From contig OZ024757.1 of the NCBI GenBank assembly GCA_964016885.1, positions 8,060,001 through 8,124,000 on the forward strand: 64,000 nucleotides of DNA, read 5' to 3'. Within the stretch, counting starts at the first letter, position 1. Every line of letters starts with the position of its first letter. This document shows, one piece after another, positions 1-64,000 of this stretch. Under the pieces are notes generated by a model. That model saw only the letters and a program-made list of their open reading frames with translations, had not been told where the DNA came from and made no database searches. The position numbers and the translations under genes were made by a program. The DNA is from Eledone cirrhosa. Lineage: Eukaryota.

Positions 1-100
1 TTCTCTAATTAGTTGTGTTAATATCCTTTCTGCCACTTTCATAACCCGATCCATCAGTTTTATACCCCTATAATTGCTCCTCTCCAGATCATCCCCTTTT
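1..100 (-). mobile_element. RTE LINE family B fragment (start of RT region), runs off window edge
   Basis: Reverse complement of the sequence at ~25170-25270 (KGDDLERSNYRGIKLMDRVMKVAE). Confidence 0.8.
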
Positions 101-140
<40 letters not shown>

Positions 141-163
141 CATATATTATATATGTATACATA

Positions 164-898
164 CAGGGTGCGGACGATAATTATTCGCAAGATTACTGTC
201 TAGGAAATAATAACACAGTAGTTTTGTTTTTTAAGATTTATTTATCAAACTTGGGTCAGTTTGTCTTCATGACTTGTTCTTTCAATCTCACTTGATAAAC
301 CTGCCATTGGCTTAGATGACGGCCTCGAAACCGGCTACAGGCCTTCGTCACTGTCCCCTGACTTAGGCCCCTAAAGGCACTTATGATCCTGGTCAACGAA
401 GTTCTCTGTCAGCCAGGCTTGGATCATTCGGCTGGTATGGCAGGGCGCTGAGTCTTGCTGCCATACCTACGGCCTACCTGCAGCTACCTGGTCCATCAAG
501 GGCTTTACTACCTCGCTCAGAATGCGAATGTAGCCATCGGTGTTCAGCTTGAGACCCTCAGGGAAGCAGTCAGGTGGCGTGACGATACCTAAGACCAATG
601 TTGTCGGTGGAAACTTTATCTGTATGACTCTGGGCACGTCTTTGGATGAGACAGCGAGCCACATGTTCTTCTGGGAGTTAACTTCTGGTCTTATTTGTCC
701 TCTCGGCGCAGATTCCAAGAAGAACTCCGTGTCTCTGCCACAAATTTGGAGGTTCAAAATTATTCATAATCAATTATTCTGAAAATAAATAATGGAAATA
801 TAGTCACTGTTTTTATGAGGACAAGAGTGACAACGGAGTAAAAAAAATTGGCATAAAATTAGCAGTTGAAAATTGCGACCAAATATCGTCCACACATG
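164..898 (-). mobile_element. Non-autonomous Tc1/mariner (DD37D/maT-like) element, with additional internal deletion
   Basis: Imperfect TIRs CAGGGTGCGGACGATA / TATCGTCCACACATG flanked by TA; transposase-like remnants (KFPPTTLVLG, GLKLNTDGYI); inverted copy of 24259-25117. Confidence 0.85.
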
Positions 899-971
899 TA
901 CATATATATATCATATATACATACATATATATATACATCTATATTTATATATATATACATATATATTTGCA

Positions 972-3420
972 ATATAGAGGAACAATGGGAATTCCTGAAA
1001 GCAAACTTGCTGATGGCAGCAGATGAAATCTGTGTCTGGAGCAGATCTATAGGCAGGAGGAGAGTAACATGGTGGTGGAACAGTAAGGGGGAGGAGTCAA
1101 TTAAGGCCAAAAAGCAGGCTTGGTAAGCATGGCGGGATGGGGGAAGTATAGAACACTATCTGGTGGCCAGGAGGGAAGCTAGGAGACAAGTGTACTTCGC
1201 AAGAAGGGAAGCAGAGGAAAGCAAGTTCAAGCATGTTCTACAACGCGAGGACCAAAAACGTGAGGTGTTCAGGATTGCTAGGCAATGTGTCAAGGAAAAC
1301 CGTGATATTTTCGGGGAGAAGTGTGTACTTAATGATGATGGCGTACTTGCCATCACTGACGCTGATAAGAAGGTAGCTTGGAAGTGTCACTACGAAAGGC
1401 TACTAAATGAGGAGAATAAATGGGAGAAAGACAGTTTCCCCCACATCGACCCAATAGAGGGAACAGCTACAAGCCTAGATAGGAGTAACAATAGAGGCAT
1501 TAAATTAATCGACCAGGTCATGAAGGTCACAGAAAAAGTAATAGTGCAACTAATCAGACAGAGAATTGATCTAGATGAAATGCAGTTTGGGTTTGTGTCT
1601 GGCAAAAGTACCACAGACGCTCTTTTCATTGTACGACAACTACAGAAGTACCTAGCTAAAAGTAAACCCCTATACTTAGGTTTTGTCGACTTGGAGAAAG
1701 CCTTCGACAGAGTTCCCCGTTCCATTATCTGGTGGGCTCTTAGAAAACTAGGTGTTGACGAATGGCTTGTGAGAGCTATACAAGCCATCTATAAAGAAAC
1801 AGTCAGCAAGGTTAGAATTAACAACGAATATAGTGAAGAGTTTAGCGTAAAAGCTGGTGTTCATCAGGGCTCTGTTCTTAGCCCCCTACTATTTATTATT
1901 GCCCTTCAGGCTATAACAGTGGAGTTCAAGACCGGCTGCCCATGGGAACGGCTATACGAAGATGATCTAACGCTCATAGCTGAATCAATGGCCGAGCTAG
2001 AGAAGAAATTCAAAACATGGAAGCACGGCCTAGAATCAAAAGGCCTTAAAATTAACCTGGCTAAGACTAAAGTTCTAGTTTGTAGGAAAGAAAATAAGGC
2101 GCCAGTCCCTTCCGAGAAATGGCCATGCTCAGTGTGTAGGAAAGGCGTAGGTAGAAACTCCATTTTATGTCCCAAATGCAAAATATGGGTGCATAAAAGA
2201 TGTAGTGGGATCACAGGTAAGCTAACTAAGAACATAGATTTTACATGTGGCCGGTGCTCTGGTGTAATAAGTAGCAGCAAGTTCCCACAAAATACTAGCT
2301 CTTTCAATTGCGCAGAGGGTTCTATAGAAATAGTGGACAGCTTCCGTTACCTGGGTGACAAAATCAGCAGTGGGGGAGGGTGCTCTGAAAGTACAGTTGC
2401 TAGAGTCAGAACTGGATGAAAAAAGTTCAGAGAGCTTATACCACTATTAGCCGCTAAAGGGTTCTCCCTAAAAATGAAAGGCAGGCTGTATGATGCCTGC
2501 ATACGAACAGCAATGTTGCATGGCAGTGAGACCTGGGCATTGTGTGCAGAGGATATACGCAGGCTAGAGAGGAACGAAGCTTGCATGCTCCGCTGGATGT
2601 GTAATAGTAATATACGCGAACGGCAAAGCATAAACGAACTAAGGGAAAAATTAGAAATAAGAGGGATCAGATGTTGTTTACTCGAGAGAAGGCTACGTTG
2701 GTATGGTCACGTGATGCGCATGAAAGACGACAGCTGTAAAATAAAGTGCAGGGCAATAAAGATAGACGGTAGCCACGGAATAGGCAGACCCAGAAAAACC
2801 TGGGACGAGCTGATAAATTCCGACCTCACACACTTACACCTCTCCAAGACAATGTCACTGGACCGAGATCTTTGCCGGTACACAGTAATAGAGAAGATCC
2901 GCCTTACCTAAGTACAAAGTAAAACGTACTACAGTCAGTAGGCATCTCTCACAAAATACACCCCCGTCCCACCCCACCCCACCCCATCCACACCGCCCCT
3001 TTCAATGTAAAGTTATGTTGGTGCCACAAAATCCAGGCCGAAACAAATGAGATCGTGTAGGTGTCACGACAAAAAAAAAAAAAAACACACAGTCCACGCT
3101 GTAAATGTGGCCGTGTAGGCAACACGGTAAAAACCTCCCAGCCCCACACTGTAAATGTGGTTGGTGTTAGGAAGGGCATCCAGCTGTAGAAAACCCGCCA
3201 GACAGTCCACGCTGTAATGTGGCTGTGTAGGCAACACGGTAAAAACCTCCCAGCCTCACACTGTAAATGTGGTTGGTGTTAGGAAGGGCATCCAACTGTA
3301 GAAAACCCGCCAGACAGTCCTATGCGAGCAAGACAACCACTCTTGCCTCAAGTGGGAAAAATCCCGTCCAAACCCATGCAAGCGTTGAACATGGACGTTA
3401 AACGATGATGATGATGATGA
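972..3420 (+). mobile_element. RTE-clade LINE family A, 5'-truncated, decayed RT with PHD-type insert, 3' UTR and (ATG)n tail
   Basis: ORFs 1163-2419 and 2474-2911 with FVDLEKAFDRV, GVHQGSVLSP, YEDD (YADD), FRYLG, RLRWYGHV, GRPRKTW; in-frame stops; internal deletion near 1470; ends GGACGTTAAACG(ATG)n. Confidence 0.92.
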
Positions 3421-3690
3421 TACATTATATATATTATACAGAATATATACACTATATATATATTATACAGAATATATACACTATATATATATTATACAGT
3501 ATATATACACTATATATATTATACAGTATATGTACACTATATATATATTATACAGTATATATACACTATATATATATTATACAGTATATATACACTATAT
3601 ATATATTATACAGTATATATACACTATATATATTATACAGTATATATATACAATATATATATTATAGAGAATATATACACTATATATATG
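3421..3690. repeat. ~25 bp AT-rich minisatellite (TATATACACTATATATATTATACAG)n
   Basis: Directly visible tandem units. Confidence 0.9.
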
Positions 3691-3691
3691 T

Positions 3692-3882
3692 CCAAGGGAA
3701 AGGCTATGGCCGATACAGCTTGGCACCAGTGACATTACAACTCATTTCTACAGCTGAGTAAACTGGAGCAACGTAAAATAAAGTGTCTTGCTCAAGGACA
3801 CAACACATCACATGGTCCGAGAATCAAACTCACCAACTTTTAATTGTAAGCCCAATGCTCTAACCACTAAGCCATGATACCT
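3692..3882 (-). mobile_element. tRNA-derived SINE
   Basis: Reverse strand: A-box TGGCTTAGTGGTTAGAGC, B-box-like GAGTTTGATTC, conserved core GTCCTTGAGCAAGACACTT. Confidence 0.8.
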
Positions 3883-4315
3883 TCCAGAACCAACCGTGAT
3901 ATAGAGAGACCATAAAGACAACCGTTGTTTTCATAGTTTAAGCCTTAAAATACCTCTCATACATGCTTTAAGTACATATAAACTCATTAAAACACACTTT
4001 TGTATTTAAACACCAAAAACAGCCAGTAACGATCGTATAGAAACTACCACCAACTATCATACCACTAGTTACCAATGAGGACTATTGCCAGCCACGGTAG
4101 CCACTTGGTAATACACTGCACATCTCCCGTCAATCTATGAAGGGTTTGTAGTAGATTAGAGCAAAACACAATCAGTAAAACAATAATGGAATGAAAAATA
4201 TAAACATTTGTTCATAATTAAAGCCTTAAGATGTCCCTTCCTTACGATATACACTTTAATAACTTTGAAACTTATTTAATAAGTTTAAATTTTAAACACT
4301 TTTTATTCAGACGTA

Positions 4316-4461
4316 CCGCGATAAGAAACTAGATATGTTCTAACGAATAATCCGCGATGTGGCGAGGATTACCGCGATAGGAAATTAGATACGTTCCAAA
4401 GACATATCCGCGATGTAACGGGACCGCGAAAAGTGAACCGCGATATAGCGGGGGATTACTG
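4316..4461 (-). mobile_element. pogo/Tigger-like DNA transposon terminal fragment
   Basis: TA|CAGTAATCCCCCGCTATATCGCGG end on the reverse strand, with repeated CCGCGAT subterminal motifs. Confidence 0.6.
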
Positions 4462-4517
4462 TATATATATACACACACAACATACATCTATCTATATACA
4501 CTGATAACATATATTTC

Positions 4518-5137
4518 GGCAGTGTCATGGTATTAGCTGTCAGAAGTGAAAGTAGAAAAAGGTGTCGTCATTCGTCAACCTTCTCAATCCTTTATTTCCG
4601 TATCACTATTCCCTTTATTTATGTTTAGGATTTTCTAAGAGATACGTTTACGATGAGATACACTTATTAAATAATATATGGGGACCAAATAACCCCGTAA
4701 TTTTCGAGAGAAACGATAATATACAATCTTATTTAACATGTGTATTAAAAACTACACTAGCTGTTACAATTGTAATTAACGTGTAAGAACTTAAATGAAA
4801 ATATAGGTGGCCCTTAAAAGGGCCGGTGTTGAACTTAAATTTGTTTTCTAATTTGATAACCATGACTTGTTTCAACACCGGCCCTTTTAAGGGCCACCTA
4901 TATTTTCATTTAAGTTCTTACACGTTAATTACAATTGTAAGAGCTAGTGTAGTTTTTAATGCACATGTTAAATAAGATTGTATATTATCGTTTCTGTCGA
5001 AAATTACGGGGTTATTTGGTACCCATAAATAAAATCATAAACGTAAATAAACGGAAGAGTGATACGGAAATAAAGGATTGAGAAGGTTGACGACTGATGT
5101 CACCTTCTTTCTGACAGCTAATACCACGACAGTGCCC
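4518..5137. mobile_element. Palindromic foldback/MITE-like element with a histone-type stem-loop in each arm (copy 1)
   Basis: Long inverted arms GGCAGTGTCATGGTATTAGCTGTCAG...CTGACAGCTAATACCACGACAGTGCCC around a ~40 bp spacer; second copy at 18766-19386. Confidence 0.85.
4880..4900 (+). promoter_or_regulatory. Histone 3' stem-loop-like motif GGCCCT-TTTA-AGGGCC-ACCTA (mirror copy on - strand at 4804-4824)
   Basis: Fits the GGYYYU-UYUH-ARRRCC-ACC consensus; no histone ORF nearby. Confidence 0.6.
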
Positions 5138-5493
5138 TTTATTTCGATATCTTACATTAAAATGTTGACTGAGGGTGTGGCAACTGTTTCTTGTTTGAGG
5201 TTGTTTCAGTGGTTAAAATATAGACGGAGGTAATTAAATAATAAAGACAGTCATGATAACAATATATTTTATATCACATGTAACAGTGGAATCTGATGAT
5301 TGAAAAATATCACATCAACATTTCAGTTTGGAAGTGTTTTTTCTATATATAAAAGTGGAGGAAGAAATATATTTTTCTAATGATGTTATATATATTTTCA
5401 CTTGTATATAATTACTGGATCGTTGTAGGGTTCACATAATTATATTATTTACACACATTAATATAGACATTAAGTAAATCTTTGTCAACTTAC

Positions 5494-5692
5494 CTCCTTC
5501 ACATATAATCAATGTGTTGTGTTGTTAGTTGTTACTAAACAACCAAAGAAATAATCTCTTTGTTATCAAATTAGAAGTTTCAATGTTATCAGCTTTATTT
5601 CACGACATTAACGTTGGTGTAACTTCTTCATCTTTAGTCATAAATTGATATCTTGTCAGAATGAAGTAGTGAGGCTGACTTTATGTCTTTAG
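5494..5692 (-). other. Putative non-coding (5' UTR-type) exon, copy 1 of 5
   Basis: TTTCCTGTCAAATCTGTAG acceptor and GAG|GTAAGT donor on - strand, retained in all five copies. Confidence 0.55.
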
Positions 5693-6277
5693 CTACAGAT
5701 TTGACAGGAAATATATATATATATTAGGTTGATATGTGGTCTAAAATATATATATTGTCTATAAATGACTGATAGCAGATGTTCTGGTGAAATAGTAGTT
5801 TTACTACTACAGATTGTAATGGAACTCTTAGTAGACACAATTGTAAAGTAAGAATAGATATGACAGTGTAAGACTGGTGTCGGGGAATTAAAATTGTGTA
5901 TATATACATATATATATAATTGTTACACAAGATATAATTAGATTAATTAAAGTTATAGTAAACAGCAAGTACACGGTGTCGTTGGAAATGATTTAACTCC
6001 CTTACCGGTGTCATACGATAACAGTCCCTGATATAATTTAATGTATTCAGACACACTTCCAATCGTATTTAATCCATGGCAAATCAAAAAGTATCACTCA
6101 GTAAAATATCAATTATATATCTACATAGTCTCTCACCCTGCTAGAAATAGCAGTAAAATTATCCATTACAGATTCTTCTTTAAACTCTTACGTTTAGTTA
6201 AACAATCAACACAGCAAGTCTTTTGTTCAGACTTCAGAATAAGCTCGAAAACCGCCAGAATATCATTCTTCTTCTTG

Positions 6278-6309
<32 letters not shown>

Positions 6310-6327
6310 GCACACACACCATATATA

Positions 6328-6405
6328 CAGGGAAATTCCGTTATAAAGAAATTCACGGAGTATAAAGATAATTCGTTGTAACGCAAATTCTTTATAACCG
6401 AATCA
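6328..6405 (+). mobile_element. pogo/Tigger-like terminal fragment (paralog at ~39112-39190)
   Basis: TA|CAG(G/T)GAAATTCCGTTATAA start with repeated CGTT(A/G)TAAC motifs. Confidence 0.45.
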
Positions 6406-7925
6406 AATCGTTTGTTTGTTGTTCAATTGTATTCTAGTTATGGTGTTTCACATGGAACCTTATATATATAACACAGAGAAGTATAAAGTCCAAGTGAAAA
6501 TATAAGACAACATATAATCTAATAAGAAGGTTAAAGAAAAGAAGGAAAAACAAGTGAAATGAAAGAGAAAGTTGAAAGGAAAAGTTAGAAAAGAATCATT
6601 GAAATAATTATTCTACAAAGTGTTCTGTCTCATTTAGAAAGTGTTTTCTATGTTGGCCAGCTAAAATCTTCCCTCACTCAATTGTATCAAGTTCATTAGT
6701 TAATCCTAACTTTCCTGTAAAAAATTACTGATTTCAACAACAACTTTTTGGCTAAAATCACTAACAATGACAAATATGTTTGTTTCGAGAGAAGGAGTGA
6801 AGACCTCTATGTGGTTACTTGACCTGTTGGATATAGCAGCCAAATTTCTTTCAGGTCACATACCTTCTTGAATTGGGAAGGGACTGTTTGGTGGGCTGCT
6901 TTAAGCCCCAGTTTAAAGTCTATAGGGAACTAAACGGGGGTTAGTTCCCTCATGAAATATATATCAGGATTGAGTATCCAAGTTTCATTTTGACATTTTA
7001 TTCGTAATCACGCGTAACACGTGTTTCGTGAATGTATTATATTTATTTCTCCTCCACTGTTTTTGATACATCTCAAAATTCTGTCTAGGCAGCCGTCGCT
7101 GCCGGACGGGTTTTTTTAGGGCTCCCCTTAAGTCAACATAAGCAACACATACAACCATGTGCGACTACCCACCAAAAACTAGAAATCAATCACTGAAATA
7201 TTGACTTAAATAGTCCTTACAAACCTAAGGTAACACATCAAAAAGCCTACTTAGCCTTACCAGGACGAAAGCTAGGACATTCCACAATTTATTACTCATC
7301 TGAACGTTATCTCCATAATTATGTGGTTGGTACCAGTAGATCTCTCAACAAGATTTCTACTGTTAACCTGGCTTCCACACACTGAAGCATTAACACTGCA
7401 GTAACTCAACCACCCTTACAACACGTCGGTTGTATTTACAAGTAAAAGAAAATAAAACACGGAAAAATTAATTCAAACACAAACAAAAAGAAAGATCTAT
7501 CGTCTTGCTTCTCCATATTTTTATTGAAGATTCTCATCCAACATCTGCTAACACAATAAGTTAGTTTCAGAAGCCCCAAGTTCGAGCAGTGATTCGGTAA
7601 TCTTGGTAAAGTTAAACCTACATAAGTAGATATAATTCAGATTAAGGGTCAGACCTGCTTTTATGAGGTGTAGTAAGAGACAACAATATATGGAAGGAGG
7701 AGAAGTGAGAGAGATATAAAGACAAAACTGTGTTAATTCTCTCTCCCCCTCTCTTCTTTTACTCTATCTACCTCTTATGTCTCCATTTCACTGTTTTATT
7801 GTCTTATTTCCTAATTCCACTTAATTCCATTAAATATTCAATCTTGGTCGAAATAAAGATTTTCATCTGTGACGATCTGTACAACCAATAATAGTAGGAG
7901 TCACGTTACATGATATGTATATATA

Positions 7926-8004
7926 CAGGGTGTCCCTAAAATATGTATACACATTTACATAGCCTATAGTTGAAGTGTGTATACATTTTGTGCGGGAGAC
8001 CCTG
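7926..8004. mobile_element. Tiny Tc1/mariner-type MITE (~80 bp)
   Basis: TA|CAGGGTGTCCC...ATGTATACACA..TGTGTATACAT...GGGAGACCCTG|TA inverted repeat. Confidence 0.75.
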
Positions 8005-8074
8005 TATATATTTTATATATACATATATATATTAAAAGGTGATTGATATATAAATATAAACATATATATATATA

Positions 8075-8318
8075 TTTCGTTTCTGAATTTGTTTAGCAAG
8101 ATTCTTTATCTGAAAACGTGTGTTGAAGCCGATATTGTTATACTTTGGGAGGGTCATGTTGCCAATAAGAAACACACGCACCAGTTGTTTCACTTCAATT
8201 TATTATAATAAATTTATAAATTTAGGAATTTATAAATTTCCGGTTGGTTGGTTCCACAACCAGATGACTGTTTATATATTGTCAAAGTTCTTTCGTCACA
8301 CATTCTGTGACCTCTTCA
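8075..8318 (-). mobile_element. Possible Penelope-like element remnant with degenerate hammerhead core
   Basis: Reverse strand TGAAGAG-GTCACA-gaatg-TGTGAC-GAAA at 8291-8318, embedded between TA tracts. Confidence 0.35.
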
Positions 8319-9176
8319 TATATGTATATTTATATATATTTATATACACTCATAATTATGTTTATATATTTATAAATATACATTTATATATATAAAGATA
8401 TATATTCTCTTACGTGTATACGTCTGAAAATGTATATATGTATGTAAACACATACCTAAACATACATCTATACATATAGATGGACAGTTATACATATACA
8501 ATAACTTATTTCTATACATATATATACCCCAAGTAAGGCATGGTGTTGCCAACTAACCAGACCTCCCTCATAATGGACCAGCTAGATCCCAAAATACAGG
8601 CCTGCTAGCCAACGCACAGTCCCAATAAGTGTAAGTTACAGCGCAGCTATCTGGACAGACTTGTCTTAAGACTACTCATTATCCCACTACATCTTTTGTG
8701 TACTATATATATACTGTATATATATACTGTTTATATATATATACACATATAATTGTGTATTCAAACATTATCCTAGTAATGAAATAATTAACAATTTTAG
8801 TAAATTGTTCAAAATTCTTCATTAACCCTTTTGGTAGGAACCCAGCCAAAATTGGTTCTCGTTCTATGGAAATGGTTCCTATCTAAATTAAAGTCTTCCA
8901 ACGAAATTCTATATAACAACCATATGTTATGTTACTATGTTAGTAATTAACTAACAATTGTGATAAATAGCTCAAAATTAGTCATAATTATTTGAAGTAC
9001 GAGGTTCATAATTATAATAAAATATTCGAACAGGCTACGAAGCCGGGAAACCTGAAAGGTACGCAACACACACATCGCTATAGCGTTTCACCAGCCAATT
9101 CCTTCCTCAATCATTACATAGATGCGTGTGTATGTAATAATTATTTTGTATTGTGTGTGTTTATGTATATGTATGA

Positions 9177-9510
9177 GTAGATGTGTAAACCCAGTAGATG
9201 TGTGTGTATGTAACTCAGTAGATGTGTGTGTATGTAACTTAGTAGATGTGCGTGTATGTAACACAGTAGACGTGTGTATGTAACACAGATGTGTGTGTAT
9301 GTAACACAGTAGATGTGTGTATGTAACATAGGAGATGTGTATATAACTCAGTAGATGTGTGTGTATGTAACTCAGTAGATATGTGTGTGTAACACAGTAG
9401 AAGTGTGTGTGTATATATAACACAGTAGTTGTGTGTGTATGTAACACAGTACATGTCTATGTAACACAGTAGATGTGTGTGTATATAACACAGTAGATGT
9501 GTATGTAACT
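9177..9510. repeat. ~22-24 bp minisatellite (AGTAGATGTGTGTGTATGTAACAC)n
   Basis: Tandem units; longer paralog at 17612-18480. Confidence 0.92.
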
Positions 9511-9974
9511 AAAGTGTAACGTACGTTACGAATGGACGACTAAATGATTTTAACTTGTTTTTTAGCAATTGATGGTGGAAAAGGGCCGCAACACAAGGAG
9601 TCTGACACTCTTACCGGCTACATAGTCTGGGAGTCTATTTTACCGGGACCGGCTACATAGCTTCTTCCTAAAATCTTCCAACATAATTTTATACAAGAAC
9701 CACATGTTAAGTTACTAATAAAATAATTAATAATTAAAAACTTTAGTAAATCCTTCCAATGATATCTCAGTAATGAAATAATTAATAATTGTTATAAATA
9801 CCTCAAAATTCCTCATTAATTAAACCCAAGACAGGTAAAAACTCCAGAGTCTTTCAGTCGGACATGAAACAAATTAATTTCTAATGGAAGAAAAGATTTT
9901 AAAGTTAGCCAAGGGAGATCACTCACAGCGACTTATTGTAATTCCGGTGTATTTTATGTGGTGGAAACCGTGTT

Positions 9975-10295
9975 TAGGCGGTGATAGCACGCATTACATG
10001 AACGTATGGTTCGTGAGTTCGAATCCCAGACGGGTGGTCTGTACGTTGAGGCCTTGAACAAGACACATTATTTCTCATTGTTTTATTTCACCCAACTGGA
10101 AAAATAATAAGTTGTACCAGTAATTATAGTGGAAACGTTGTTACATAGAATTGTCACACTGAATCTCCCTGAGAACAATGTCAACGGTATATGTGTCAAT
10201 GAAATACTCAGTCACATTATAATATAAGATGGGTTCTACATGTATTTCAAAGGGAAGCCATGTCATACATCTCGCTGAATCTCCCTGAGAACTCC
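9975..10295 (+). mobile_element. Old tRNA-derived SINE (paralog ~19605-19925)
   Basis: B-box GAGTTCGAATCCC followed by CCTTGAACAAGACAC core. Confidence 0.65.
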
Positions 10296-10304
10296 GTATA
10301 TACT

Positions 10305-10612
10305 AGTGACTATCAGACAGTGTATCTAGGACTACTTTATCTAATCTACAGTACAGTATTTAGTATTAGTGGCTATAAGACATAGTTTATCTAGGACTAC
10401 ATTATCTTATGTACAGTATAGAAATTAGTATTAATGGCTACCAGACATAGTGTACCTAGGACTACATTATCTAATGTACAGTATAGTGTCTATCAGACAT
10501 AGTGTACCTAGGACTACATTATATCATGTACAGTATAGTAGCTATCAGATATAGTGTATCTAGGACTACATTATCTAATGTTCAGTATAGCAGTTAGTAT
10601 TTGTGGCTATCA
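10305..10612. repeat. ~50-60 bp minisatellite (CTATCAGACATAGTGTATCTAGGACTACATTATCTAATGTACAGTA...)n; paralog 19935-20232
   Basis: Tandem units. Confidence 0.88.
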
Positions 10613-10648
10613 TTATTATAGACTTCAAGTAAATCTTTGACAACTTAC

Positions 10649-10846
10649 CTCCTTCACATATAATCGATGTGTTGTGTTGTTAGTTGTTACTAACCAAAGA
10701 AATAATCTCTTTGTTATCAAATTAGAAGTTTCAAAGATGTTATCAGCTATATTTCACGACATTAACGTTGGTGTCTCTTCTTCATCTTTAGTCATAAATT
10801 GATATCTTGGCAGAATGAAGTAGTGAGGCTGACTTTATGTCTTGAG
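10649..10846 (-). other. Putative non-coding exon, copy 2 of 5
   Basis: TGTAG acceptor and GAG|GTAAGT donor. Confidence 0.5.
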
Positions 10847-11058
10847 CTACACATTTCATAGGAAATATATATATATTAGGTTGATATGTGGTCTAAAATA
10901 TATATATTGTATATAAATGACTGATAGCAGATGTTCTGGTGAAATAGTAGTTTTACTACTACAGATTGTAATGGAACTCTTAGTAGACACAATTGTAAAG
11001 TAAGAATAGATATGACAGTGTAAGACTGATGTCGGGGAAATAAAATTGTGTGTGTGTG

Positions 11059-11111
<53 letters not shown>

Positions 11112-11388
11112 GTTACACAAGATATAATTAGATTAAGAAGACAGCAGGTACTCGATGTCGTTGGAAATGATTTAACTCCCTTACCGGTGTCATTAGTTAA
11201 AAGTCCCTGATATAATTTAATACATTCAGACAGTTCCAATTGTATTTAATCGATAGTAAATGAAAAGGTATCACTCAGTAAAATATCAATTATATATCGA
11301 CGCAGTGTCTCTGACTGCTAGAAATAACAGTGAAATTATCCATTACAGACTTTTCTTTCTTTAAACTCTTACGTTTAGTAGATGTTTG

Positions 11389-11920
11389 TGTTGAGAACGT
11401 GTGTAATTGTGTATTGTATCACGGAAGTCACCATTGAAGATGTTAAAAGCAATGTTGTGGAAAATAGCATCGTACGACTTTGTAATTGTTTATATATAAT
11501 TTATTGTCAGATTAGAAAGGTTAGAAGAATGTCTCTTGAGAGGATAGTTAATGTTATCAATAAAAAGGTTATAAAGATTTAAAGACGTACGGTCAACTGG
11601 CTGAGGCGTTAGCCAGACCTGTAGTGATATCTGTTGCTACATATTGTCTATGCTTGAGGAACGAAAGCAAGAGATGTTTACCTTCACGGTGTCGAGCTGC
11701 AAGAGGAGAGTATCGAATCTCTGCGGGAACTTTTCCCACTGGACAGAAGTCGAGATACATTTTCCTACGCTGGTAGCGATTGGCTGAACTGAGCCAAACA
11801 ACGCACAGAGAATGTATCCATGAGCCCTCGGAATGTAGGTCACTACATACCCCCTATTTAGTCGGCAAGACGATATATAAGATTGAATCAGCAGGAAAAA
11901 GGCTTAAGAAGAGGACATCA
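11389..11920 (+). mobile_element. Possible LTR plus PBS/leader remnant (copies ~20979-21510 and ~53239-53765)
   Basis: TGTTGAGAACGT...AATAAA...ACGTACGGTCAAC followed by TGG; replaces the sequence found after the same flank at 6197. Confidence 0.35.
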
Positions 11921-11921
11921 A

Positions 11922-11969
<48 letters not shown>

Positions 11970-11980
11970 ATATATATATA

Positions 11981-12858
11981 CAGGTGTGGACGATATTTGG
12001 TCGCAATTTTCAATTGCTAATTTTATGCAAATTTTTTTTACTTCCGTTGTCACTCTTGTCCTCATAAAAACAGTGACTATATTTCCATTATTTATTTTCA
12101 GAATAATTCATTATGAATAATTTTGAACCTCCAAATTTGTGAAAAAGACACGGAGTTCTCCTTGGACTCAGCGCCGGGAGGACAAATAAGACCAGAAGAT
12201 CAACTCCCAGAACAACAGGTGGCTCGCTGTCTCATCCAAAGATGTGCCCAGAGTCATGCAGATGAAGTTTCCAGCGACAACATTGGTCTTAGGTGTCATC
12301 AGCAGTCAAAGTGACGTAATGGCACCTGACTGCTTCCCTGAGGGCCTCAAGCTGAACACTGATGGCTACATTCGCCTTCTGAGCGAGGTAGTAAAGCCCT
12401 GGATCGACCAGGTAGCTGCAAGTAGGCCGTACATATGGCACCAAGACTCAGCGCCCTGCCATACCAGCCGAAAGTTCCAAGCCTGGCTGTCAGAGAACTT
12501 CGTCGACCTCACCTCCCCTGACATCTGGCGTCCCAACTAGCCTGACTGCAATCCTCTCGACTTCTTTGTGTGGGGCGCAGTGGAATGAGACGCCAACAGA
12601 TCCAGCTGCAATACGAAAGACGATCTGAAGGCCAGGATCACAAGTGCCTTTGGGGCCTAAGTCAGGGGACAGTGACGAAGGCCTGTAGCCGGTTTCGAGG
12701 CCGTCATCAAAGCCAATGGCAGGGTTATCGAGTGAGATTGAAAGAACAAGTCATTAAGGCAAACTGACCCAAGTTTGATAAATAAATCTTAAAAAACAAA
12801 ACTACTGTGTTAATTTTTCCTAGACAGTAATCTTGGAATAATTATCGTCCGCACCCTG
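11981..12858 (+). mobile_element. Non-autonomous DD37D (maT/mori-type) Tc1/mariner element
   Basis: TIRs CAGGTGTGGACGATA / TATCGTCCGCACCCTG, TA flanks; WHQDSAPCH...WRPN*PDCNPLDFFVWG with 37 residues between the 2nd and 3rd catalytic Asp; N-terminal region missing. Confidence 0.88.
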
Positions 12859-12881
12859 TATGTATACATATATAATATACG

Positions 12882-12925
<44 letters not shown>

Positions 12926-12939
12926 CGTGTATATATATA

Positions 12940-14420
12940 AAGGGGATGATCTGGAGAAGAACAATTATAGGGGCATGAAACTGATGGATCAGGTTATGAA
13001 AGTGGCAGAAAGGATATTAGCACAACTAATTAGAGAAAGGGTCAAACTAGATGAGATGCAGTTTGGTTTTGTGCCTGGGAAGAGTACAACAGATGCCCTC
13101 TTCTTGGTGAGACAATTGCAAGAGAGGTTCTTAGAGAAGAATAAGTCACTCTACTTAGCCTTTGTTGACCTAGAGAAGGCCTTTGATAGGGTACCCCAAT
13201 CTGTCATCTGGTGTTCCCTAAGGAAACTAGGTGTTGAGGAATGGCTTGTGAGGACAGTGCAAACTATGTACAGAGGTGCAGTCAGTAAAGTCAGGGTAGG
13301 AATGGAGTTTAGTGAGGAATTCCAGATACAAGTAAGAGTACATCAAGGTTCGGTCCTCAGCCTGCTCTTGTTCATTATAGTCCTCCAAGCCATAACAGAG
13401 GAGTTTAAGATTGGCTGTGCATGGGAACTTCTCTATGCTGACGATCTGGTTCTTATAGCAGAATCAATAGAGGAGATAGAGAATAAATTCCGGCTATGGA
13501 AACAGCAGTTGGAAGCAAGAGGACTGAGGGTGAACCTAGCTAAGACAAAAGTGTTGATGAGTAGAAAAGAGGACAAAACCCTGATTCCGTCAGGGAAATG
13601 GCCAAATTCGATATGCAGAAAAGGAACTGGCATAAATTCTATAAAATGCACACAATGCAGATCCTGGGTACACAAGAGATGTAGCGGGATAGCAGGCAAA
13701 CTAACAGGTAGGGAGAAATATGTATGCAGTAGATGTACAGGGAAATTAGACAGTAGAAGTCGCATTGATGGACACATTTTTCAAATGCAGGAGGGCGCTA
13801 TAGAAGTGGTGGATAGCTTCCGGTACCTAGGAGATCAGATTAGCATGGGATGAGGGTGTTCCGAGGCCATAGTATCTAGAATAAGGACGGGTTGGAAGAA
13901 GTTTAGGGAGTTGCTTCCTCTGCTGACGAAGAAGGGTTTCTCCCTGCGTACGAAAGGCCGGTTGTATGATACCTGTGTGAGGAGCGCTATGCTGCATGGT
14001 AGTGAGACATGGGCAGCAACTGCAGAGGATATGTGACGGCTGGAGAGAAATGAGGCAAGCATGCTCCGTTGGATGTGCAGTGTAAATGTGCGTGAACGAC
14101 CCAGCATAAATGTGTTGAGAGAGAAACTGTGTCTGAGAGGGATAGAATATAGTGTACGGGAGAGGAGACTGATGTGGTATGGACATGCGATGCACATGGA
14201 GGATGACCGATGGGTGAAGAAGTGCCAGTTGAAGGAAGACGTGGTAGAGGTAGACCACGAAAAACATGGGCGGAGGTGGTGAGAACAGACCTCAGATCAT
14301 TGAAGCTCACGGTGGAGATGACGAGGGAACGTGACGAGTGGAGAGATGCTGTGCTGAATAAGACCCGTCCCACCCTTGCAAGCAGGGAAAAGCGGACGTA
14401 AAATGATGATGATGATGATT
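12940..14420 (+). mobile_element. RTE LINE family B, 5'-truncated, RT with PHD-type insert, (ATG)n tail
   Basis: ORF 12921-13853 (FVDLEKAFDRV, HQGSVLS, LYADDLVL, FRYLG); downstream stops; very short 3' UTR CCCTTGCAAGCAGGGAAAAGCGGACGTAAA(ATG)n. Confidence 0.92.
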
Positions 14421-14505
14421 ATATATATATATATATATATATAAATAACTTTACATATATGTCTTATATATATATATATAAATAACATTACAGATATGTT
14501 TTATA

Positions 14506-16012
14506 TCATCATCATCATCATCATCATCGTTTAACGTCCATCTTCCACGCTTGCATGGGTTTGGACGGGAGGTTTCCCACTTGAGGCAAGATGTGTTGTC
14601 CTGCTCGTATAGGACTGTCTAGCGGGTTTTCTACCGCTGGATGCCCTTCCTAACACCAACCACGTTTACAGTGTGGACTGGGAGGTTTTTACCATGTTAC
14701 CTACATGGCCACATTACAGCGTGGACTGTGTGTTTTTTTGTCGTGACACCTACACGACCTCATTTGTTTCGGACTGGATGTTGTGGTACCAACATAACTT
14801 CACATATAAGGGGGTGGTGTGGATGGGGTGGGGGTAGTGGGACGGGGGTGTATTTTGTCAGAGGTGCCTACTGACTGTAGGTTTCGCTTTGTACTTAGGC
14901 AAGGCGGGTCTTTTGTATTACTGTGTAGCGCCAAAGATATCGGTCCAGTGACATTGTCTTAGAGAGGTGTAAGTGTGTGAGGTCGGAATTTATCAAGTCG
15001 TCCCAGGTTTTTCTGGGTCTGCCTACTCCGTGGCTACCGTCTATTTTTATCGCCCTGCACTTTTTTATACAGCTGTCGTCTTTCATGCTCATCACGTGAA
15101 CATACCAACGTAGTCTTCTCTCGAGTAAACAACATCTGATCCCTCTTATTCCTAATTTCTCCCTTAGTTCGTTTATGCTTTTCCGTTGACATATATTACT
15201 ATTACACATCCAGCGCAGCATGCAAGCTTCGTTTCTGTCCAGTCTGCGTATATCCTCTGCACACAATGCCCAGGTCTCACTGCCATTTAACATTGCTGTT
15301 CGTATGAAGGCATCATACAGCCTGCCTTTCATTTTTAGAGAGAACCCTTTAGCGGCCAATAGTGGTATAAGCTCTCTGAGCTTTTTCCATCCCGTTCTGA
15401 CTCTGGCTACTGTACTTTCAGAACACCCTCTACCACTGCTGATTTTGTCACCCAGGTAACGGAAAGTGTCTACTATTTCTATGGAATCATCTGGGCAATA
15501 GAAGGGGCTAGTATCCTGTGGACACTTGCTACCTGTCACCTGAGCATAGGCCACATATAAAGTCTACATTCTTAGATAGTTTACCTGTGATCCTACTACA
15601 TCTTTATGTACCCATACTTTGCATTTGGGACATAAAATTGAATTTCTGCCCTCTCCTTTCCTACACAATGAGCAAGGCCATTTCCCTGAGGGTACCTGTG
15701 CCTTATTTTCCTTTCTACAAACTAGGACTTTAGTCTTAGACAAGTTAAATTTAAGGCCTTTTGATTCTAGACCATGCTTCCATGTTAGGAATTTCTTCTC
15801 TAGTTCAGCCATTGATTCAGCTATGAGTGTTAGATCATCTGCGTATAAGAGTTCCCATGGGCAGCCCGTCTTGAACTCCTCTGTTATAGCCTGAAGGGCA
15901 ATGATAAATAGGAGGGGGCTAAGGACAGAGCCTTGGTGAACACCAACTTTTATACTAAATTCTTCACAATATTAAATGTTAATTCTAACCTTACTGACTG
16001 TTTCATTATACA
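14506..16012 (-). mobile_element. RTE LINE family A, 3' portion
   Basis: ORFs 14895-15554 and 15564-15812; (CAT)n tail on + strand; same 3' UTR as 2912-3420. Confidence 0.9.
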
Positions 16013-16021
16013 TAAATTGTA

Positions 16022-16400
16022 TATAAATATAATATAATATAATATAATATAATATAATATAATATATAATATAATATAATATATAATATAATATAATATA
16101 ATATAATATAATATAATATAATATAATATAATATAACATAACATAACATAACATAATATAATATAATATAATATAATATAATATAATATAATATAATATA
16201 ATATAATATAATATAATATAATATATAATATAATATAATATAATATATAATATAATATAATATAATATAATATAATATAATATAACATAACATAATATAA
16301 TATAATATAATATAATATAATATAATATAATATAATATAATATAATATAATATAATATAATATAATATAATATAATATACATATATATATATATATATAT
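16022..16400. repeat. (AATAT)n pentanucleotide microsatellite then (TA)n
   Basis: Directly visible. Confidence 0.95.
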
Positions 16401-16404
16401 AATA

Positions 16405-16738
16405 GAGGCACATGGGTTAGTGGTTAGAACATTGGCCTTGTAATCGAAAGGTTGTGAGTTCAATTCTCAAACCAGGTGATGTGTTGTTTCCTTGAGCAAG
16501 ACACTTTATTTCACATTGCTCCAGTTTACTCAGCTGTAAAAATGAGATGATAGGAACAGGGGTCCCTGTAAAGTGGTCGTGGAGGTGCCACGGAAAAAAA
16601 GCACCCAGCACTCACTGTAAATGAGGTTGGTGTTAGGAAGGGCATCCAGCTGCAGAAATCAAGCCAGAATTAGTTCCCCTCTCACCCTTGCAAGCAGGGA
16701 AAAAGCGGACGTAAAACGATGACGATGATGATGATGAT
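16405..16738 (+). mobile_element. Full-length tRNA-derived SINE with RTE-derived 3' tail
   Basis: A-box and B-box head, CCTTGAGCAAGACACTT core, GGTTGGTGTTAGGAAGGGCATCCAGCTG motif, RTE-B-like end and (ATG)n. Confidence 0.88.
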
Positions 16739-16792
16739 ATATATATATACACTCATATGTATGTTTAAATATATATATATACTCATATGTAT

Positions 16793-16828
<36 letters not shown>

Positions 16829-17611
16829 TCATATGTATGTTTATATATATATATATAAAGATATATATACTCTTACATGCATACATCTGAAAATGTATAT
16901 ATGCATGTAAACACATACCTAAACATACATGTACAGTTATACATATACAATAATTTATTTCTATACATACATATACCACAAGTAAGGCATGGTGTTGCCA
17001 ACTCACCAGACCTCCCTCATAATGGACCAGCTAGATCCCAAAATACAGGCCTGCTAGCCAACACACAGTCCCAATAAGTGTAAGTTACAGCACAGCTATC
17101 TGGACAGACTTGTCTTAATACTACTCATTATCCCACTACATCTTTTGTATACTATATATATACTGAATATATATACTGTTTATATATATATACACATATA
17201 ATTGTGTATTCAGACATTATCATAGTAATGAAATAATTAATAATTTTAGTAAATTGTTCAAAATTCTTCATTAATCCTTTTGGTAGAAACCCAGCCAAAA
17301 CTGGTTCTCGTTCTATGGAAATGGTTCCTATCTAACGAAATTCTATATAACAACCATATGTTAAGTTACTATGTTAGTAATTAACTAACAATTGTGAGAG
17401 ATAGCTCAAAATTATTCATAATTAATTGAAATACGAGGTTCATAATTATAATAAAATCTTCGAATAGGCTACGAAGCCGGTAAACCGTAAAGGTACGCAA
17501 CACACACATCGCTATAGCGTTTCACCAGCCCCTTCCTTTCTCAATCATTACATAGATGTGTGTGTATGTAATAATTATTTTATATTGTGTGTCTGTTTAT
17601 GAATATGTATG

Positions 17612-18480
17612 AGTAGAGATGTGTGTGTGTGTGTAACTCAATAGATGTGTGTATGTAACTCAGTAGATGTGTGTGTGTGTAACACAGTAGATGTATGTGT
17701 ATGTAACACACTAGATGTGTGTGTATAACACAGTAGATGTATGTGTATGTAACACAGTAGATGTGCGTGTATGTAACACATTAGATGTGTGTGTGTAAAC
17801 CAGTAGATGTGTGTGTATGTAACACAGTAGATATGTATGTAACACAGTAGATGTGTGTATGTAACATGGTAGATATGTGTGTGCATGTAACACAGTAGAT
17901 GTGTGTGTGTGTAACACAGTAGATGTGTGTATGTAACACAGCAGATGTGTGTGTGTGTAACCCAGTAGATGTGTGTGTATGTAATACAGTAGATGTGTGT
18001 GTGTCTGTAACCCAGTAGATGTGTGTGTGTGTGTGTGTATGTAACCCAGATGTGTGTAGGTAACACAGTAGATGTGTGTGTGTAACCCAGATGTGTGTGT
18101 ATGTAACTCAGTAGATATGTGTGTATGTAACTCAGTAGATATGTGTGTATGTAACTCAGCAGATGTGTGTGTATGTAACTCAGCAGATGTGTGTGTGTAA
18201 CACAGTAGATGTATGCGTATATATAACACAGTAGATGTCTGTATGTAACACAGTAGATGTTCGTGTATGTAACAGAGTAGATGTGTAAGTATGTAACACA
18301 GATGTGTATGTAACACAGTAGATGTGCGTGTATGTAACACAGTAGATGTGTGTATATATATAACACAGTAGATGTGTGTGTATGTAACAGTAGATGTATG
18401 TGTATGTAACACACTAGATGTGTGTGTATATATAACACAGTAGATGTGTGTATATGTAACACAGTAGATGTGTATGTAAC
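17612..18480. repeat. ~22-24 bp minisatellite, expanded paralog of 9177-9510
   Basis: Tandem units; explains the His/Thr-rich spurious ORFs. Confidence 0.92.
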
Positions 18481-18765
18481 TAAAGTGTAACGTACGTTAC
18501 GAATGGACGACTAAATGATTTTAACTTGTTTTTTAACAATTGATGGTGGAAAAGATTTTAAATTGTCTCAACTCAGACCATAAAGGGCCGCAACACGTGC
18601 TGTCTGACACTCTTATCGGCTACAATGCCTGGGAGTCTATTTTACCGACACCGGCTACATAGCTTCTTCCTAAAATCTTCCAACTGTTACTAATAAAATA
18701 ATTAATAATTAAAAACTTTAGTAAATTCTTCCAATGATATCTCAGTAATGAAATAATTACTAATT

Positions 18766-19386
18766 GGGTACTGTCGTGGTATTAGCTGTCAGAAAGAAGG
18801 TGACGTCATTCGTCAACCTTCTCAATCGTTTATTTCCGTATCACCACGCGGTTATTTACGTTTATGATTTCATTTATGGGAACCAAATAACCCCGTAATT
18901 TGAGAGAGAAACGATAATATACAATCTTATTTAACATGTGCATTAAAAACTACACTAGCTGTTACAATTGTAATTAACGTGTAAGAACTTAAACGAAAAT
19001 ATAGGAGGCCCTTAAAAGGGCCGGTGTTGAACTTAAATTTGTTTTCTAATTTGATAACCATGACTTGTTTCAACACCGGCCCTGTTAAGGGCCACCTATA
19101 TTTTCATTTAAGTTCTTACACGTTAATTACAATTGTAACAGCTAGTGTAGTTTTTAATGCACATGTTAAATAAGATTGTATATTATCGTTTCTCTCGAAA
19201 ATTACGGGGTTATTTGGTCCCCATATTATTTTTTTAATAAGTGTATCTCATCGTATGCGTATCTCTTAGAAAATCCTAAACATAAATAAAGGGAATAGTG
19301 ATACGGAAATAAAGGATTGAGAAGGTTGACGAATGACGTCACCTTCTTCTGCTTTCACTTCTGACAGCTAATATCATGACACTGCC
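18766..19386. mobile_element. Palindromic foldback element with histone-type stem-loops (copy 2)
   Basis: Same element as 4518-5137 with arms inverted; absent from the paralogous site at ~9790. Confidence 0.88.
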
Positions 19387-20269
19387 GAAATATATGTTAT
19401 AAATACCTCAAAATTCCTCATTAATTAAACCCAAGACAGGTAAAACTCTTTCAGTCGGACATAAAACAAATTAATTTCCAATGGAAGAAAAGATGTTAAA
19501 GTCAGCCAAGGGAGATCACTCTCAGCGACTTATTGGAATTCTTGTTCGTGAATTAATCTGGAATAAGTCATTCCGGTGTATTTTGTGTGGAGGAAACCGG
19601 TTTTAGGTGGTGATAGCACGCCGTACATAAACGTATGGTTCCTGAGTTCGAATCCCAGATCGGGTGGTCTGTACGTTGAGGCCTTGAACAAGACACTTTA
19701 TTTCTCATTGTTTTATTTCACCCAGCTGGAAAAATAATAAGTTGTACCAGTAATTATAGGGTAAACGTTGTTACATAGAATTGTCGCACTGAATCTCCCT
19801 GAGAACAATGTCAACGGTATACGTGTCAATGAAATACTCAGACACATTATAACATAAGATGGGTTCTACCCTTGTATTTCAAAGGGAAGCCATGTCATAC
19901 ATCTCGCTGAATCTCCCTGAGAACTACGTATATACTAGTGACTATCAGACATATTGTATCTAGGACTACATTATCTAATGTACAGTACAGTAATTAGTAT
20001 TAGTGGCTATCACACATAGTGTATCTAGGACTACATTATCTAATGTACAGTATAGTGTATATCAGACATATCGTACCTAGGACTACATTATCTAATGTAC
20101 AGTATAGTAGCTATCAGACATAGTGTATCTAGGATTATATTTTCTAATGTACAATATAGTGGCTATCAGACATAGTGTATCTAGGACTACATTATCTAAT
20201 GTTCAGTATAGCAGTTAGTATTTGTGGCTATCATTATTATAGACTTCAAGTAAATCTTTGTCAACTTAC

Positions 20270-20468
20270 CTCCTTCAGATATAATCAATGTGTTGTGTTG
20301 TTAGTTGTTACTAAACAACCAAAGAAATAATCTCTTTGTTATCAAATTAGAAGTTTCAATGTTATCAGCTTTATTTCACGACATTAACGTTGGTGTATCT
20401 TCTTCTTATTTAGTCATAAATTGATATCTTGTCAGAATGAAGTAGTGAGGCTGACTTTATGTCTTTAG
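20270..20468 (-). other. Putative non-coding exon, copy 3 of 5
   Basis: CTGTAG acceptor and GAG|GTAAGT donor. Confidence 0.5.
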
Positions 20469-21551
20469 CTACAGATTTGTTAGGAAATATCTATATATAT
20501 TAGGTTGATATCTGGTCTAAAATATATATATTGTCTATAAATGACTGATAGCAGATGTTCTGGTGAAATAGTAGTTTTACTACTACAGATTGTAATGGAA
20601 CTCTTAGTAGACACAATTGTAAAGTAAGAATAGATATGACAGTGTAAGACTGATGTCAGGGAATTAAAATTGTGTCTGTGTGTATATATATATATATAAT
20701 TGTTACACAAGATATAATGAGATTCAGAAGACAGCAGGTACTCGATGTCGTTGGAAATGATTTAACTCCCTTACCGGTGTCATTAGTTAAAAGTCCCTGA
20801 TATAATTTAATACACTCAGACAGTTCCAATCGTATTTAATCGATAGTAAATGAAAAGGTATCACTCAGTAAAATATCAATTATATATCGACGCAGTGTCT
20901 CTGACTGCTAGAAATAGCAGTGAAATTATCCATTACAGACTTTTCTTTCTTTAAACTCTTACGTTTAGTAGATGTTTGTGTTGAGAATGTGTGTATTTGT
21001 GTATTGTATGACGGAAGTCACCATTGAAGATGTTAAAAGCAATGTTGTGGAAAATAGCATCGTACAACTTTGTAATTGTTTATATATAATTTATTTACAG
21101 ATTACAAAGGTTATAATAATGTCTCTTGAGAGGATAGTTAATGTTATCAATAAAAAGGTTATAAAGATTTAAAGACGTACGGTCAACTGGCTGAGGCGTT
21201 AGCCAGACCTGTAGTGATATCTGTTGCTGCATATTGTCTATGCTTGAGGAACGAAAGCAAGAGATGTTTACCTTCACAGTGTCGAGTTGCAAGAGAGAGA
21301 GTTTCGAATCTCTCCGGAAATTTTTCCTTCTGGGCGGATGTCGAGGTACATTTTCCTACGCTGGTAGCGATTGGTTGAACTGAGCCAAACAGCGCACAGA
21401 GAATGTATCCATGAGCCCTCGGAATGTAGGTCACTACAATACCCTCTATTTAGTCTGCAAGATGATATATAAGATTGAATCAGCAGGAAAATTGCTTAAG
21501 AGGGCACATCACAGAAAAAATTGAACAAAAGAATGTATATATATATACGTG

Positions 21552-21582
<31 letters not shown>

Positions 21583-21650
21583 ATATATATAACCCATGCT
21601 AGCGTGCAAAGTGGACGTTAAAGGATGATGATATATATATGTATATATAT

Positions 21651-24182
21651 ATCATCATCATCATCATCGTTTAACGTCCATGTTCCACGCTTGCATGGGT
21701 TTGGACGGGAGTTTTCCCACTTGAGGCAAGAGTGTTTGTCTTGTTCGCATAGGACTGTCTGGCGGATTTTCTACGGCTGGATGCCCTTCCTAACACCAAC
21801 CACATTTACAGTGTAGAACTGGGAGGTTTTTACCGTGTTATCTACACGGCCACATTACAGTGTGGACTGTGTTTTTTTGTCGTGAGACCTACACGACCTC
21901 ATTTGTTTCGGCCTGGATGTTGTGGTACCAACATAACTTTACATGGAAAGAGGTGAAGTGGATAGGGTGTGGGTATATTTTGTTAGAGGTGTCTACTGAC
22001 TGTAGTAGGTTTTACTTTGTATTTAGGTAAGGCGGGTCTTCTCTATTACTGTGTAGCGCCAAAGATCTCGGTCCAGAGACATTGTCTTGGAGAGGTGTAA
22101 GTGTGTGAGGTCGGAATTTATCAAGTCGTCCCAGGTTTTTCAGGAACTGCCTACTCCGTGGCTACCGCCTATTTTTATTGCCCTGCACTTTGTTATACAG
22201 CTGTCGTCTTTCATGCGCATCACGTGACCATACCAACGTAGTCTTCTCTCGAGTAAACAACATCTGATCCCTCTTATTCCTAATTTCTCCCTTAGTTTGT
22301 TTATGCTTTGCCGTTCACGTATATTACTATTACACATCCAGCGGAGCATGCAAGCTTCGTTCCTCTCTAGTCTGCGTATATCCTCTGCACACAATGCCCA
22401 GGTCTCACGGCCATGCAACATTTATGTTCGTATGCAGGCATCATACAGTCTACCTTTCATTTTTAAGGAGAACCCTTTAGCGGCTAATAGTGGTATAAGC
22501 TCTCTGAACTTTTTCCATCCAGTTCTGACTCTAGCTACTGTACTTTCAGAGCACCCACCCCTACTGCTGATTTTGTCACCCAGGTAACGGAAGCTGTCCA
22601 CTATTTCTATAGAACCATCTGTGCAATCGAATGAGCTAGTATTCTGTGGGCACTTGCTGCTACTTATTGCACCAGAGCACCGGCCACATATAAAAGCAAT
22701 GTTCTTAGTTAGCTTACTTGTGATCCCCCTACATCTTTTATGCACCCATACTTTGCATTTGGGACATAAAATGGAGTTTCTACCTACTCCTTTCCTACAC
22801 ACTGAGCATGGCCATTTCCCGGATAGGACCGGCGCCCTATTTTCCTTCCTACAAACTAGAACTTTAGTCTTAGACAGGTTAATTTTAAGGCCTTTTGATT
22901 CTAGGCCATGCTTCCATGTTTGGAATTTCTTCTCTAGTTCGGCCATTGATTCAGCTATGAGCGTTAGATCATCTGCGTATAGGAGTTCCCATGGGCAGCC
23001 GGTCTTGAACTCCACTGTTATAGCCTGAAGGGCAATAATAAATATTAGGGGGATAAGAACGGAGCCCTGATGAACACCAACTTTTACGCTAAACTCTTCA
23101 CTATATTCGTTGTTAATTCTAACCTTGCTGACTGTTTCTTTATACATGGCTTGTATAGCTCTCACAAGCCATTCATCAACACCTAGTTTTCTAAGAGCCC
23201 ACCAGATAATGGAACGGGGGACTCTGTCGAAGGCTTTCTCCAAGTCGACAAAACCTAAGTATAGGGGTTTACTTTTAGCTAGGTACTTCTCCTGTAGTTG
23301 TCGTACAATGAAAAGAGCGTCTGTGGTACTTTTGCCAGACACAAACCCGAACTGCATTTCATCTAGATCAATTCTCTCTCTGATTAGTTGCACTATTACT
23401 TTTTCTGTGACCTTCATGACCTGGTCGATTAATTTAATGCCTCTATTGTTACTCCTATCTAGGGCATCTCCTTTACCCTTGTAGCAGTTAATGATGATGC
23501 TGCTATGCCAGTCCTTCGGAACAACCCCATTCTGTATGACTTGGTTTACTATCCGTGTGACCATGGTGTGTCCCACCGTTCCAAGGATTTCAGCATTTCA
23601 GCAACTATTTCCGAAAGCCCAGCCGCCTTACCCGTCTTCATATCTTTGATTGCCTTACTTATTATACTACCTTCGACTAACACTGCTGTTCCCTCTATTG
23701 GGTCGATGTGTGGGAAACTGTCTTTCTCCCATTTATTCTCCTCATTTAGTAGCCTTTCGTAGTGACACTTCCAAGCTACCTTCTTATCAGCGTCAGTGAT
23801 GGCAAGTACGCCATCATCATTAAGTACACACTTCTCCCCTAAAATATCACGGTTTTCCTTGACACATTGCCTAGCAATCCTGAACACCTCACGTTTTTGG
23901 TCCTCGCGTTGTAGAACATGCTTGAACTTTCTTTCCTCTGCTTCCCTTCTTGCAAAGTACACTTATCTCCTAGCTTCCCTCCTGGCCACCAGATAGTGTT
24001 CTATACTTCCCCCATCCCACCATGCTTTCCAAGCCTGCTTTTTGGCCTTAATTGACTCCTCCCCCTTACTGTTCCACCACCATGTTACTCTCCTCCTGCC
24101 TATAGATCTGCTCCAGACACAGATTTCATCTGCTGCCATCAGCAAGTTTGCTTTCAGGAATTCCCATTGTTCCTCTATATTG
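21651..24182 (-). mobile_element. RTE LINE family A, longest copy (pre-RT linker, RT, PHD-type insert, C-terminus, 3' UTR)
   Basis: ORFs 23549-23962, 22422-23576 (KGKGD, DLEKAFD, HQGS, YADD, C4HC3, YLG) and 22140-22421, separated by frameshifts; no endonuclease domain present. Confidence 0.93.
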
Positions 24183-24258
24183 TACATATATATGTATATA
24201 TATATATTTGAATATAGATGTATATATATATGTATGTATATATGATATATATATGTAC

Positions 24259-25117
24259 ATGTGTGGACGATATTTGGTTGCAATTTTCAACTGCTAATTT
24301 TATGCCAATTTTTTTTACTCCGTTGTCACTGTTGTCCTCATAAAAACAGTGACTATATTTCCATTATTTATTTTCAGAATAATTGATTATGAATAATTTT
24401 GAACCTCCAAATTTGTGGCAGAGACACGGAGTTCTTCTTGGAATCTGCGCCGGGAGGACAAGTAAGACCAGAAGTTAACTCCCAGAACAACATGTGGCTC
24501 GCTGTCTCATCCAAAGACGTGCCCAGAGTCATACAGATAAAGTTTCCACCGACAACAGTGGTCTTAGGTGTCGTCATGCCACCTGACTGCTTCCCTGAGG
24601 GTCTCAAGCTGAACACCGATGGCTACATTCGCGTTCTGAGCGAGGTAGTAAAGCCCTTGATGGACCAGGTAGCTGCAGGTAGGCCGTACGTGTGGCAGCA
24701 AGACTCAGCGCCCTGCCATACCAGCCGAATGATCCAAGCCTATCTGACAGAGAACTTCGTTGACCTCACCTCCCCTGACATCTGGCCGCCCAGCTAGTCT
24801 GATTGCAATCCTCTCGACTTCTTTGTGTGGGGCGCAGTGAAACAAGACACCAACAGATCTAGCTGCAATACGAAAGACGATCTGAAGGCCAGGATCACAA
24901 GTGCCTTTAGGGGCCTAAGTCAGGGGACAGTGACGAAGGCCTGTAGGCGGTTTCGAAGCCGTCATAAAAGCCAATGGCAGGTTTATCAAGTGAGATTGAA
25001 AGAACAAGTCATGAAGACAAACTGACCCAAGTTTGATAAATAAATCTTAAAAAACAAAACTACTGTGTTATTATTTCCTAGACAGTAATCTTGCGAATAA
25101 TTATCGTCCGCACCCTG
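24259..25117 (+). mobile_element. Non-autonomous DD37D (maT) Tc1/mariner element
   Basis: TIRs, TA flanks, WQQDSAPCH...WPPS*SDCNPLDFFVWG. Confidence 0.88.
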
Positions 25118-25169
25118 TATGTATACATATATAATATATGATATATAATATATATATATGTATATATAA

Positions 25170-26580
25170 AAAGGGGATGATCCGGAGAGGAGCAATTATA
25201 GGAGTATAAAACTGATGGATCGGGTTATGAAAGTGGCAGAAAGGATATTAACACAACTAATTAGAGAAAGGGTCAAACTAGATGAGATGCAGTTTGGTTT
25301 TGTGCCTGGGAAAAGTACAACAGATGCCCTCTTCTTGGTGAGACAATTGCAAGAGAGGTTCTGAGAGAAGAGTAAGTCACTATACTTAGCCTTTGTTGAC
25401 CTAGAGAAGGCCTTTGATAGGGTTCCCCGATCTGTCATCTGGAGGTCCCTAAGGAAACTAGGTTTTGAGGAATGGCTTGTGAGGACAGTGCAAACTATGT
25501 ACAGAGGTGCTGTCAGTAAAGTCAGGGTAGGAATGGAGTTTAGTGAGGAATTCCAGATACAAGTAAGAGTACATCAAGGTTCGGTCCTCAGCCTGCTCTT
25601 GTTCATTATAGGCCTCCAAGCCATAACAGAGGAGTTTAAGACTGGCTGTGTATGGGAACTTCTCTATGCTGACGATCTGGTTCTTATAGCAGAATCAGTA
25701 GAGGAGCTAGAGAATAAATTCTGGCTATGGAAACAGCAGTTGGAAGCAAGAGGACTGAGGGTGAACCTAGCTAAGACAAAAGTGTTGATGAGTAGAAAAG
25801 AGGACAAAACTCTGATTCCCTCAAGGAAATGGCCATATTCGATATGCAGAAAAGGAACTGGCATAAATTCTATAAAATGCACACAATGCAGATGTTGGGT
25901 ACACAAGAGATGTAGTGGGATAGCAGGAAAACTAACAGGTAGGGAGAAATACGTATGCAGTAGATGTACAGGGAAATTAGACAGTAGAAGTCGCATTGAT
26001 AGACACATTTTTCAAATGCAGGAGGGCGCTATAGAAGTGGTGGATAGCTTCCGGTACCTCGAAGATCAGATTAGCATGGGAGGAGGGTGTTCCGAGGCCA
26101 TAGTATCTAGAATAAGGACGGGTTGGAAGAAGTTTAGGGAGCTGCTTCCTCTGCTGGCGAAGAAGGGTTTCTTCCTGCGTACGAAAGGCCGGTTGTATGA
26201 TGCTTGTGTGTTGAGCGCGATGCTGCATGCAGTGTAAATGTGCATGAACGACCCAGCATAAATGTGTTGAGAGAGAAACTGTGTCTGAGAGGGATAGAAT
26301 GTAGTGTATGGGAGAGGAGACTGAGGTGGTATGGACATGTCATGCACATGGAGGATGACCGATGTGTGAAGAAGTGCCAGGAAATGCCAGTTGAGTACGT
26401 GGTAGGGGTAGACCACGAAAAACATGGGTGGAGGTGGTGAGAACAGACCTCAGATCATTGAAGCTCACGGTGGAGATGACGAAGTACCGTGACGAGTGGA
26501 GAGATGCTGAGCTTAATAAGACCCTTCCCACCCTTGCAAGCAGGGAAAAGCGAACGTAAAATGATGATGATGATGATGAT
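25170..26580 (+). mobile_element. RTE LINE family B fragment
   Basis: ORF 25479-26237 with YADD and PHD-type insert; (ATG)n tail. Confidence 0.9.
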
Positions 26581-26598
26581 ATATATATATATATATAT

Positions 26599-26822
26599 AT
26601 CATCATCATCACTGTTTTACGTCCGTTCTTCTATGCTAGCATGGGTTAGACGGGCTGTCCTGTTGTGGGCAGTGTCTGGTTGGCTGACCTTGTCTTGCTC
26701 ATACGGGAACTGATTCTGCCTTGATTTCTACAGCTGGATGCCCTTCCGAACACAAACCTTATTTACACTGAGAGATGGGTACTTTTCTTCCGTGGTGCCT
26801 ACATGTCCACTTTATAGTATGG
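26599..26822 (-). mobile_element. RTE/SINE 3' tail fragment (paralog 56150-56365)
   Basis: (CAT)n...TTTTACGTCC and CTACAGCTGGATGCCCTTCC on + strand. Confidence 0.75.
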
Positions 26823-26959
26823 GTTGATATATATATAATATATATATAACATATATATATATAATATATATATATCATATAATATATATAATATATATAT
26901 ATCATATAATATATATAACATATATATATATATAATATAATATATATATCTATATATAT

Positions 26960-27543
26960 CTGAGACAGACTGAGCATCAGAGGAATCAAATGCTGTGTGC
27001 AGGAGAGTCGGTTGCGTTGGTATGGACATGTGATGCGTATGAAGGATGATAGCTGCATAAAAAGGTGCAGAGCACTAGAAGTCGATGGAAGCCGCGGAGT
27101 GGGGAGACCCAAGATGACCTGGGATGAGGAGATAAAAGCCGACCTTACCCAATTACACCTCTCAAAGGCAATGACACACGACCGTGACCTCTGGCGTCAC
27201 GCAGTAATACAGAGTACCCGACCTCCCATGGGTACAAGTTGAAGCATATAGACAATATGCCCCCACACCCCCCACTGCAAGGTGGTCGTGGAGGTGCCAC
27301 GGCAAAAAAGCACCCAGCCCACACTGTAAAGTGGACGTGTAGGCGCCACGAAAAGCACCCAGCACTCACTGTAAATGAGGTTGGTGTTAGAAAGGGCATC
27401 CAGCTGTAGAAATCAAGCCAGACCAGTTCCTGTATGAGCAAGGAATGGTCAGCCGACCAGACACTGCCCAGAACAGGACAACCTGTCTAACCCATGCTAA
27501 AGTGGAAGAACGGACGTAAAACAGTGATGAGGATGATGATGAT
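26960..27543 (+). mobile_element. RTE LINE family D 3' end with structured 3' UTR
   Basis: RLRWYGHVMRM...GRPKMTW ORF 26997-27242, pseudoknot-like modules, (ATG)n tail. Confidence 0.85.
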
Positions 27544-27544
27544 A

Positions 27545-27713
27545 TCTAAAATAGAGAATGCCTAAAACTGAAGAACCACCCAACCGATTGTCTTTAAACT
27601 TTAGACATGTAATATTTATAGTCCTGTGAGTGTTTTGAGGAGAAAAATTTCAAATTTTCAATGCCCTAGGGACCGCATTAGGCGATTTAGCGATCTCCAG
27701 CACATTCGGCTAG
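27545..27713 (+). mobile_element. Short non-autonomous Helitron-like element (paralog 57601-57769)
   Basis: A|TCTAAAATAG...AACCGATTGTCTTTAAACTTT...GCTAG|T ends, no TSD; 3' hairpin not clearly intact. Confidence 0.55.
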
Positions 27714-27732
27714 TAATATATATATAATATAT

Positions 27733-27945
27733 ATGGCTTAGTGGTTAGAACATTGGGCTTGTAATTGAAAGGTTGTGAGTTCAAATCTTGGACCGGGTGA
27801 TGTGTTATGTCCTTGAGCAAGACACTTTACTTCACGTTGCTCCTTCTACCTGGAGTTGTGATCAATAGATAGTATTAGCAATTGGAAAGACCAATGGAAA
27901 CATTGTTTCTTCGGTCCAATTTGACGAAAGTCGATCGACTGACGA
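27733..27945 (+). mobile_element. tRNA-derived SINE, second family (non-ATG tail); paralog 57790-58000
   Basis: A/B boxes, GTCCTTGAGCAAGACACTT core; same body as 34391-34600. Confidence 0.8.
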
Positions 27946-28131
27946 TATATATATGTATATATATATATTATACATATATATATAATATATATATATATGT
28001 GTCACTTGCTGGATCTGCTAGAAGGACCCAGATAATATGAGATGTTCTCCCGGCTGTATCATATACTGCAAATCTATGCAGATGTATACACATATATACA
28101 CAAACACATAAAGATACACTTGTAATTATAC

Positions 28132-28650
28132 ACACATTGAAGTGGTTGATAGCTTCTGTGACTTAATTAGCAGTGGAGGATGACTGTATAACACCTGCCA
28201 ATAAAATATGATGCTGCATGGTAGTGAAACAAGGGCTGTGACAGTAGAAAAAAAGTGTAGACTGGAGAGGAATGAAGCAACCATGATACATTGGATGTGC
28301 CATTTAAGTGTGAGAGAAAGGCAGAGCTTGGACAAATTGAGGGAGAAGCTGGGTTTAAGAGGGATCTTATGAGATGTGTAAGAGAGAAGACTGGATTGGT
28401 ACGGACATGTGATACACATGGATAATGACAGCTGGGTGAAGAAGTGCCAGGATATCACAGTAGAAAGAAGCCATAGTAGAGGTACACCAAGAAAGACCTG
28501 GACAGAGGCTGTGTGAACTGACTCTCACAGAGGAGATGACAAAGGAACACGACAAGTTGAAAGATGCCATGTTGAGAAGGACATGTCCAGCCCAAGGAAG
28601 CATAGAAAAACGAACATAAAAACAGTGATGATGTTGATGAAGATGACGTA
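28132..28650 (+). mobile_element. Degenerate RTE 3' fragment (paralog 58188-58705)
   Basis: Remnants of MLHGSET, RLERNEA, WYGHV; degenerate ATG tail. Confidence 0.75.
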
Positions 28651-28697
28651 CATATTCACACATACATAATAAATAAATCAAATACAGATATGCACAG

Positions 28698-29039
28698 TGG
28701 AGGCACATGTCTTAGTGGTTAGAGCATTGGCCTTGCAATCGAAAGGTTGTGAGTTCAATTCTCAGACTGTGTGATGTGATGTTTCCTTGAGCAAGACACT
28801 TTATTTCACATTGCTCCAGTTTATTCAGCTGAAGAAATGAGATGATAGGGACTGGGGTTCCTATCATTCCACTGCAAAGTGGTCGTGGAGGTGCCACGGC
28901 AAAAAAGCACCCAGCACTCTCTGTAAATGAGGTTGGTGTTAGGAAGGGCATCCAGCTGTAGAAATCAAGCCAGAATCAATTCAGTCCCACCCTTGCAAGC
29001 AGGGAAAAGCGGACACAAAATGATGATGATGATGATGAT
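28698..29039 (+). mobile_element. Full-length tRNA-derived SINE with RTE tail (paralog 58754-59091)
   Basis: Same family as 16405-16738. Confidence 0.88.
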
Positions 29040-29203
29040 ATGCACATACTTATATACAAACATATACATGGACACAAATTTCTACACACATACATTCACA
29101 TATAGCATATGTCAATTCTGAACAATACAGTTTAGTCAGCACAAGTCTTGGTTACAACTTCTACAAATAAAATGAAAGAAGAAGAATTTCTTAGTAAAAC
29201 AGT

Positions 29204-29209
29204 TTTATT
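29204..29209 (-). terminator. Candidate AATAAA polyadenylation signal of the ZNF transcript (paralog 59256-59261)
   Basis: First AATAAA seen on the - strand after the decayed-finger tract. Confidence 0.4.
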
Positions 29210-29299
29210 CAAGATATTAACAACATTGGTGGCAGTATTTTAGGTGAGTGACATGGTTTTTACCTTGTCTGATTGTGTTTGTGTTGCATCAAGTAACAT

Positions 29300-29780
29300 T
29301 TACAAGAGAATTATTTACCACAGACACCACAATGATATGGTTCCTCTCATGTATATGTTAGTGTGTAGTGAAGTCACAACATTTAGAGAATGATTTATCA
29401 CAGACACCACAGGGATATGGTTCCTCTCCTGTATATGTTAGTGTGTAGGCAGGCCACAACATTTAGAGTATGATTTATCACAGACATCACAGGGATATGG
29501 TTCCTTTCCTGTATATTAGTGTGTAGTGAAGCCACAACATTTAGAGAATGATTTACTACAGACATCACAGTGATATGGTTCCTCTCCTGTATATTAGTGT
29601 CTAGTTAAACCACAACATTTAGAGAATGATTTATCACAGTGATATGGTTCCTCTCCTGTATGTTAGTGTTTAGTGAAACCAAAACATATAGAGAAGGATT
29701 TACCACAGACATCACAGTGATATAGTTCTTCTCCTGTATGTTAGTGTCTAGTGAAACCAAAATTAGAAAATGATTTACAT
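29300..29780 (-). repeat. Decayed zinc-finger-derived ~70-80 bp tandem repeats (putative 3' UTR); paralog 59355-59830
   Basis: Units retain GGAGAGGAACCATATCACTGTGATGTCTGTGGTAAATCATTCTCT (GEEPYHCDVCGKSFS-like) but are shorter than 84 bp and out of frame. Confidence 0.8.
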
Positions 29781-29782
29781 GG

Positions 29783-29899
29783 GCTCACGGTGTATATGAC
29801 AAAGGACCGTGACAAGTGGAGAGATGCTGTGTTGAATAGGACTCATCCCACCCTTGCAAGCAGGGAAAAGCAGACGTAAAATGATGATGATGATGATGA
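29783..29899 (+). mobile_element. RTE family B extreme 3' end inserted in the decayed-finger tract (paralog 59833-59952)
   Basis: Matches 14305-14420; (ATG)n tail. Confidence 0.85.
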
Positions 29900-30113
29900 T
29901 ATGTTTTCCCTCATCTATGCATATATTTAGTTAAATTGCTGCATTAAAAGATATATTTTCCAAACATATCAAAGTGATATGGCTTCCCACCTGTATATAT
30001 TTGTGTTAATGTAGCATTGAAAGAGAATGATTTACCATAGATATTACACTGATATATATTTGTATTCTCATTAATTCACAATTTTGTGAGGATTTATCAC
30101 TGATGTCAATTCG

Positions 30114-31890
<1,777 letters not shown>

Positions 31891-32067
31891 AATAATTTTA
31901 TCTCCAACAGAATATACTTGTAATATTTTTTAGATTATATTCCTAAAAAATATATCTTCTATATTTCCCTCAACTGTGATTTCAGTTAATAGTCTTCAAA
32001 TGATGATAAATAGAGGTGATGTATCCGAGATTGAAAATAATAATTTATCCTAATGTCATCTGGTATT

Positions 32068-32095
32068 CTGAAATAAGAAAGAAACAGTATGAGAT
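32068..32095 (-). promoter_or_regulatory. Splice acceptor of the ZNF coding exon (paralog 62109-62135)
   Basis: ACTGTTTCTTTCTTATTTCAG| polypyrimidine tract plus CAG, 177 nt upstream of the ATG. Confidence 0.7.
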
Positions 32096-32450
32096 AATAG
32101 AGAATACTTAAGAAGCAGAGATAGATTTAACAGTGGAAATTTTATATTTCTATATTGGTAGACTGTAGATATCAACTTTCCTGTCCAGAGTAATTCTCTC
32201 CAATGCAAACAGTGGTATTCCAGCATGCTCTATAAATGTTATCCTTCTATCTCTAGAGAAGTCTGCTCTATGGCAGTTTAGTGAAAAATTCCTTCTGATA
32301 GGACTCTCTAACATAGCAATTATCTACTCTCCTGGTGACATGACAACACCAGTTTAACTTCCATCTTTTTATTAGTAGGAGTCAATTGTTCCTCTACATC
32401 TTTTTCTTACTTCTTTTCTATCTTCCTCTGGGAGAAATCGGCTGTGTTTA

Positions 32451-33575
32451 TCCTTTGCAGTTGCTGCCCATGTCTTACTACCATGCAGCATCGCACATCG
32501 GCATCATATAACCATCCTTTCGTATGCAGGGACAAACCCTTCTTTGTCAACAGAGAAAGCAGCTCCCTAGACTTCTTCCAACCCATCCTTATTCTAGATA
32601 CTATGGCCTCGGAACACCCCTCCCATGCTAATCTGATCACCTAGGTACCGGAAGCTATCAACCACATCTATAGAACCCACCTGTATTTGAAAAATGTGTT
32701 TATCACTGCGATTACTACTGCCAACTTTCCCTGTACATCTACTGCATACATAGTTATCCCTACCTGTTGGTTTGCCTGCTATCCCACTACATCTCTTGTG
32801 TACCCAACATCTGCATTGCGTACATTTTATGGAATTTATGCCAGTTCCTTTCCCACATATCGAACATGGCCATTTCCACGATGGAATCAGAGTTTTGTCC
32901 TCTTTTCTACTCATCAACACTTTTGTTTAAGCTATGTTCACTCTCAGGCCTCCTGATTCCAACTGCTGTTTCCATAGCCAGAATTTATTCTCTAACCCCT
33001 CTACTGATTCGCTGATTCTGCTATAAGAACCAGATCATCAGCATAGAGAAGTTCCCATGGGCATCCAGTCTTAAACTCCTCTGTTATGGCTTTTAGGCCT
33101 ATAACGAACAAGAGTAGGCTGAGGACCGAACCTTGACGTACACCTACTTGTATCTGGAATTCCTCACTAAACTCCATTCCTACCCTCACTTTACTGACAG
33201 CACCCCTGTACATAGCTAGCACTGTCCTCACAAGCCATTCCTCTACACCTAGTTTCCTTAGGGACCACCAGATGACAGATCAGGGTACCCTATCAAAGAC
33301 CCTCTCTAGGTCAATAAAAGATATGTATAGTGACTTATTCTTCTCTAAGAACCTCCTTGTAGTTGCCTCACTATGAAGAGGGTTTCTGTTGTACTTTTCC
33401 GAGGCACAAAACCAAACTGCATCTCATCTAAATTGACCCTTTCTCTAATCAGCTGCGCTAATATTCTCTCTGCCACTTTCATAACCTGATCCATCAGCTT
33501 TATGCCCCTATAATTGCTCCTCTCTAGAGCATCCCCTTTACCTTTGTAGCAATTTATGAGAATACTGCTGTACCT
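32451..33575 (-). mobile_element. RTE family B internal fragment (paralog 62492-63615)
   Basis: ORFs 32594-32920 (PHD-type insert) and 33001-33231 (YADD). Confidence 0.88.
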
Positions 33576-33627
33576 ACATTATATGCTTTCATTATACCAT
33601 TCTATTTAGATTATATATATTGATTGT

Positions 33628-34083
33628 CATCATCATCATCGTTTAACGTCTACCTTCCACGCTGGCATGGGTTTATATGGGAATTGTCCCACTTGAGGCA
33701 AGATTGGTCGGGTGACCGTATCTCACTTGTATAGGACTAGATGGCGGGTTTTCTATGGCTGGATATCCTTCCTAACACCAACCACGTTTACAGTGTGGAC
33801 TGGGAGGTTTTTACCATGTTACCTACACGGCCACATTACAGCGTGGACTGTGTGTTTTTTTGTCGTGACACCTACACGATCTCATTTATTTAGGACTGGA
33901 TGTTGTGGTACCAACATAACTTTACAGAGATAGGGTGGTGTTGATGGGGTGGAATAGGGGTAGTGGGATGTATATTTGGTTAAGAGGTGCCTACTGACTG
34001 TAGGTTTCGCTATGTACATAGGCAAGGCGGATCTTCTGTATTACTGAGTAGCGCCAAAGATCTCGGTCCAGTGACATTGTCTT
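33628..34083 (-). mobile_element. RTE family A 3' end (paralog 63669-64000)
   Basis: 3' UTR modules and (CAT)n tail. Confidence 0.85.
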
Positions 34084-34114
34084 AATGTATATATATATAT
34101 ATATACACACAATT

Positions 34115-34146
<32 letters not shown>

Positions 34147-34154
34147 GTGTGTGT

Positions 34155-34818
34155 GTTAAACTGTTTATATACACGCATTATTCAACCTGCCCTTTGTTTT
34201 GAAGAAAAAGCCTTTAGTAAGTTGCAGTGGTAGTAGCATCCTGAACCTTTTCCATTCCATGTTCACTCAGGCTGCTCTACTTTCAGAACCCCGCCCCCCT
34301 CCACTGATTGTATCATCACCCAGGTAACAGAAGCTGTCTACCTCTTCTATGTGACCCTCCAACAGTTTGTTAGGGCTTGTTTCCTGTGAAGGCGTGTGGC
34401 TGAGTGGTTAGAGAATTGGATTCGCAATCGTGAGGTTGTGAGTTTGATTCACCGACCGGGTGATGTGTTATGTCTTTGAGCAAGACATTTTATTTCACAT
34501 TGCTCCTTCTACCTGGAGTTGTGACTGACAGATAGTATTAGCAATTGGAAAGACCAATGGAAACATTGTTTCCTCGGTCCAATTTGACGAAAGTCAATCG
34601 TTGCTTCCTGTGAATGTTTGCTGCCTACTGCTCCTGTGCAATGGCCACATGTAAAACCTATATTCTTAGCTAACCTACCTGAGATCCCACTACATCTCTT
34701 GTGTACCCATTGTTTGTATTTTGGACAGAGAATGGAATTTCTACCTACACCTTTCTAGCACACAGAGCAAGGCCATTTTTCTGAGGGGATCAGGGCTCTG
34801 TTTTCCCTTCTACTGATA
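34155..34818 (-). mobile_element. Degenerate RTE fragment (PHD-insert region) interrupted by a SINE
   Basis: Reverse strand KWPCSVC..GVGRNSILCPKYKQWVHKRCSG..FTCGHC, FCYLG. Confidence 0.75.
34391..34600 (+). mobile_element. tRNA-derived SINE (second family) with target-site duplication
   Basis: GGCGTGTGGCTGAGTGGTTAGAG head; flanked by TTCCTGTGAA at 34381-34390 and 34605-34614. Confidence 0.88.
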
Positions 34819-35028
34819 CTTGGCTGGCTAACCCAGATCTAGTCCTCAACAAATGAAACACTAGTGGAGTCGTAGGGGTACACTAAGTGACATACAGTAT
34901 TTCTCAGGCATATTTAAAAACCTGATCGAGCCCATCACCTCTCTCGTTTGAACAGAATTGAGATCTGAATAAAACTTCAAGTGAAATCAGATATTGTATG
35001 GATTCATATAGACTCGTAACTCCTGGTC

Positions 35029-35488
35029 TAAACACAGCCGATTTCTCCCAGAGGAAGATAGAAAAGAAGTAAGAAAAAGATGTAGAGGAACAATTGACTC
35101 CTACTAATAAAAAGATGGAAGTTAAACTGGTGTTGTCATGTCACCAGGAGAGGAGATAATAGCTATGTTAGAGAGTCCTATCAGAAGGAATTTTTCACTA
35201 AACTGCCATAGAGCAGACTTCTCTAGAGATAGAAGGATAACATTTATAGAGCATGCTGGAATACCACTGTTTGCATTGGAGAGAATTACTCTGGACAGGA
35301 AAGTTGATATGTACAGTCTACCAATATAGAAATATAAAATTTCCACTGTTAAATCTATCTCTGCTTCTTAAGTATTCTCTATTATCTCATACTGTTTCTT
35401 TCTTATTTCAGAATACCAGATGACATTGGGATAAATTATTATTTTCAATCTCGGATACATCACCTCTATTTATCATCATTTGAAGACT
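35029..35488 (+). repeat. Inverted copy of the ZNF intron end, acceptor and 5' UTR (31991-32450)
   Basis: Near-identical reverse complement; then fuses to an RTE fragment at GAAGACT. Confidence 0.9.
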
Positions 35489-35800
35489 GGAGAGAAGCAA
35501 GCATGCTCCGTTGGATGTGCAATGTCAATGTGTGTGAACGACCAAGCATAGACGAGTTGAGAAAGAAACTGGGTATTAGAGGGATAACTTGTGGTGTGCA
35601 GGAGAGAAGACTGAGATGGTATGGACATGTGACCACTGGGTAAAGAAGTGCCAAATAATCCCAGTAGTAGGAAGACGCAGAAGAGGTAGACCACGTAAAA
35701 CATTGGCGGAGGTGGTGAGAGAAGACCTCAGATTGCTGAAACTCACCGAGGAGATGACAAGTGGAGAGATGCTGTGCTGAATAGGACCTGTCCCACCCTT
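35485..35800 (+). mobile_element. Degenerate RTE 3' fragment
   Basis: ASMLRWMC, RLRWYGHV, GRPRKT remnants. Confidence 0.8.
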
Positions 35801-35949
35801 ATACTATATACTAGTATTCCAGTGTTTAGGGAGAGACCGATAACATTGTTAGAACACATTGCAGCCTTGAAGAGCTGGTTTCAACAAGATTGGGTGATGA
35901 AAGTTATAGTTTTTGTAGTAGGATCTTATCACATAAGGTTTCTTCAAAG

Positions 35950-36300
35950 ATTCTTCTAGAGTTACAGTCATTTATATATATATGTGTGTGTTTTGAACAA
36001 TGAAAGTAAAACAAGAGATAAAGATATGTTCTTAATTAGTTCATTGTTTTACGATCATTTCAGAGATTTGATTGATCATGGTAGATTGATATATTGACAA
36101 ACAGGTAGTTGTTATGTCACTAACTATTTCTAGTCTCAAAATCCCTGATCAATCACACCGTATCAATATATTGATTTACCATGATCAATCAACCCTCTGA
36201 AACGATTGTAAAACAATGAACCATATCTCAGACTTTTGTTTTATTTTCAATGTTCAATACCCACAAACACACATATATAATTGACAATTTCTTTGGAATA
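35950..36300. mobile_element. Foldback/MITE-like inverted repeat (~350 bp)
   Basis: TTCATTGTTTTACGATCATTTCAGAG...TGATTGATCATGGTA mirrored by TACCATGATCAATCA...CTCTGAAACGATTGTAAAACAATGAA. Confidence 0.75.
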
Positions 36301-36559
36301 ATTGATAAGACTTGTGGCTGGAACAAAGTACCAGCCAGACAGAGGGAGACATAGTGGTGAAACAGCACAGTAGATAGAGCTATTAACCCTGTAGCATTTA
36401 CATTACTCTATATTTACTATTATATTTTCATGGTAAAGTCTTTATCTCACATAATATTGAATCTATGAGACTTTGATATTACTTATTTTGAGGACAATAC
36501 ATTAACATCAATATGAGCAGCGAGTTACAGCCGGTTTGAACAGAAAGAAGTGAGAGAAT

Positions 36560-37915
36560 TCTGGCTGGATATGGCCAGTTTAAATGATAAAGGGTTAAAG
36601 ACAAGTGACAGGCATGGGAAGACTGGAAAAATAGGGGCTTCAGACCAGGTCCAGGTAGTTAAGACAGAAGCTAGAAGACAGGTATACATAACACAGAGAG
36701 AGGCTGAAAAAAGAAAGTTTGTCAACGTATTGAGACATGAGAATCAGAGGTGTGAAGTGTTCCACATTGCAAGACAGGGAAAGGTGTGTTAAAAATGACA
36801 CTGGTACACTTAGCACCACTGATGCTCAAAAGAAAGAGGTCTGGAAATGTTACTATGAAAGATTGATGAATGTAGAGAATAAATTAAGAAGCAATCTTAG
36901 ACTTTTGTTTTATGTTCATTGTTCAACACACACACACATATAATTGACATTCTCTTTGGAATTACTGATGAAACTTGTTAGTGACACAACTACAAGAGAG
37001 GTTCCTAGCCAAGATTAAGCTGCAATATTTAGCTTTTATAGATGTAGAAAAGGCCTTTGACAGAGTACCTTTCTCTATTATCTGGTGGTCCTTCAGAAAA
37101 TTAGGTGGAGAATGGCTTTTGAGAGCAGTGCAAGCCATGTACAGAGGAGCTGTCAGTAAAGTGAGAGTAGGAAGGGAGTTTAGTGAAGAATTCAATGTAC
37201 AGGTAGGTGTTCATCATGGTTCAGTTCACAACACACTGCTGTTCTTCATAGTTCTCCAGGCCATAACCAATGGGGTTAAGACTGGCTGTTCACGGGAAAC
37301 AGTCTATATGAATGATCTGGTCCTTATAGCTGAATCCATAAAAGAACTAGAGAATAAGTGACCCTACTGCATATGTAGGAAAGAAGTAGGCATAAACTGT
37401 ACACAATGATAGCTTCCGCTATCTAGGTAACCTAATTAGCAGCGGAGGAGGGTGCCTCGTAAGAGAGGATAGGATTGAAGTTTAGAGAGCTACTTCCACT
37501 GTTGGCAAATACAGGTTTCTCCCTACGTACAAAGATGTTGGCTGTACAATGCTTGTGTGTAAAGTGCAATATTGCATGGAAGTGAAACATGGGCAGTAAC
37601 TGCAGAAGACATGCATAAGCTGGAGAGAAATAGAGCAACCATGCTTCATTGGGTGTGCAACGTAAATGTGAGAGGAAGGCAGAGCTTGGATAAAATGAGG
37701 AAGTAATTGGTAATCACTGGTTAAAGAAGTGCCACGGAAAACCAGAGAAGGGAAGCCATACTAGAGCGAGCTGAGGGTAGATGTGGTGAGAGCTGATCTC
37801 AAATTGCTGAGACTCACAGATGACGAAGGAACAAGCGAGTGGGGAGATGTTGTGCTTAAAAGGACCCACCAACCCATGCAGGATTGAAAAACGGACGTAA
37901 AACTATGATGGTGTA
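36560..37915 (+). mobile_element. Old RTE family C fragments with internal deletions (related blocks 47405-48235, 50597-51430)
   Basis: ORF 36975-37361 FIDVEKAFDRV, GVHHGS, degenerate YADD; PHD region largely deleted. Confidence 0.8.
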
Positions 37916-37974
37916 GATGAAGTAAATTATATCAAAATAGATTTAGACTAAAACGAACATAACTTCGCTGAAAC

Positions 37975-38160
37975 AACAACTAGGTACAGCTAAATATAAA
38001 CTATATTTTATAATGTAAGGTAGTGAACCACATAATTAAATAGACGGAGGTAATTTAAATAATAAATATATCTTTAATTTACTTAAAGCAATAACAAGTT
38101 ACAGCTAAATATAAAATATATTTTATAATGTAAGGTAGTGAACCACATAATTAAAGACAG
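37975..38160. repeat. ~120 bp AT-rich tandem repeat (also 48295-48500, 51495-51597, 52145-52365)
   Basis: Unit AACAAGGTACAGCTAAATATAAA...GTAAGGTAGTGAACCACATAATTAAATAGACGGAGG. Confidence 0.8.
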
Positions 38161-38292
38161 TCATGATAACAATATATTTTATATCACATGTAACAGTAGA
38201 ATCTGGTTAATTACTGGATCGTGGTAGGCTTAACATAATTATATTATTTACACACATTAATATAGACATTAAGTAAATCTTTGTCAACTTAC

Positions 38293-38489
38293 CTCCTTCA
38301 CATATAATCAATGTGTTGTGTTGTTAGTTGTTACTAAACAACCAAAGAAATAATCTCTTTGTTATCAAATTAGAAGTTTCAATGTTATCAGCTTTATTTC
38401 ACGACATTAACGTTGGTGTATCTTCTTCATCTTTAGTCATAAATTGATATCTTGTCAATGAAGTAGTGAGGCTGACTTTATGTCTTTAG
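38293..38489 (-). other. Putative non-coding exon, copy 4 of 5; best candidate upstream exon for the ZNF at 30-32 kb
   Basis: TTTCCTATCAAATCTGTAG acceptor, GAG|GTAAGT donor, same strand and upstream of the 32068 acceptor. Confidence 0.55.
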
Positions 38490-40669
38490 CTACAGATTTG
38501 ATAGGAAATATATATATATTAGGTTGATATGTGGTCTAAAATATATATATTGTCTATAAATGTCTGATAGCAGATGTTCTGGTGAAATAGTAGTTTTACT
38601 ACTACAGATTGTAATGGAACTCTTAGTAGACACAATTGTAAAGTAAGAATAGATATGACAGTGTAAGACTCATGTCGGGGAATTAAAATTGTGTATATAT
38701 ATATATAATTATTACACAAGATATAATTAGATTAATTAAAGTTATAGTAAACAGCAAGTACACGGTGTCGTTGGAAATGATTTAACTCCCTTACCGGTGT
38801 TATACGTTAACAGTCCCTGACATAATTTATTGTATTCAGACACACTTCCAATCATATTTAATCGATGGTAAATCAAAAAGTATCATTCAGTAAAATATCT
38901 ATCACAAATCTACATAGTCTCTCACCCTGCTAGAAATAGCAGTGAAATTATCCATTACAGATTCGTTTTTCTTTAAACTCTTACGTTTAGTTAAACAATC
39001 CACAACAGCAAGTCTTTTGTACAGATTTCAGAATAAGCTCGAAAACCGCCAGAATATCATTCTCCTTCTTGCTATATATATATATACACACGCACACATA
39101 TAATATATATACAGTGAAATTCCGTTATAACGAAATTCACGCAGTATGAAAATAATTCGTTGTAACGAAAAATTCTTTATAACCGAATCAAATCGTTTGT
39201 TTGTTGTTCAATTGTATTCTAGTTATGGTGTTTCACATGGAACCTTATATATATAACACAGAGAAGTATAAAGTCCAAGTGAAAATATAAGACAACATAT
39301 AATCTAATAAGAAGGTTAAAGAAAAGAAGGAAAAACAAGTGAAATGAAAGAGAAAGTTGAAAGGAAAAGTTAGAAAAGAATCATTGAAATAATTATTCTA
39401 CAAAGTGTTCTGTCTCATTTAGAAAGTGTTTTCTATGTTGGCCAGCTAAAATCTTCCCTCACTCAATTGTATCAAGTTCATTAGTTAATCCTAACTTTCC
39501 TGTAAAAAATTACTGATTTCAACAACTTTTTGGCTAAAACCACTAACAATAACAAATATGTTTGTTTCGAGAGAAGGAGTGAAGACCTCTATGTGGTTAC
39601 TTGACCTGTTGGAAATAGCAGCAAATTTCTTTCAGGTCACATACCTTCTTGAATTAGGAAAAGACTGTTTGGTGGGCTGCTTTAAGCCCCAGTTTAAAGA
39701 CAATCGGGAACTAAACGGGGGTTAGTTCCCTAATGAAATATATATCAGGATTGAGTGATCCAAGTTTCAGTTTGACATTTTATTCGTAATTACGTGTAAC
39801 ACGTGTTTCGTGAATGTATTATATTTATTTCTCCTCCACTGTTTTTGATACATCTCAATATTCTGTCTAGGCAGCCGTCCCTGCTGGACGGGTTTTTTTA
39901 GGGCTCCCTTTAAGTCAACATAAGCAACACATACAACCATGTGCGACTACCCACCAAAAACAAGAAATCAATCACTGAAATATTGACTTAAATAGTCCTT
40001 ACAAACCTAAGGTAACACATCAAAAAGCCTACTTAGCCTTACCAGGACGAAAGCTAGGACATTCCACAATTTATTACTCATCTGAACATTATCTCCATAA
40101 TTATGTGGTTGGTACCAGTACATCTCTCAACAAGATTTCTACTGTTAACCTGGCTTCCACACACTGAAGCATTAACACTGCAGTAACTCAACCACTCTTA
40201 CAACACGTGGGTTGTATTTACAAGCAAAAGAAAAGAAAACACGTAAAGATTAATTCAAACACAAACAAAAAGAAAGATCTATCGCCTTGCTTCTCCATAT
40301 TTTTATTGAAGATTCCCATCCAACATCTGCTAACACAATAAGTTAGTTTCAGAAGCCCCAAGTTCGAGCAGTGATTCGGTAATCTTGGTAAAGTTAAACC
40401 TACATAAATATATATAATTCAGACTAAGGGTCAGACCTGTAGTAATTGAATGAATTTCTCCACAATTTAGCTGTTCATATTATAGATCATCTTGCCTGTG
40501 TTGAAATATGAAACCACAGAAGCATCACTATCGCAGCCTTAATCGTGGTTCAGTGACACTACATGCTCAACAGCTCCTACCCAATGACCAACACAACACC
40601 CCACCTAAAGACAAGAACCTTACAGTTAGCAGCCCGACTCCCTCTCTTTTTATTTGTATTATGACGACT

Positions 40670-40820
40670 GTATGATCTGAGTTCAAATCCCTCCGAGGTT
40701 AACTTTGCTTTTTATCTTTACGGGGTCGATAAAATAAAGTACCAGTAATGCACTGGTATTGATCTAATCTACTTTCCCCTCCCCCAAAATTGTTGGTCTT
40801 ATGCCTATATAAGGAACCAA
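40670..40820 (+). mobile_element. Degenerate SINE of a third type (Nin/Deu-like core)
   Basis: GAGTTCAAATCC B-box then GAGGTTAACTTTGCTTTTTATCTTTACGGGGTCGATAAAATAAAGTACCAG. Confidence 0.6.
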
Positions 40821-41208
40821 TATTATCACGACGGTTCTGTTAACAAATAAACTGTTTTAGATTTTTCAAAATTTATTTTAACATTAATTTAGATCAATTA
40901 CAATAATCTTCTTTCATAGACATTAAAATCAAACATAATTTAATCATACATTGTAGTTTTTAATAAGTTAGTAATTCATTGTATGTATATAAATAAATAA
41001 AATATTTTATGTGCATAACTGTCCATCTATATGTATACATGTATGTATAAAAATATATTTACATACATATATACATTTTCAGACGTATAAACATAAGTGT
41101 ATATATATATATATTCATATAAATATATATATATATATACACGTGTAGAATATTTAATGGAATACATAAGAGTATATATTTATAAATATATGTGCGTATA
41201 TATATATA

Positions 41209-41919
41209 TGTAACGGAATATTGTGTGTGGTTGTAACGACAAGTGGATGGATGTAACTGTTGGTATGGTGGTTTTGGTGTGAAGAAAAATACCAGGATTG
41301 TTGTTACAAAGTTTATTTTATTATAACAATATTCAATTTGAATATTGAATGATAAAATAATTGACACAAAATATTCATACAATAATTTGGTGGCTCTTCG
41401 AGCCACGTAAATTCAACTATCACAGAATACGATTATAATACGTGTAAACAGAAATGAATGGTGTGTGTACAAATGCTGGACTCACTATGAATACGTCTGT
41501 GCGGCGTATCAGTATATTTACTTATTTGTATTGCAGGAGTCAGCGATCAGCCAGGAAGGTGAGAATAAATGGCAGACTGGTTTTCGTGTCGAGAGCCTGT
41601 AAATGAGATTCATCTTGTCTGTATCCCACTTCTTTTCTGTTTTTGGCATAAACCATCCCTGTCTTTATAAGAGTTAAAGTTAGAAGGAAAGATATATCCT
41701 CTGAACTTTGGTTAGTCTCCCAAGGGATTAGTTTGCCAAGTGTAAACAAGTCAGAAAGATGGATATATCCTCTGACTTATTTTCTGTCAGGCGTAAACAC
41801 CTCTGACCTGTGTTTAGCCTCTCCCAAGGGGTTAGTCTCTTGAACGTAAACAAATTACAACGGCTTGTCCCAGAGGCGGGAAAGCTCAGATTCGGTTTCG
41901 AATCTTCGCCGCCGTTATA
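41209..41919. mobile_element. Solo-LTR-like element in a TA tract
   Basis: Termini TGTAACGG...CCGTTATA; internal short direct repeats; shares GATTCRAAACCGAATCT (reverse strand) with 51598-52144. Confidence 0.5.
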
Positions 41920-42264
41920 TATGTATACACTCACACACATATATTTATATGTATTTGGTATATACGTTTGTATGTGTGTGGGTATGTGTTGCACCGGTTT
42001 ACGTATGTGTGCGCGTGTATATGTGTACGTGCATGTATATGCATGCATGCCGTGTGTTTTCGCATATACACGTGTATAAATGTGTGTATGTATATATTTA
42101 AGATTCATGATTTCAATAACCTCTCTCATTTTCGTTCTACTAATTTATTTACATTATTCTGAACTCCGAAGCCGAGAATCATTCAGTTTCCTAAATAATA
42201 TATTAGTCTACGACTCAATTTATACCTTAAACGTGATTTTGTCTTTGCGTGTAATTGTTCTTAC

Positions 42265-42400
42265 CGCTCCACATAACGAGGTATGATCTTCGCTTCTTTC
42301 TGTTCATTGCCAGAGACCGTCTTCACGAACCAAAGTATCGTCTTCCTGTTTTACTTCGGTTGCAACATTTTTCGAAATATTTACTTCTACGTTCACAGAT
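42265..42400 (-). other. Candidate first exon/promoter region of the ZNF transcript
   Basis: Unique, relatively CpG-retaining sequence with GCG|GTAAGA donor on - strand; the 5' end is a guess. Confidence 0.3.
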
Positions 42401-42574
42401 TGATTTTTTTCAGTTTCAGATCCCGTTAAGGGTGAAAGCAGCAATTCTTTATGTATGTGGGGTGGGGATTGGAGAGGTAGGTCAGAGGGGTTACTTCACT
42501 GGTAAGGGAATGGAGTATTAAGACGTGGGGAGGAGGAAAATTGGGGCATACTTCAAACCACTAAATGTTGCTTC

Positions 42575-43250
42575 ATCCCGTGCACATGGGAATGCAGGTC
42601 TCCTGCAGTACTGTATAACGCCAGAGATTTCAATCCTGTGTCATAACCTTTGAGAGGTACAATGGTGTCAGGTAAGTTTTACCTCCTCATCCCAAGCATT
42701 CATAGGTCTTCTTCTTCCATCAATTTCAAGCAGTCAACCTTTTATACAGCATCTCTACCTTCATACACATCACATGTCCATACCACAGCATACTGTATCT
42801 TATCCCTCTCATGCCCAGGTTCTCTCTCAGTTTATTTACACTTTCCTCTTCATGTATATTAATATTACACATCCATCGGAGAATTCAAACTTCATTTCTA
42901 TCCAATCATCTGAGGTGCTCACTGCAATGCATCATTGCTGTTCATATGCACACATCAATTTGGTGAAACAACCTTTTACCTAGCAGTAGTAGTAATAGTA
43001 GCACCCTAAACCTTTGCCATTTTGTTCTTACTCTGGTCTCTGTACTTTCAGTACACCTACCTCCACTGCTCATTTGGTCACCCAGGTAACAGAAACTGTC
43101 AACTGTTTCTATGGAACCCTTTAAATATTTGATAGAACTTGTCTCCCAAAAGTGATTGCTTCTTACTGCTCCAGTGCAATGACCCCATGTAAAACCTACA
43201 TTCTTAGCTAACTTACCATGTATCCCACTAAATCTCTTGTGTACCCATAG
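42575..43250 (-). mobile_element. Older RTE 3' fragment
   Basis: WVHKRFSG..FTWGHC..ETVDSFCYLG in the tail of ORF 42942-43928. Confidence 0.75.
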
Positions 43251-43376
43251 TCTCTTTAGAGTAAATAATGTTTCATACACATAACATATATGTGTAACCA
43301 TTGGTTTCTGAGTCCACTTATGGCCACCACTGTTTACTATTGTCAAAAAGGGAGGTAAATCTTTAGCTGCAAATCT

Positions 43377-44440
43377 TATGCTGGGTCGTTCACACACATT
43401 GACACTGCACATCCAACGGAGCATGCTTGCCTCATTTCTCTCCAGCCGTCGCGTATCCTCTGCAGTTGCTGCCCATGTCTCACTACCATGCAGCATCGTG
43501 CTCTTCACACGGGCATCATATAACCGGCCTTTCGTACGCAGGGAGAAACCCTTTTTCGACAGCAGTTCTCTAAACTTCTTCCAACCCGTCCTTATTCTAG
43601 ATACTATGGCCTCGGAACCCCCCTCCCCTCCCATGCTAATCTGATCTCCTAGGTACCGGAAGCTATCCACCACTTCAATAGCACCCACCTGCATTTGTAA
43701 AATGTGTCTATCACTGTGACTTCTACTGTCTAATTTCCCTGTACATCGACTGCATACGTATTTCTCCCTACCTGTTGGTTTGTCGGCTATCCCACAACAT
43801 GTCTTGTGTACCCAGGATCTGCATTGTGTGCATTTTATAGAATTTATGCCAGTTCCTTTTCTGAATATCGAACATGGCCATTTCCCTGACGGAATCAGAG
43901 TTTTGTCCTCTTTTCTACTCATCAACACTTTTGTTTAAGCTAGGTTCACCCTCAGTCCTCTTGCTTCCAACTGCTGTTTCCATAGCCAGAATTTATTGTC
44001 TAGCTCCTCTACTGATTCTGCTATAAGAACCAGATCGTCAGCATAGAGAAGTTCCCATGGACAGCCAGTCTTAAACTGCACTGTTATGGCTTGGAGGACT
44101 ATAATGAACAAGAGCGGGCTGAGGACCAAACCTTGATGTACTCCTACTTGTATCTGGAATTCCTCACTAAACTCCATTCCTACCCTGATTTTACTGAGAG
44201 TACCTCTGTACAAAGTTTGCACTGTCCTCACAAGCCATTCCTCAACACCTAGTTTTCTTAGGGACCACCATGACAGATCGGGGTACCCTATCAAAAGCCT
44301 TCTCTAGGTCAACAAAGGCTTATTCATCTCAAAGAACCTCTCTTGTAATTGTCTCACCAAGAAGAGGGCATCTGTTGTACTTTTCCCAGGCACAAAACCA
44401 AACTGCATCTCATCTAGTTTAACCCTTTCATAACCTGATC
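43377..44440 (-). mobile_element. RTE family B internal fragment
   Basis: ORFs 43935-44294 (YADD) and the first part of 42942-43928 (PHD-type insert). Confidence 0.88.
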
Positions 44441-44489
44441 CACATATATATATACATATATATATATATACATATATATATATACATAT

Positions 44490-45478
44490 ATGTCTAAGAC
44501 TAAAGTCCTAGTTTGTACAAAGGAAAATAAGGCACAGGTACCCTCAGGGAAATGGCCATGCTCAGTGTGTAGGAAAGGAGTAGGCAGAAATTTCATTTTA
44601 TGTCCCAAATGCAAAGTATGGGTACATAAAAGATGTAGTGGGATCACAGGTAAACTATCTAAGAACGTAGACTTTATATGTGGCCGATGCTCAGGTGCAA
44701 TAAGTAGCAAGTGTCCACAGGATACTAGCTCCTTCTATTGCCCAGATGGTTCTATAGAAATTGTAGACACTTTCCGTTACCTGGGTGACGAAATCAGCAG
44801 TGGTGGAGGGTGCTCTGAAAGTACAGTGGCCAGAGTCAGAACGGGATGGAAAGAGTTCAGACAGCTTATACCGCTGTTGGCCGCTAAAGGTTTCTCTCTA
44901 AAAATGAAAGGCATATTGTATGATGCTTGTATATGACAAGCAATGTTACATGGCAGTGAGACACGGGCATTGTGTGAAGAGGACCTGCGTAGACTGGAAA
45001 GGAACGAAGCATGCATGCTCCGTTGGATGTGTAATAGTAATATACGTGAACGGCAAAGCATAAATGAACTAAGTGAGAAATAAGGAATAAGAGGGATCAG
45101 ATGCTGTTTACACGAGAGAAGACTACGTTGGTATGGTCACGTGATGCGCATGTAAGACGACAGCTGCATAAAAAAGTGCAGGGCGATCAAAATTGACGGT
45201 AGTTACGGAGTAGGTAGACCCAGAAAAACCTGGGACGATCTGATAAATTCCGACATTACACACTTACACCTCTCTAAGACAATGTCACTGGAACGAGATC
45301 CTTGGCGCTACACAGTAATACAGAAGACCCGCCTTCCCTATGTACACAGTGAAACCTACAATCAGTAGGCACCTCTTAACCAAATATACACCCCAATCCA
45401 CTATCCCTACCCTATCCTCCCACTCCCACCAACACCACCCTCTCTCTATAAAGTTGGTACCACAACATTCAGTCCAAA
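44490..45478 (+). mobile_element. RTE family A fragment
   Basis: ORF 44490-44936 with intact C4HC3 motif; stops downstream. Confidence 0.88.
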
Positions 45479-46532
45479 TCATCATCATCATCATCATCAA
45501 CGTTTAACGTCCGTGTTCCACGCTTGCATGGGTTTGGACGGGGGTAGTCCCACTTGAGGCAAGAGTGATTGTCTTGCTCGCATAGGACTGTCTGGCAGGT
45601 TTTCTACAGTTGGATGCCCTTCCTAACACCAACCACATTTACAGTGTGGGTCTGGGAGGTTTTTACCGTGTTGCCTACACGGCCACATTACAGCGTGGAC
45701 TGTGTGTTTTTTTGTCGTGACACCTACACGATCTCATTTGTTTCGGCCTGGATGCATAGAACGGGGTGGGGGTGGTGGGGTATTTTGTTAGAGATGCCTA
45801 CTGGTTGTAGTAGGTTTTACTATGTATTTTGGTAAGGCGGGTCTTCTCTGTTACTGAGTACCGCCAAAGGTCTCGGTCCAGTGACATTGTCTTGGAGAGG
45901 TGTAAGTGTGTGAGGTCAGAGTTTATCAGCTCGTCCCAGGTTTTTCTAGGTCTGCCTATTCCGTGGCTACCGTCTATCTTTATTGCCCTGCACTTTGTTA
46001 TACAGCTATCGACTTTCATGCGCATCACGTGTCCATACCAACGTATCCTTCTCTCGAGTAAACAACATCTGATCCCTCTTATTTCTAATTTTTTCCTTAG
46101 TTCGTTTATGCTTTGCCGTTCATGTATATTACTATTACACATCCAGCGGAGCATGCAAGCTTCGTTCCTCTCTAGTCTGCGTATATCCTCTGCACACAAT
46201 GCCCGTGTCTCACTGCCATGCAACATTGCTGTTCGTATGCAGGCATCGTACAACCTGCCTTTCATTTTTAGGGAGAACCCTTTAGCAGCTAATAGTGGTA
46301 TAAGCTCTCTGAACTTTTTCCATCCAGTTCTGACTCTAGCTACTGTACTTTCAGAGCACCCTCCACCACTGCTGATTTTATCACCCAGGTAACGGAAGCT
46401 GTCCACTATTTCTATAGAACCATCTGTGCAATGGAATGAGCTAGTATTTTGTGGGCACTTGCTGCTACTTATTGCACCAGAGCACCGGCCACATGTAAAA
46501 TCTATGTTCTTAGTTAGCTTACCTGTGATCCC
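45479..46532 (-). mobile_element. RTE family A 3' portion
   Basis: ORF 45798-46580, 3' UTR, (CAT)n tail. Confidence 0.88.
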
Positions 46533-46806
46533 GAGATAAATGAGATCGAGATCATGTAGGTATCCTAAAAAAAAACACACAGTTCACGCTGTAATGTGGT
46601 CGTGTAGGTAACACGGTAAAAAGTTCCCAGTTCCACACTGTAAATGTGGTTGGTGTTAGGAAGGGCATCCAGCCGTAGAAAACCTGCCAGATAGTCCTAT
46701 ATGAGCGAGACACGGTCACCCGACCAACCTTGCCTCAAGTGGGACAACTCCCGTCTAACCCATGCTAGCGTGGAAAATGGACGTTAAACGAAGATGATGA
46801 TGATGA
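46533..46806 (+). mobile_element. RTE family A 3' UTR fragment followed by a TA-rich microsatellite (to ~47030)
   Basis: 3' UTR modules and (ATG)n. Confidence 0.8.
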
Positions 46807-47029
46807 TACATACATATATATATATACATATATACGTACATATATATATACGTATATATATATACATATACATTTATATATATACATATATATATACATT
46901 TGTATATATATACACATATACATTTAATATATACATATATATATACATTTGTATATATATACACATATACATTTATATATATACATATATATATACATTT
47001 GTATATATATACATATATATATATATATA

Positions 47030-47335
47030 TACATGGCTTGTATAGCTCTCATAAGCCATTCATTATACACCTAGTTTTCTAAGAGCCCACCAGATAATGG
47101 AGCGGGGGACTCTGTCAAAGGCTTTCTCCAGGTCTACAAAAACTAAGTACTTCTCCTGTAGTTGTCGTACAAGGAAAAGAGCGTCTGTGGTACTTTTACC
47201 CGACACAAACTATTACAGCATTTCATCTAGATCAATTCGCTCTCTGTGACCTTCATGACCTGGTCAACTAACTTAATTGCTCTTCCTTACTGGCTGTGGG
47301 GTCCTTCAACTTCCACATTCTTCTCCTCAAGGTAG
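47030..47335 (-). mobile_element. RTE family A fragment with deletions, paralogous to parts of 49480-50525
   Basis: Shared sequence and shared junction with the foldback-end plus RTE-C block. Confidence 0.75.
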
Positions 47336-48524
47336 TCTTTTGTTTAATGTTCATTGTTCATCACACACATATATAATTGACATTCTCTTTGGAATTACTG
47401 ATGAAACTTGTTAGTGACACAACTACAAGAGAAGTTCCTAGCCAAGATTAATTTGCTTTATTTAGCTTTTGTAGATCTAGAAAAGGCCTTTGACAGAGTA
47501 CCTTACTCGGTTATCTGCTGGTCCTTCAGAAATTTAGGTGAAGAATGGCTTGTGAGAGCAGTGCAAGCCATGCACAGTGGAGCTGTCAGTAAAGTGAGAG
47601 TAGGAAGGGAGTTTAGTGAGGAATTCAATGTACAGGGAGGTGTTCATCATGGTTCAGTTCACAACCCACTGCTGTTCATCATAGTTCTCCAGGCCATAAC
47701 CAATGGGGTTAAGACTGGCTGTTCACGGGAAACAGTCTATGTGAATGATCTGGTCCTTATAGCTGACTCCATAAAAGAACTAGAGAATAAGTGACCCTAC
47801 TGCATATGTAGGAAAGGAGTAGGCATAAACTGAACACAATGATAGCTTCCGCTATCTAGGTGGATAGAAATGGAGCAACCATGCTTCGTTGGAAGTGCAA
47901 CGTAAATGTGAGAGGAAGTCAGAGCTGGGATAAATTGAGGAAGAAATTGTACTTCAGAGGAAACCGAAGTGGTGTGCAAGAGAGAAGACTGCTTTGGTAG
48001 GGACATGTGATATCCATGGATGGTGATCACTGGTTAAAGAAGTGCCACAGAATACCAGAAGAGGGAAGCCATACTAGAGGGAGACCAGGGTAGATGTGGT
48101 GAGAGCTGATCTCAAATTGCTGAGACTTACTGAGGAGATAACGAAGGAACAAGCGAGTGGGGAGATGATGTGCTTAAAAGGACCCATCCAACCCATGCCA
48201 GGACTGAAAAATGGAAGTAAAACTATGATGATGTAGATGAAGTAAATTATATCAAAACTGATTTAGACTAAAATGAACAAAACTTCCCTGAAACAACAAT
48301 AAGGTACAGCTAAATATAAACTATATTTTATAATGTAAGGTAGTGAACAAGATAATTAAATAGACAGAGGTAATTTAAATAATAAATATATCTTTAATTT
48401 ACTTAAAGCAACAACAAGGTACAGTTAAATATAAAATATATTTGATAATGTAAGGTAGTGAACCACATAATTAAATAGACGGAGGTAATTAAATAATAAA
48501 GACAGTCATGATAACAATATATTT

Positions 48525-50525
48525 TTGATCGCCCTGTACTTTTTTATGCATCTGTCATCTTACATGCGCATCACATGGCCATACCAACGTAGTCTTCTCT
48601 CAAGTAAACAGCATCTGATCCCTCTTATTCCTAATTTCTCACTTAGTTCATTTATGCTTTGCCGTTCACATATATTACTATTACACATCCAACGGAGCGT
48701 GCATGCTTCGTTCCCTTCCAGTCTGCACAGGTCCTCTACACGCAATGCCCGTGTCTCACTGCCATGTAGCATTGCTGTTCGTATACAGGCATCATACAAT
48801 CTTCCTTTCATTTTTAGAGAGAAACCTTTTGTGGCCAACAGCGGTATAAGCTCTCTGAACTTTTTCCAACCTGTTCTGACTCTGGCTACTGTACTTTCAG
48901 AACACCCTCCACCACTGCTGATTTCGTCACCCAGGTAACGGAAAGTATCTACTATTTCTATAGAACCATCTGGGCAATAGAAGGACCTAGTATCCTGTGG
49001 ACACTTGCTACTTATTGCACCTGAGCATCGGCCACATATAAAGTCTTAGATAGTTTACCTGTGATCCCCCTACATCTTTTATGTACCCATACTTTGCATT
49101 TGGGACATAAAATGGAATTTCTGCCTACTCCTTTCCTACACACTGAGCTTGGCCAATTCCCTGAGGGCACCTGTGCCTTGTTTTCCTTTCTACAAACTAA
49201 AACTTTAGTCTTAGACAAGTGAACTTCAAGGCCTTTTGATTCTAGGCCATGTTTGCATGTTTGGAATTTCTTCTCTAGTTCAGCCATTGATTCAGCTATG
49301 AGAGTTAGATCATCTGCGTATAGGAGTTCCCATGCGCAGACGGTCTTGAACTCCTCTGTTATAGCCTGAAGGACAATAATAAATAGGAGGGGGCTAAGGA
49401 CAGAGCCCTGATGAACAACTTTTACACTAAATTCTTCACAATATTCATTGTTAATTCTAACCTTACTGACTGTTTCATTATACATAGCTTGTATAGCTCT
49501 CACTAGCCATTCATTTACACCTAGTTTTCTAAGAGCCCACCAGATAATAGAGCGGGGGACTCTGTCAAAGGCTTTCTCCAGGTCTACAAAAGCTAAGTAG
49601 AGGGGTTTACTTTTAGCTAGGTACTTCTCCTGTAGTTGTCGTACAAGGAAAAGAGCGTCTGTGGTACTTTTACCCGACACAAACTCAAACTGCATTTCAT
49701 CTAGATCAAGTCGCTCTCTGTGACCTTCATGACCTGGTCAACTAACTTAATGCTTCTATAGTTTCCCCAATCTAGAGCATCCCCTTTACCCTTGTAGCAG
49801 TTAATAATGATGCTGCTTTACCAGTCCTTTGGTATGACCCCATTCTGTATTACTTGGTTTACTATCTGGGTGACCATAGTGTGTCCCACCATTCCAGATG
49901 CTTTCAACATCTCAGCAACTATCTCTGAAGGCCCAGCTGTCTTCATATCTTTGATTGCCTTACTTATTATACTACCTTTAATTTGCACTGCTGGTCCCTC
50001 TATTAGACTATCTTTTTCCCATTTATTCTACTCACTTAGTAGCCTCTCATAGTGACACTGCCAAGCTATCTTCTTATCAGTAAAAGTGAGGGCAAGTACA
50101 CCATTATCATTATGGACACACTTCTCCCTGACAATATCACAATTTTCCTTGACACATTGCCTAGCAATCCTGAACACCTCACGTTTTTGGTCCTCTTGTA
50201 GAAAATTCTTGATCTTTCTATCCACTGCCTCCCTTTATGCAAGGTAGACTTGTCTCCTAGCTTCCCTCCTGGCCACTTGATAGTGCTCTCTACTTCCCCC
50301 ATCCTGCCATACTTTCCAAGCCTGCTTTTTGGCCTTGATTATCTCCTCCACCTTACTGTTCCACCACCAAGTTACTCTCCTCCCGCCTATAGGTCTGCTC
50401 CAGCCACAGATTTCATCCGTCACTTTCAAGAATTTCCACTGTTCCTCTATATTGTACGTCTTCTAATTGCTCTTCCTTACTGGCTGTGGGGTCCTTCAAC
50501 TTCCATATTCTTCTCCTCAAGGTAG
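48525..50525 (-). mobile_element. RTE family A, decayed long fragment
   Basis: ORFs 50235-50429, 49012-49695 (DLEKAFD, YADD, PHD-type insert) and 48560-48838. Confidence 0.9.
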
Positions 50526-51597
50526 TCTTTTGTTTTATGTTCATTGTTCAACACACACACACATATAATTGACATCCTCTTTGGAATTACTGATGAAACT
50601 TGTTAGTGACACAACTACAAGAGAGGTTCCTAGCCAAGATTAAGCTGCAATATTTAGCTTTTATAGATCTAGAAAAGGCCTTTGACAGAGTACCTCACTC
50701 TGTTATTTGGTGGTCCTTCAGAAAATTAGGTGTAGAAGAATGGCTTGTGAGAGCAGTGCAAGCCATGTACAGAGGAGCTGTCAGTAAAGTGAGAGTAGGA
50801 AGGGAGTTTAATGAAGAATTCAATGTACAAGTAGGTGTTCATCATGGTTCAGTTCACAACCCACTGCTGTTCATCATAGTTCTCCAGGCCACAGCCAATG
50901 GGTTTAAGACTGGCTGTTCATGGGATCAGTCTATGTGAATGATTTGGTCCTTATAGCTGAATCCATATAAGAACTAGAGAATAAATGACCCTACTGCATA
51001 TGTAGGAAAGGTGTAGGCATAAACTGTACACAATGATAGCTTCTGCTATCTAGGTGGAGAGAAATGGAGCAACCATGCTTCGTTGGATGTGCAACGTAAA
51101 TGTGAGAGGAAGGCAGAGCTTGGATAAATTGAGGAAGAAATTAGACTTCAGAGGAAACCTAAGTAGTGTGCAAGAGAGAAGACTGCTTTGGTAGGGACAT
51201 GTGATATCCATGGATGGTGATCACTGGTTAAAGAAGTGCCACAGAATACCAGAAGAGGGAAGCCATACTAGAGGTAGACCAGGGTAGATGTGGTGAGAGC
51301 TGATCTCAAATTGCTGAGACTCACAGAGGATATAACGAAGGAACAAGCGAGTGGGGAGATGTTGTGCTTAAAAGGACCCATCCAACCCATGCCAGGACGG
51401 AAAAACGGACGTAAAACTATGATGATGATGTAGATGAAGTAAATTATGTCAAAATAGATTTAGACTAAAACGAACAAAACTTCCCTGAAACAACAACAAG
51501 GTACAGCTAAATATAAAATATATTTTATAATGTAAGGTAGTGAACCACATAATTAAATAGACGGAGGTAATTTAAATAATAAAGATATCTTTAATTT

Positions 51598-52144
51598 TGT
51601 AACAAATAACACTTCCTTCTCCAAGCCTAGATTCAAAACCGAATCTAAGAATTCTCGCTGTTCAAAATCACGACGACAGGCGTCAAAGAAAGGTTTTTTC
51701 TTTGTCCTGTCAAAAAGTGATTGATCGCCTCCCTTTGACCTACGACCTCAGCTAGGTCAAGCCAAAGTCAAATTGACCGAAAGACGTAGAAACCCTGTTG
51801 CGGCATGTCTATCATTCTAGCCACCGCAACATTATATATATGAGAGTCAAGGGAAACCCAGGACAGAAAGCTGGTCTGACAACACACAGAGAGACCTACT
51901 GTGTCAGATGAACTACACACACACCAGTTCCACAAATGTATCCTGGTTCTATTTTCTAACAGCTCGTAGCAGTTGTCAACATTAACATTTTTGCATGTAG
52001 TAAAGCATGATGTGTACATAACCACAAATTAAGTTCCAGTAAAATAAATTATTTTTATAATGAATCCATTCACCTACTTATTCATTTTTCCGGCATACAC
52101 ATGCCTTATCAATATTTCACCATTATACACACACAACCACTACA
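51598..52144. mobile_element. Solo-LTR-like (or Ginger-like) 547 bp insertion with 4 bp TSD
   Basis: ATTT|TGTAAC...ACTACA|ATTT interrupting one unit of the 120 bp tandem repeat, whose intact units define the empty site. Confidence 0.7.
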
Positions 52145-52501
52145 ATTTAATTAAAGCAATAACAAGGTACAGCTAAATTTAAACTATATTTTATAATGTA
52201 AGGTAGTGAACTACATAATTAAATAGACGGAGGTATTTTAAATAATAAATATATCTTTAACTTACTTAAAGCAATAACAAGGTACAGCTAAATATAAACT
52301 ATATTTTATAATGTAAGGTAGTAAACAAGATAATTAAATAGACGGAGGTAATTTAAATAATAAAGACAGTCATGATAACAATATATTTTATATCACATGT
52401 AACAGTGGAATCTGGTTAATTACTGGATCGTTGTAGGGTTCACATAATTATATTATTTACACACATTAATATAGACATTAAGTAAATCTTTGTCAACTTA
52501 C

Positions 52502-52700
52502 CTCCTTCACATATAATCAATGTGTTGTGTTGTTAGTTGTTACTAAACAACTAAAGAAATAATCTCTTTGTTATCAAATTAGAAGTTTCAATGTTATCAG
52601 CTTTATTTCACGACATTAACGTTGGTGTATCTTCTTCATCTTTAGTCATAAATTGATATCTTGTCAGAATGAAGTAGTGAGGCTGACTTTATGTCTTTAG
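52502..52700 (-). other. Putative non-coding exon, copy 5 of 5
   Basis: CTGTAG acceptor and GAG|GTAAGT donor. Confidence 0.5.
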
Positions 52701-52900
52701 CTACAGATTAGATAGGAAATATATATGTATTAGGTTGATATGTGGTCTAAAATATATATATTGTCTATAAATGACTGATAGCAGATGTTCTGGTGAAATA
52801 GTAGTTTTACTACTACAGATTGTAATGGAACTCCTAGTAGACACAATTGTAAAGTAAGAATAGATATGACAGTGTAAGACTGATGTCGGGGAGAAAAAAC

Positions 52901-52961
<61 letters not shown>

Positions 52962-53809
52962 GTTACACAAGATATAATTAGATTGAGAAGGCAACAGGTA
53001 CTCGATGTCGTTGGAAATGATTTAACTTCCTTGCCGGTGTCATTAGTTAAAAGTCCCTGATATAATTTAATACATTCAGACAGTTCCAATCGTATTTAAC
53101 CGATAGTAAATGAAAAGGAATCACTCAGTAAAATATCAATTATATATCGATGTAGTGTCTCTGACTGCTAGAAATAGCAGTGAAATTATCCATTACAGAC
53201 TTTTCTTTCTTTAAACTCTTACGTTTAGTAGATGTTTGTGTTGAGTATTTGTGTATTGTATGACGGAAGTCACCATTGAAGATGTTAAAAGCAATGTTGT
53301 GGAAAATAGCATCGTACGACTTTATAATTGTTTATATATAATTTATTTACAGATTACAAAGGTTATAATAATGTCTCTTGAGAGGATAGTTAATGTTATC
53401 AATAAAAAGGTTATAAAGATTTAAAGACGTACGGTCAACTGGCTGAGGCGTTAGCCAGACCTCTAGAGATATCTGTTGCTACATATTGTCTATGCTTGAG
53501 GAACGAAAGCAAGAGATGTTTACCTTCACGGTGTCGAGCTGCAAGAGAGAGAGTTTCGAATCTCCGCAGGAATTTTTCCTTCTGGGCGGAGGTCGAGATA
53601 CATTTTCCTACGCTGGTAGCGATTGGCTGAACTGAGCCAAACAACGCACAGAGAATGTATCCATGAGCCCTCGGAATGTAGGTCACTACAATACCCTCCA
53701 TTTAGTCTGCAAGACGATATATATGATTGAATCAGCAGGAAAAAGGCTTAAAGAGAGGACATCAATGAATATATATATATATATATGTATATATATATGA
53801 TATATATGT

Positions 53810-54605
53810 ACAGGTGTGGACGATATTTGGTCGCAATTTTCAACTACTAATGTTATGCAAATTTCTTTTACTTCCGTTGTCACTCTTGTCCTCATAAAAA
53901 CAGTGACTAGATTTCCATTATTTATTTTCAGAATAATTGATTATGAATAATTTTGAACCTCCAAATTTGTGGAAGAGACACGGAGTTCTTCTTGGAACCT
54001 GTGCCGGGAAGACAAATAAGACCAGAAGATCAACTCCCAGAACAACAGGTGGCTCGCTGTCTCATCCAAAGACGTGCCCAGAGTCATGCACATAAAGTTT
54101 CCACCGACAACATTGGTCTTAGGTGTCGTCAGCAGTCAAGGTGACGTAATGCCACTTGACTGCTTCCCTGAGGGTCTCAAGCTGAACACCGATGGCTACA
54201 TTCGCGTTCTGAGCGAGGTAGTAAAGCCCTGGATCAACCAGGTAGCTGCAGGTAGGGCATACGTGTGGCAGCAAGACTCAGCGCCCTGCCATACCAGCCA
54301 AAAGGTCCAAGCCTGGCTGTCAGAGAACTTCATCGACCTCACCTCCCCTGACATCTGGCGTCCCAACTAGCCTGACTGCAATCCTCTCGACTTCTTTGTG
54401 TGGGGCGCAGTGGAACGAGACACCAACAGATCCAGCTGCAATACGAAAGACGATCTGAAAGCCAGGATCACAAGTGCCTTTAGGGGCCTAAATCAGGGGA
54501 CAGTGACGAAGGCTTGTAGCCGGTTTCGAGGCCGTCATCAAAGCCAATGGCGGGTTATTTTTTCGTAGACAGTAATCTTGCAAATATTTATTGTCCGCAC
54601 CCTGT
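53810..54605 (+). mobile_element. Non-autonomous DD37D (maT) Tc1/mariner element
   Basis: TIRs, TA flanks, WQQDSAPCH...WRPN*PDCNPLD; small deletion near the right end. Confidence 0.88.
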
Positions 54606-54659
54606 ATGTATACATATATAATATATGATATATAATATATATATATATATGTATATATA

Positions 54660-56135
54660 AAAAGGGGATGCTCTGGAGAGGAGCAATTATAGGGGTATAA
54701 AACTGATGGATCGTGTTATGAAAGTGGCAGAAAGGATATTAGCACAACTAATTAGAGAAAGGGTCAAACTAGATGAGATGCAGTTTGGTTTTGTGCCTGG
54801 GAAAAGTACAACAGATGCCCTCTTCTTGGTGAGACAATTGCAAGAGAGGTTCTTAGAGAAGAATAAGTCACTATACATAGCCTTTGTTGACCTAGAGAAG
54901 GCCTTTGATAGGGTACCCCAATCTGTCATCTGGTGGTCCCTAAGGAAACTAGGTGTTGAGGAATGGCTTGTGAGGACAGTGCAAACTATGTACAGAGGTG
55001 CTGTCAGTAAAGTCAGGGTAGGAATGGAGTTTATTGAGGAATTCCAGATACAAGTAGTACATCAAGGTTCGGTCCTCAGCCTGCTCTTATTCATTATAGT
55101 ACTCCAAGCCATAACAGAGGAGTTTAAGGCTGGCTGTCCATGGGAACTTTTCTATGCTGACGATCTGGTTATTATAGCAGAATCAGTAGAGTTGCTAGAG
55201 AATAAATTCTGGCTATGGAAACAGCAGTTGGAAGCAAGAGGACTGAGGGTGAACCTAGCTAAGACAAAAGTGTTGATGAGTAGAAAAGAGGACAAAACTC
55301 TGATTCCGTCAGGGAAATGGCCATGTTCGATATGCAGAAAAGGAACTGGCATAAATTCTATAAAATGCACACAATGCAGATCTTGGGTACACAAGAGATG
55401 TAGCGGGATAGCAGGCAAACTAACAGATAGGGAGAAATATGTATGCAGTAGATGTACAGGGAAATTAGACATTAGAAGTCACATTGATAGACACATTTTT
55501 CAAATGCAGGAGGGCGCTATAGAAGTGGTGGATAGCTTCCGGTACCTAGGAGATCAGATTAGCATGGGATGAGGGTGTTCCGAGGCCATAGTGTCGAGAA
55601 TAAGGAGGGGTTGGAAGAAGTTTAGGCATCTGCTGACGAAGAAGGGTTTCTCCCTGCGTACGAAAGGCCGGTTGTATGATGCCTGTGTGAGGAGCGCGAT
55701 GCTGCATGGTAGTGAGACATGGGCAGCAACTGCAGAGGATATGTGACGGCTGGAGAGAAATGAGGCAAGCATGCTCCGTTGGATGTGCAGTGTAAATGTG
55801 CTTGAACGACTCAGCATGAATGTGTTGAGAGAGAAACTGTGTCTGAGAGGGATAGAGTGTAGTGTACGGGAGAGGAGACTGAGGTGGTATGGATATGTGA
55901 TGCGCATGGAGGATGACCGATGGGTGAAGAAGTGCCAGAAAATGCCAGTTGAAGGAAGACATGGTAGAGGTAGACCACGAAAAACATGGGCGGAGGTGGT
56001 GAGAACAGACCTCAGATCATTGAAGCTCACGGTGGAGATGACGAAGGATCGTGACGAGTGGAGAGATGCTGTGCTGAATAAGACCCGTCCCACCCTGGCA
56101 AGCAGGGAAAAGCGAACGTAAAATGATGATGATGA
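54660..56135 (+). mobile_element. RTE family B fragment
   Basis: ORFs 54706-55572 (FYADD, full C4HC3 motif) and 55771-56121; (ATG)n tail. Confidence 0.92.
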
Positions 56136-56499
56136 TATATATATATATATCATCACTGTTTTACGTCCGTTCTTCTATGCAAGCATGGGTTAGACGGGTT
56201 GTCCTGTTGTGGGCATTGTCCGGCTGGCTGACCTTGTCTTGCTCATACGGGAACTGATTCTGCCTTGATTTCTACAGCTGGATACGCTTCCTAACACCAA
56301 CCTTATTTACACTGAGACATGGGTACTTTTCTTCCGTGGTGCCTACATGTCCACTTTATAGTACGGGTTGATATATATATAATATATATATATTATATAT
56401 ATAATATATATATAACATATATATATATATATAATATATATATATCATATAATATATATAACATATATATATATATAATATAATATATCTATATATATC

Positions 56500-57599
56500 T
56501 GAGAGACAGACTGAGCATCAGAGGAATCAAATGCTGTGTGCAGGAGAGGCGGTTGCGTTGGTATGGACATGTGATGCGTATGAAGGATGACAGCTGATCT
56601 CAGGAAGCTTAATTAACAATGTAGGATTCACATGCAGCAGCTGTGCTGAGACAGCAAGCAGCAAGCAGCCACAGGAAACAAGTACCACCAATCTCTGGGA
56701 AGGCCCTGTAGAAACAGTAGACAGCTTCTGCTACCTAGGTGACCGAATTAGCAGCGGAGGTGGGTGTTCAGAAAGTACAATAACTAGGGTAAGAACAGGA
56801 TGGAAGAAGTTTAGGGAACTACTACCACTGCTAGCTGCAAAAGGCTTCTCCCAAAGAATGAAAGGCAGACTGTATGATGCGTGTATCCCAACAGCGATGT
56901 TGCATGGTAGCGAGACCTGGGCGCTGAAGGTGGAAGACTTACGGAGATTAGAGAGAAACGAAGCCTGCATGCTGGATGTGTAACAGTAATATACGTGAAC
57001 AACAAAGCATAAATGAATTGAGAGAGAGACTGAGCATAAGAGGAATCAAATGCTGTGTGCAGGAAGGCAGTTGCGCTGGTATGGACATGTGATGCGTATG
57101 AAGGATGACAGTTGCATAAAAAGGTGCAGAGCACTAGAAGTTGATGGAAACCGCGGAGTGGGGAGACCCAAGATGACCTGGGATGAGGTGATAAAAGCCG
57201 ACCTTATCCAATTACACCTCTGAAAGACAATGACACATGACCATGACTTCTGGCGTCACGCAGTAATACAGAGCACCCGACCTCCCATGGGTACAAGCTG
57301 AAGCATATAGAAAATATGCCCCACACCCCCCACTGCAAGGTGGTCGTGGAGGTGCCACGGCAAAAAAGCACCCAGCCCACACTGTAAAGTGGACGTGTAG
57401 GCGCCACGAAAAAGCACCCAGCACTCACTGTAAATGAGGTTGGTGTTAGGAAGGGCATCCAGCTGTAGAAATCAAGCCAAATCAGTTCCTTCATGAGCAA
57501 GGAATGGTCAGCCGACCAGACACTGCCTACAACAGGACAACCCGTCTAACCCATGCTAACGTGGAAGAACATACGTAAAACAGTGATGATGATGATGAT
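56500..57599 (+). mobile_element. RTE family D 3' portion with internal duplication
   Basis: Two copies of GAGCATCAGAGGAATCAAATGCTG...GGATGACAG (56510-56595, 57030-57110); the paralog at 26960 has only one. Confidence 0.8.
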
Positions 57600-60152
57600 A
57601 TCTAAAATAGAGAATGCCTAAAACTCAAGAACCACCCAACTGATTGTTTTCAAACTTTACACATGTAATACTTATAGTCCTGTGAGCGTTTTGAGGAGAA
57701 AAGTTTCAAATTTTCAATGCCCTAGGGACCGCATTAGGCGATTTAGCGATCTCCAGCACATTCGGCTAGTAATATATATATAATATATATGGCTTAGTGG
57801 TTAGAACATTGGGCTTGTAATTGAAAGGTTGTGAGTTCAAATCTCGGACTGGGTGATGTGTTATGTCCTTGAGCAAGACACTTTACTTCACGTTGCTCCT
57901 TCTACCTGGAGTTGTGACCAGTAGATAGTATTAGCAATTGGAAAGACCAATGGAAACATTGTTTCTTCGGTCCAATTTGACGAAAGTCGATCGACTGACG
58001 ATATATATATGTATATATATATATTATACATATATATATAATATATATATATATGTGTCACTTGCTGGATCTGCTAGAAGGACCCAGATAATATGAGATG
58101 TTCTCCTGGCTGTATCATATACTGCAAATCTATGCAGATGTATACACATATATACACAAACACATAAAGATACACTTGTAATTATACACACATTGAAGTG
58201 GTTGATAGCTTCTGTGACTTAATTAGCAGTGGAGGATGACTGTATAACACCTGCCAATAAAATATGATGCTGCATGGTAGTGAAACAAGGGCTGTGACAG
58301 TAGAAAAAAAGTGTAGACTGGAGAGGAATGAAGCAACCATGATACATTGGATGTGCCATTTAAGTGTGAGAGAAAGGCAGAGCTTGGACAAATTGAGGGA
58401 GAAGCTGGGTTTAAGAGGGATCTTATGAGATGTGTAAGAGAGAAGACTGCATTGGTACGGACATGTGATACACATGGATAATGTCAGCTGGGTGAAGAAG
58501 TGCCAGGATATCACAGTAGAAAGAAGCCATAGTAGAGGTACACCAAGAAAGACCTGGACAGAGGCTGTGTGAACTGACTCTCACAGAGGAGATGACAAAG
58601 GAATACGACAAGTTGAAAGATGCCATGTTGAGAAGGACATGTCCAGCCCAAGGAAGCATAGAAAAACGAACATAAAAACAGTGATGATGTTGATGAAGAT
58701 GACGTACATATACACACATACATAATAAATAAATCAAATACAGATATGCACAGTGGAGGCACATGTCTTAGTGGTTAGAGCATTGGCCTTGCAATCGAAA
58801 GGTTGTGAGTTCAATTCTCAGACTGTGTGATGTGTTGTTTCCTTGAGCAAGACACTTTATTTCACATTGCTCCAGTTTATTCAGCTGAAGAAATGAGATG
58901 ATAGGGACTGGGGTTCCTATCATTCCACTGCAAAGTGGTCATGGAGGTGCCACGGCAAAAAGCACCAAGCATTCACTGTAAATGAGGTTGGTGTTAGGAA
59001 GGGCATCCAGCTGTAGAAATCAAGCCAGAATCAATTCAGTCCCACCCTTGCAAGCAGGGAAAAGCGGACACAAAATGATGATGATGATGATATGCACATA
59101 CTTATATACAAACATATACATGGACACAAATTTCTACACACATACATTCACATATAGCATATGTCAATTCTGAACAATACAGTTTAGTCAGCACAAATCT
59201 TGGTTACAACTTCTACAAATAAAACGAAAGAAGAAGAATTTCTTAGTAAAACAGTTTTATTCAAGATATTAACAACATTGGTGGCAGTATTTTAGGTGAG
59301 TGACATGGTTTTTACCTTGTCTGATTGTGTTTGTGTTGCATCAAGTAACCTTTACAAGAGAATTATTTACCACAGACACCACAATGATATGGTTCCTCTC
59401 CTGTATATGTTAGTGTGTAGTGAAGTCACAACATTTAGAGAATGATTTATCACAGACACCACAGGGATATGGTTCCTCTCCTGTATATGTTAGTGTGTAG
59501 GCAGGCCACAACATTTAGAGTATGATTTATCACAGACATCACAGGGATATGGTTCCTTTCCTGTATATTAGTGTGTAGTGAAGCCACAACATTTAGAGAA
59601 TGATTTACTACAGACATCACAGTGATATGGTTCCTCTCCTGTATATTAGTGTCTAGTTAAACCACAACATTTAGAGAATGATTTATCACAGTGATATGGT
59701 TCCTCTCCTGTATGTTAGTGTTTAGTGAAACCAAAACATATAGAGAAGGATTTACCACAGACATCACAGTGATATAGTTCTTCTCCTGTATGTTAGTGTC
59801 TAGTGAAACCAAAATTAGAAAATGATTTACATGGGCTCACGGTGTATATGACAAAGGACCGTGACAAGTGGAGAGATGCTGTGTTGAATAGGACTCATCC
59901 CACCCTTGCAAGCAGGGAAAAGCAGACGTAAAATGATGATGATGATGATGATATGTTTTCCCTCATCTATGCATATATTTAGTTAAATTGCTGCATTAAA
60001 AGATATATCAAAGTGATATGGCTTCCCACCTGTATATATTTGTGTTAATGTAGCATTGAAAGAGAATGATTTACCATAGATATTACACTGATATATATTT
60101 GTATTCTCATTAATTCACAATTTTGCGAGGATTTATCACTGATGTCAATTCG

Positions 60153-61931
60153 TTAAGATTTCTCCTCTGCATGTATGAGTTTGTGAGTAGTTAGGCTACT
60201 TTCCCCAGAGAATGATTTACCACAGTAATCACAGTGGTATGGCTTCTCTCCTGTATGTATATGTTTGTGTCTAGTTAAGGTACTACTTTGAGAGAATGAT
60301 TTACCACAGATATCACAGTGGTACGGCTTGTCTCCTGTATGGGTATGTTTGTGTTTAGTTAAGGTACTACTATCAGAGAATGATTTACCACAGATATCAC
60401 AGCGATATGGCTTCTCACCTGTATGTATTCGTTTGTGTAAAGTTAAGTGACCACTTTGAGAGAATGATTTACCACAGCTATCACAGTGGTATGGCTTGTC
60501 TCCTGTATGGGTATGTTTGTGTTTAGTTAAGGTACTACTATCAGAGAATGATTTACCACAGATATCACAGTGGTATGGCTTGTCTCCTGTATGTATACGT
60601 TTGTGGGAAGTCAAGTGACTACTTCGGGAGAATGATTTACCACAGATATCACAGCGATATGGCTTGTCTCCTGTATGTATACGTTTGTGGGAAGTTAAGT
60701 GACTACTTCGAGAGAATGATTTACCACAGATATCACAGTGAAATGGCTTGTCTCCTGTATGTATACGTTTGTGGGAAGTTAAGTGACTACTTCGAGAGAA
60801 TGATTTACCACAGATATCACAGCGATATGGCTTGTCTCCTGTATGTATATGTTTGTGGCTAGTTAAGGTACTACTTAATGAGAATGATTTACCACAGATA
60901 TCACAATGATATGGCTTGTCTCCTGTATGGGTACGTTTGTGTCTAGTTAAGGTACTACTATCAGAGAATGATTTACCACAGATATCACAGTGGTATGGCT
61001 TCTCTCCTGTATGCATATGTTTGTGTCTAGTTAACTTACTACTTAATGAGAATGATTTACCACAGATATCACAGTGATATGGCTTGTCTCCTGTATGGGT
61101 ACGTTTGTGTCTAGTTAAGGTACTACTATCAGAGAATGATTTACCACAGATATCACAGTGGTATGGCTTCTCTCCTGTATGTATATATTTGTGTCTAGTT
61201 AACTTACTACTCTCAGAGAATGATTTACCACAGATATCACAGTGGTATGGCTTGTCTCCTGTATGCATACATTTGTGGCTAGTTAAGGAACTACTCTCAG
61301 AGAAAGATTTACCACAGATATCACAGTGATATGACATATACCCTGTATGTATACGCAGGTGTGTAGTCAAGGTACTACTTTTATTGAATGATTTACCACA
61401 GATATCACAGTGATATGTCCTCTGTCCTGTATGTATACGTTTATGTCTAGTTAAGTGACTACTTTGAGAGAATGATTTACCACAGATGTCACAGTGGTAT
61501 GGCTTGTCTCCTGTATGGGTACGTAAGTGTTTAGTTAATGCATCACTTCGAGGGAATGTTTTACCACAGATATCACAGTGATATGGCTTCTCACCTGTAT
61601 GTAAATGGTTGTGAGTAGTTAAGGTACTACTTTTAGTGAATGATTTACCACAGATATCACAGTGATATGGCTTCTCACCTGTAGGTAAATGGTTGTGACT
61701 AGTTAGGCTACTTTTCCCAGAGATTGATTTACTACAGATATTACAGTGATATGGTTTGTCTCCTGTATGTATAACTTTGTGAGTAGTTAAGGTACTACGT
61801 ATATTGAATGATTTACCACAGATATTGCAGTGATATGCTTTCTCTTCTCCAACCTTTGTCATCTCGCCCGGAATACTAAACATTTTCGATTGTGTTTCGC
61901 ATTTAACCTTTTCACTCAATTTATTTTCCAT
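60153..61931 (-). CDS. Tandem C2H2 zinc-finger protein, 592 aa, 20 finger units (unit 2 lacks its second His), short N-terminus with no KRAB/ZAD/SCAN-like domain visible
   Basis: Uninterrupted ORF of [10 protein letters not shown]......L..H...HTG(D/E)KP repeats; upstream acceptor at 62109. Confidence 0.93.
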
Positions 61932-64000
61932 AATAATTTTATCTCCAACAGAATATACTTGTAATATTTTTTAGATTATATTCCTAAAAAATATATCTTC
62001 TATATTTCCCTCAACTGTGATTTCAGTTAATAGTCTTCAAATGATGATAAATAGAGGTGATGTATCCGAGATTGAAAATAATAATTTATCCCAATGTCAT
62101 CTGGTATTCTGAAATAAGAAAGAAACAGTATGAGATAATAGAGAATACTTAAGAAGCAGAGATAGATTTAACAGTGGAAATTTTATATTTCTATATTGGT
62201 AGACTGTAGATATCAACTTTCCTGTCCAGAGTAATTCTCTCCAATGCAAACAGTGGTATTCCAGCATGCTCTATAAATGTTATCCTTCTATCTCTAGAGA
62301 AGTCTGCTCTATGGCAGTTTAGTGAAAAATTCCTTCTGATAGGACTCTCTAACATAGCTATTATCTCCTCTCCTGTTGACATGACAACAACAGTTTAACT
62401 TCCATCTTTTTATTAGTAGGAATCAATTGTTTCTCTATATCTTTTTCTTACTTCTTTTCTATCTTCCTCTGGGAGAAATCGGCTGTGTTTATCCTTTGCA
62501 GTTGCTGCCCATGTCTTACTACCATGCAGCATCGCACATCGGCATCATATAACCATCCTTTCGTATGCAGGGACAAACCCTTCTTTGTCAACAGAGAAAG
62601 CAGCTCCCTAGACTTCTTCCAACCCATCCTTATTCTAGATACTATGGCCTCGGAACACCCCTCCCATGCTAATCTGATCACCTAGGTACCGGAAGCTATC
62701 AACCACATCTATAGAACCCACCTGTATTTGAAAAATGTGTTTATCACTGCGATTACTACTGCCAACTTTCCCTATACATCTACTGCATACATAGTTATCC
62801 CTACCTGTTGGTTTGCCTGCTATCCCACTACATCTCTTGTGTACCCAACATCTGCATTGCGTACATTTTATGGAATTTATGCCAGTTCCTTTCCCACATA
62901 TCGAACATGGCCATTTCCACGATGGAATCAGAGTTTTGTCCTCTTTTCTACTCATCAACACTTTTGTTTAAGCTATGTTCACTCTCAGGCCTCCTGATTC
63001 CAACTGCTGTTTCCATAGCCAGAATTTATTCTCTAACCCCTCTACTGATTCGCTGATTCTGCTATAAGAACCAGATCATCAGCATAGAGAAGTTCCCATG
63101 GGCATCCAGTCTTAAACTCCTTTGTTATGGCTTTTAGGCCTATAACGAACAAGAGTAGGCTGAGGACCGAACCTTGACGTACACCTACTTGTATCTGGAA
63201 TTCCTCACTAAACTCCATTCCTACCCTCACTTTACTGACAGCACCCCTGTACATAGCTAGCACTGTCCTCACAAGCCATTCCTCTACACCTAGTTTCCTT
63301 AGGGACCACCAGATGACAGATCAGGGTACCCTATCAAAGGCCCTCTCTAGGTCAATAAAAGATATGTATAGTGACTTATTCTTCTCTAAGAACCTCCTTG
63401 TAGTTGCCTCACTATGAAGAGGGTTTCTGTTGTACTTTTCCGAGGCACAAAACCAAACTGCATCTCATCTAAATTGACCCTTTCTCTAATCAGCTGCGCT
63501 AATATTCTCTCTGCCACTTTCATAACCTGATCCATCAGCTTTATGCCCCTATAATTGCTCCTCTCTAGAGCATCCCCTTTACCTTTGTAGCAATTTATGA
63601 GAATACTGCTGTACCTACATTATATGCTTTCATTATACCATTCTATTTAGATTATATATATTGATTGTCATCATCATCATCGTTTAACGTCTACCTTCCA
63701 TGCTGGCATGGGTTTATATGGGAATTGTCCCACTTGAGGCAAGATTGGTCGGGTGACCGTATCTCACTTGTATAGGACTAGATGGCGGGTTTTCTATGGC
63801 TGGATATCCTTCCTAACACCAACCCCGTTTACAGTGTGGACTGGGAGGTTTTTACCATGTTACCTACACGGCCACATTACAGCGTGGACTGTGTGTTTTT
63901 TTGTCGTGACACCTACACGATCTCATTTATTTAGGACAGGATGTTGTGGTACCAACATAACTTTACAGAGATAGGGTGGTTTTGATGGGGTGGAATAGGG

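Follow-up and report, generated by a model that had tools for sequence, protein, structure and literature searches.

The window, i.e. the whole 64-kb stretch of DNA analysed, contains two copies of a real, abundant, non-autonomous palindromic DNA element that carries genuine histone-type hairpins and has unusual ends (Table 1). In its behaviour the element can be likened to a miniature inverted-repeat element mobilised in trans. The best explanation overall, to which we give about an even chance, is that of a palindromic non-autonomous transposon whose hairpins are a relic of its parent, which prefers a particular target, inserts without duplication by way of recombinase-type ends and masks its own hairpins in RNA. 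BLAST and nhmmer searches of the 64-kb window found just these two copies. A weak terminal match at 44855–44872 lies within LINE coding sequence, is without nhmmer support and was rejected.

Table 1. Coordinates of the two element copies, their parts, hairpins and insertion sites in the window
Feature	Position	Strand	Remarks
Copy 1	4509–5137 (start 4509 or 4510)	.	Includes unpaired 8–9-base extension at long-arm end
Unpaired end extension, ATATATTTC	4509–4517	+	Beyond the inverted repeat
Long arm	4518–4833	+	~316 bases
Unpaired central spacer	4834–4870	.	37 bases
Short arm	4871–5137	+	~267 bases; CCC at element end
Stem-loop with flanks, copy 1	4804–4829 (stem 4809–4824)	−	Reads outward; Rfam RF00032, 40.5 bits at 4785–4829
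Stem-loop with flanks, copy 1	4875–4900 (stem 4880–4895)	+	Reads outward; Rfam RF00032, 40.5 bits at 4875–4919
Left half of target motif, ATAACA	4504–4509	+	Same at copy 2 (19395–19400, minus) and at its empty site
Right flank, TTTATTTC	5138–5145	+	Right half of target motif
Copy 2	18766–19395	Inverted relative to copy 1	Short arm first; long-arm end 19386; extension 19387–19395
Stem-loop, copy 2	19002–19027 (stem 19007–19022)	−	3′ flank ACC to TCC; 29.8 bits, below gathering score
Stem-loop, copy 2	19073–19098 (stem 19078–19093)	+	First loop base T to G; 34.6 bits
Empty paralogous site of copy 2	9784–9795 (junction 9790/9791)	−	In older segmental duplication

The two copies lie 14 kb apart in opposite orientations and are 92.5% identical, with a per-arm divergence of 3–7%. 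In both copies the arms are unequal, the long arm containing blocks of 11 and 39 bases that are absent from the short arm. As DNA, the palindrome folds at −265.9 kcal/mol (z −45.8 against 20 shuffles). The inner parts of the long and short arms are nearly identical (136–139 of 141–142 positions), whereas the outer parts agree at only 104–109 of 121–122. The spacer has the same sequence in both copies, yet lies in opposite orientation with respect to the arms. Inner-arm near-identity, outer divergence and a flipped spacer together fit exchange confined to the inner arms; the second hairpin may thus be a passive mirror rather than the end of a second gene. A different repeat, also very abundant and with CCGCGAT subrepeats (two 47-base copies), ends just to the left of copy 1, at 4314–4462.

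Each hairpin comprises a 16-base stem-loop (a 6-base-pair stem and a 4-base loop) with conserved flanks, a combination that scores above the cut-off of the Rfam Histone3 model (RF00032). The initial annotation had placed ACACC-GGCCCT-TTTA-AGGGCC-ACCTA at 4875–4900 (+) and its mirror at 4804–4829 (−), and these coordinates are correct; coordinates and strands likewise bear out its statement that the hairpins sit at the inner edge of the arms and read outward. The proposed fit to the histone stem-loop consensus is confirmed for three of the four arms, which exceed the gathering score of 34 (E-values of 1.8e-08, 1.8e-08 and 2.9e-06, the third match spanning 19073–19117 on the plus strand). The fourth arm, at 18983–19027 (−), has an E-value of 1.8e-04. 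No other gathering-level match to any Rfam family occurs in the whole window, and a degenerate hairpin pattern matched four times in the window and not once in 100 shuffles.

For copy 2, the annotated positions of the hairpin pair and the loop substitution stand, but the count of one substitution does not, as a second lies in the 3′ flank of the other hairpin. One of the two changes thus affects a loop base and the other the first 3′ flank base, both of which are important for SLBP. Two substitutions in 104 motif positions, compared with six in 460 positions in the rest of the inner arm (Fisher p 0.64, a comparison of low power), suggest that the hairpin is mutating at the background rate. In the public reads, variants inside the two motifs fall on the fourth loop base only (4889 A to C and 4815 T to G, among the 40 of 66 rows listed). 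This variant gives the loop UUUC, the canonical loop of histone stem-loops.

That there is no histone ORF here, as annotated, holds on the wider scale of the window: neither histone nor transposase families were found among 150 of 153 ORFs scanned across it (at least 75 aa, complexity-filtered, Pfam cut-offs; the three left out all come from the duplicated right end), and the gap between a hairpin and its mirror motif is just 45 bases. The longest stop-free frame in the element, of 76 aa, is in the long arm; a search of 1.84 billion representative proteins yielded no true relative of it. Three matches to this frame were dismissed, being internally repetitive and 29–37% identical over short stretches, with summed weak scores. 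The reported absence of a clear purine-rich downstream element is also upheld: no AAAGA-, AAGAG- or GAAAG-type word occurs within 35 bases of the motif, these being candidate words from which the host element may differ, and no purine-rich element lies 10–25 bases 3′ of the stem, a judgement that depends on the host U7 RNA. Pairing of U7 with the downstream element belongs to the histone 3′ end pathway, and the available part of the same source gives AATCC as the candidate element in C. elegans (PMC1924863).

Pfam matches at cut-offs elsewhere in the window are to reverse transcriptase, PHD and C2H2 zinc-finger families. LINE fragments, in which the reverse transcriptase is followed by a PHD finger, occur in many places (e.g. 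1127–2908, 12876–13850, 22425–23597 and 54661–55569). Their named animal relatives are from Hydractinia, Branchiostoma and Mercenaria (51–59% identity); the best match (73%) carries a bacterial MAG label and probably reflects contamination by the host. An invertebrate animal is thus the likely host. Long C2H2 zinc-finger arrays are found in a 7-kb segmental duplication (26962–33959 and 57022–64000, 98.5% identical), split into two frames at 30117–31929 and present as a single 605-aa frame at 60156–61970; a homologue search for the zinc-finger N-terminus found none. By eye, the frame at 24393–24794 (+) looks like a Tc1/mariner catalytic fragment; it is without a Pfam match at E 0.01. A dispersed repeat, possibly a tRNA-derived SINE head, gives weak tRNA-like matches that fall short of the Rfam cut-off (3819–3881, 28704–28771 and 58760–58827, with related matches near 16441, 19628, 27776, 34439 and 57832).

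Copy 2 is flanked by sequence that is duplicated without the element at 8315–11980. This belongs to an older duplication (8315–11980 and 16794–21589, ~80–90% identical, with a TACACA-type satellite), the source of the empty site, which reads AATT/GTTAT at 9790/9791. The empty paralogue, together with the high repetition of the family, indicates that the element is mobile, as the initial annotation had supposed. Its extent of 4518–5137 needs revision, however, since the moved unit is longer: copy 2 shares with copy 1 a further 8–9 bases (4509/4510–4517), which the empty site lacks. The insertion at copy 2 thus consists of the inverted-repeat element plus the nine bases at 19387–19395. Apart from a 1–2-base ambiguity, copy 2 lacks a target-site duplication; the junction of its short arm coincides with the element end and has no homology to the flank of copy 1. 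The extension and the next five flank bases (4504–4517) form a 14-mer found only at the two copies. For copy 1, two contigs among the loose ends listed for public run X1 join the left flank (to 4509) straight to 5138 and are likely to represent an empty site.

The insertion targets of the two copies agree at 11 of 12 bases, ATAACA-W-TTATT. Agreement of this degree is reached by only 4 of ~128,000 non-element positions on both strands, one of them the copy 2 empty site and the other three members of a single repeat; an iid estimate, made with the motif already known, is 3e-05. The extension resembles the target at eight of nine bases at copy 1, whose empty site is taken from the X1 loose ends, and at five of nine at copy 2. 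The two insertions, which are all the readable ones (n=2), differ in register by one base. An extension of 8–9 bases, the lack of a duplication at copy 2 and the shared 11/12 motif suggest target-specific, recombinase-type insertion. A fixed extension with a preferred target and no duplication is graded as probable, at somewhat better than even. A Mutator-type duplication with copy 2 as a secondary copy is possible but considerably less likely, and some other arrangement of the ends is less likely again.

The alternative that survives best is a Mutator/Foldback-type or other DDE element that makes ordinary 7–9-base duplications, with copy 2 made locally from copy 1 by repair and having gained 8–9 flank bases via microhomology. 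Copy 1 taken alone fits an imperfect duplication of eight bases (7/8) or seven bases (6/7), its left flank being TATATTTC and its right flank TTTATTTC; the latter would be the right copy of an 8-base duplication that matches 4510–4517 at seven of eight positions. The two X1 contigs that link the left flank with 5138 look like a classical empty site, and the copies are just 14 kb apart. Long unequal inverted repeats with short asymmetric outer ends, a Mutator/Foldback feature, are present, and the 7-base reading of copy 1 gives CGG and CCC ends that resemble motifs A1 and A2 of Tm1 in the available part of its description (PMC3169594). The 8–10-base duplication of such elements is approached by copy 1 (7/8) only if it starts at 4518; if it starts at the C of CGG there is no 8–9-base duplication, and copy 2 has none. 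Additionally, the short-arm junction of copy 2 at the very end of the element, without homology to the flank of copy 1, argues against a repair-made copy, as do the 3–7% per-arm difference and the likeness of the two targets on both sides of the cut. Such an origin is possible but, on balance, unlikely. Asymmetric, duplication-free and target-specific ends match no family tested; the enzyme that mobilises them may be one that is poorly described.

Seven of 12 public runs contain part of the stretch, none of them recorded as RNA, and four were aligned. Over the element, the contigs of run X1 have summed depths, which are not copy numbers, from the hundreds to the tens of thousands, compared with 2–11 for long flank contigs. 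Depth peaks at the hairpins (25,935 at 4815 and 11,736 at 4889, to which real histone genes may contribute) and at the terminus (12,094 at 4548), and it is low in mid-arm (2,545 at 4743 and 607 at 4672). The element thus belongs to a highly repeated family whose relatives retain mainly the terminus and the hairpin. A joint of 4548 to 4789 represents a mini-arm relative with terminus and hairpin only, and joints in run X10 suggest a modular or tandem relative built from 4525–4547 (the terminal 23 bases) and a spacer piece, 4841–4867. Family-specific patterns had no matches in viral contigs, metagenomes or prokaryote genomes, and a generic back-to-back hairpin pair had none in metagenomes or prokaryote genomes; these collections hold little animal DNA, so the blank scans say little. 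A single-hairpin pattern matched one viral locus, within a 784-aa phage-like ORF, and was judged a chance match.

One locus in run X10, read from only three start places, has 4876–4915 alone in common with the element, with a UUUC loop. Its upstream letters are unrelated to the element and include GGT TAA ~28 bases before the stem, which is reminiscent of the end of histone H4. The locus bears on a second alternative, a Pack-MULE-like capture of the 3′ end of a host histone gene, in which the hairpin was never used by a transposon gene. Capture was proposed for Tm1-HH by Gross and Williamson (PMC3169594), and the X10 locus, which shares the hairpin region alone behind unrelated letters, speaks for it too. 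However, the GGT TAA match is weak, a stop occurs in all three frames within those 30 upstream letters, and the locus is likewise without a visible purine-rich downstream element. Beyond 4915 it carries a motif that is also present in the joints of element relatives; for this reason it looks like a family member. Capture is therefore rather doubtful, and we retain descent of the hairpin from a parent element as the likelier origin. The locus is the best lead to either that parent or a histone gene.

RNA folding was predicted with an equilibrium model without proteins. The isolated hairpin folds as expected (−11.5 kcal/mol), and in RNA beginning in the spacer the predicted stem-loop probability is 0.85. 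In RNA entering from either flank or from an element end it is at most 1e-10 in all 23 cases computed, and in RNA ending at the last base of the stem it is 4e-11. The long duplex is predicted at −61.7 kcal/mol, against −23.0 for two separate hairpins; the hairpin would thus be lost in read-through RNA because its antisense twin 45 bases upstream pairs with it in a longer duplex. Nine base pairs within the motif are predicted to form first and seed the zipping. A kinetic trap seems unlikely, since the inner flanks would pair before the stem exists. The predicted read-through product is a ~260-base-pair RNA duplex rather than a histone-type end. The earlier proposal, that every insertion supplies both strands with a potential 3′ end of the non-poly(A) type, is not supported, in view of this predicted masking and of the background mutation rate of the motif.

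These predictions also weigh on a third alternative, that the hairpin module is actively maintained in the non-autonomous elements, either as a DNA site for transposition or as a co-transcriptional cut site. In the latter form, RNA would be stopped before the second arm, which would spare the element long double-stranded RNA and silencing; the outward orientation would put the cut just ahead of the second arm for RNA from either side. Coverage is deepest over the hairpin region, the hairpin is retained in mini-arm relatives, and the hairpin with its 3′ region is the best conserved part of Tm1-HH in the available part of its description (PMC3169594). Maintenance of this kind is nevertheless improbable given that even RNA reaching no further than the last base of the stem would, by prediction, lose the stem-loop, that the nine motif base pairs form first and seed the zipping, and that both hairpins of copy 2 are substituted, at the background rate. 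Finally, the notion that the histone likeness is a chance resemblance of a 16-base palindromic protein-binding site, although the stem is a short palindrome within a palindromic element and a downstream element is not visible, is very hard to reconcile with an E-value of 1.8e-08 against all Rfam families, no match in 100 shuffles, flank asymmetry and loop polarity that fit a histone hairpin, and a common variant on the fourth loop base.

The preferred reading of the element as a transposon with a parent-derived hairpin can be set out in four steps, with the stem-loop at each inner arm edge a likely relic of the end of a parent gene. First, a longer parent would have had at least one outward ORF that stopped just before the hairpin, its mRNA being finished by SLBP-type processing instead of polyadenylation; the initial annotation had proposed such a parent, whose expression would be coupled to S phase. 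Second, the 37-base spacer would be what an internal deletion left behind, and the near-identical inner arms would have undergone an exchange that mirrored the hairpin and flipped the spacer; given such exchange, two hairpins need not imply two transcripts. Third, the ends would probably have been processed by a tyrosine-recombinase-type (Crypton-like) enzyme, because the joined ends form two inverted repeats around an 8–9-base AT-rich core that resembles the target, a proposal drawn wholly from the geometry of the ends. Fourth, the antisense twin is predicted to mask the hairpin of the mini-element, read-through RNA forming a ~260-base-pair duplex. The parent, its ORF and the enzyme have none of them been seen, so that the first and third steps are what we infer. 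A bolder reading, which we consider rather unlikely, is that of a lineage of animal DNA transposons that insert at specific targets without duplicating them, have long and asymmetric inverted repeats and are moved by a tyrosine recombinase whose mRNA ends in a histone stem-loop. If it were true, the SLBP pathway would tie transposition to S phase, and a very large family of mini-elements would carry the mirrored hairpins as a conserved module.

The histone 3′ end pathway is generally taken as serving histone genes. A transposon hairpin has been published for one family, Tm1-HH, in which its role is given as not known in the available part of the source (PMC3169594). A second hairpin-bearing family, in a distant animal and probably with a different end chemistry, suggests repeated use of the signal by DNA transposons. 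Transposase mRNA restricted to S phase would suit cut-and-paste elements, which gain copies during replication. The present family makes this idea testable, as its ends and hairpin are direct probes for an autonomous parent. That insertions scatter working RNA end signals is a weak claim; the host is more likely to be affected through long double-stranded RNA.

Precedent for histone hairpins in DNA transposons, to which the initial annotation had appealed, is indeed provided by Tm1-HH of root-knot nematodes (Meloidogyne), a non-autonomous Mutator/Foldback element with one histone hairpin, whose autonomous partner encodes a transposase resembling Phantom (PMC3169594, Gross and Williamson 2011). 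As far as the available part of that description goes, both are non-autonomous DNA transposons with a histone hairpin and no coding potential, a conserved stretch leading from the hairpin toward the repeat, arms that are unequal and ~93% alike, and asymmetric outer ends with a CGG start and a CCC finish. Tm1-HH differs in having a single hairpin between composite repeats of 14-base units, whereas the present element has a hairpin inside each arm and is palindromic almost to its centre. Duplications of 8–10 bases flank 45 of 53 Tm1-HH elements, in contrast to copy 2, and Tm1-HH is described as without target preference, unlike the motif common to both insertions here. A palindromic element with a hairpin per arm was not described in the literature searched; prior description in subscription journals, most of which lay outside that scope, or in Repbase Reports is quite possible. 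The zebrafish transposon EnSpm-N6_DR is reportedly palindromic with histone hairpins, for which the literature search gave no confirmation. Compared with the 3′ end of replication-dependent histone mRNA (RF00032), the element has the stem-loop but no upstream ORF and no recognisable purine-rich downstream element, and has an antisense twin 45 bases upstream.

Other systems share the lack of duplication. Spy elements, in the available part of their description (PMC4122938), have no target duplication and have inverted repeats that are long in some cases. Membership was rejected, as the target is not AAA/TTT (the empty site being AATT/GTTAT) and the element ends are GGCAGTGT, GGGCACTG and GGGTACTG, not the GGANNNNG of Spy. 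Helitron2/Helentron elements likewise insert without duplication, and the inverted repeats of Helitron2 are asymmetric; according to the available parts of the sources, these repeats are 8–15 bases long, the 3′ one lying 20–30 bases from the end, ahead of a hairpin (PMC3627910, PMC13085455). Membership was rejected here also, given repeats of ~260 bases, an extension of merely 8–9 bases and no terminal hairpin: none of six end folds stands out (best z −1.84).

The closest parallels to the ends are found among tyrosine-recombinase systems, as far as these are described in the available parts of the sources. Cryptons insert without true duplications and have microhomology to their targets (PMC13465315), and some CryptonV families are target-specific (PMC8869645); the absence of a true duplication at copy 2, the possible end-to-target microhomology and the apparent target specificity of the element would be Crypton-like, with the one-base difference in register between the two insertions as a conflict. 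The CryptonV targets cited are microsatellites, unlike the present target (PMC8869645). Published CryptonA, F, I and S are described as without terminal inverted repeats (PMC3212892, PMC13465315), in contrast to the ~260-base inverted arms of the element, which is for this reason not classed as a Crypton. Tyrosine-recombinase sites consist of two inverted repeats around a 6–8-base core, to which the 8–9-base core of the joined ends is close (PMC3212892). Likewise, the fungal Starships, with their asymmetric inverted repeats, offer a structural parallel to the element (PMC13465315).

Follow-up and report, generated by a model that had tools for sequence, protein, structure and literature searches.

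Octopus genomes are rich in RTE LINEs and SINEs, according to the available sections of two reports (PMC9115989, PMC13282606), and it is established that pieces of RTE 5' UTRs serve as SINE bodies (PMC5786205, in the parts covered). Cleavage by a twister ribozyme at the 5' end of an RTE removes the cap and still allows translation of a reporter (accessible text of PMC8501958). Two questions are open: what keeps SINE bodies such as CORE conserved from one animal phylum to another, and by what means RTE RNAs with a single ORF and no cap are translated. The available portion of PMC13708176 describes RTE elements as being under development as gene-insertion tools, with UTRs that are optimised empirically.

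Here we analyse a 64,000-nucleotide stretch of Eledone cirrhosa DNA (contig OZ024757.1, forward strand; hereafter the window). It is repeat-rich animal DNA with 5'-truncated RT ORFs that carry an inserted PHD finger, with C2H2 zinc-finger arrays and with microsatellites. An earlier reading, made from the letters without database searches, had flagged the region 27270-27420. Taking structure and origin jointly, we hold with good confidence that this region is a string of small RNA pseudoknots of predicted H type, carried by RTE elements and a SINE. The overall architecture of such elements is known. The three folds, the way they relate to CORE and the move from 5' to 3' do not appear to have been described: our literature search, with thin coverage of subscription journals, found no earlier description of these folds and no paper joining the CORE domain of SINEs/MIR to a pseudoknot. 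Both questions become testable by compensatory mutation through two predicted knots, one of 25 nt at the CORE end and one of 40 nt ahead of the RTE start codon, and the CORE knot matters even if the ribosome mechanism proposed below were wrong.

Units of the module and their copies

The relevant features, in window positions and with stems S1 and S2 and loops L1 to L3, are:

3053 to 3420, + strand: 3' UTR of RTE family A, with units in the order A-B-A-B-C, B-A-B-C duplicated internally, then the tail
26967 to 27242, + strand: 3' end of a 5'-truncated RTE ORF of family D, stop codon at 27240-27242, tblastn match to the RTE protein of locus L131
27216 to 27239, + strand: putative decayed ancestral 3' tail within the ORF end, from its position and its likeness by eye to the tails of families B and C
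27272 to 27285, + strand: B0, a partial B unit with the CCAC/GTGG stem, its upstream CAG partner absent; common to the SINE copies
27285 to 27314, + strand: A1, predicted H-type pseudoknot; S1 GTCGTG/CACGGC, L1 GA, S2 GGTGC/GCACC, L3 of six A
27315 to 27334, + strand: B1, predicted H-type pseudoknot; S1 CAG/CTG, S2 CCAC/GTGG, L3 TAAA; fold as at the CORE 3' end
27336 to 27359, + strand: A2, the second A unit; S1 CGTG/CACG, S2 with one C-A mismatch
27360 to 27379, + strand: B2; S1 CAG/CTG, S2 CTCA/TGAG, L3 TAAA; alternatively a hairpin extended into GTTGG
27379 to 27419, + strand: motif C, conserved, of RTE 5'-UTR type; predicted S1 GYY(A)GG/CCRRC, S2 GGC(A)/(T)GCY and A-rich L3
27434 to 27436, + strand: ATG, 32 nt after CATCC, which equals the ORF-start spacing of RTE 5' UTRs; presumably a vestige
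27482 to 27543, + strand: RTE 3' tail with outer stem, inner hairpin, A-rich bulge and GAT repeats; candidate RT-recognition element
28700 to 29040, + strand: SINE with tRNA-like head, CORE-like domain, B0, A, B, C and family-B tail, flanked by 10-bp direct repeats
about 28817 to 28841, + strand: apparent B-type unit of the SINE's own CORE-like domain
56084 to 56135, + strand: 3' end of family B, a control in which the ORF continues into the tail and the module is absent

All units were found where the sequence-only reading had placed them (27285-27419), and family A (3053-3190) was also as it described. Its proposal of a modular structured RNA is supported and becomes wider, since the hairpins and the near-invariant block fit pseudoknots too: the predicted folds have two interleaved stems, a short L1, an L2 of 0-1 nt and an A-rich L3, and the RTE/SINE pseudoknots have G-U pairs on the sense strand. 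The sequence of the hairpins with a fixed CTGTAAA loop was correctly reported, but their fold had been under-called, since the CTG of the loop has a possible pairing partner in a CAG further upstream and the hairpins thus fit H-type pseudoknots. The near-invariant block is likewise present, although position 27391 is a private A here, with G in 6338 of 7369 and in 20182 of 21926 reads. The second unit, given as GGCGC/GCACC, is in its place, but its stem 2 contains a C-A mismatch.

Searching with a model of block C revealed 15 module copies in the window, spread over two sister RTE families and one tRNA/CORE-type SINE; the sites listed earlier do hold the module, but those at 26747, 56291, 58997 and 63813 had been missed. 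The copies cannot all be taken as independent witnesses, as the first reading had taken them, because part of the window is duplicated (26962-33959 at 57022-64000 with 98.5% identity, and 26228-27055 at 55786-56596 with 91.5% identity), and several of them therefore count once. The longer duplication, with a spacing of about 30 kb, contains a C2H2 zinc-finger array (30601-31929, 60156-61970). Elsewhere, at about 54100-54400, lies coding sequence that by eye resembles a fragment of a Tc1/mariner transposase.

A strict Watson-Crick scan for H-type pseudoknots, whose rules were fixed only after the motif had been seen, gave 10 matches on both strands of the window, every one within module copies, and 0, 0 and 1 matches on three block-shuffled windows. 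Shuffled modules produced a match in 2 of 1000 cases for family D and 5 of 1000 for family A. Minimum free energy folding without pseudoknots was unremarkable (z -0.26). In one DNA run with the same species label, 55,654 of 12,467,656 reads fell on a 311-nt stretch, most of them running upstream into SINE sequence; joints in the reads skip 41-46 nt or step back 29-47 nt, indicating that the number of module units varies.

Rfam gave no match on the module, and in the window only histone stem-loops reached the gathering level; 20 loci outside the window gave 0 matches. Viral contigs contained 0 matches to two motif patterns and no related locus. The histone 3' stem-loop matches (4785-4829, 4875-4919, 19073-19117 and 18983-19027; no histone ORF was seen beside 4785-4919) lie one per arm in a MITE-like inverted-repeat element of roughly 630 bp, found at 4504-5137 and 18766-19400.

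Unit A is laid out as an S1 core CGTG/CACG, a two-base L1, an S2 of 4-5 bp and an A-run. In nine distinct rows 83.7% of 92 cells are paired, a count that omits the second units of family A (AGGT/ACCT register), and two pairs change on both sides; S2 shows C-G to U-A in three rows and G-C to A-U in one. Slid controls pair at 13-60%, and the covariation score, which related rows inflate, was reached by 1 of 500 shuffles. The claim that stem 2 changes on both sides thus holds in A units, but the covariation is modest, because the CGTG/CACG core of S1 is nearly invariant. Second A units are weaker, with C-A mismatches in family D and in three family-A rows. No A-type unit was detected by the A-unit model in 16 outside loci (best E 0.95). 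Family A also shows one more B/A-like unit, decayed, ahead of A1 at about 3005-3035 (equivalents at 14790, 21930 and 33910), with a possible TGTTG/CAACA stem.

Unit B, the SINE and the CORE domain

S2 of the B units has at least 4 bp in 26 of 29 cases, with an L3 of 3-6 nt and an S1 that the search pattern demanded. In the alignment, which retains four of 19 rows mis-registered by MAFFT, 86.1% are paired; S2 changes from A-U to U-A, and S1 from G-C to U-G in one duplicated element. Scored as a pseudoknot, the unit was equalled by 2 of 500 shuffles; scored as a hairpin only, by 22 of 500, which is less distinct. Stem 1 is just 3 bp long, and in B2 a plain hairpin competes with the knot (-9.7 kcal/mol). 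Within B units, a two-sided change in S1 is seen only in one duplicated element of the window and in an oyster consensus.

The 3' end of the CORE-like domain in the window SINE shows the B-type fold. By eye, the same arrangement can be drawn at the 3' end of the oyster Cgi_CORE_1 consensus, with S1 CAC/GTG and S2 ACCCA/TGGGT (PMC4758252, from Fig. S10), in the alligator MIR1_AMi consensus, with CAG/CTG and TCCCCA/TGGGGA, and in the marsupial MAR1 consensus, with CAG/CTG and CTCA/TGAG (both from the supplement of PMC5786205). Among these three outside consensus sequences, S1 shows a two-sided change and S2 several. A pseudoknot of about 25 nt probably forms at the CORE 3' end. The 3' part of CORE is lost in WALLSI2, WALLSI4, SINE2-2_ACar and MIR_Xt, and in five of nine CORE-like copies of the window.

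The SINE itself has a head with A and B boxes and a CORE-like stretch, both matching Cgi_CORE_1 by eye, and ends in a family-B tail; ARAGORN found no intact tRNA in the head. It shares the module with family D at 91% identity. The module had been described as part of SINE tails; it is instead the SINE body, separate from the LINE-derived tail. In two outside loci (L157 and L162), tRNA/CORE-headed SINEs of other animals have motif C and an RTE tail attached to the 5' half of CORE.

Motif C and the origin of the array

In 21 chosen rows the Y-R pair of motif C S1 is C-G in 14 and U-A in 7 and is never broken, the U-A form being limited to two lineages (the window and L164). In S2, the GGC of the loop finds a GCY partner downstream, each of these pairs being formed in 20-21 of the 21 rows. 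This partner lies outside the search pattern, and in 31 of 34 rows its end is 16-20 nt past CATCC; the two outer pairs of S2 are broken in 12 of the 21. Compensatory change is found in S1, that in S2 is one-sided only, and independent events are few; because the core is fixed by the search pattern, the covariation test is limited. A different pairing, GGTTGG/CCRRCY, was rejected (80.1% paired, score reached by 100 of 500 shuffles, versus 85.7% and 0 of 500 for the chosen one).

The motif C pattern matched about 130,000 metagenome stretches (an estimate from 1 of 64 parts) and 40 stretches in prokaryote assemblies. As an A-run follows the core, 15 loci of the latter were treated as stray animal DNA (L131, L132, L135, L139, L140, L142, L143, L145, L155, L157, L158, L162 and L164-L166); L141, L146 and L163 were put aside as overlaps, and the other stretches were dropped as chance matches. 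A motif C model run over 13 assemblies added one locus, L188, which the pattern had missed and which keeps both stems. Judged from these matches, motif C is widespread in animal DNA. The knot as drawn is not universal, since 130 of 139 distinct metagenome matches, nearly all of one family group, have no S2 partner following the A-run; in this group, judged by eye, an upstream stretch could pair with the motif C loop instead. The loci L001-L129 represent an element of about 250 nt that is non-autonomous and very abundant. It has a CAGTG/CRCTG stem (103 of 139 matches) at its start, immediately ahead of motif C, an RTE-like tail at its end and no tRNA head. L131-L166 and L188 also show that animal retroelement DNA (RTE ORFs, twister-type sequences) contaminates at least 13 prokaryote assemblies.

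Motif C occupies the RTE 5' UTR, directly before the endonuclease ORF, in five loci (L131, L132, L155, L164 and L188). In four of them the first in-frame ATG follows CATCC by 29, 38, 27 and 26 nt, and motif C ends 9-20 nt before this AUG; L164 has ATA in the corresponding place. As L131 and L132 lie on one contig and the three others look related, this spacing may reflect descent. In three of the five, motif C stands right behind twister-type sequence: twister-P1 matches end at motif C in L155 (E 7e-13), L164 (1e-6) and also in L165 (1e-3), all below the gathering score of 67.2, and a twister core was recognised by eye before motif C in L188. Twister (RF03160) had no match in the window at E 0.05 and none in the module region at E 5. 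An ATG 28-33 nt after CATCC is kept in 8 of 11 terminal A/D copies and in 0 of 3 SINE copies.

The retroelements of the window were assigned to RTE from RVT_1 matches, GAT tails and 36-58% protein identity to the EN-RT ORF of L131 (pairwise comparisons); all copies are 5'-truncated and no endonuclease match was found. Coding DNA is about 75% alike between families A and D and 68-70% for B, while the modules of A and D align at 84%; by these comparisons A and D are sisters. Their 3' ends consist of a decayed tail at the ORF end, the module, the ATG and a second tail, with the module lying 110-120 nt before the tail. The close relative L131 carries motif C in its 5' UTR and has a 3' end without the module. 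The simplest history, and likely the true one, is that an ancestor of A and D captured the array once from a bipartite element made of a 5' UTR and a tail, an event of the kind reported for SINE bodies (PMC5786205). The RTE proteins of the window (e.g. 1127-2416, 22425-23597 and 54661-55569) have a PHD finger directly after the RT domain, and the L131 protein has a cysteine pattern resembling it.

The 3' tail is common to all RTE families of the window and to the SINE. In families B and C, which account for 8 of the 21 RTE-type tails, the ORF runs straight into it with no module in between, and the LINE-like tail of the SINE is that of family B. RT recognition had been suggested as one possible role of the module; as an essential role it is therefore not supported. 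By analogy with tail recognition in the L2 LINE (PMC4176376, in the part available), the shared tail would be a better candidate.

Possible roles and comparison with known systems

We tentatively propose that the pseudoknot chain may help RTE and SINE RNAs to engage ribosomes. The position of motif C, behind a cap-removing ribozyme and before the AUG, suggests such a role, and viral IRES pseudoknots are similarly placed. At its home position, motif C would help to start translation on RNA decapped by the twister ribozyme. Where these folds occur in the SINE body or in the 3' copies, they would keep the RNA at ribosomes, within reach of newly made RT protein, while the shared 3' tail would do the specific RT binding. 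Alu RNA docks at ribosomes via SRP, and by analogy the retention of the folds in non-coding elements would reflect docking near newly made RT. The likeness between family D and the SINE calls for caution, as exchange with an abundant SINE could mimic selection on the module. A bolder version is rather unlikely to hold as a whole: the CORE-end knot, the A unit and motif C would be interchangeable ribosome-engaging knots, the CORE knot being conserved from molluscs to mammals, with RTEs starting translation after ribozyme cleavage and SINEs stacking knots, parking at ribosomes and stealing the RT, which would be an RNA-only counterpart to the SRP docking of Alu.

The knots could instead be a second binding site for the RTE protein, used in RNP assembly or the second-strand step and raising mobilisation in cis and in trans. 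Non-coding bipartite elements do keep motif C beside the tail (L139, L140, L142, L145, L162 and the roughly 130,000 metagenome stretches), and R2 uses a 3'-UTR pseudoknot together with a folded 5' motif (accessible part of PMC12503042). We nevertheless consider this role unlikely, though far from negligible, as the 3' ends of families B and C do without the module (their 5' UTRs lie outside the window), the SINE combines the module with a family-B tail, and the AUG spacing would be left unexplained. The tandem knots could also be stability elements that hinder exonucleases on RNAs without a cap or a poly(A) tail. Their compact tandem folds would fit this, as would the varying number of units, which suits an additive effect, and the GAT repeats at the ends of these RNAs; in R2 tools, cap-like protection comes from a ribozyme fold with a double pseudoknot (PMC13708176, available portion). 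Such a role seems improbable, given that no xrRNA family in Rfam matched, that the stems are short and that the near-invariant loop letters of motif C suggest a specific partner. Both protein binding and nuclease blocking could act alongside ribosome engagement.

That the 3'-UTR module is a passenger, once functional in a 5' UTR or a SINE and kept alike by recent capture or SINE exchange, would fit the excess of reads that run on into SINE sequence over those that run on into family D (16285 loose ends in front of 27272, upstream depth near 3000), the 91% likeness of D and SINE in the module, the mismatch in A2 and the fact that families B and C manage without it. The stems of family A itself, however, still pair (C-G to U-A in S2 of A units, A-U to U-A in S2 of B units) while the flanking UTR has diverged, and this makes the passenger reading quite improbable. 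The self-cleaving motif suggested earlier is hardly credible: motif C follows twister sequences elsewhere and has near-invariant unpaired purines, and the junction of B2 with C looks similar to the 3' end of a twister, but the module lacks the twister core (P4 and both tertiary pairings), the window shows no match to any ribozyme family, twister-P1 precedes motif C only in other loci, and cutting in mid-SINE or upstream of the tail would part promoter or ORF from tail.

Several described systems resemble the module in part. The upstream pseudoknot domain of tobamoviruses consists of three tandem knots; as here, small H-type knots stand in tandem upstream of a structured non-poly(A) 3' end, but the module has no tRNA-like end, no sequence or Rfam match to that domain, and a retroelement context. 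The 3'-UTR pseudoknot of R2 and the LINE 3' stem-loop bound by RT (PMC12503042 and PMC4176376, parts available) are likewise structured RNAs near a non-LTR 3' end; these are required and 3'-terminal, whereas the module lies upstream of the tail and is absent in sister families. Like motif C, the pseudoknot of HCV/pestivirus-type IRESs (the subject of PMC2212637 and PMC2760816) ends shortly before the AUG on an uncapped RNA, but the module lacks domains II/III and is unrelated in sequence, and Rfam IRES families had no match in the window or the 20 loci. Twister-P1 (RF03160; Perere-3, PMC8501958 in the part accessible) directly precedes motif C in L155, L164 and L165; it is absent from the window, and the module has no catalytic core.

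The bipartite RTE elements and SINE bodies of Kojima 2018 (PMC5786205), in the parts covered, have the same tRNA head, CORE, RTE 5'-UTR piece and RTE tail, as well as a conserved domain in the 5' UTR and tail exchange. The motif C core was not found in the supplement of that work, where line breaks could hide matches, and no pseudoknot is proposed in the parts covered; here the cassette also occurs in the 3' UTR of ORF-bearing RTEs. In the CORE-SINEs MIR1_AMi, MAR1 and Cgi_CORE_1, the 3' end reads as a B-type fold with an A-rich L3, like unit B of the window, whereas here the B unit is repeated and alternates with A units.
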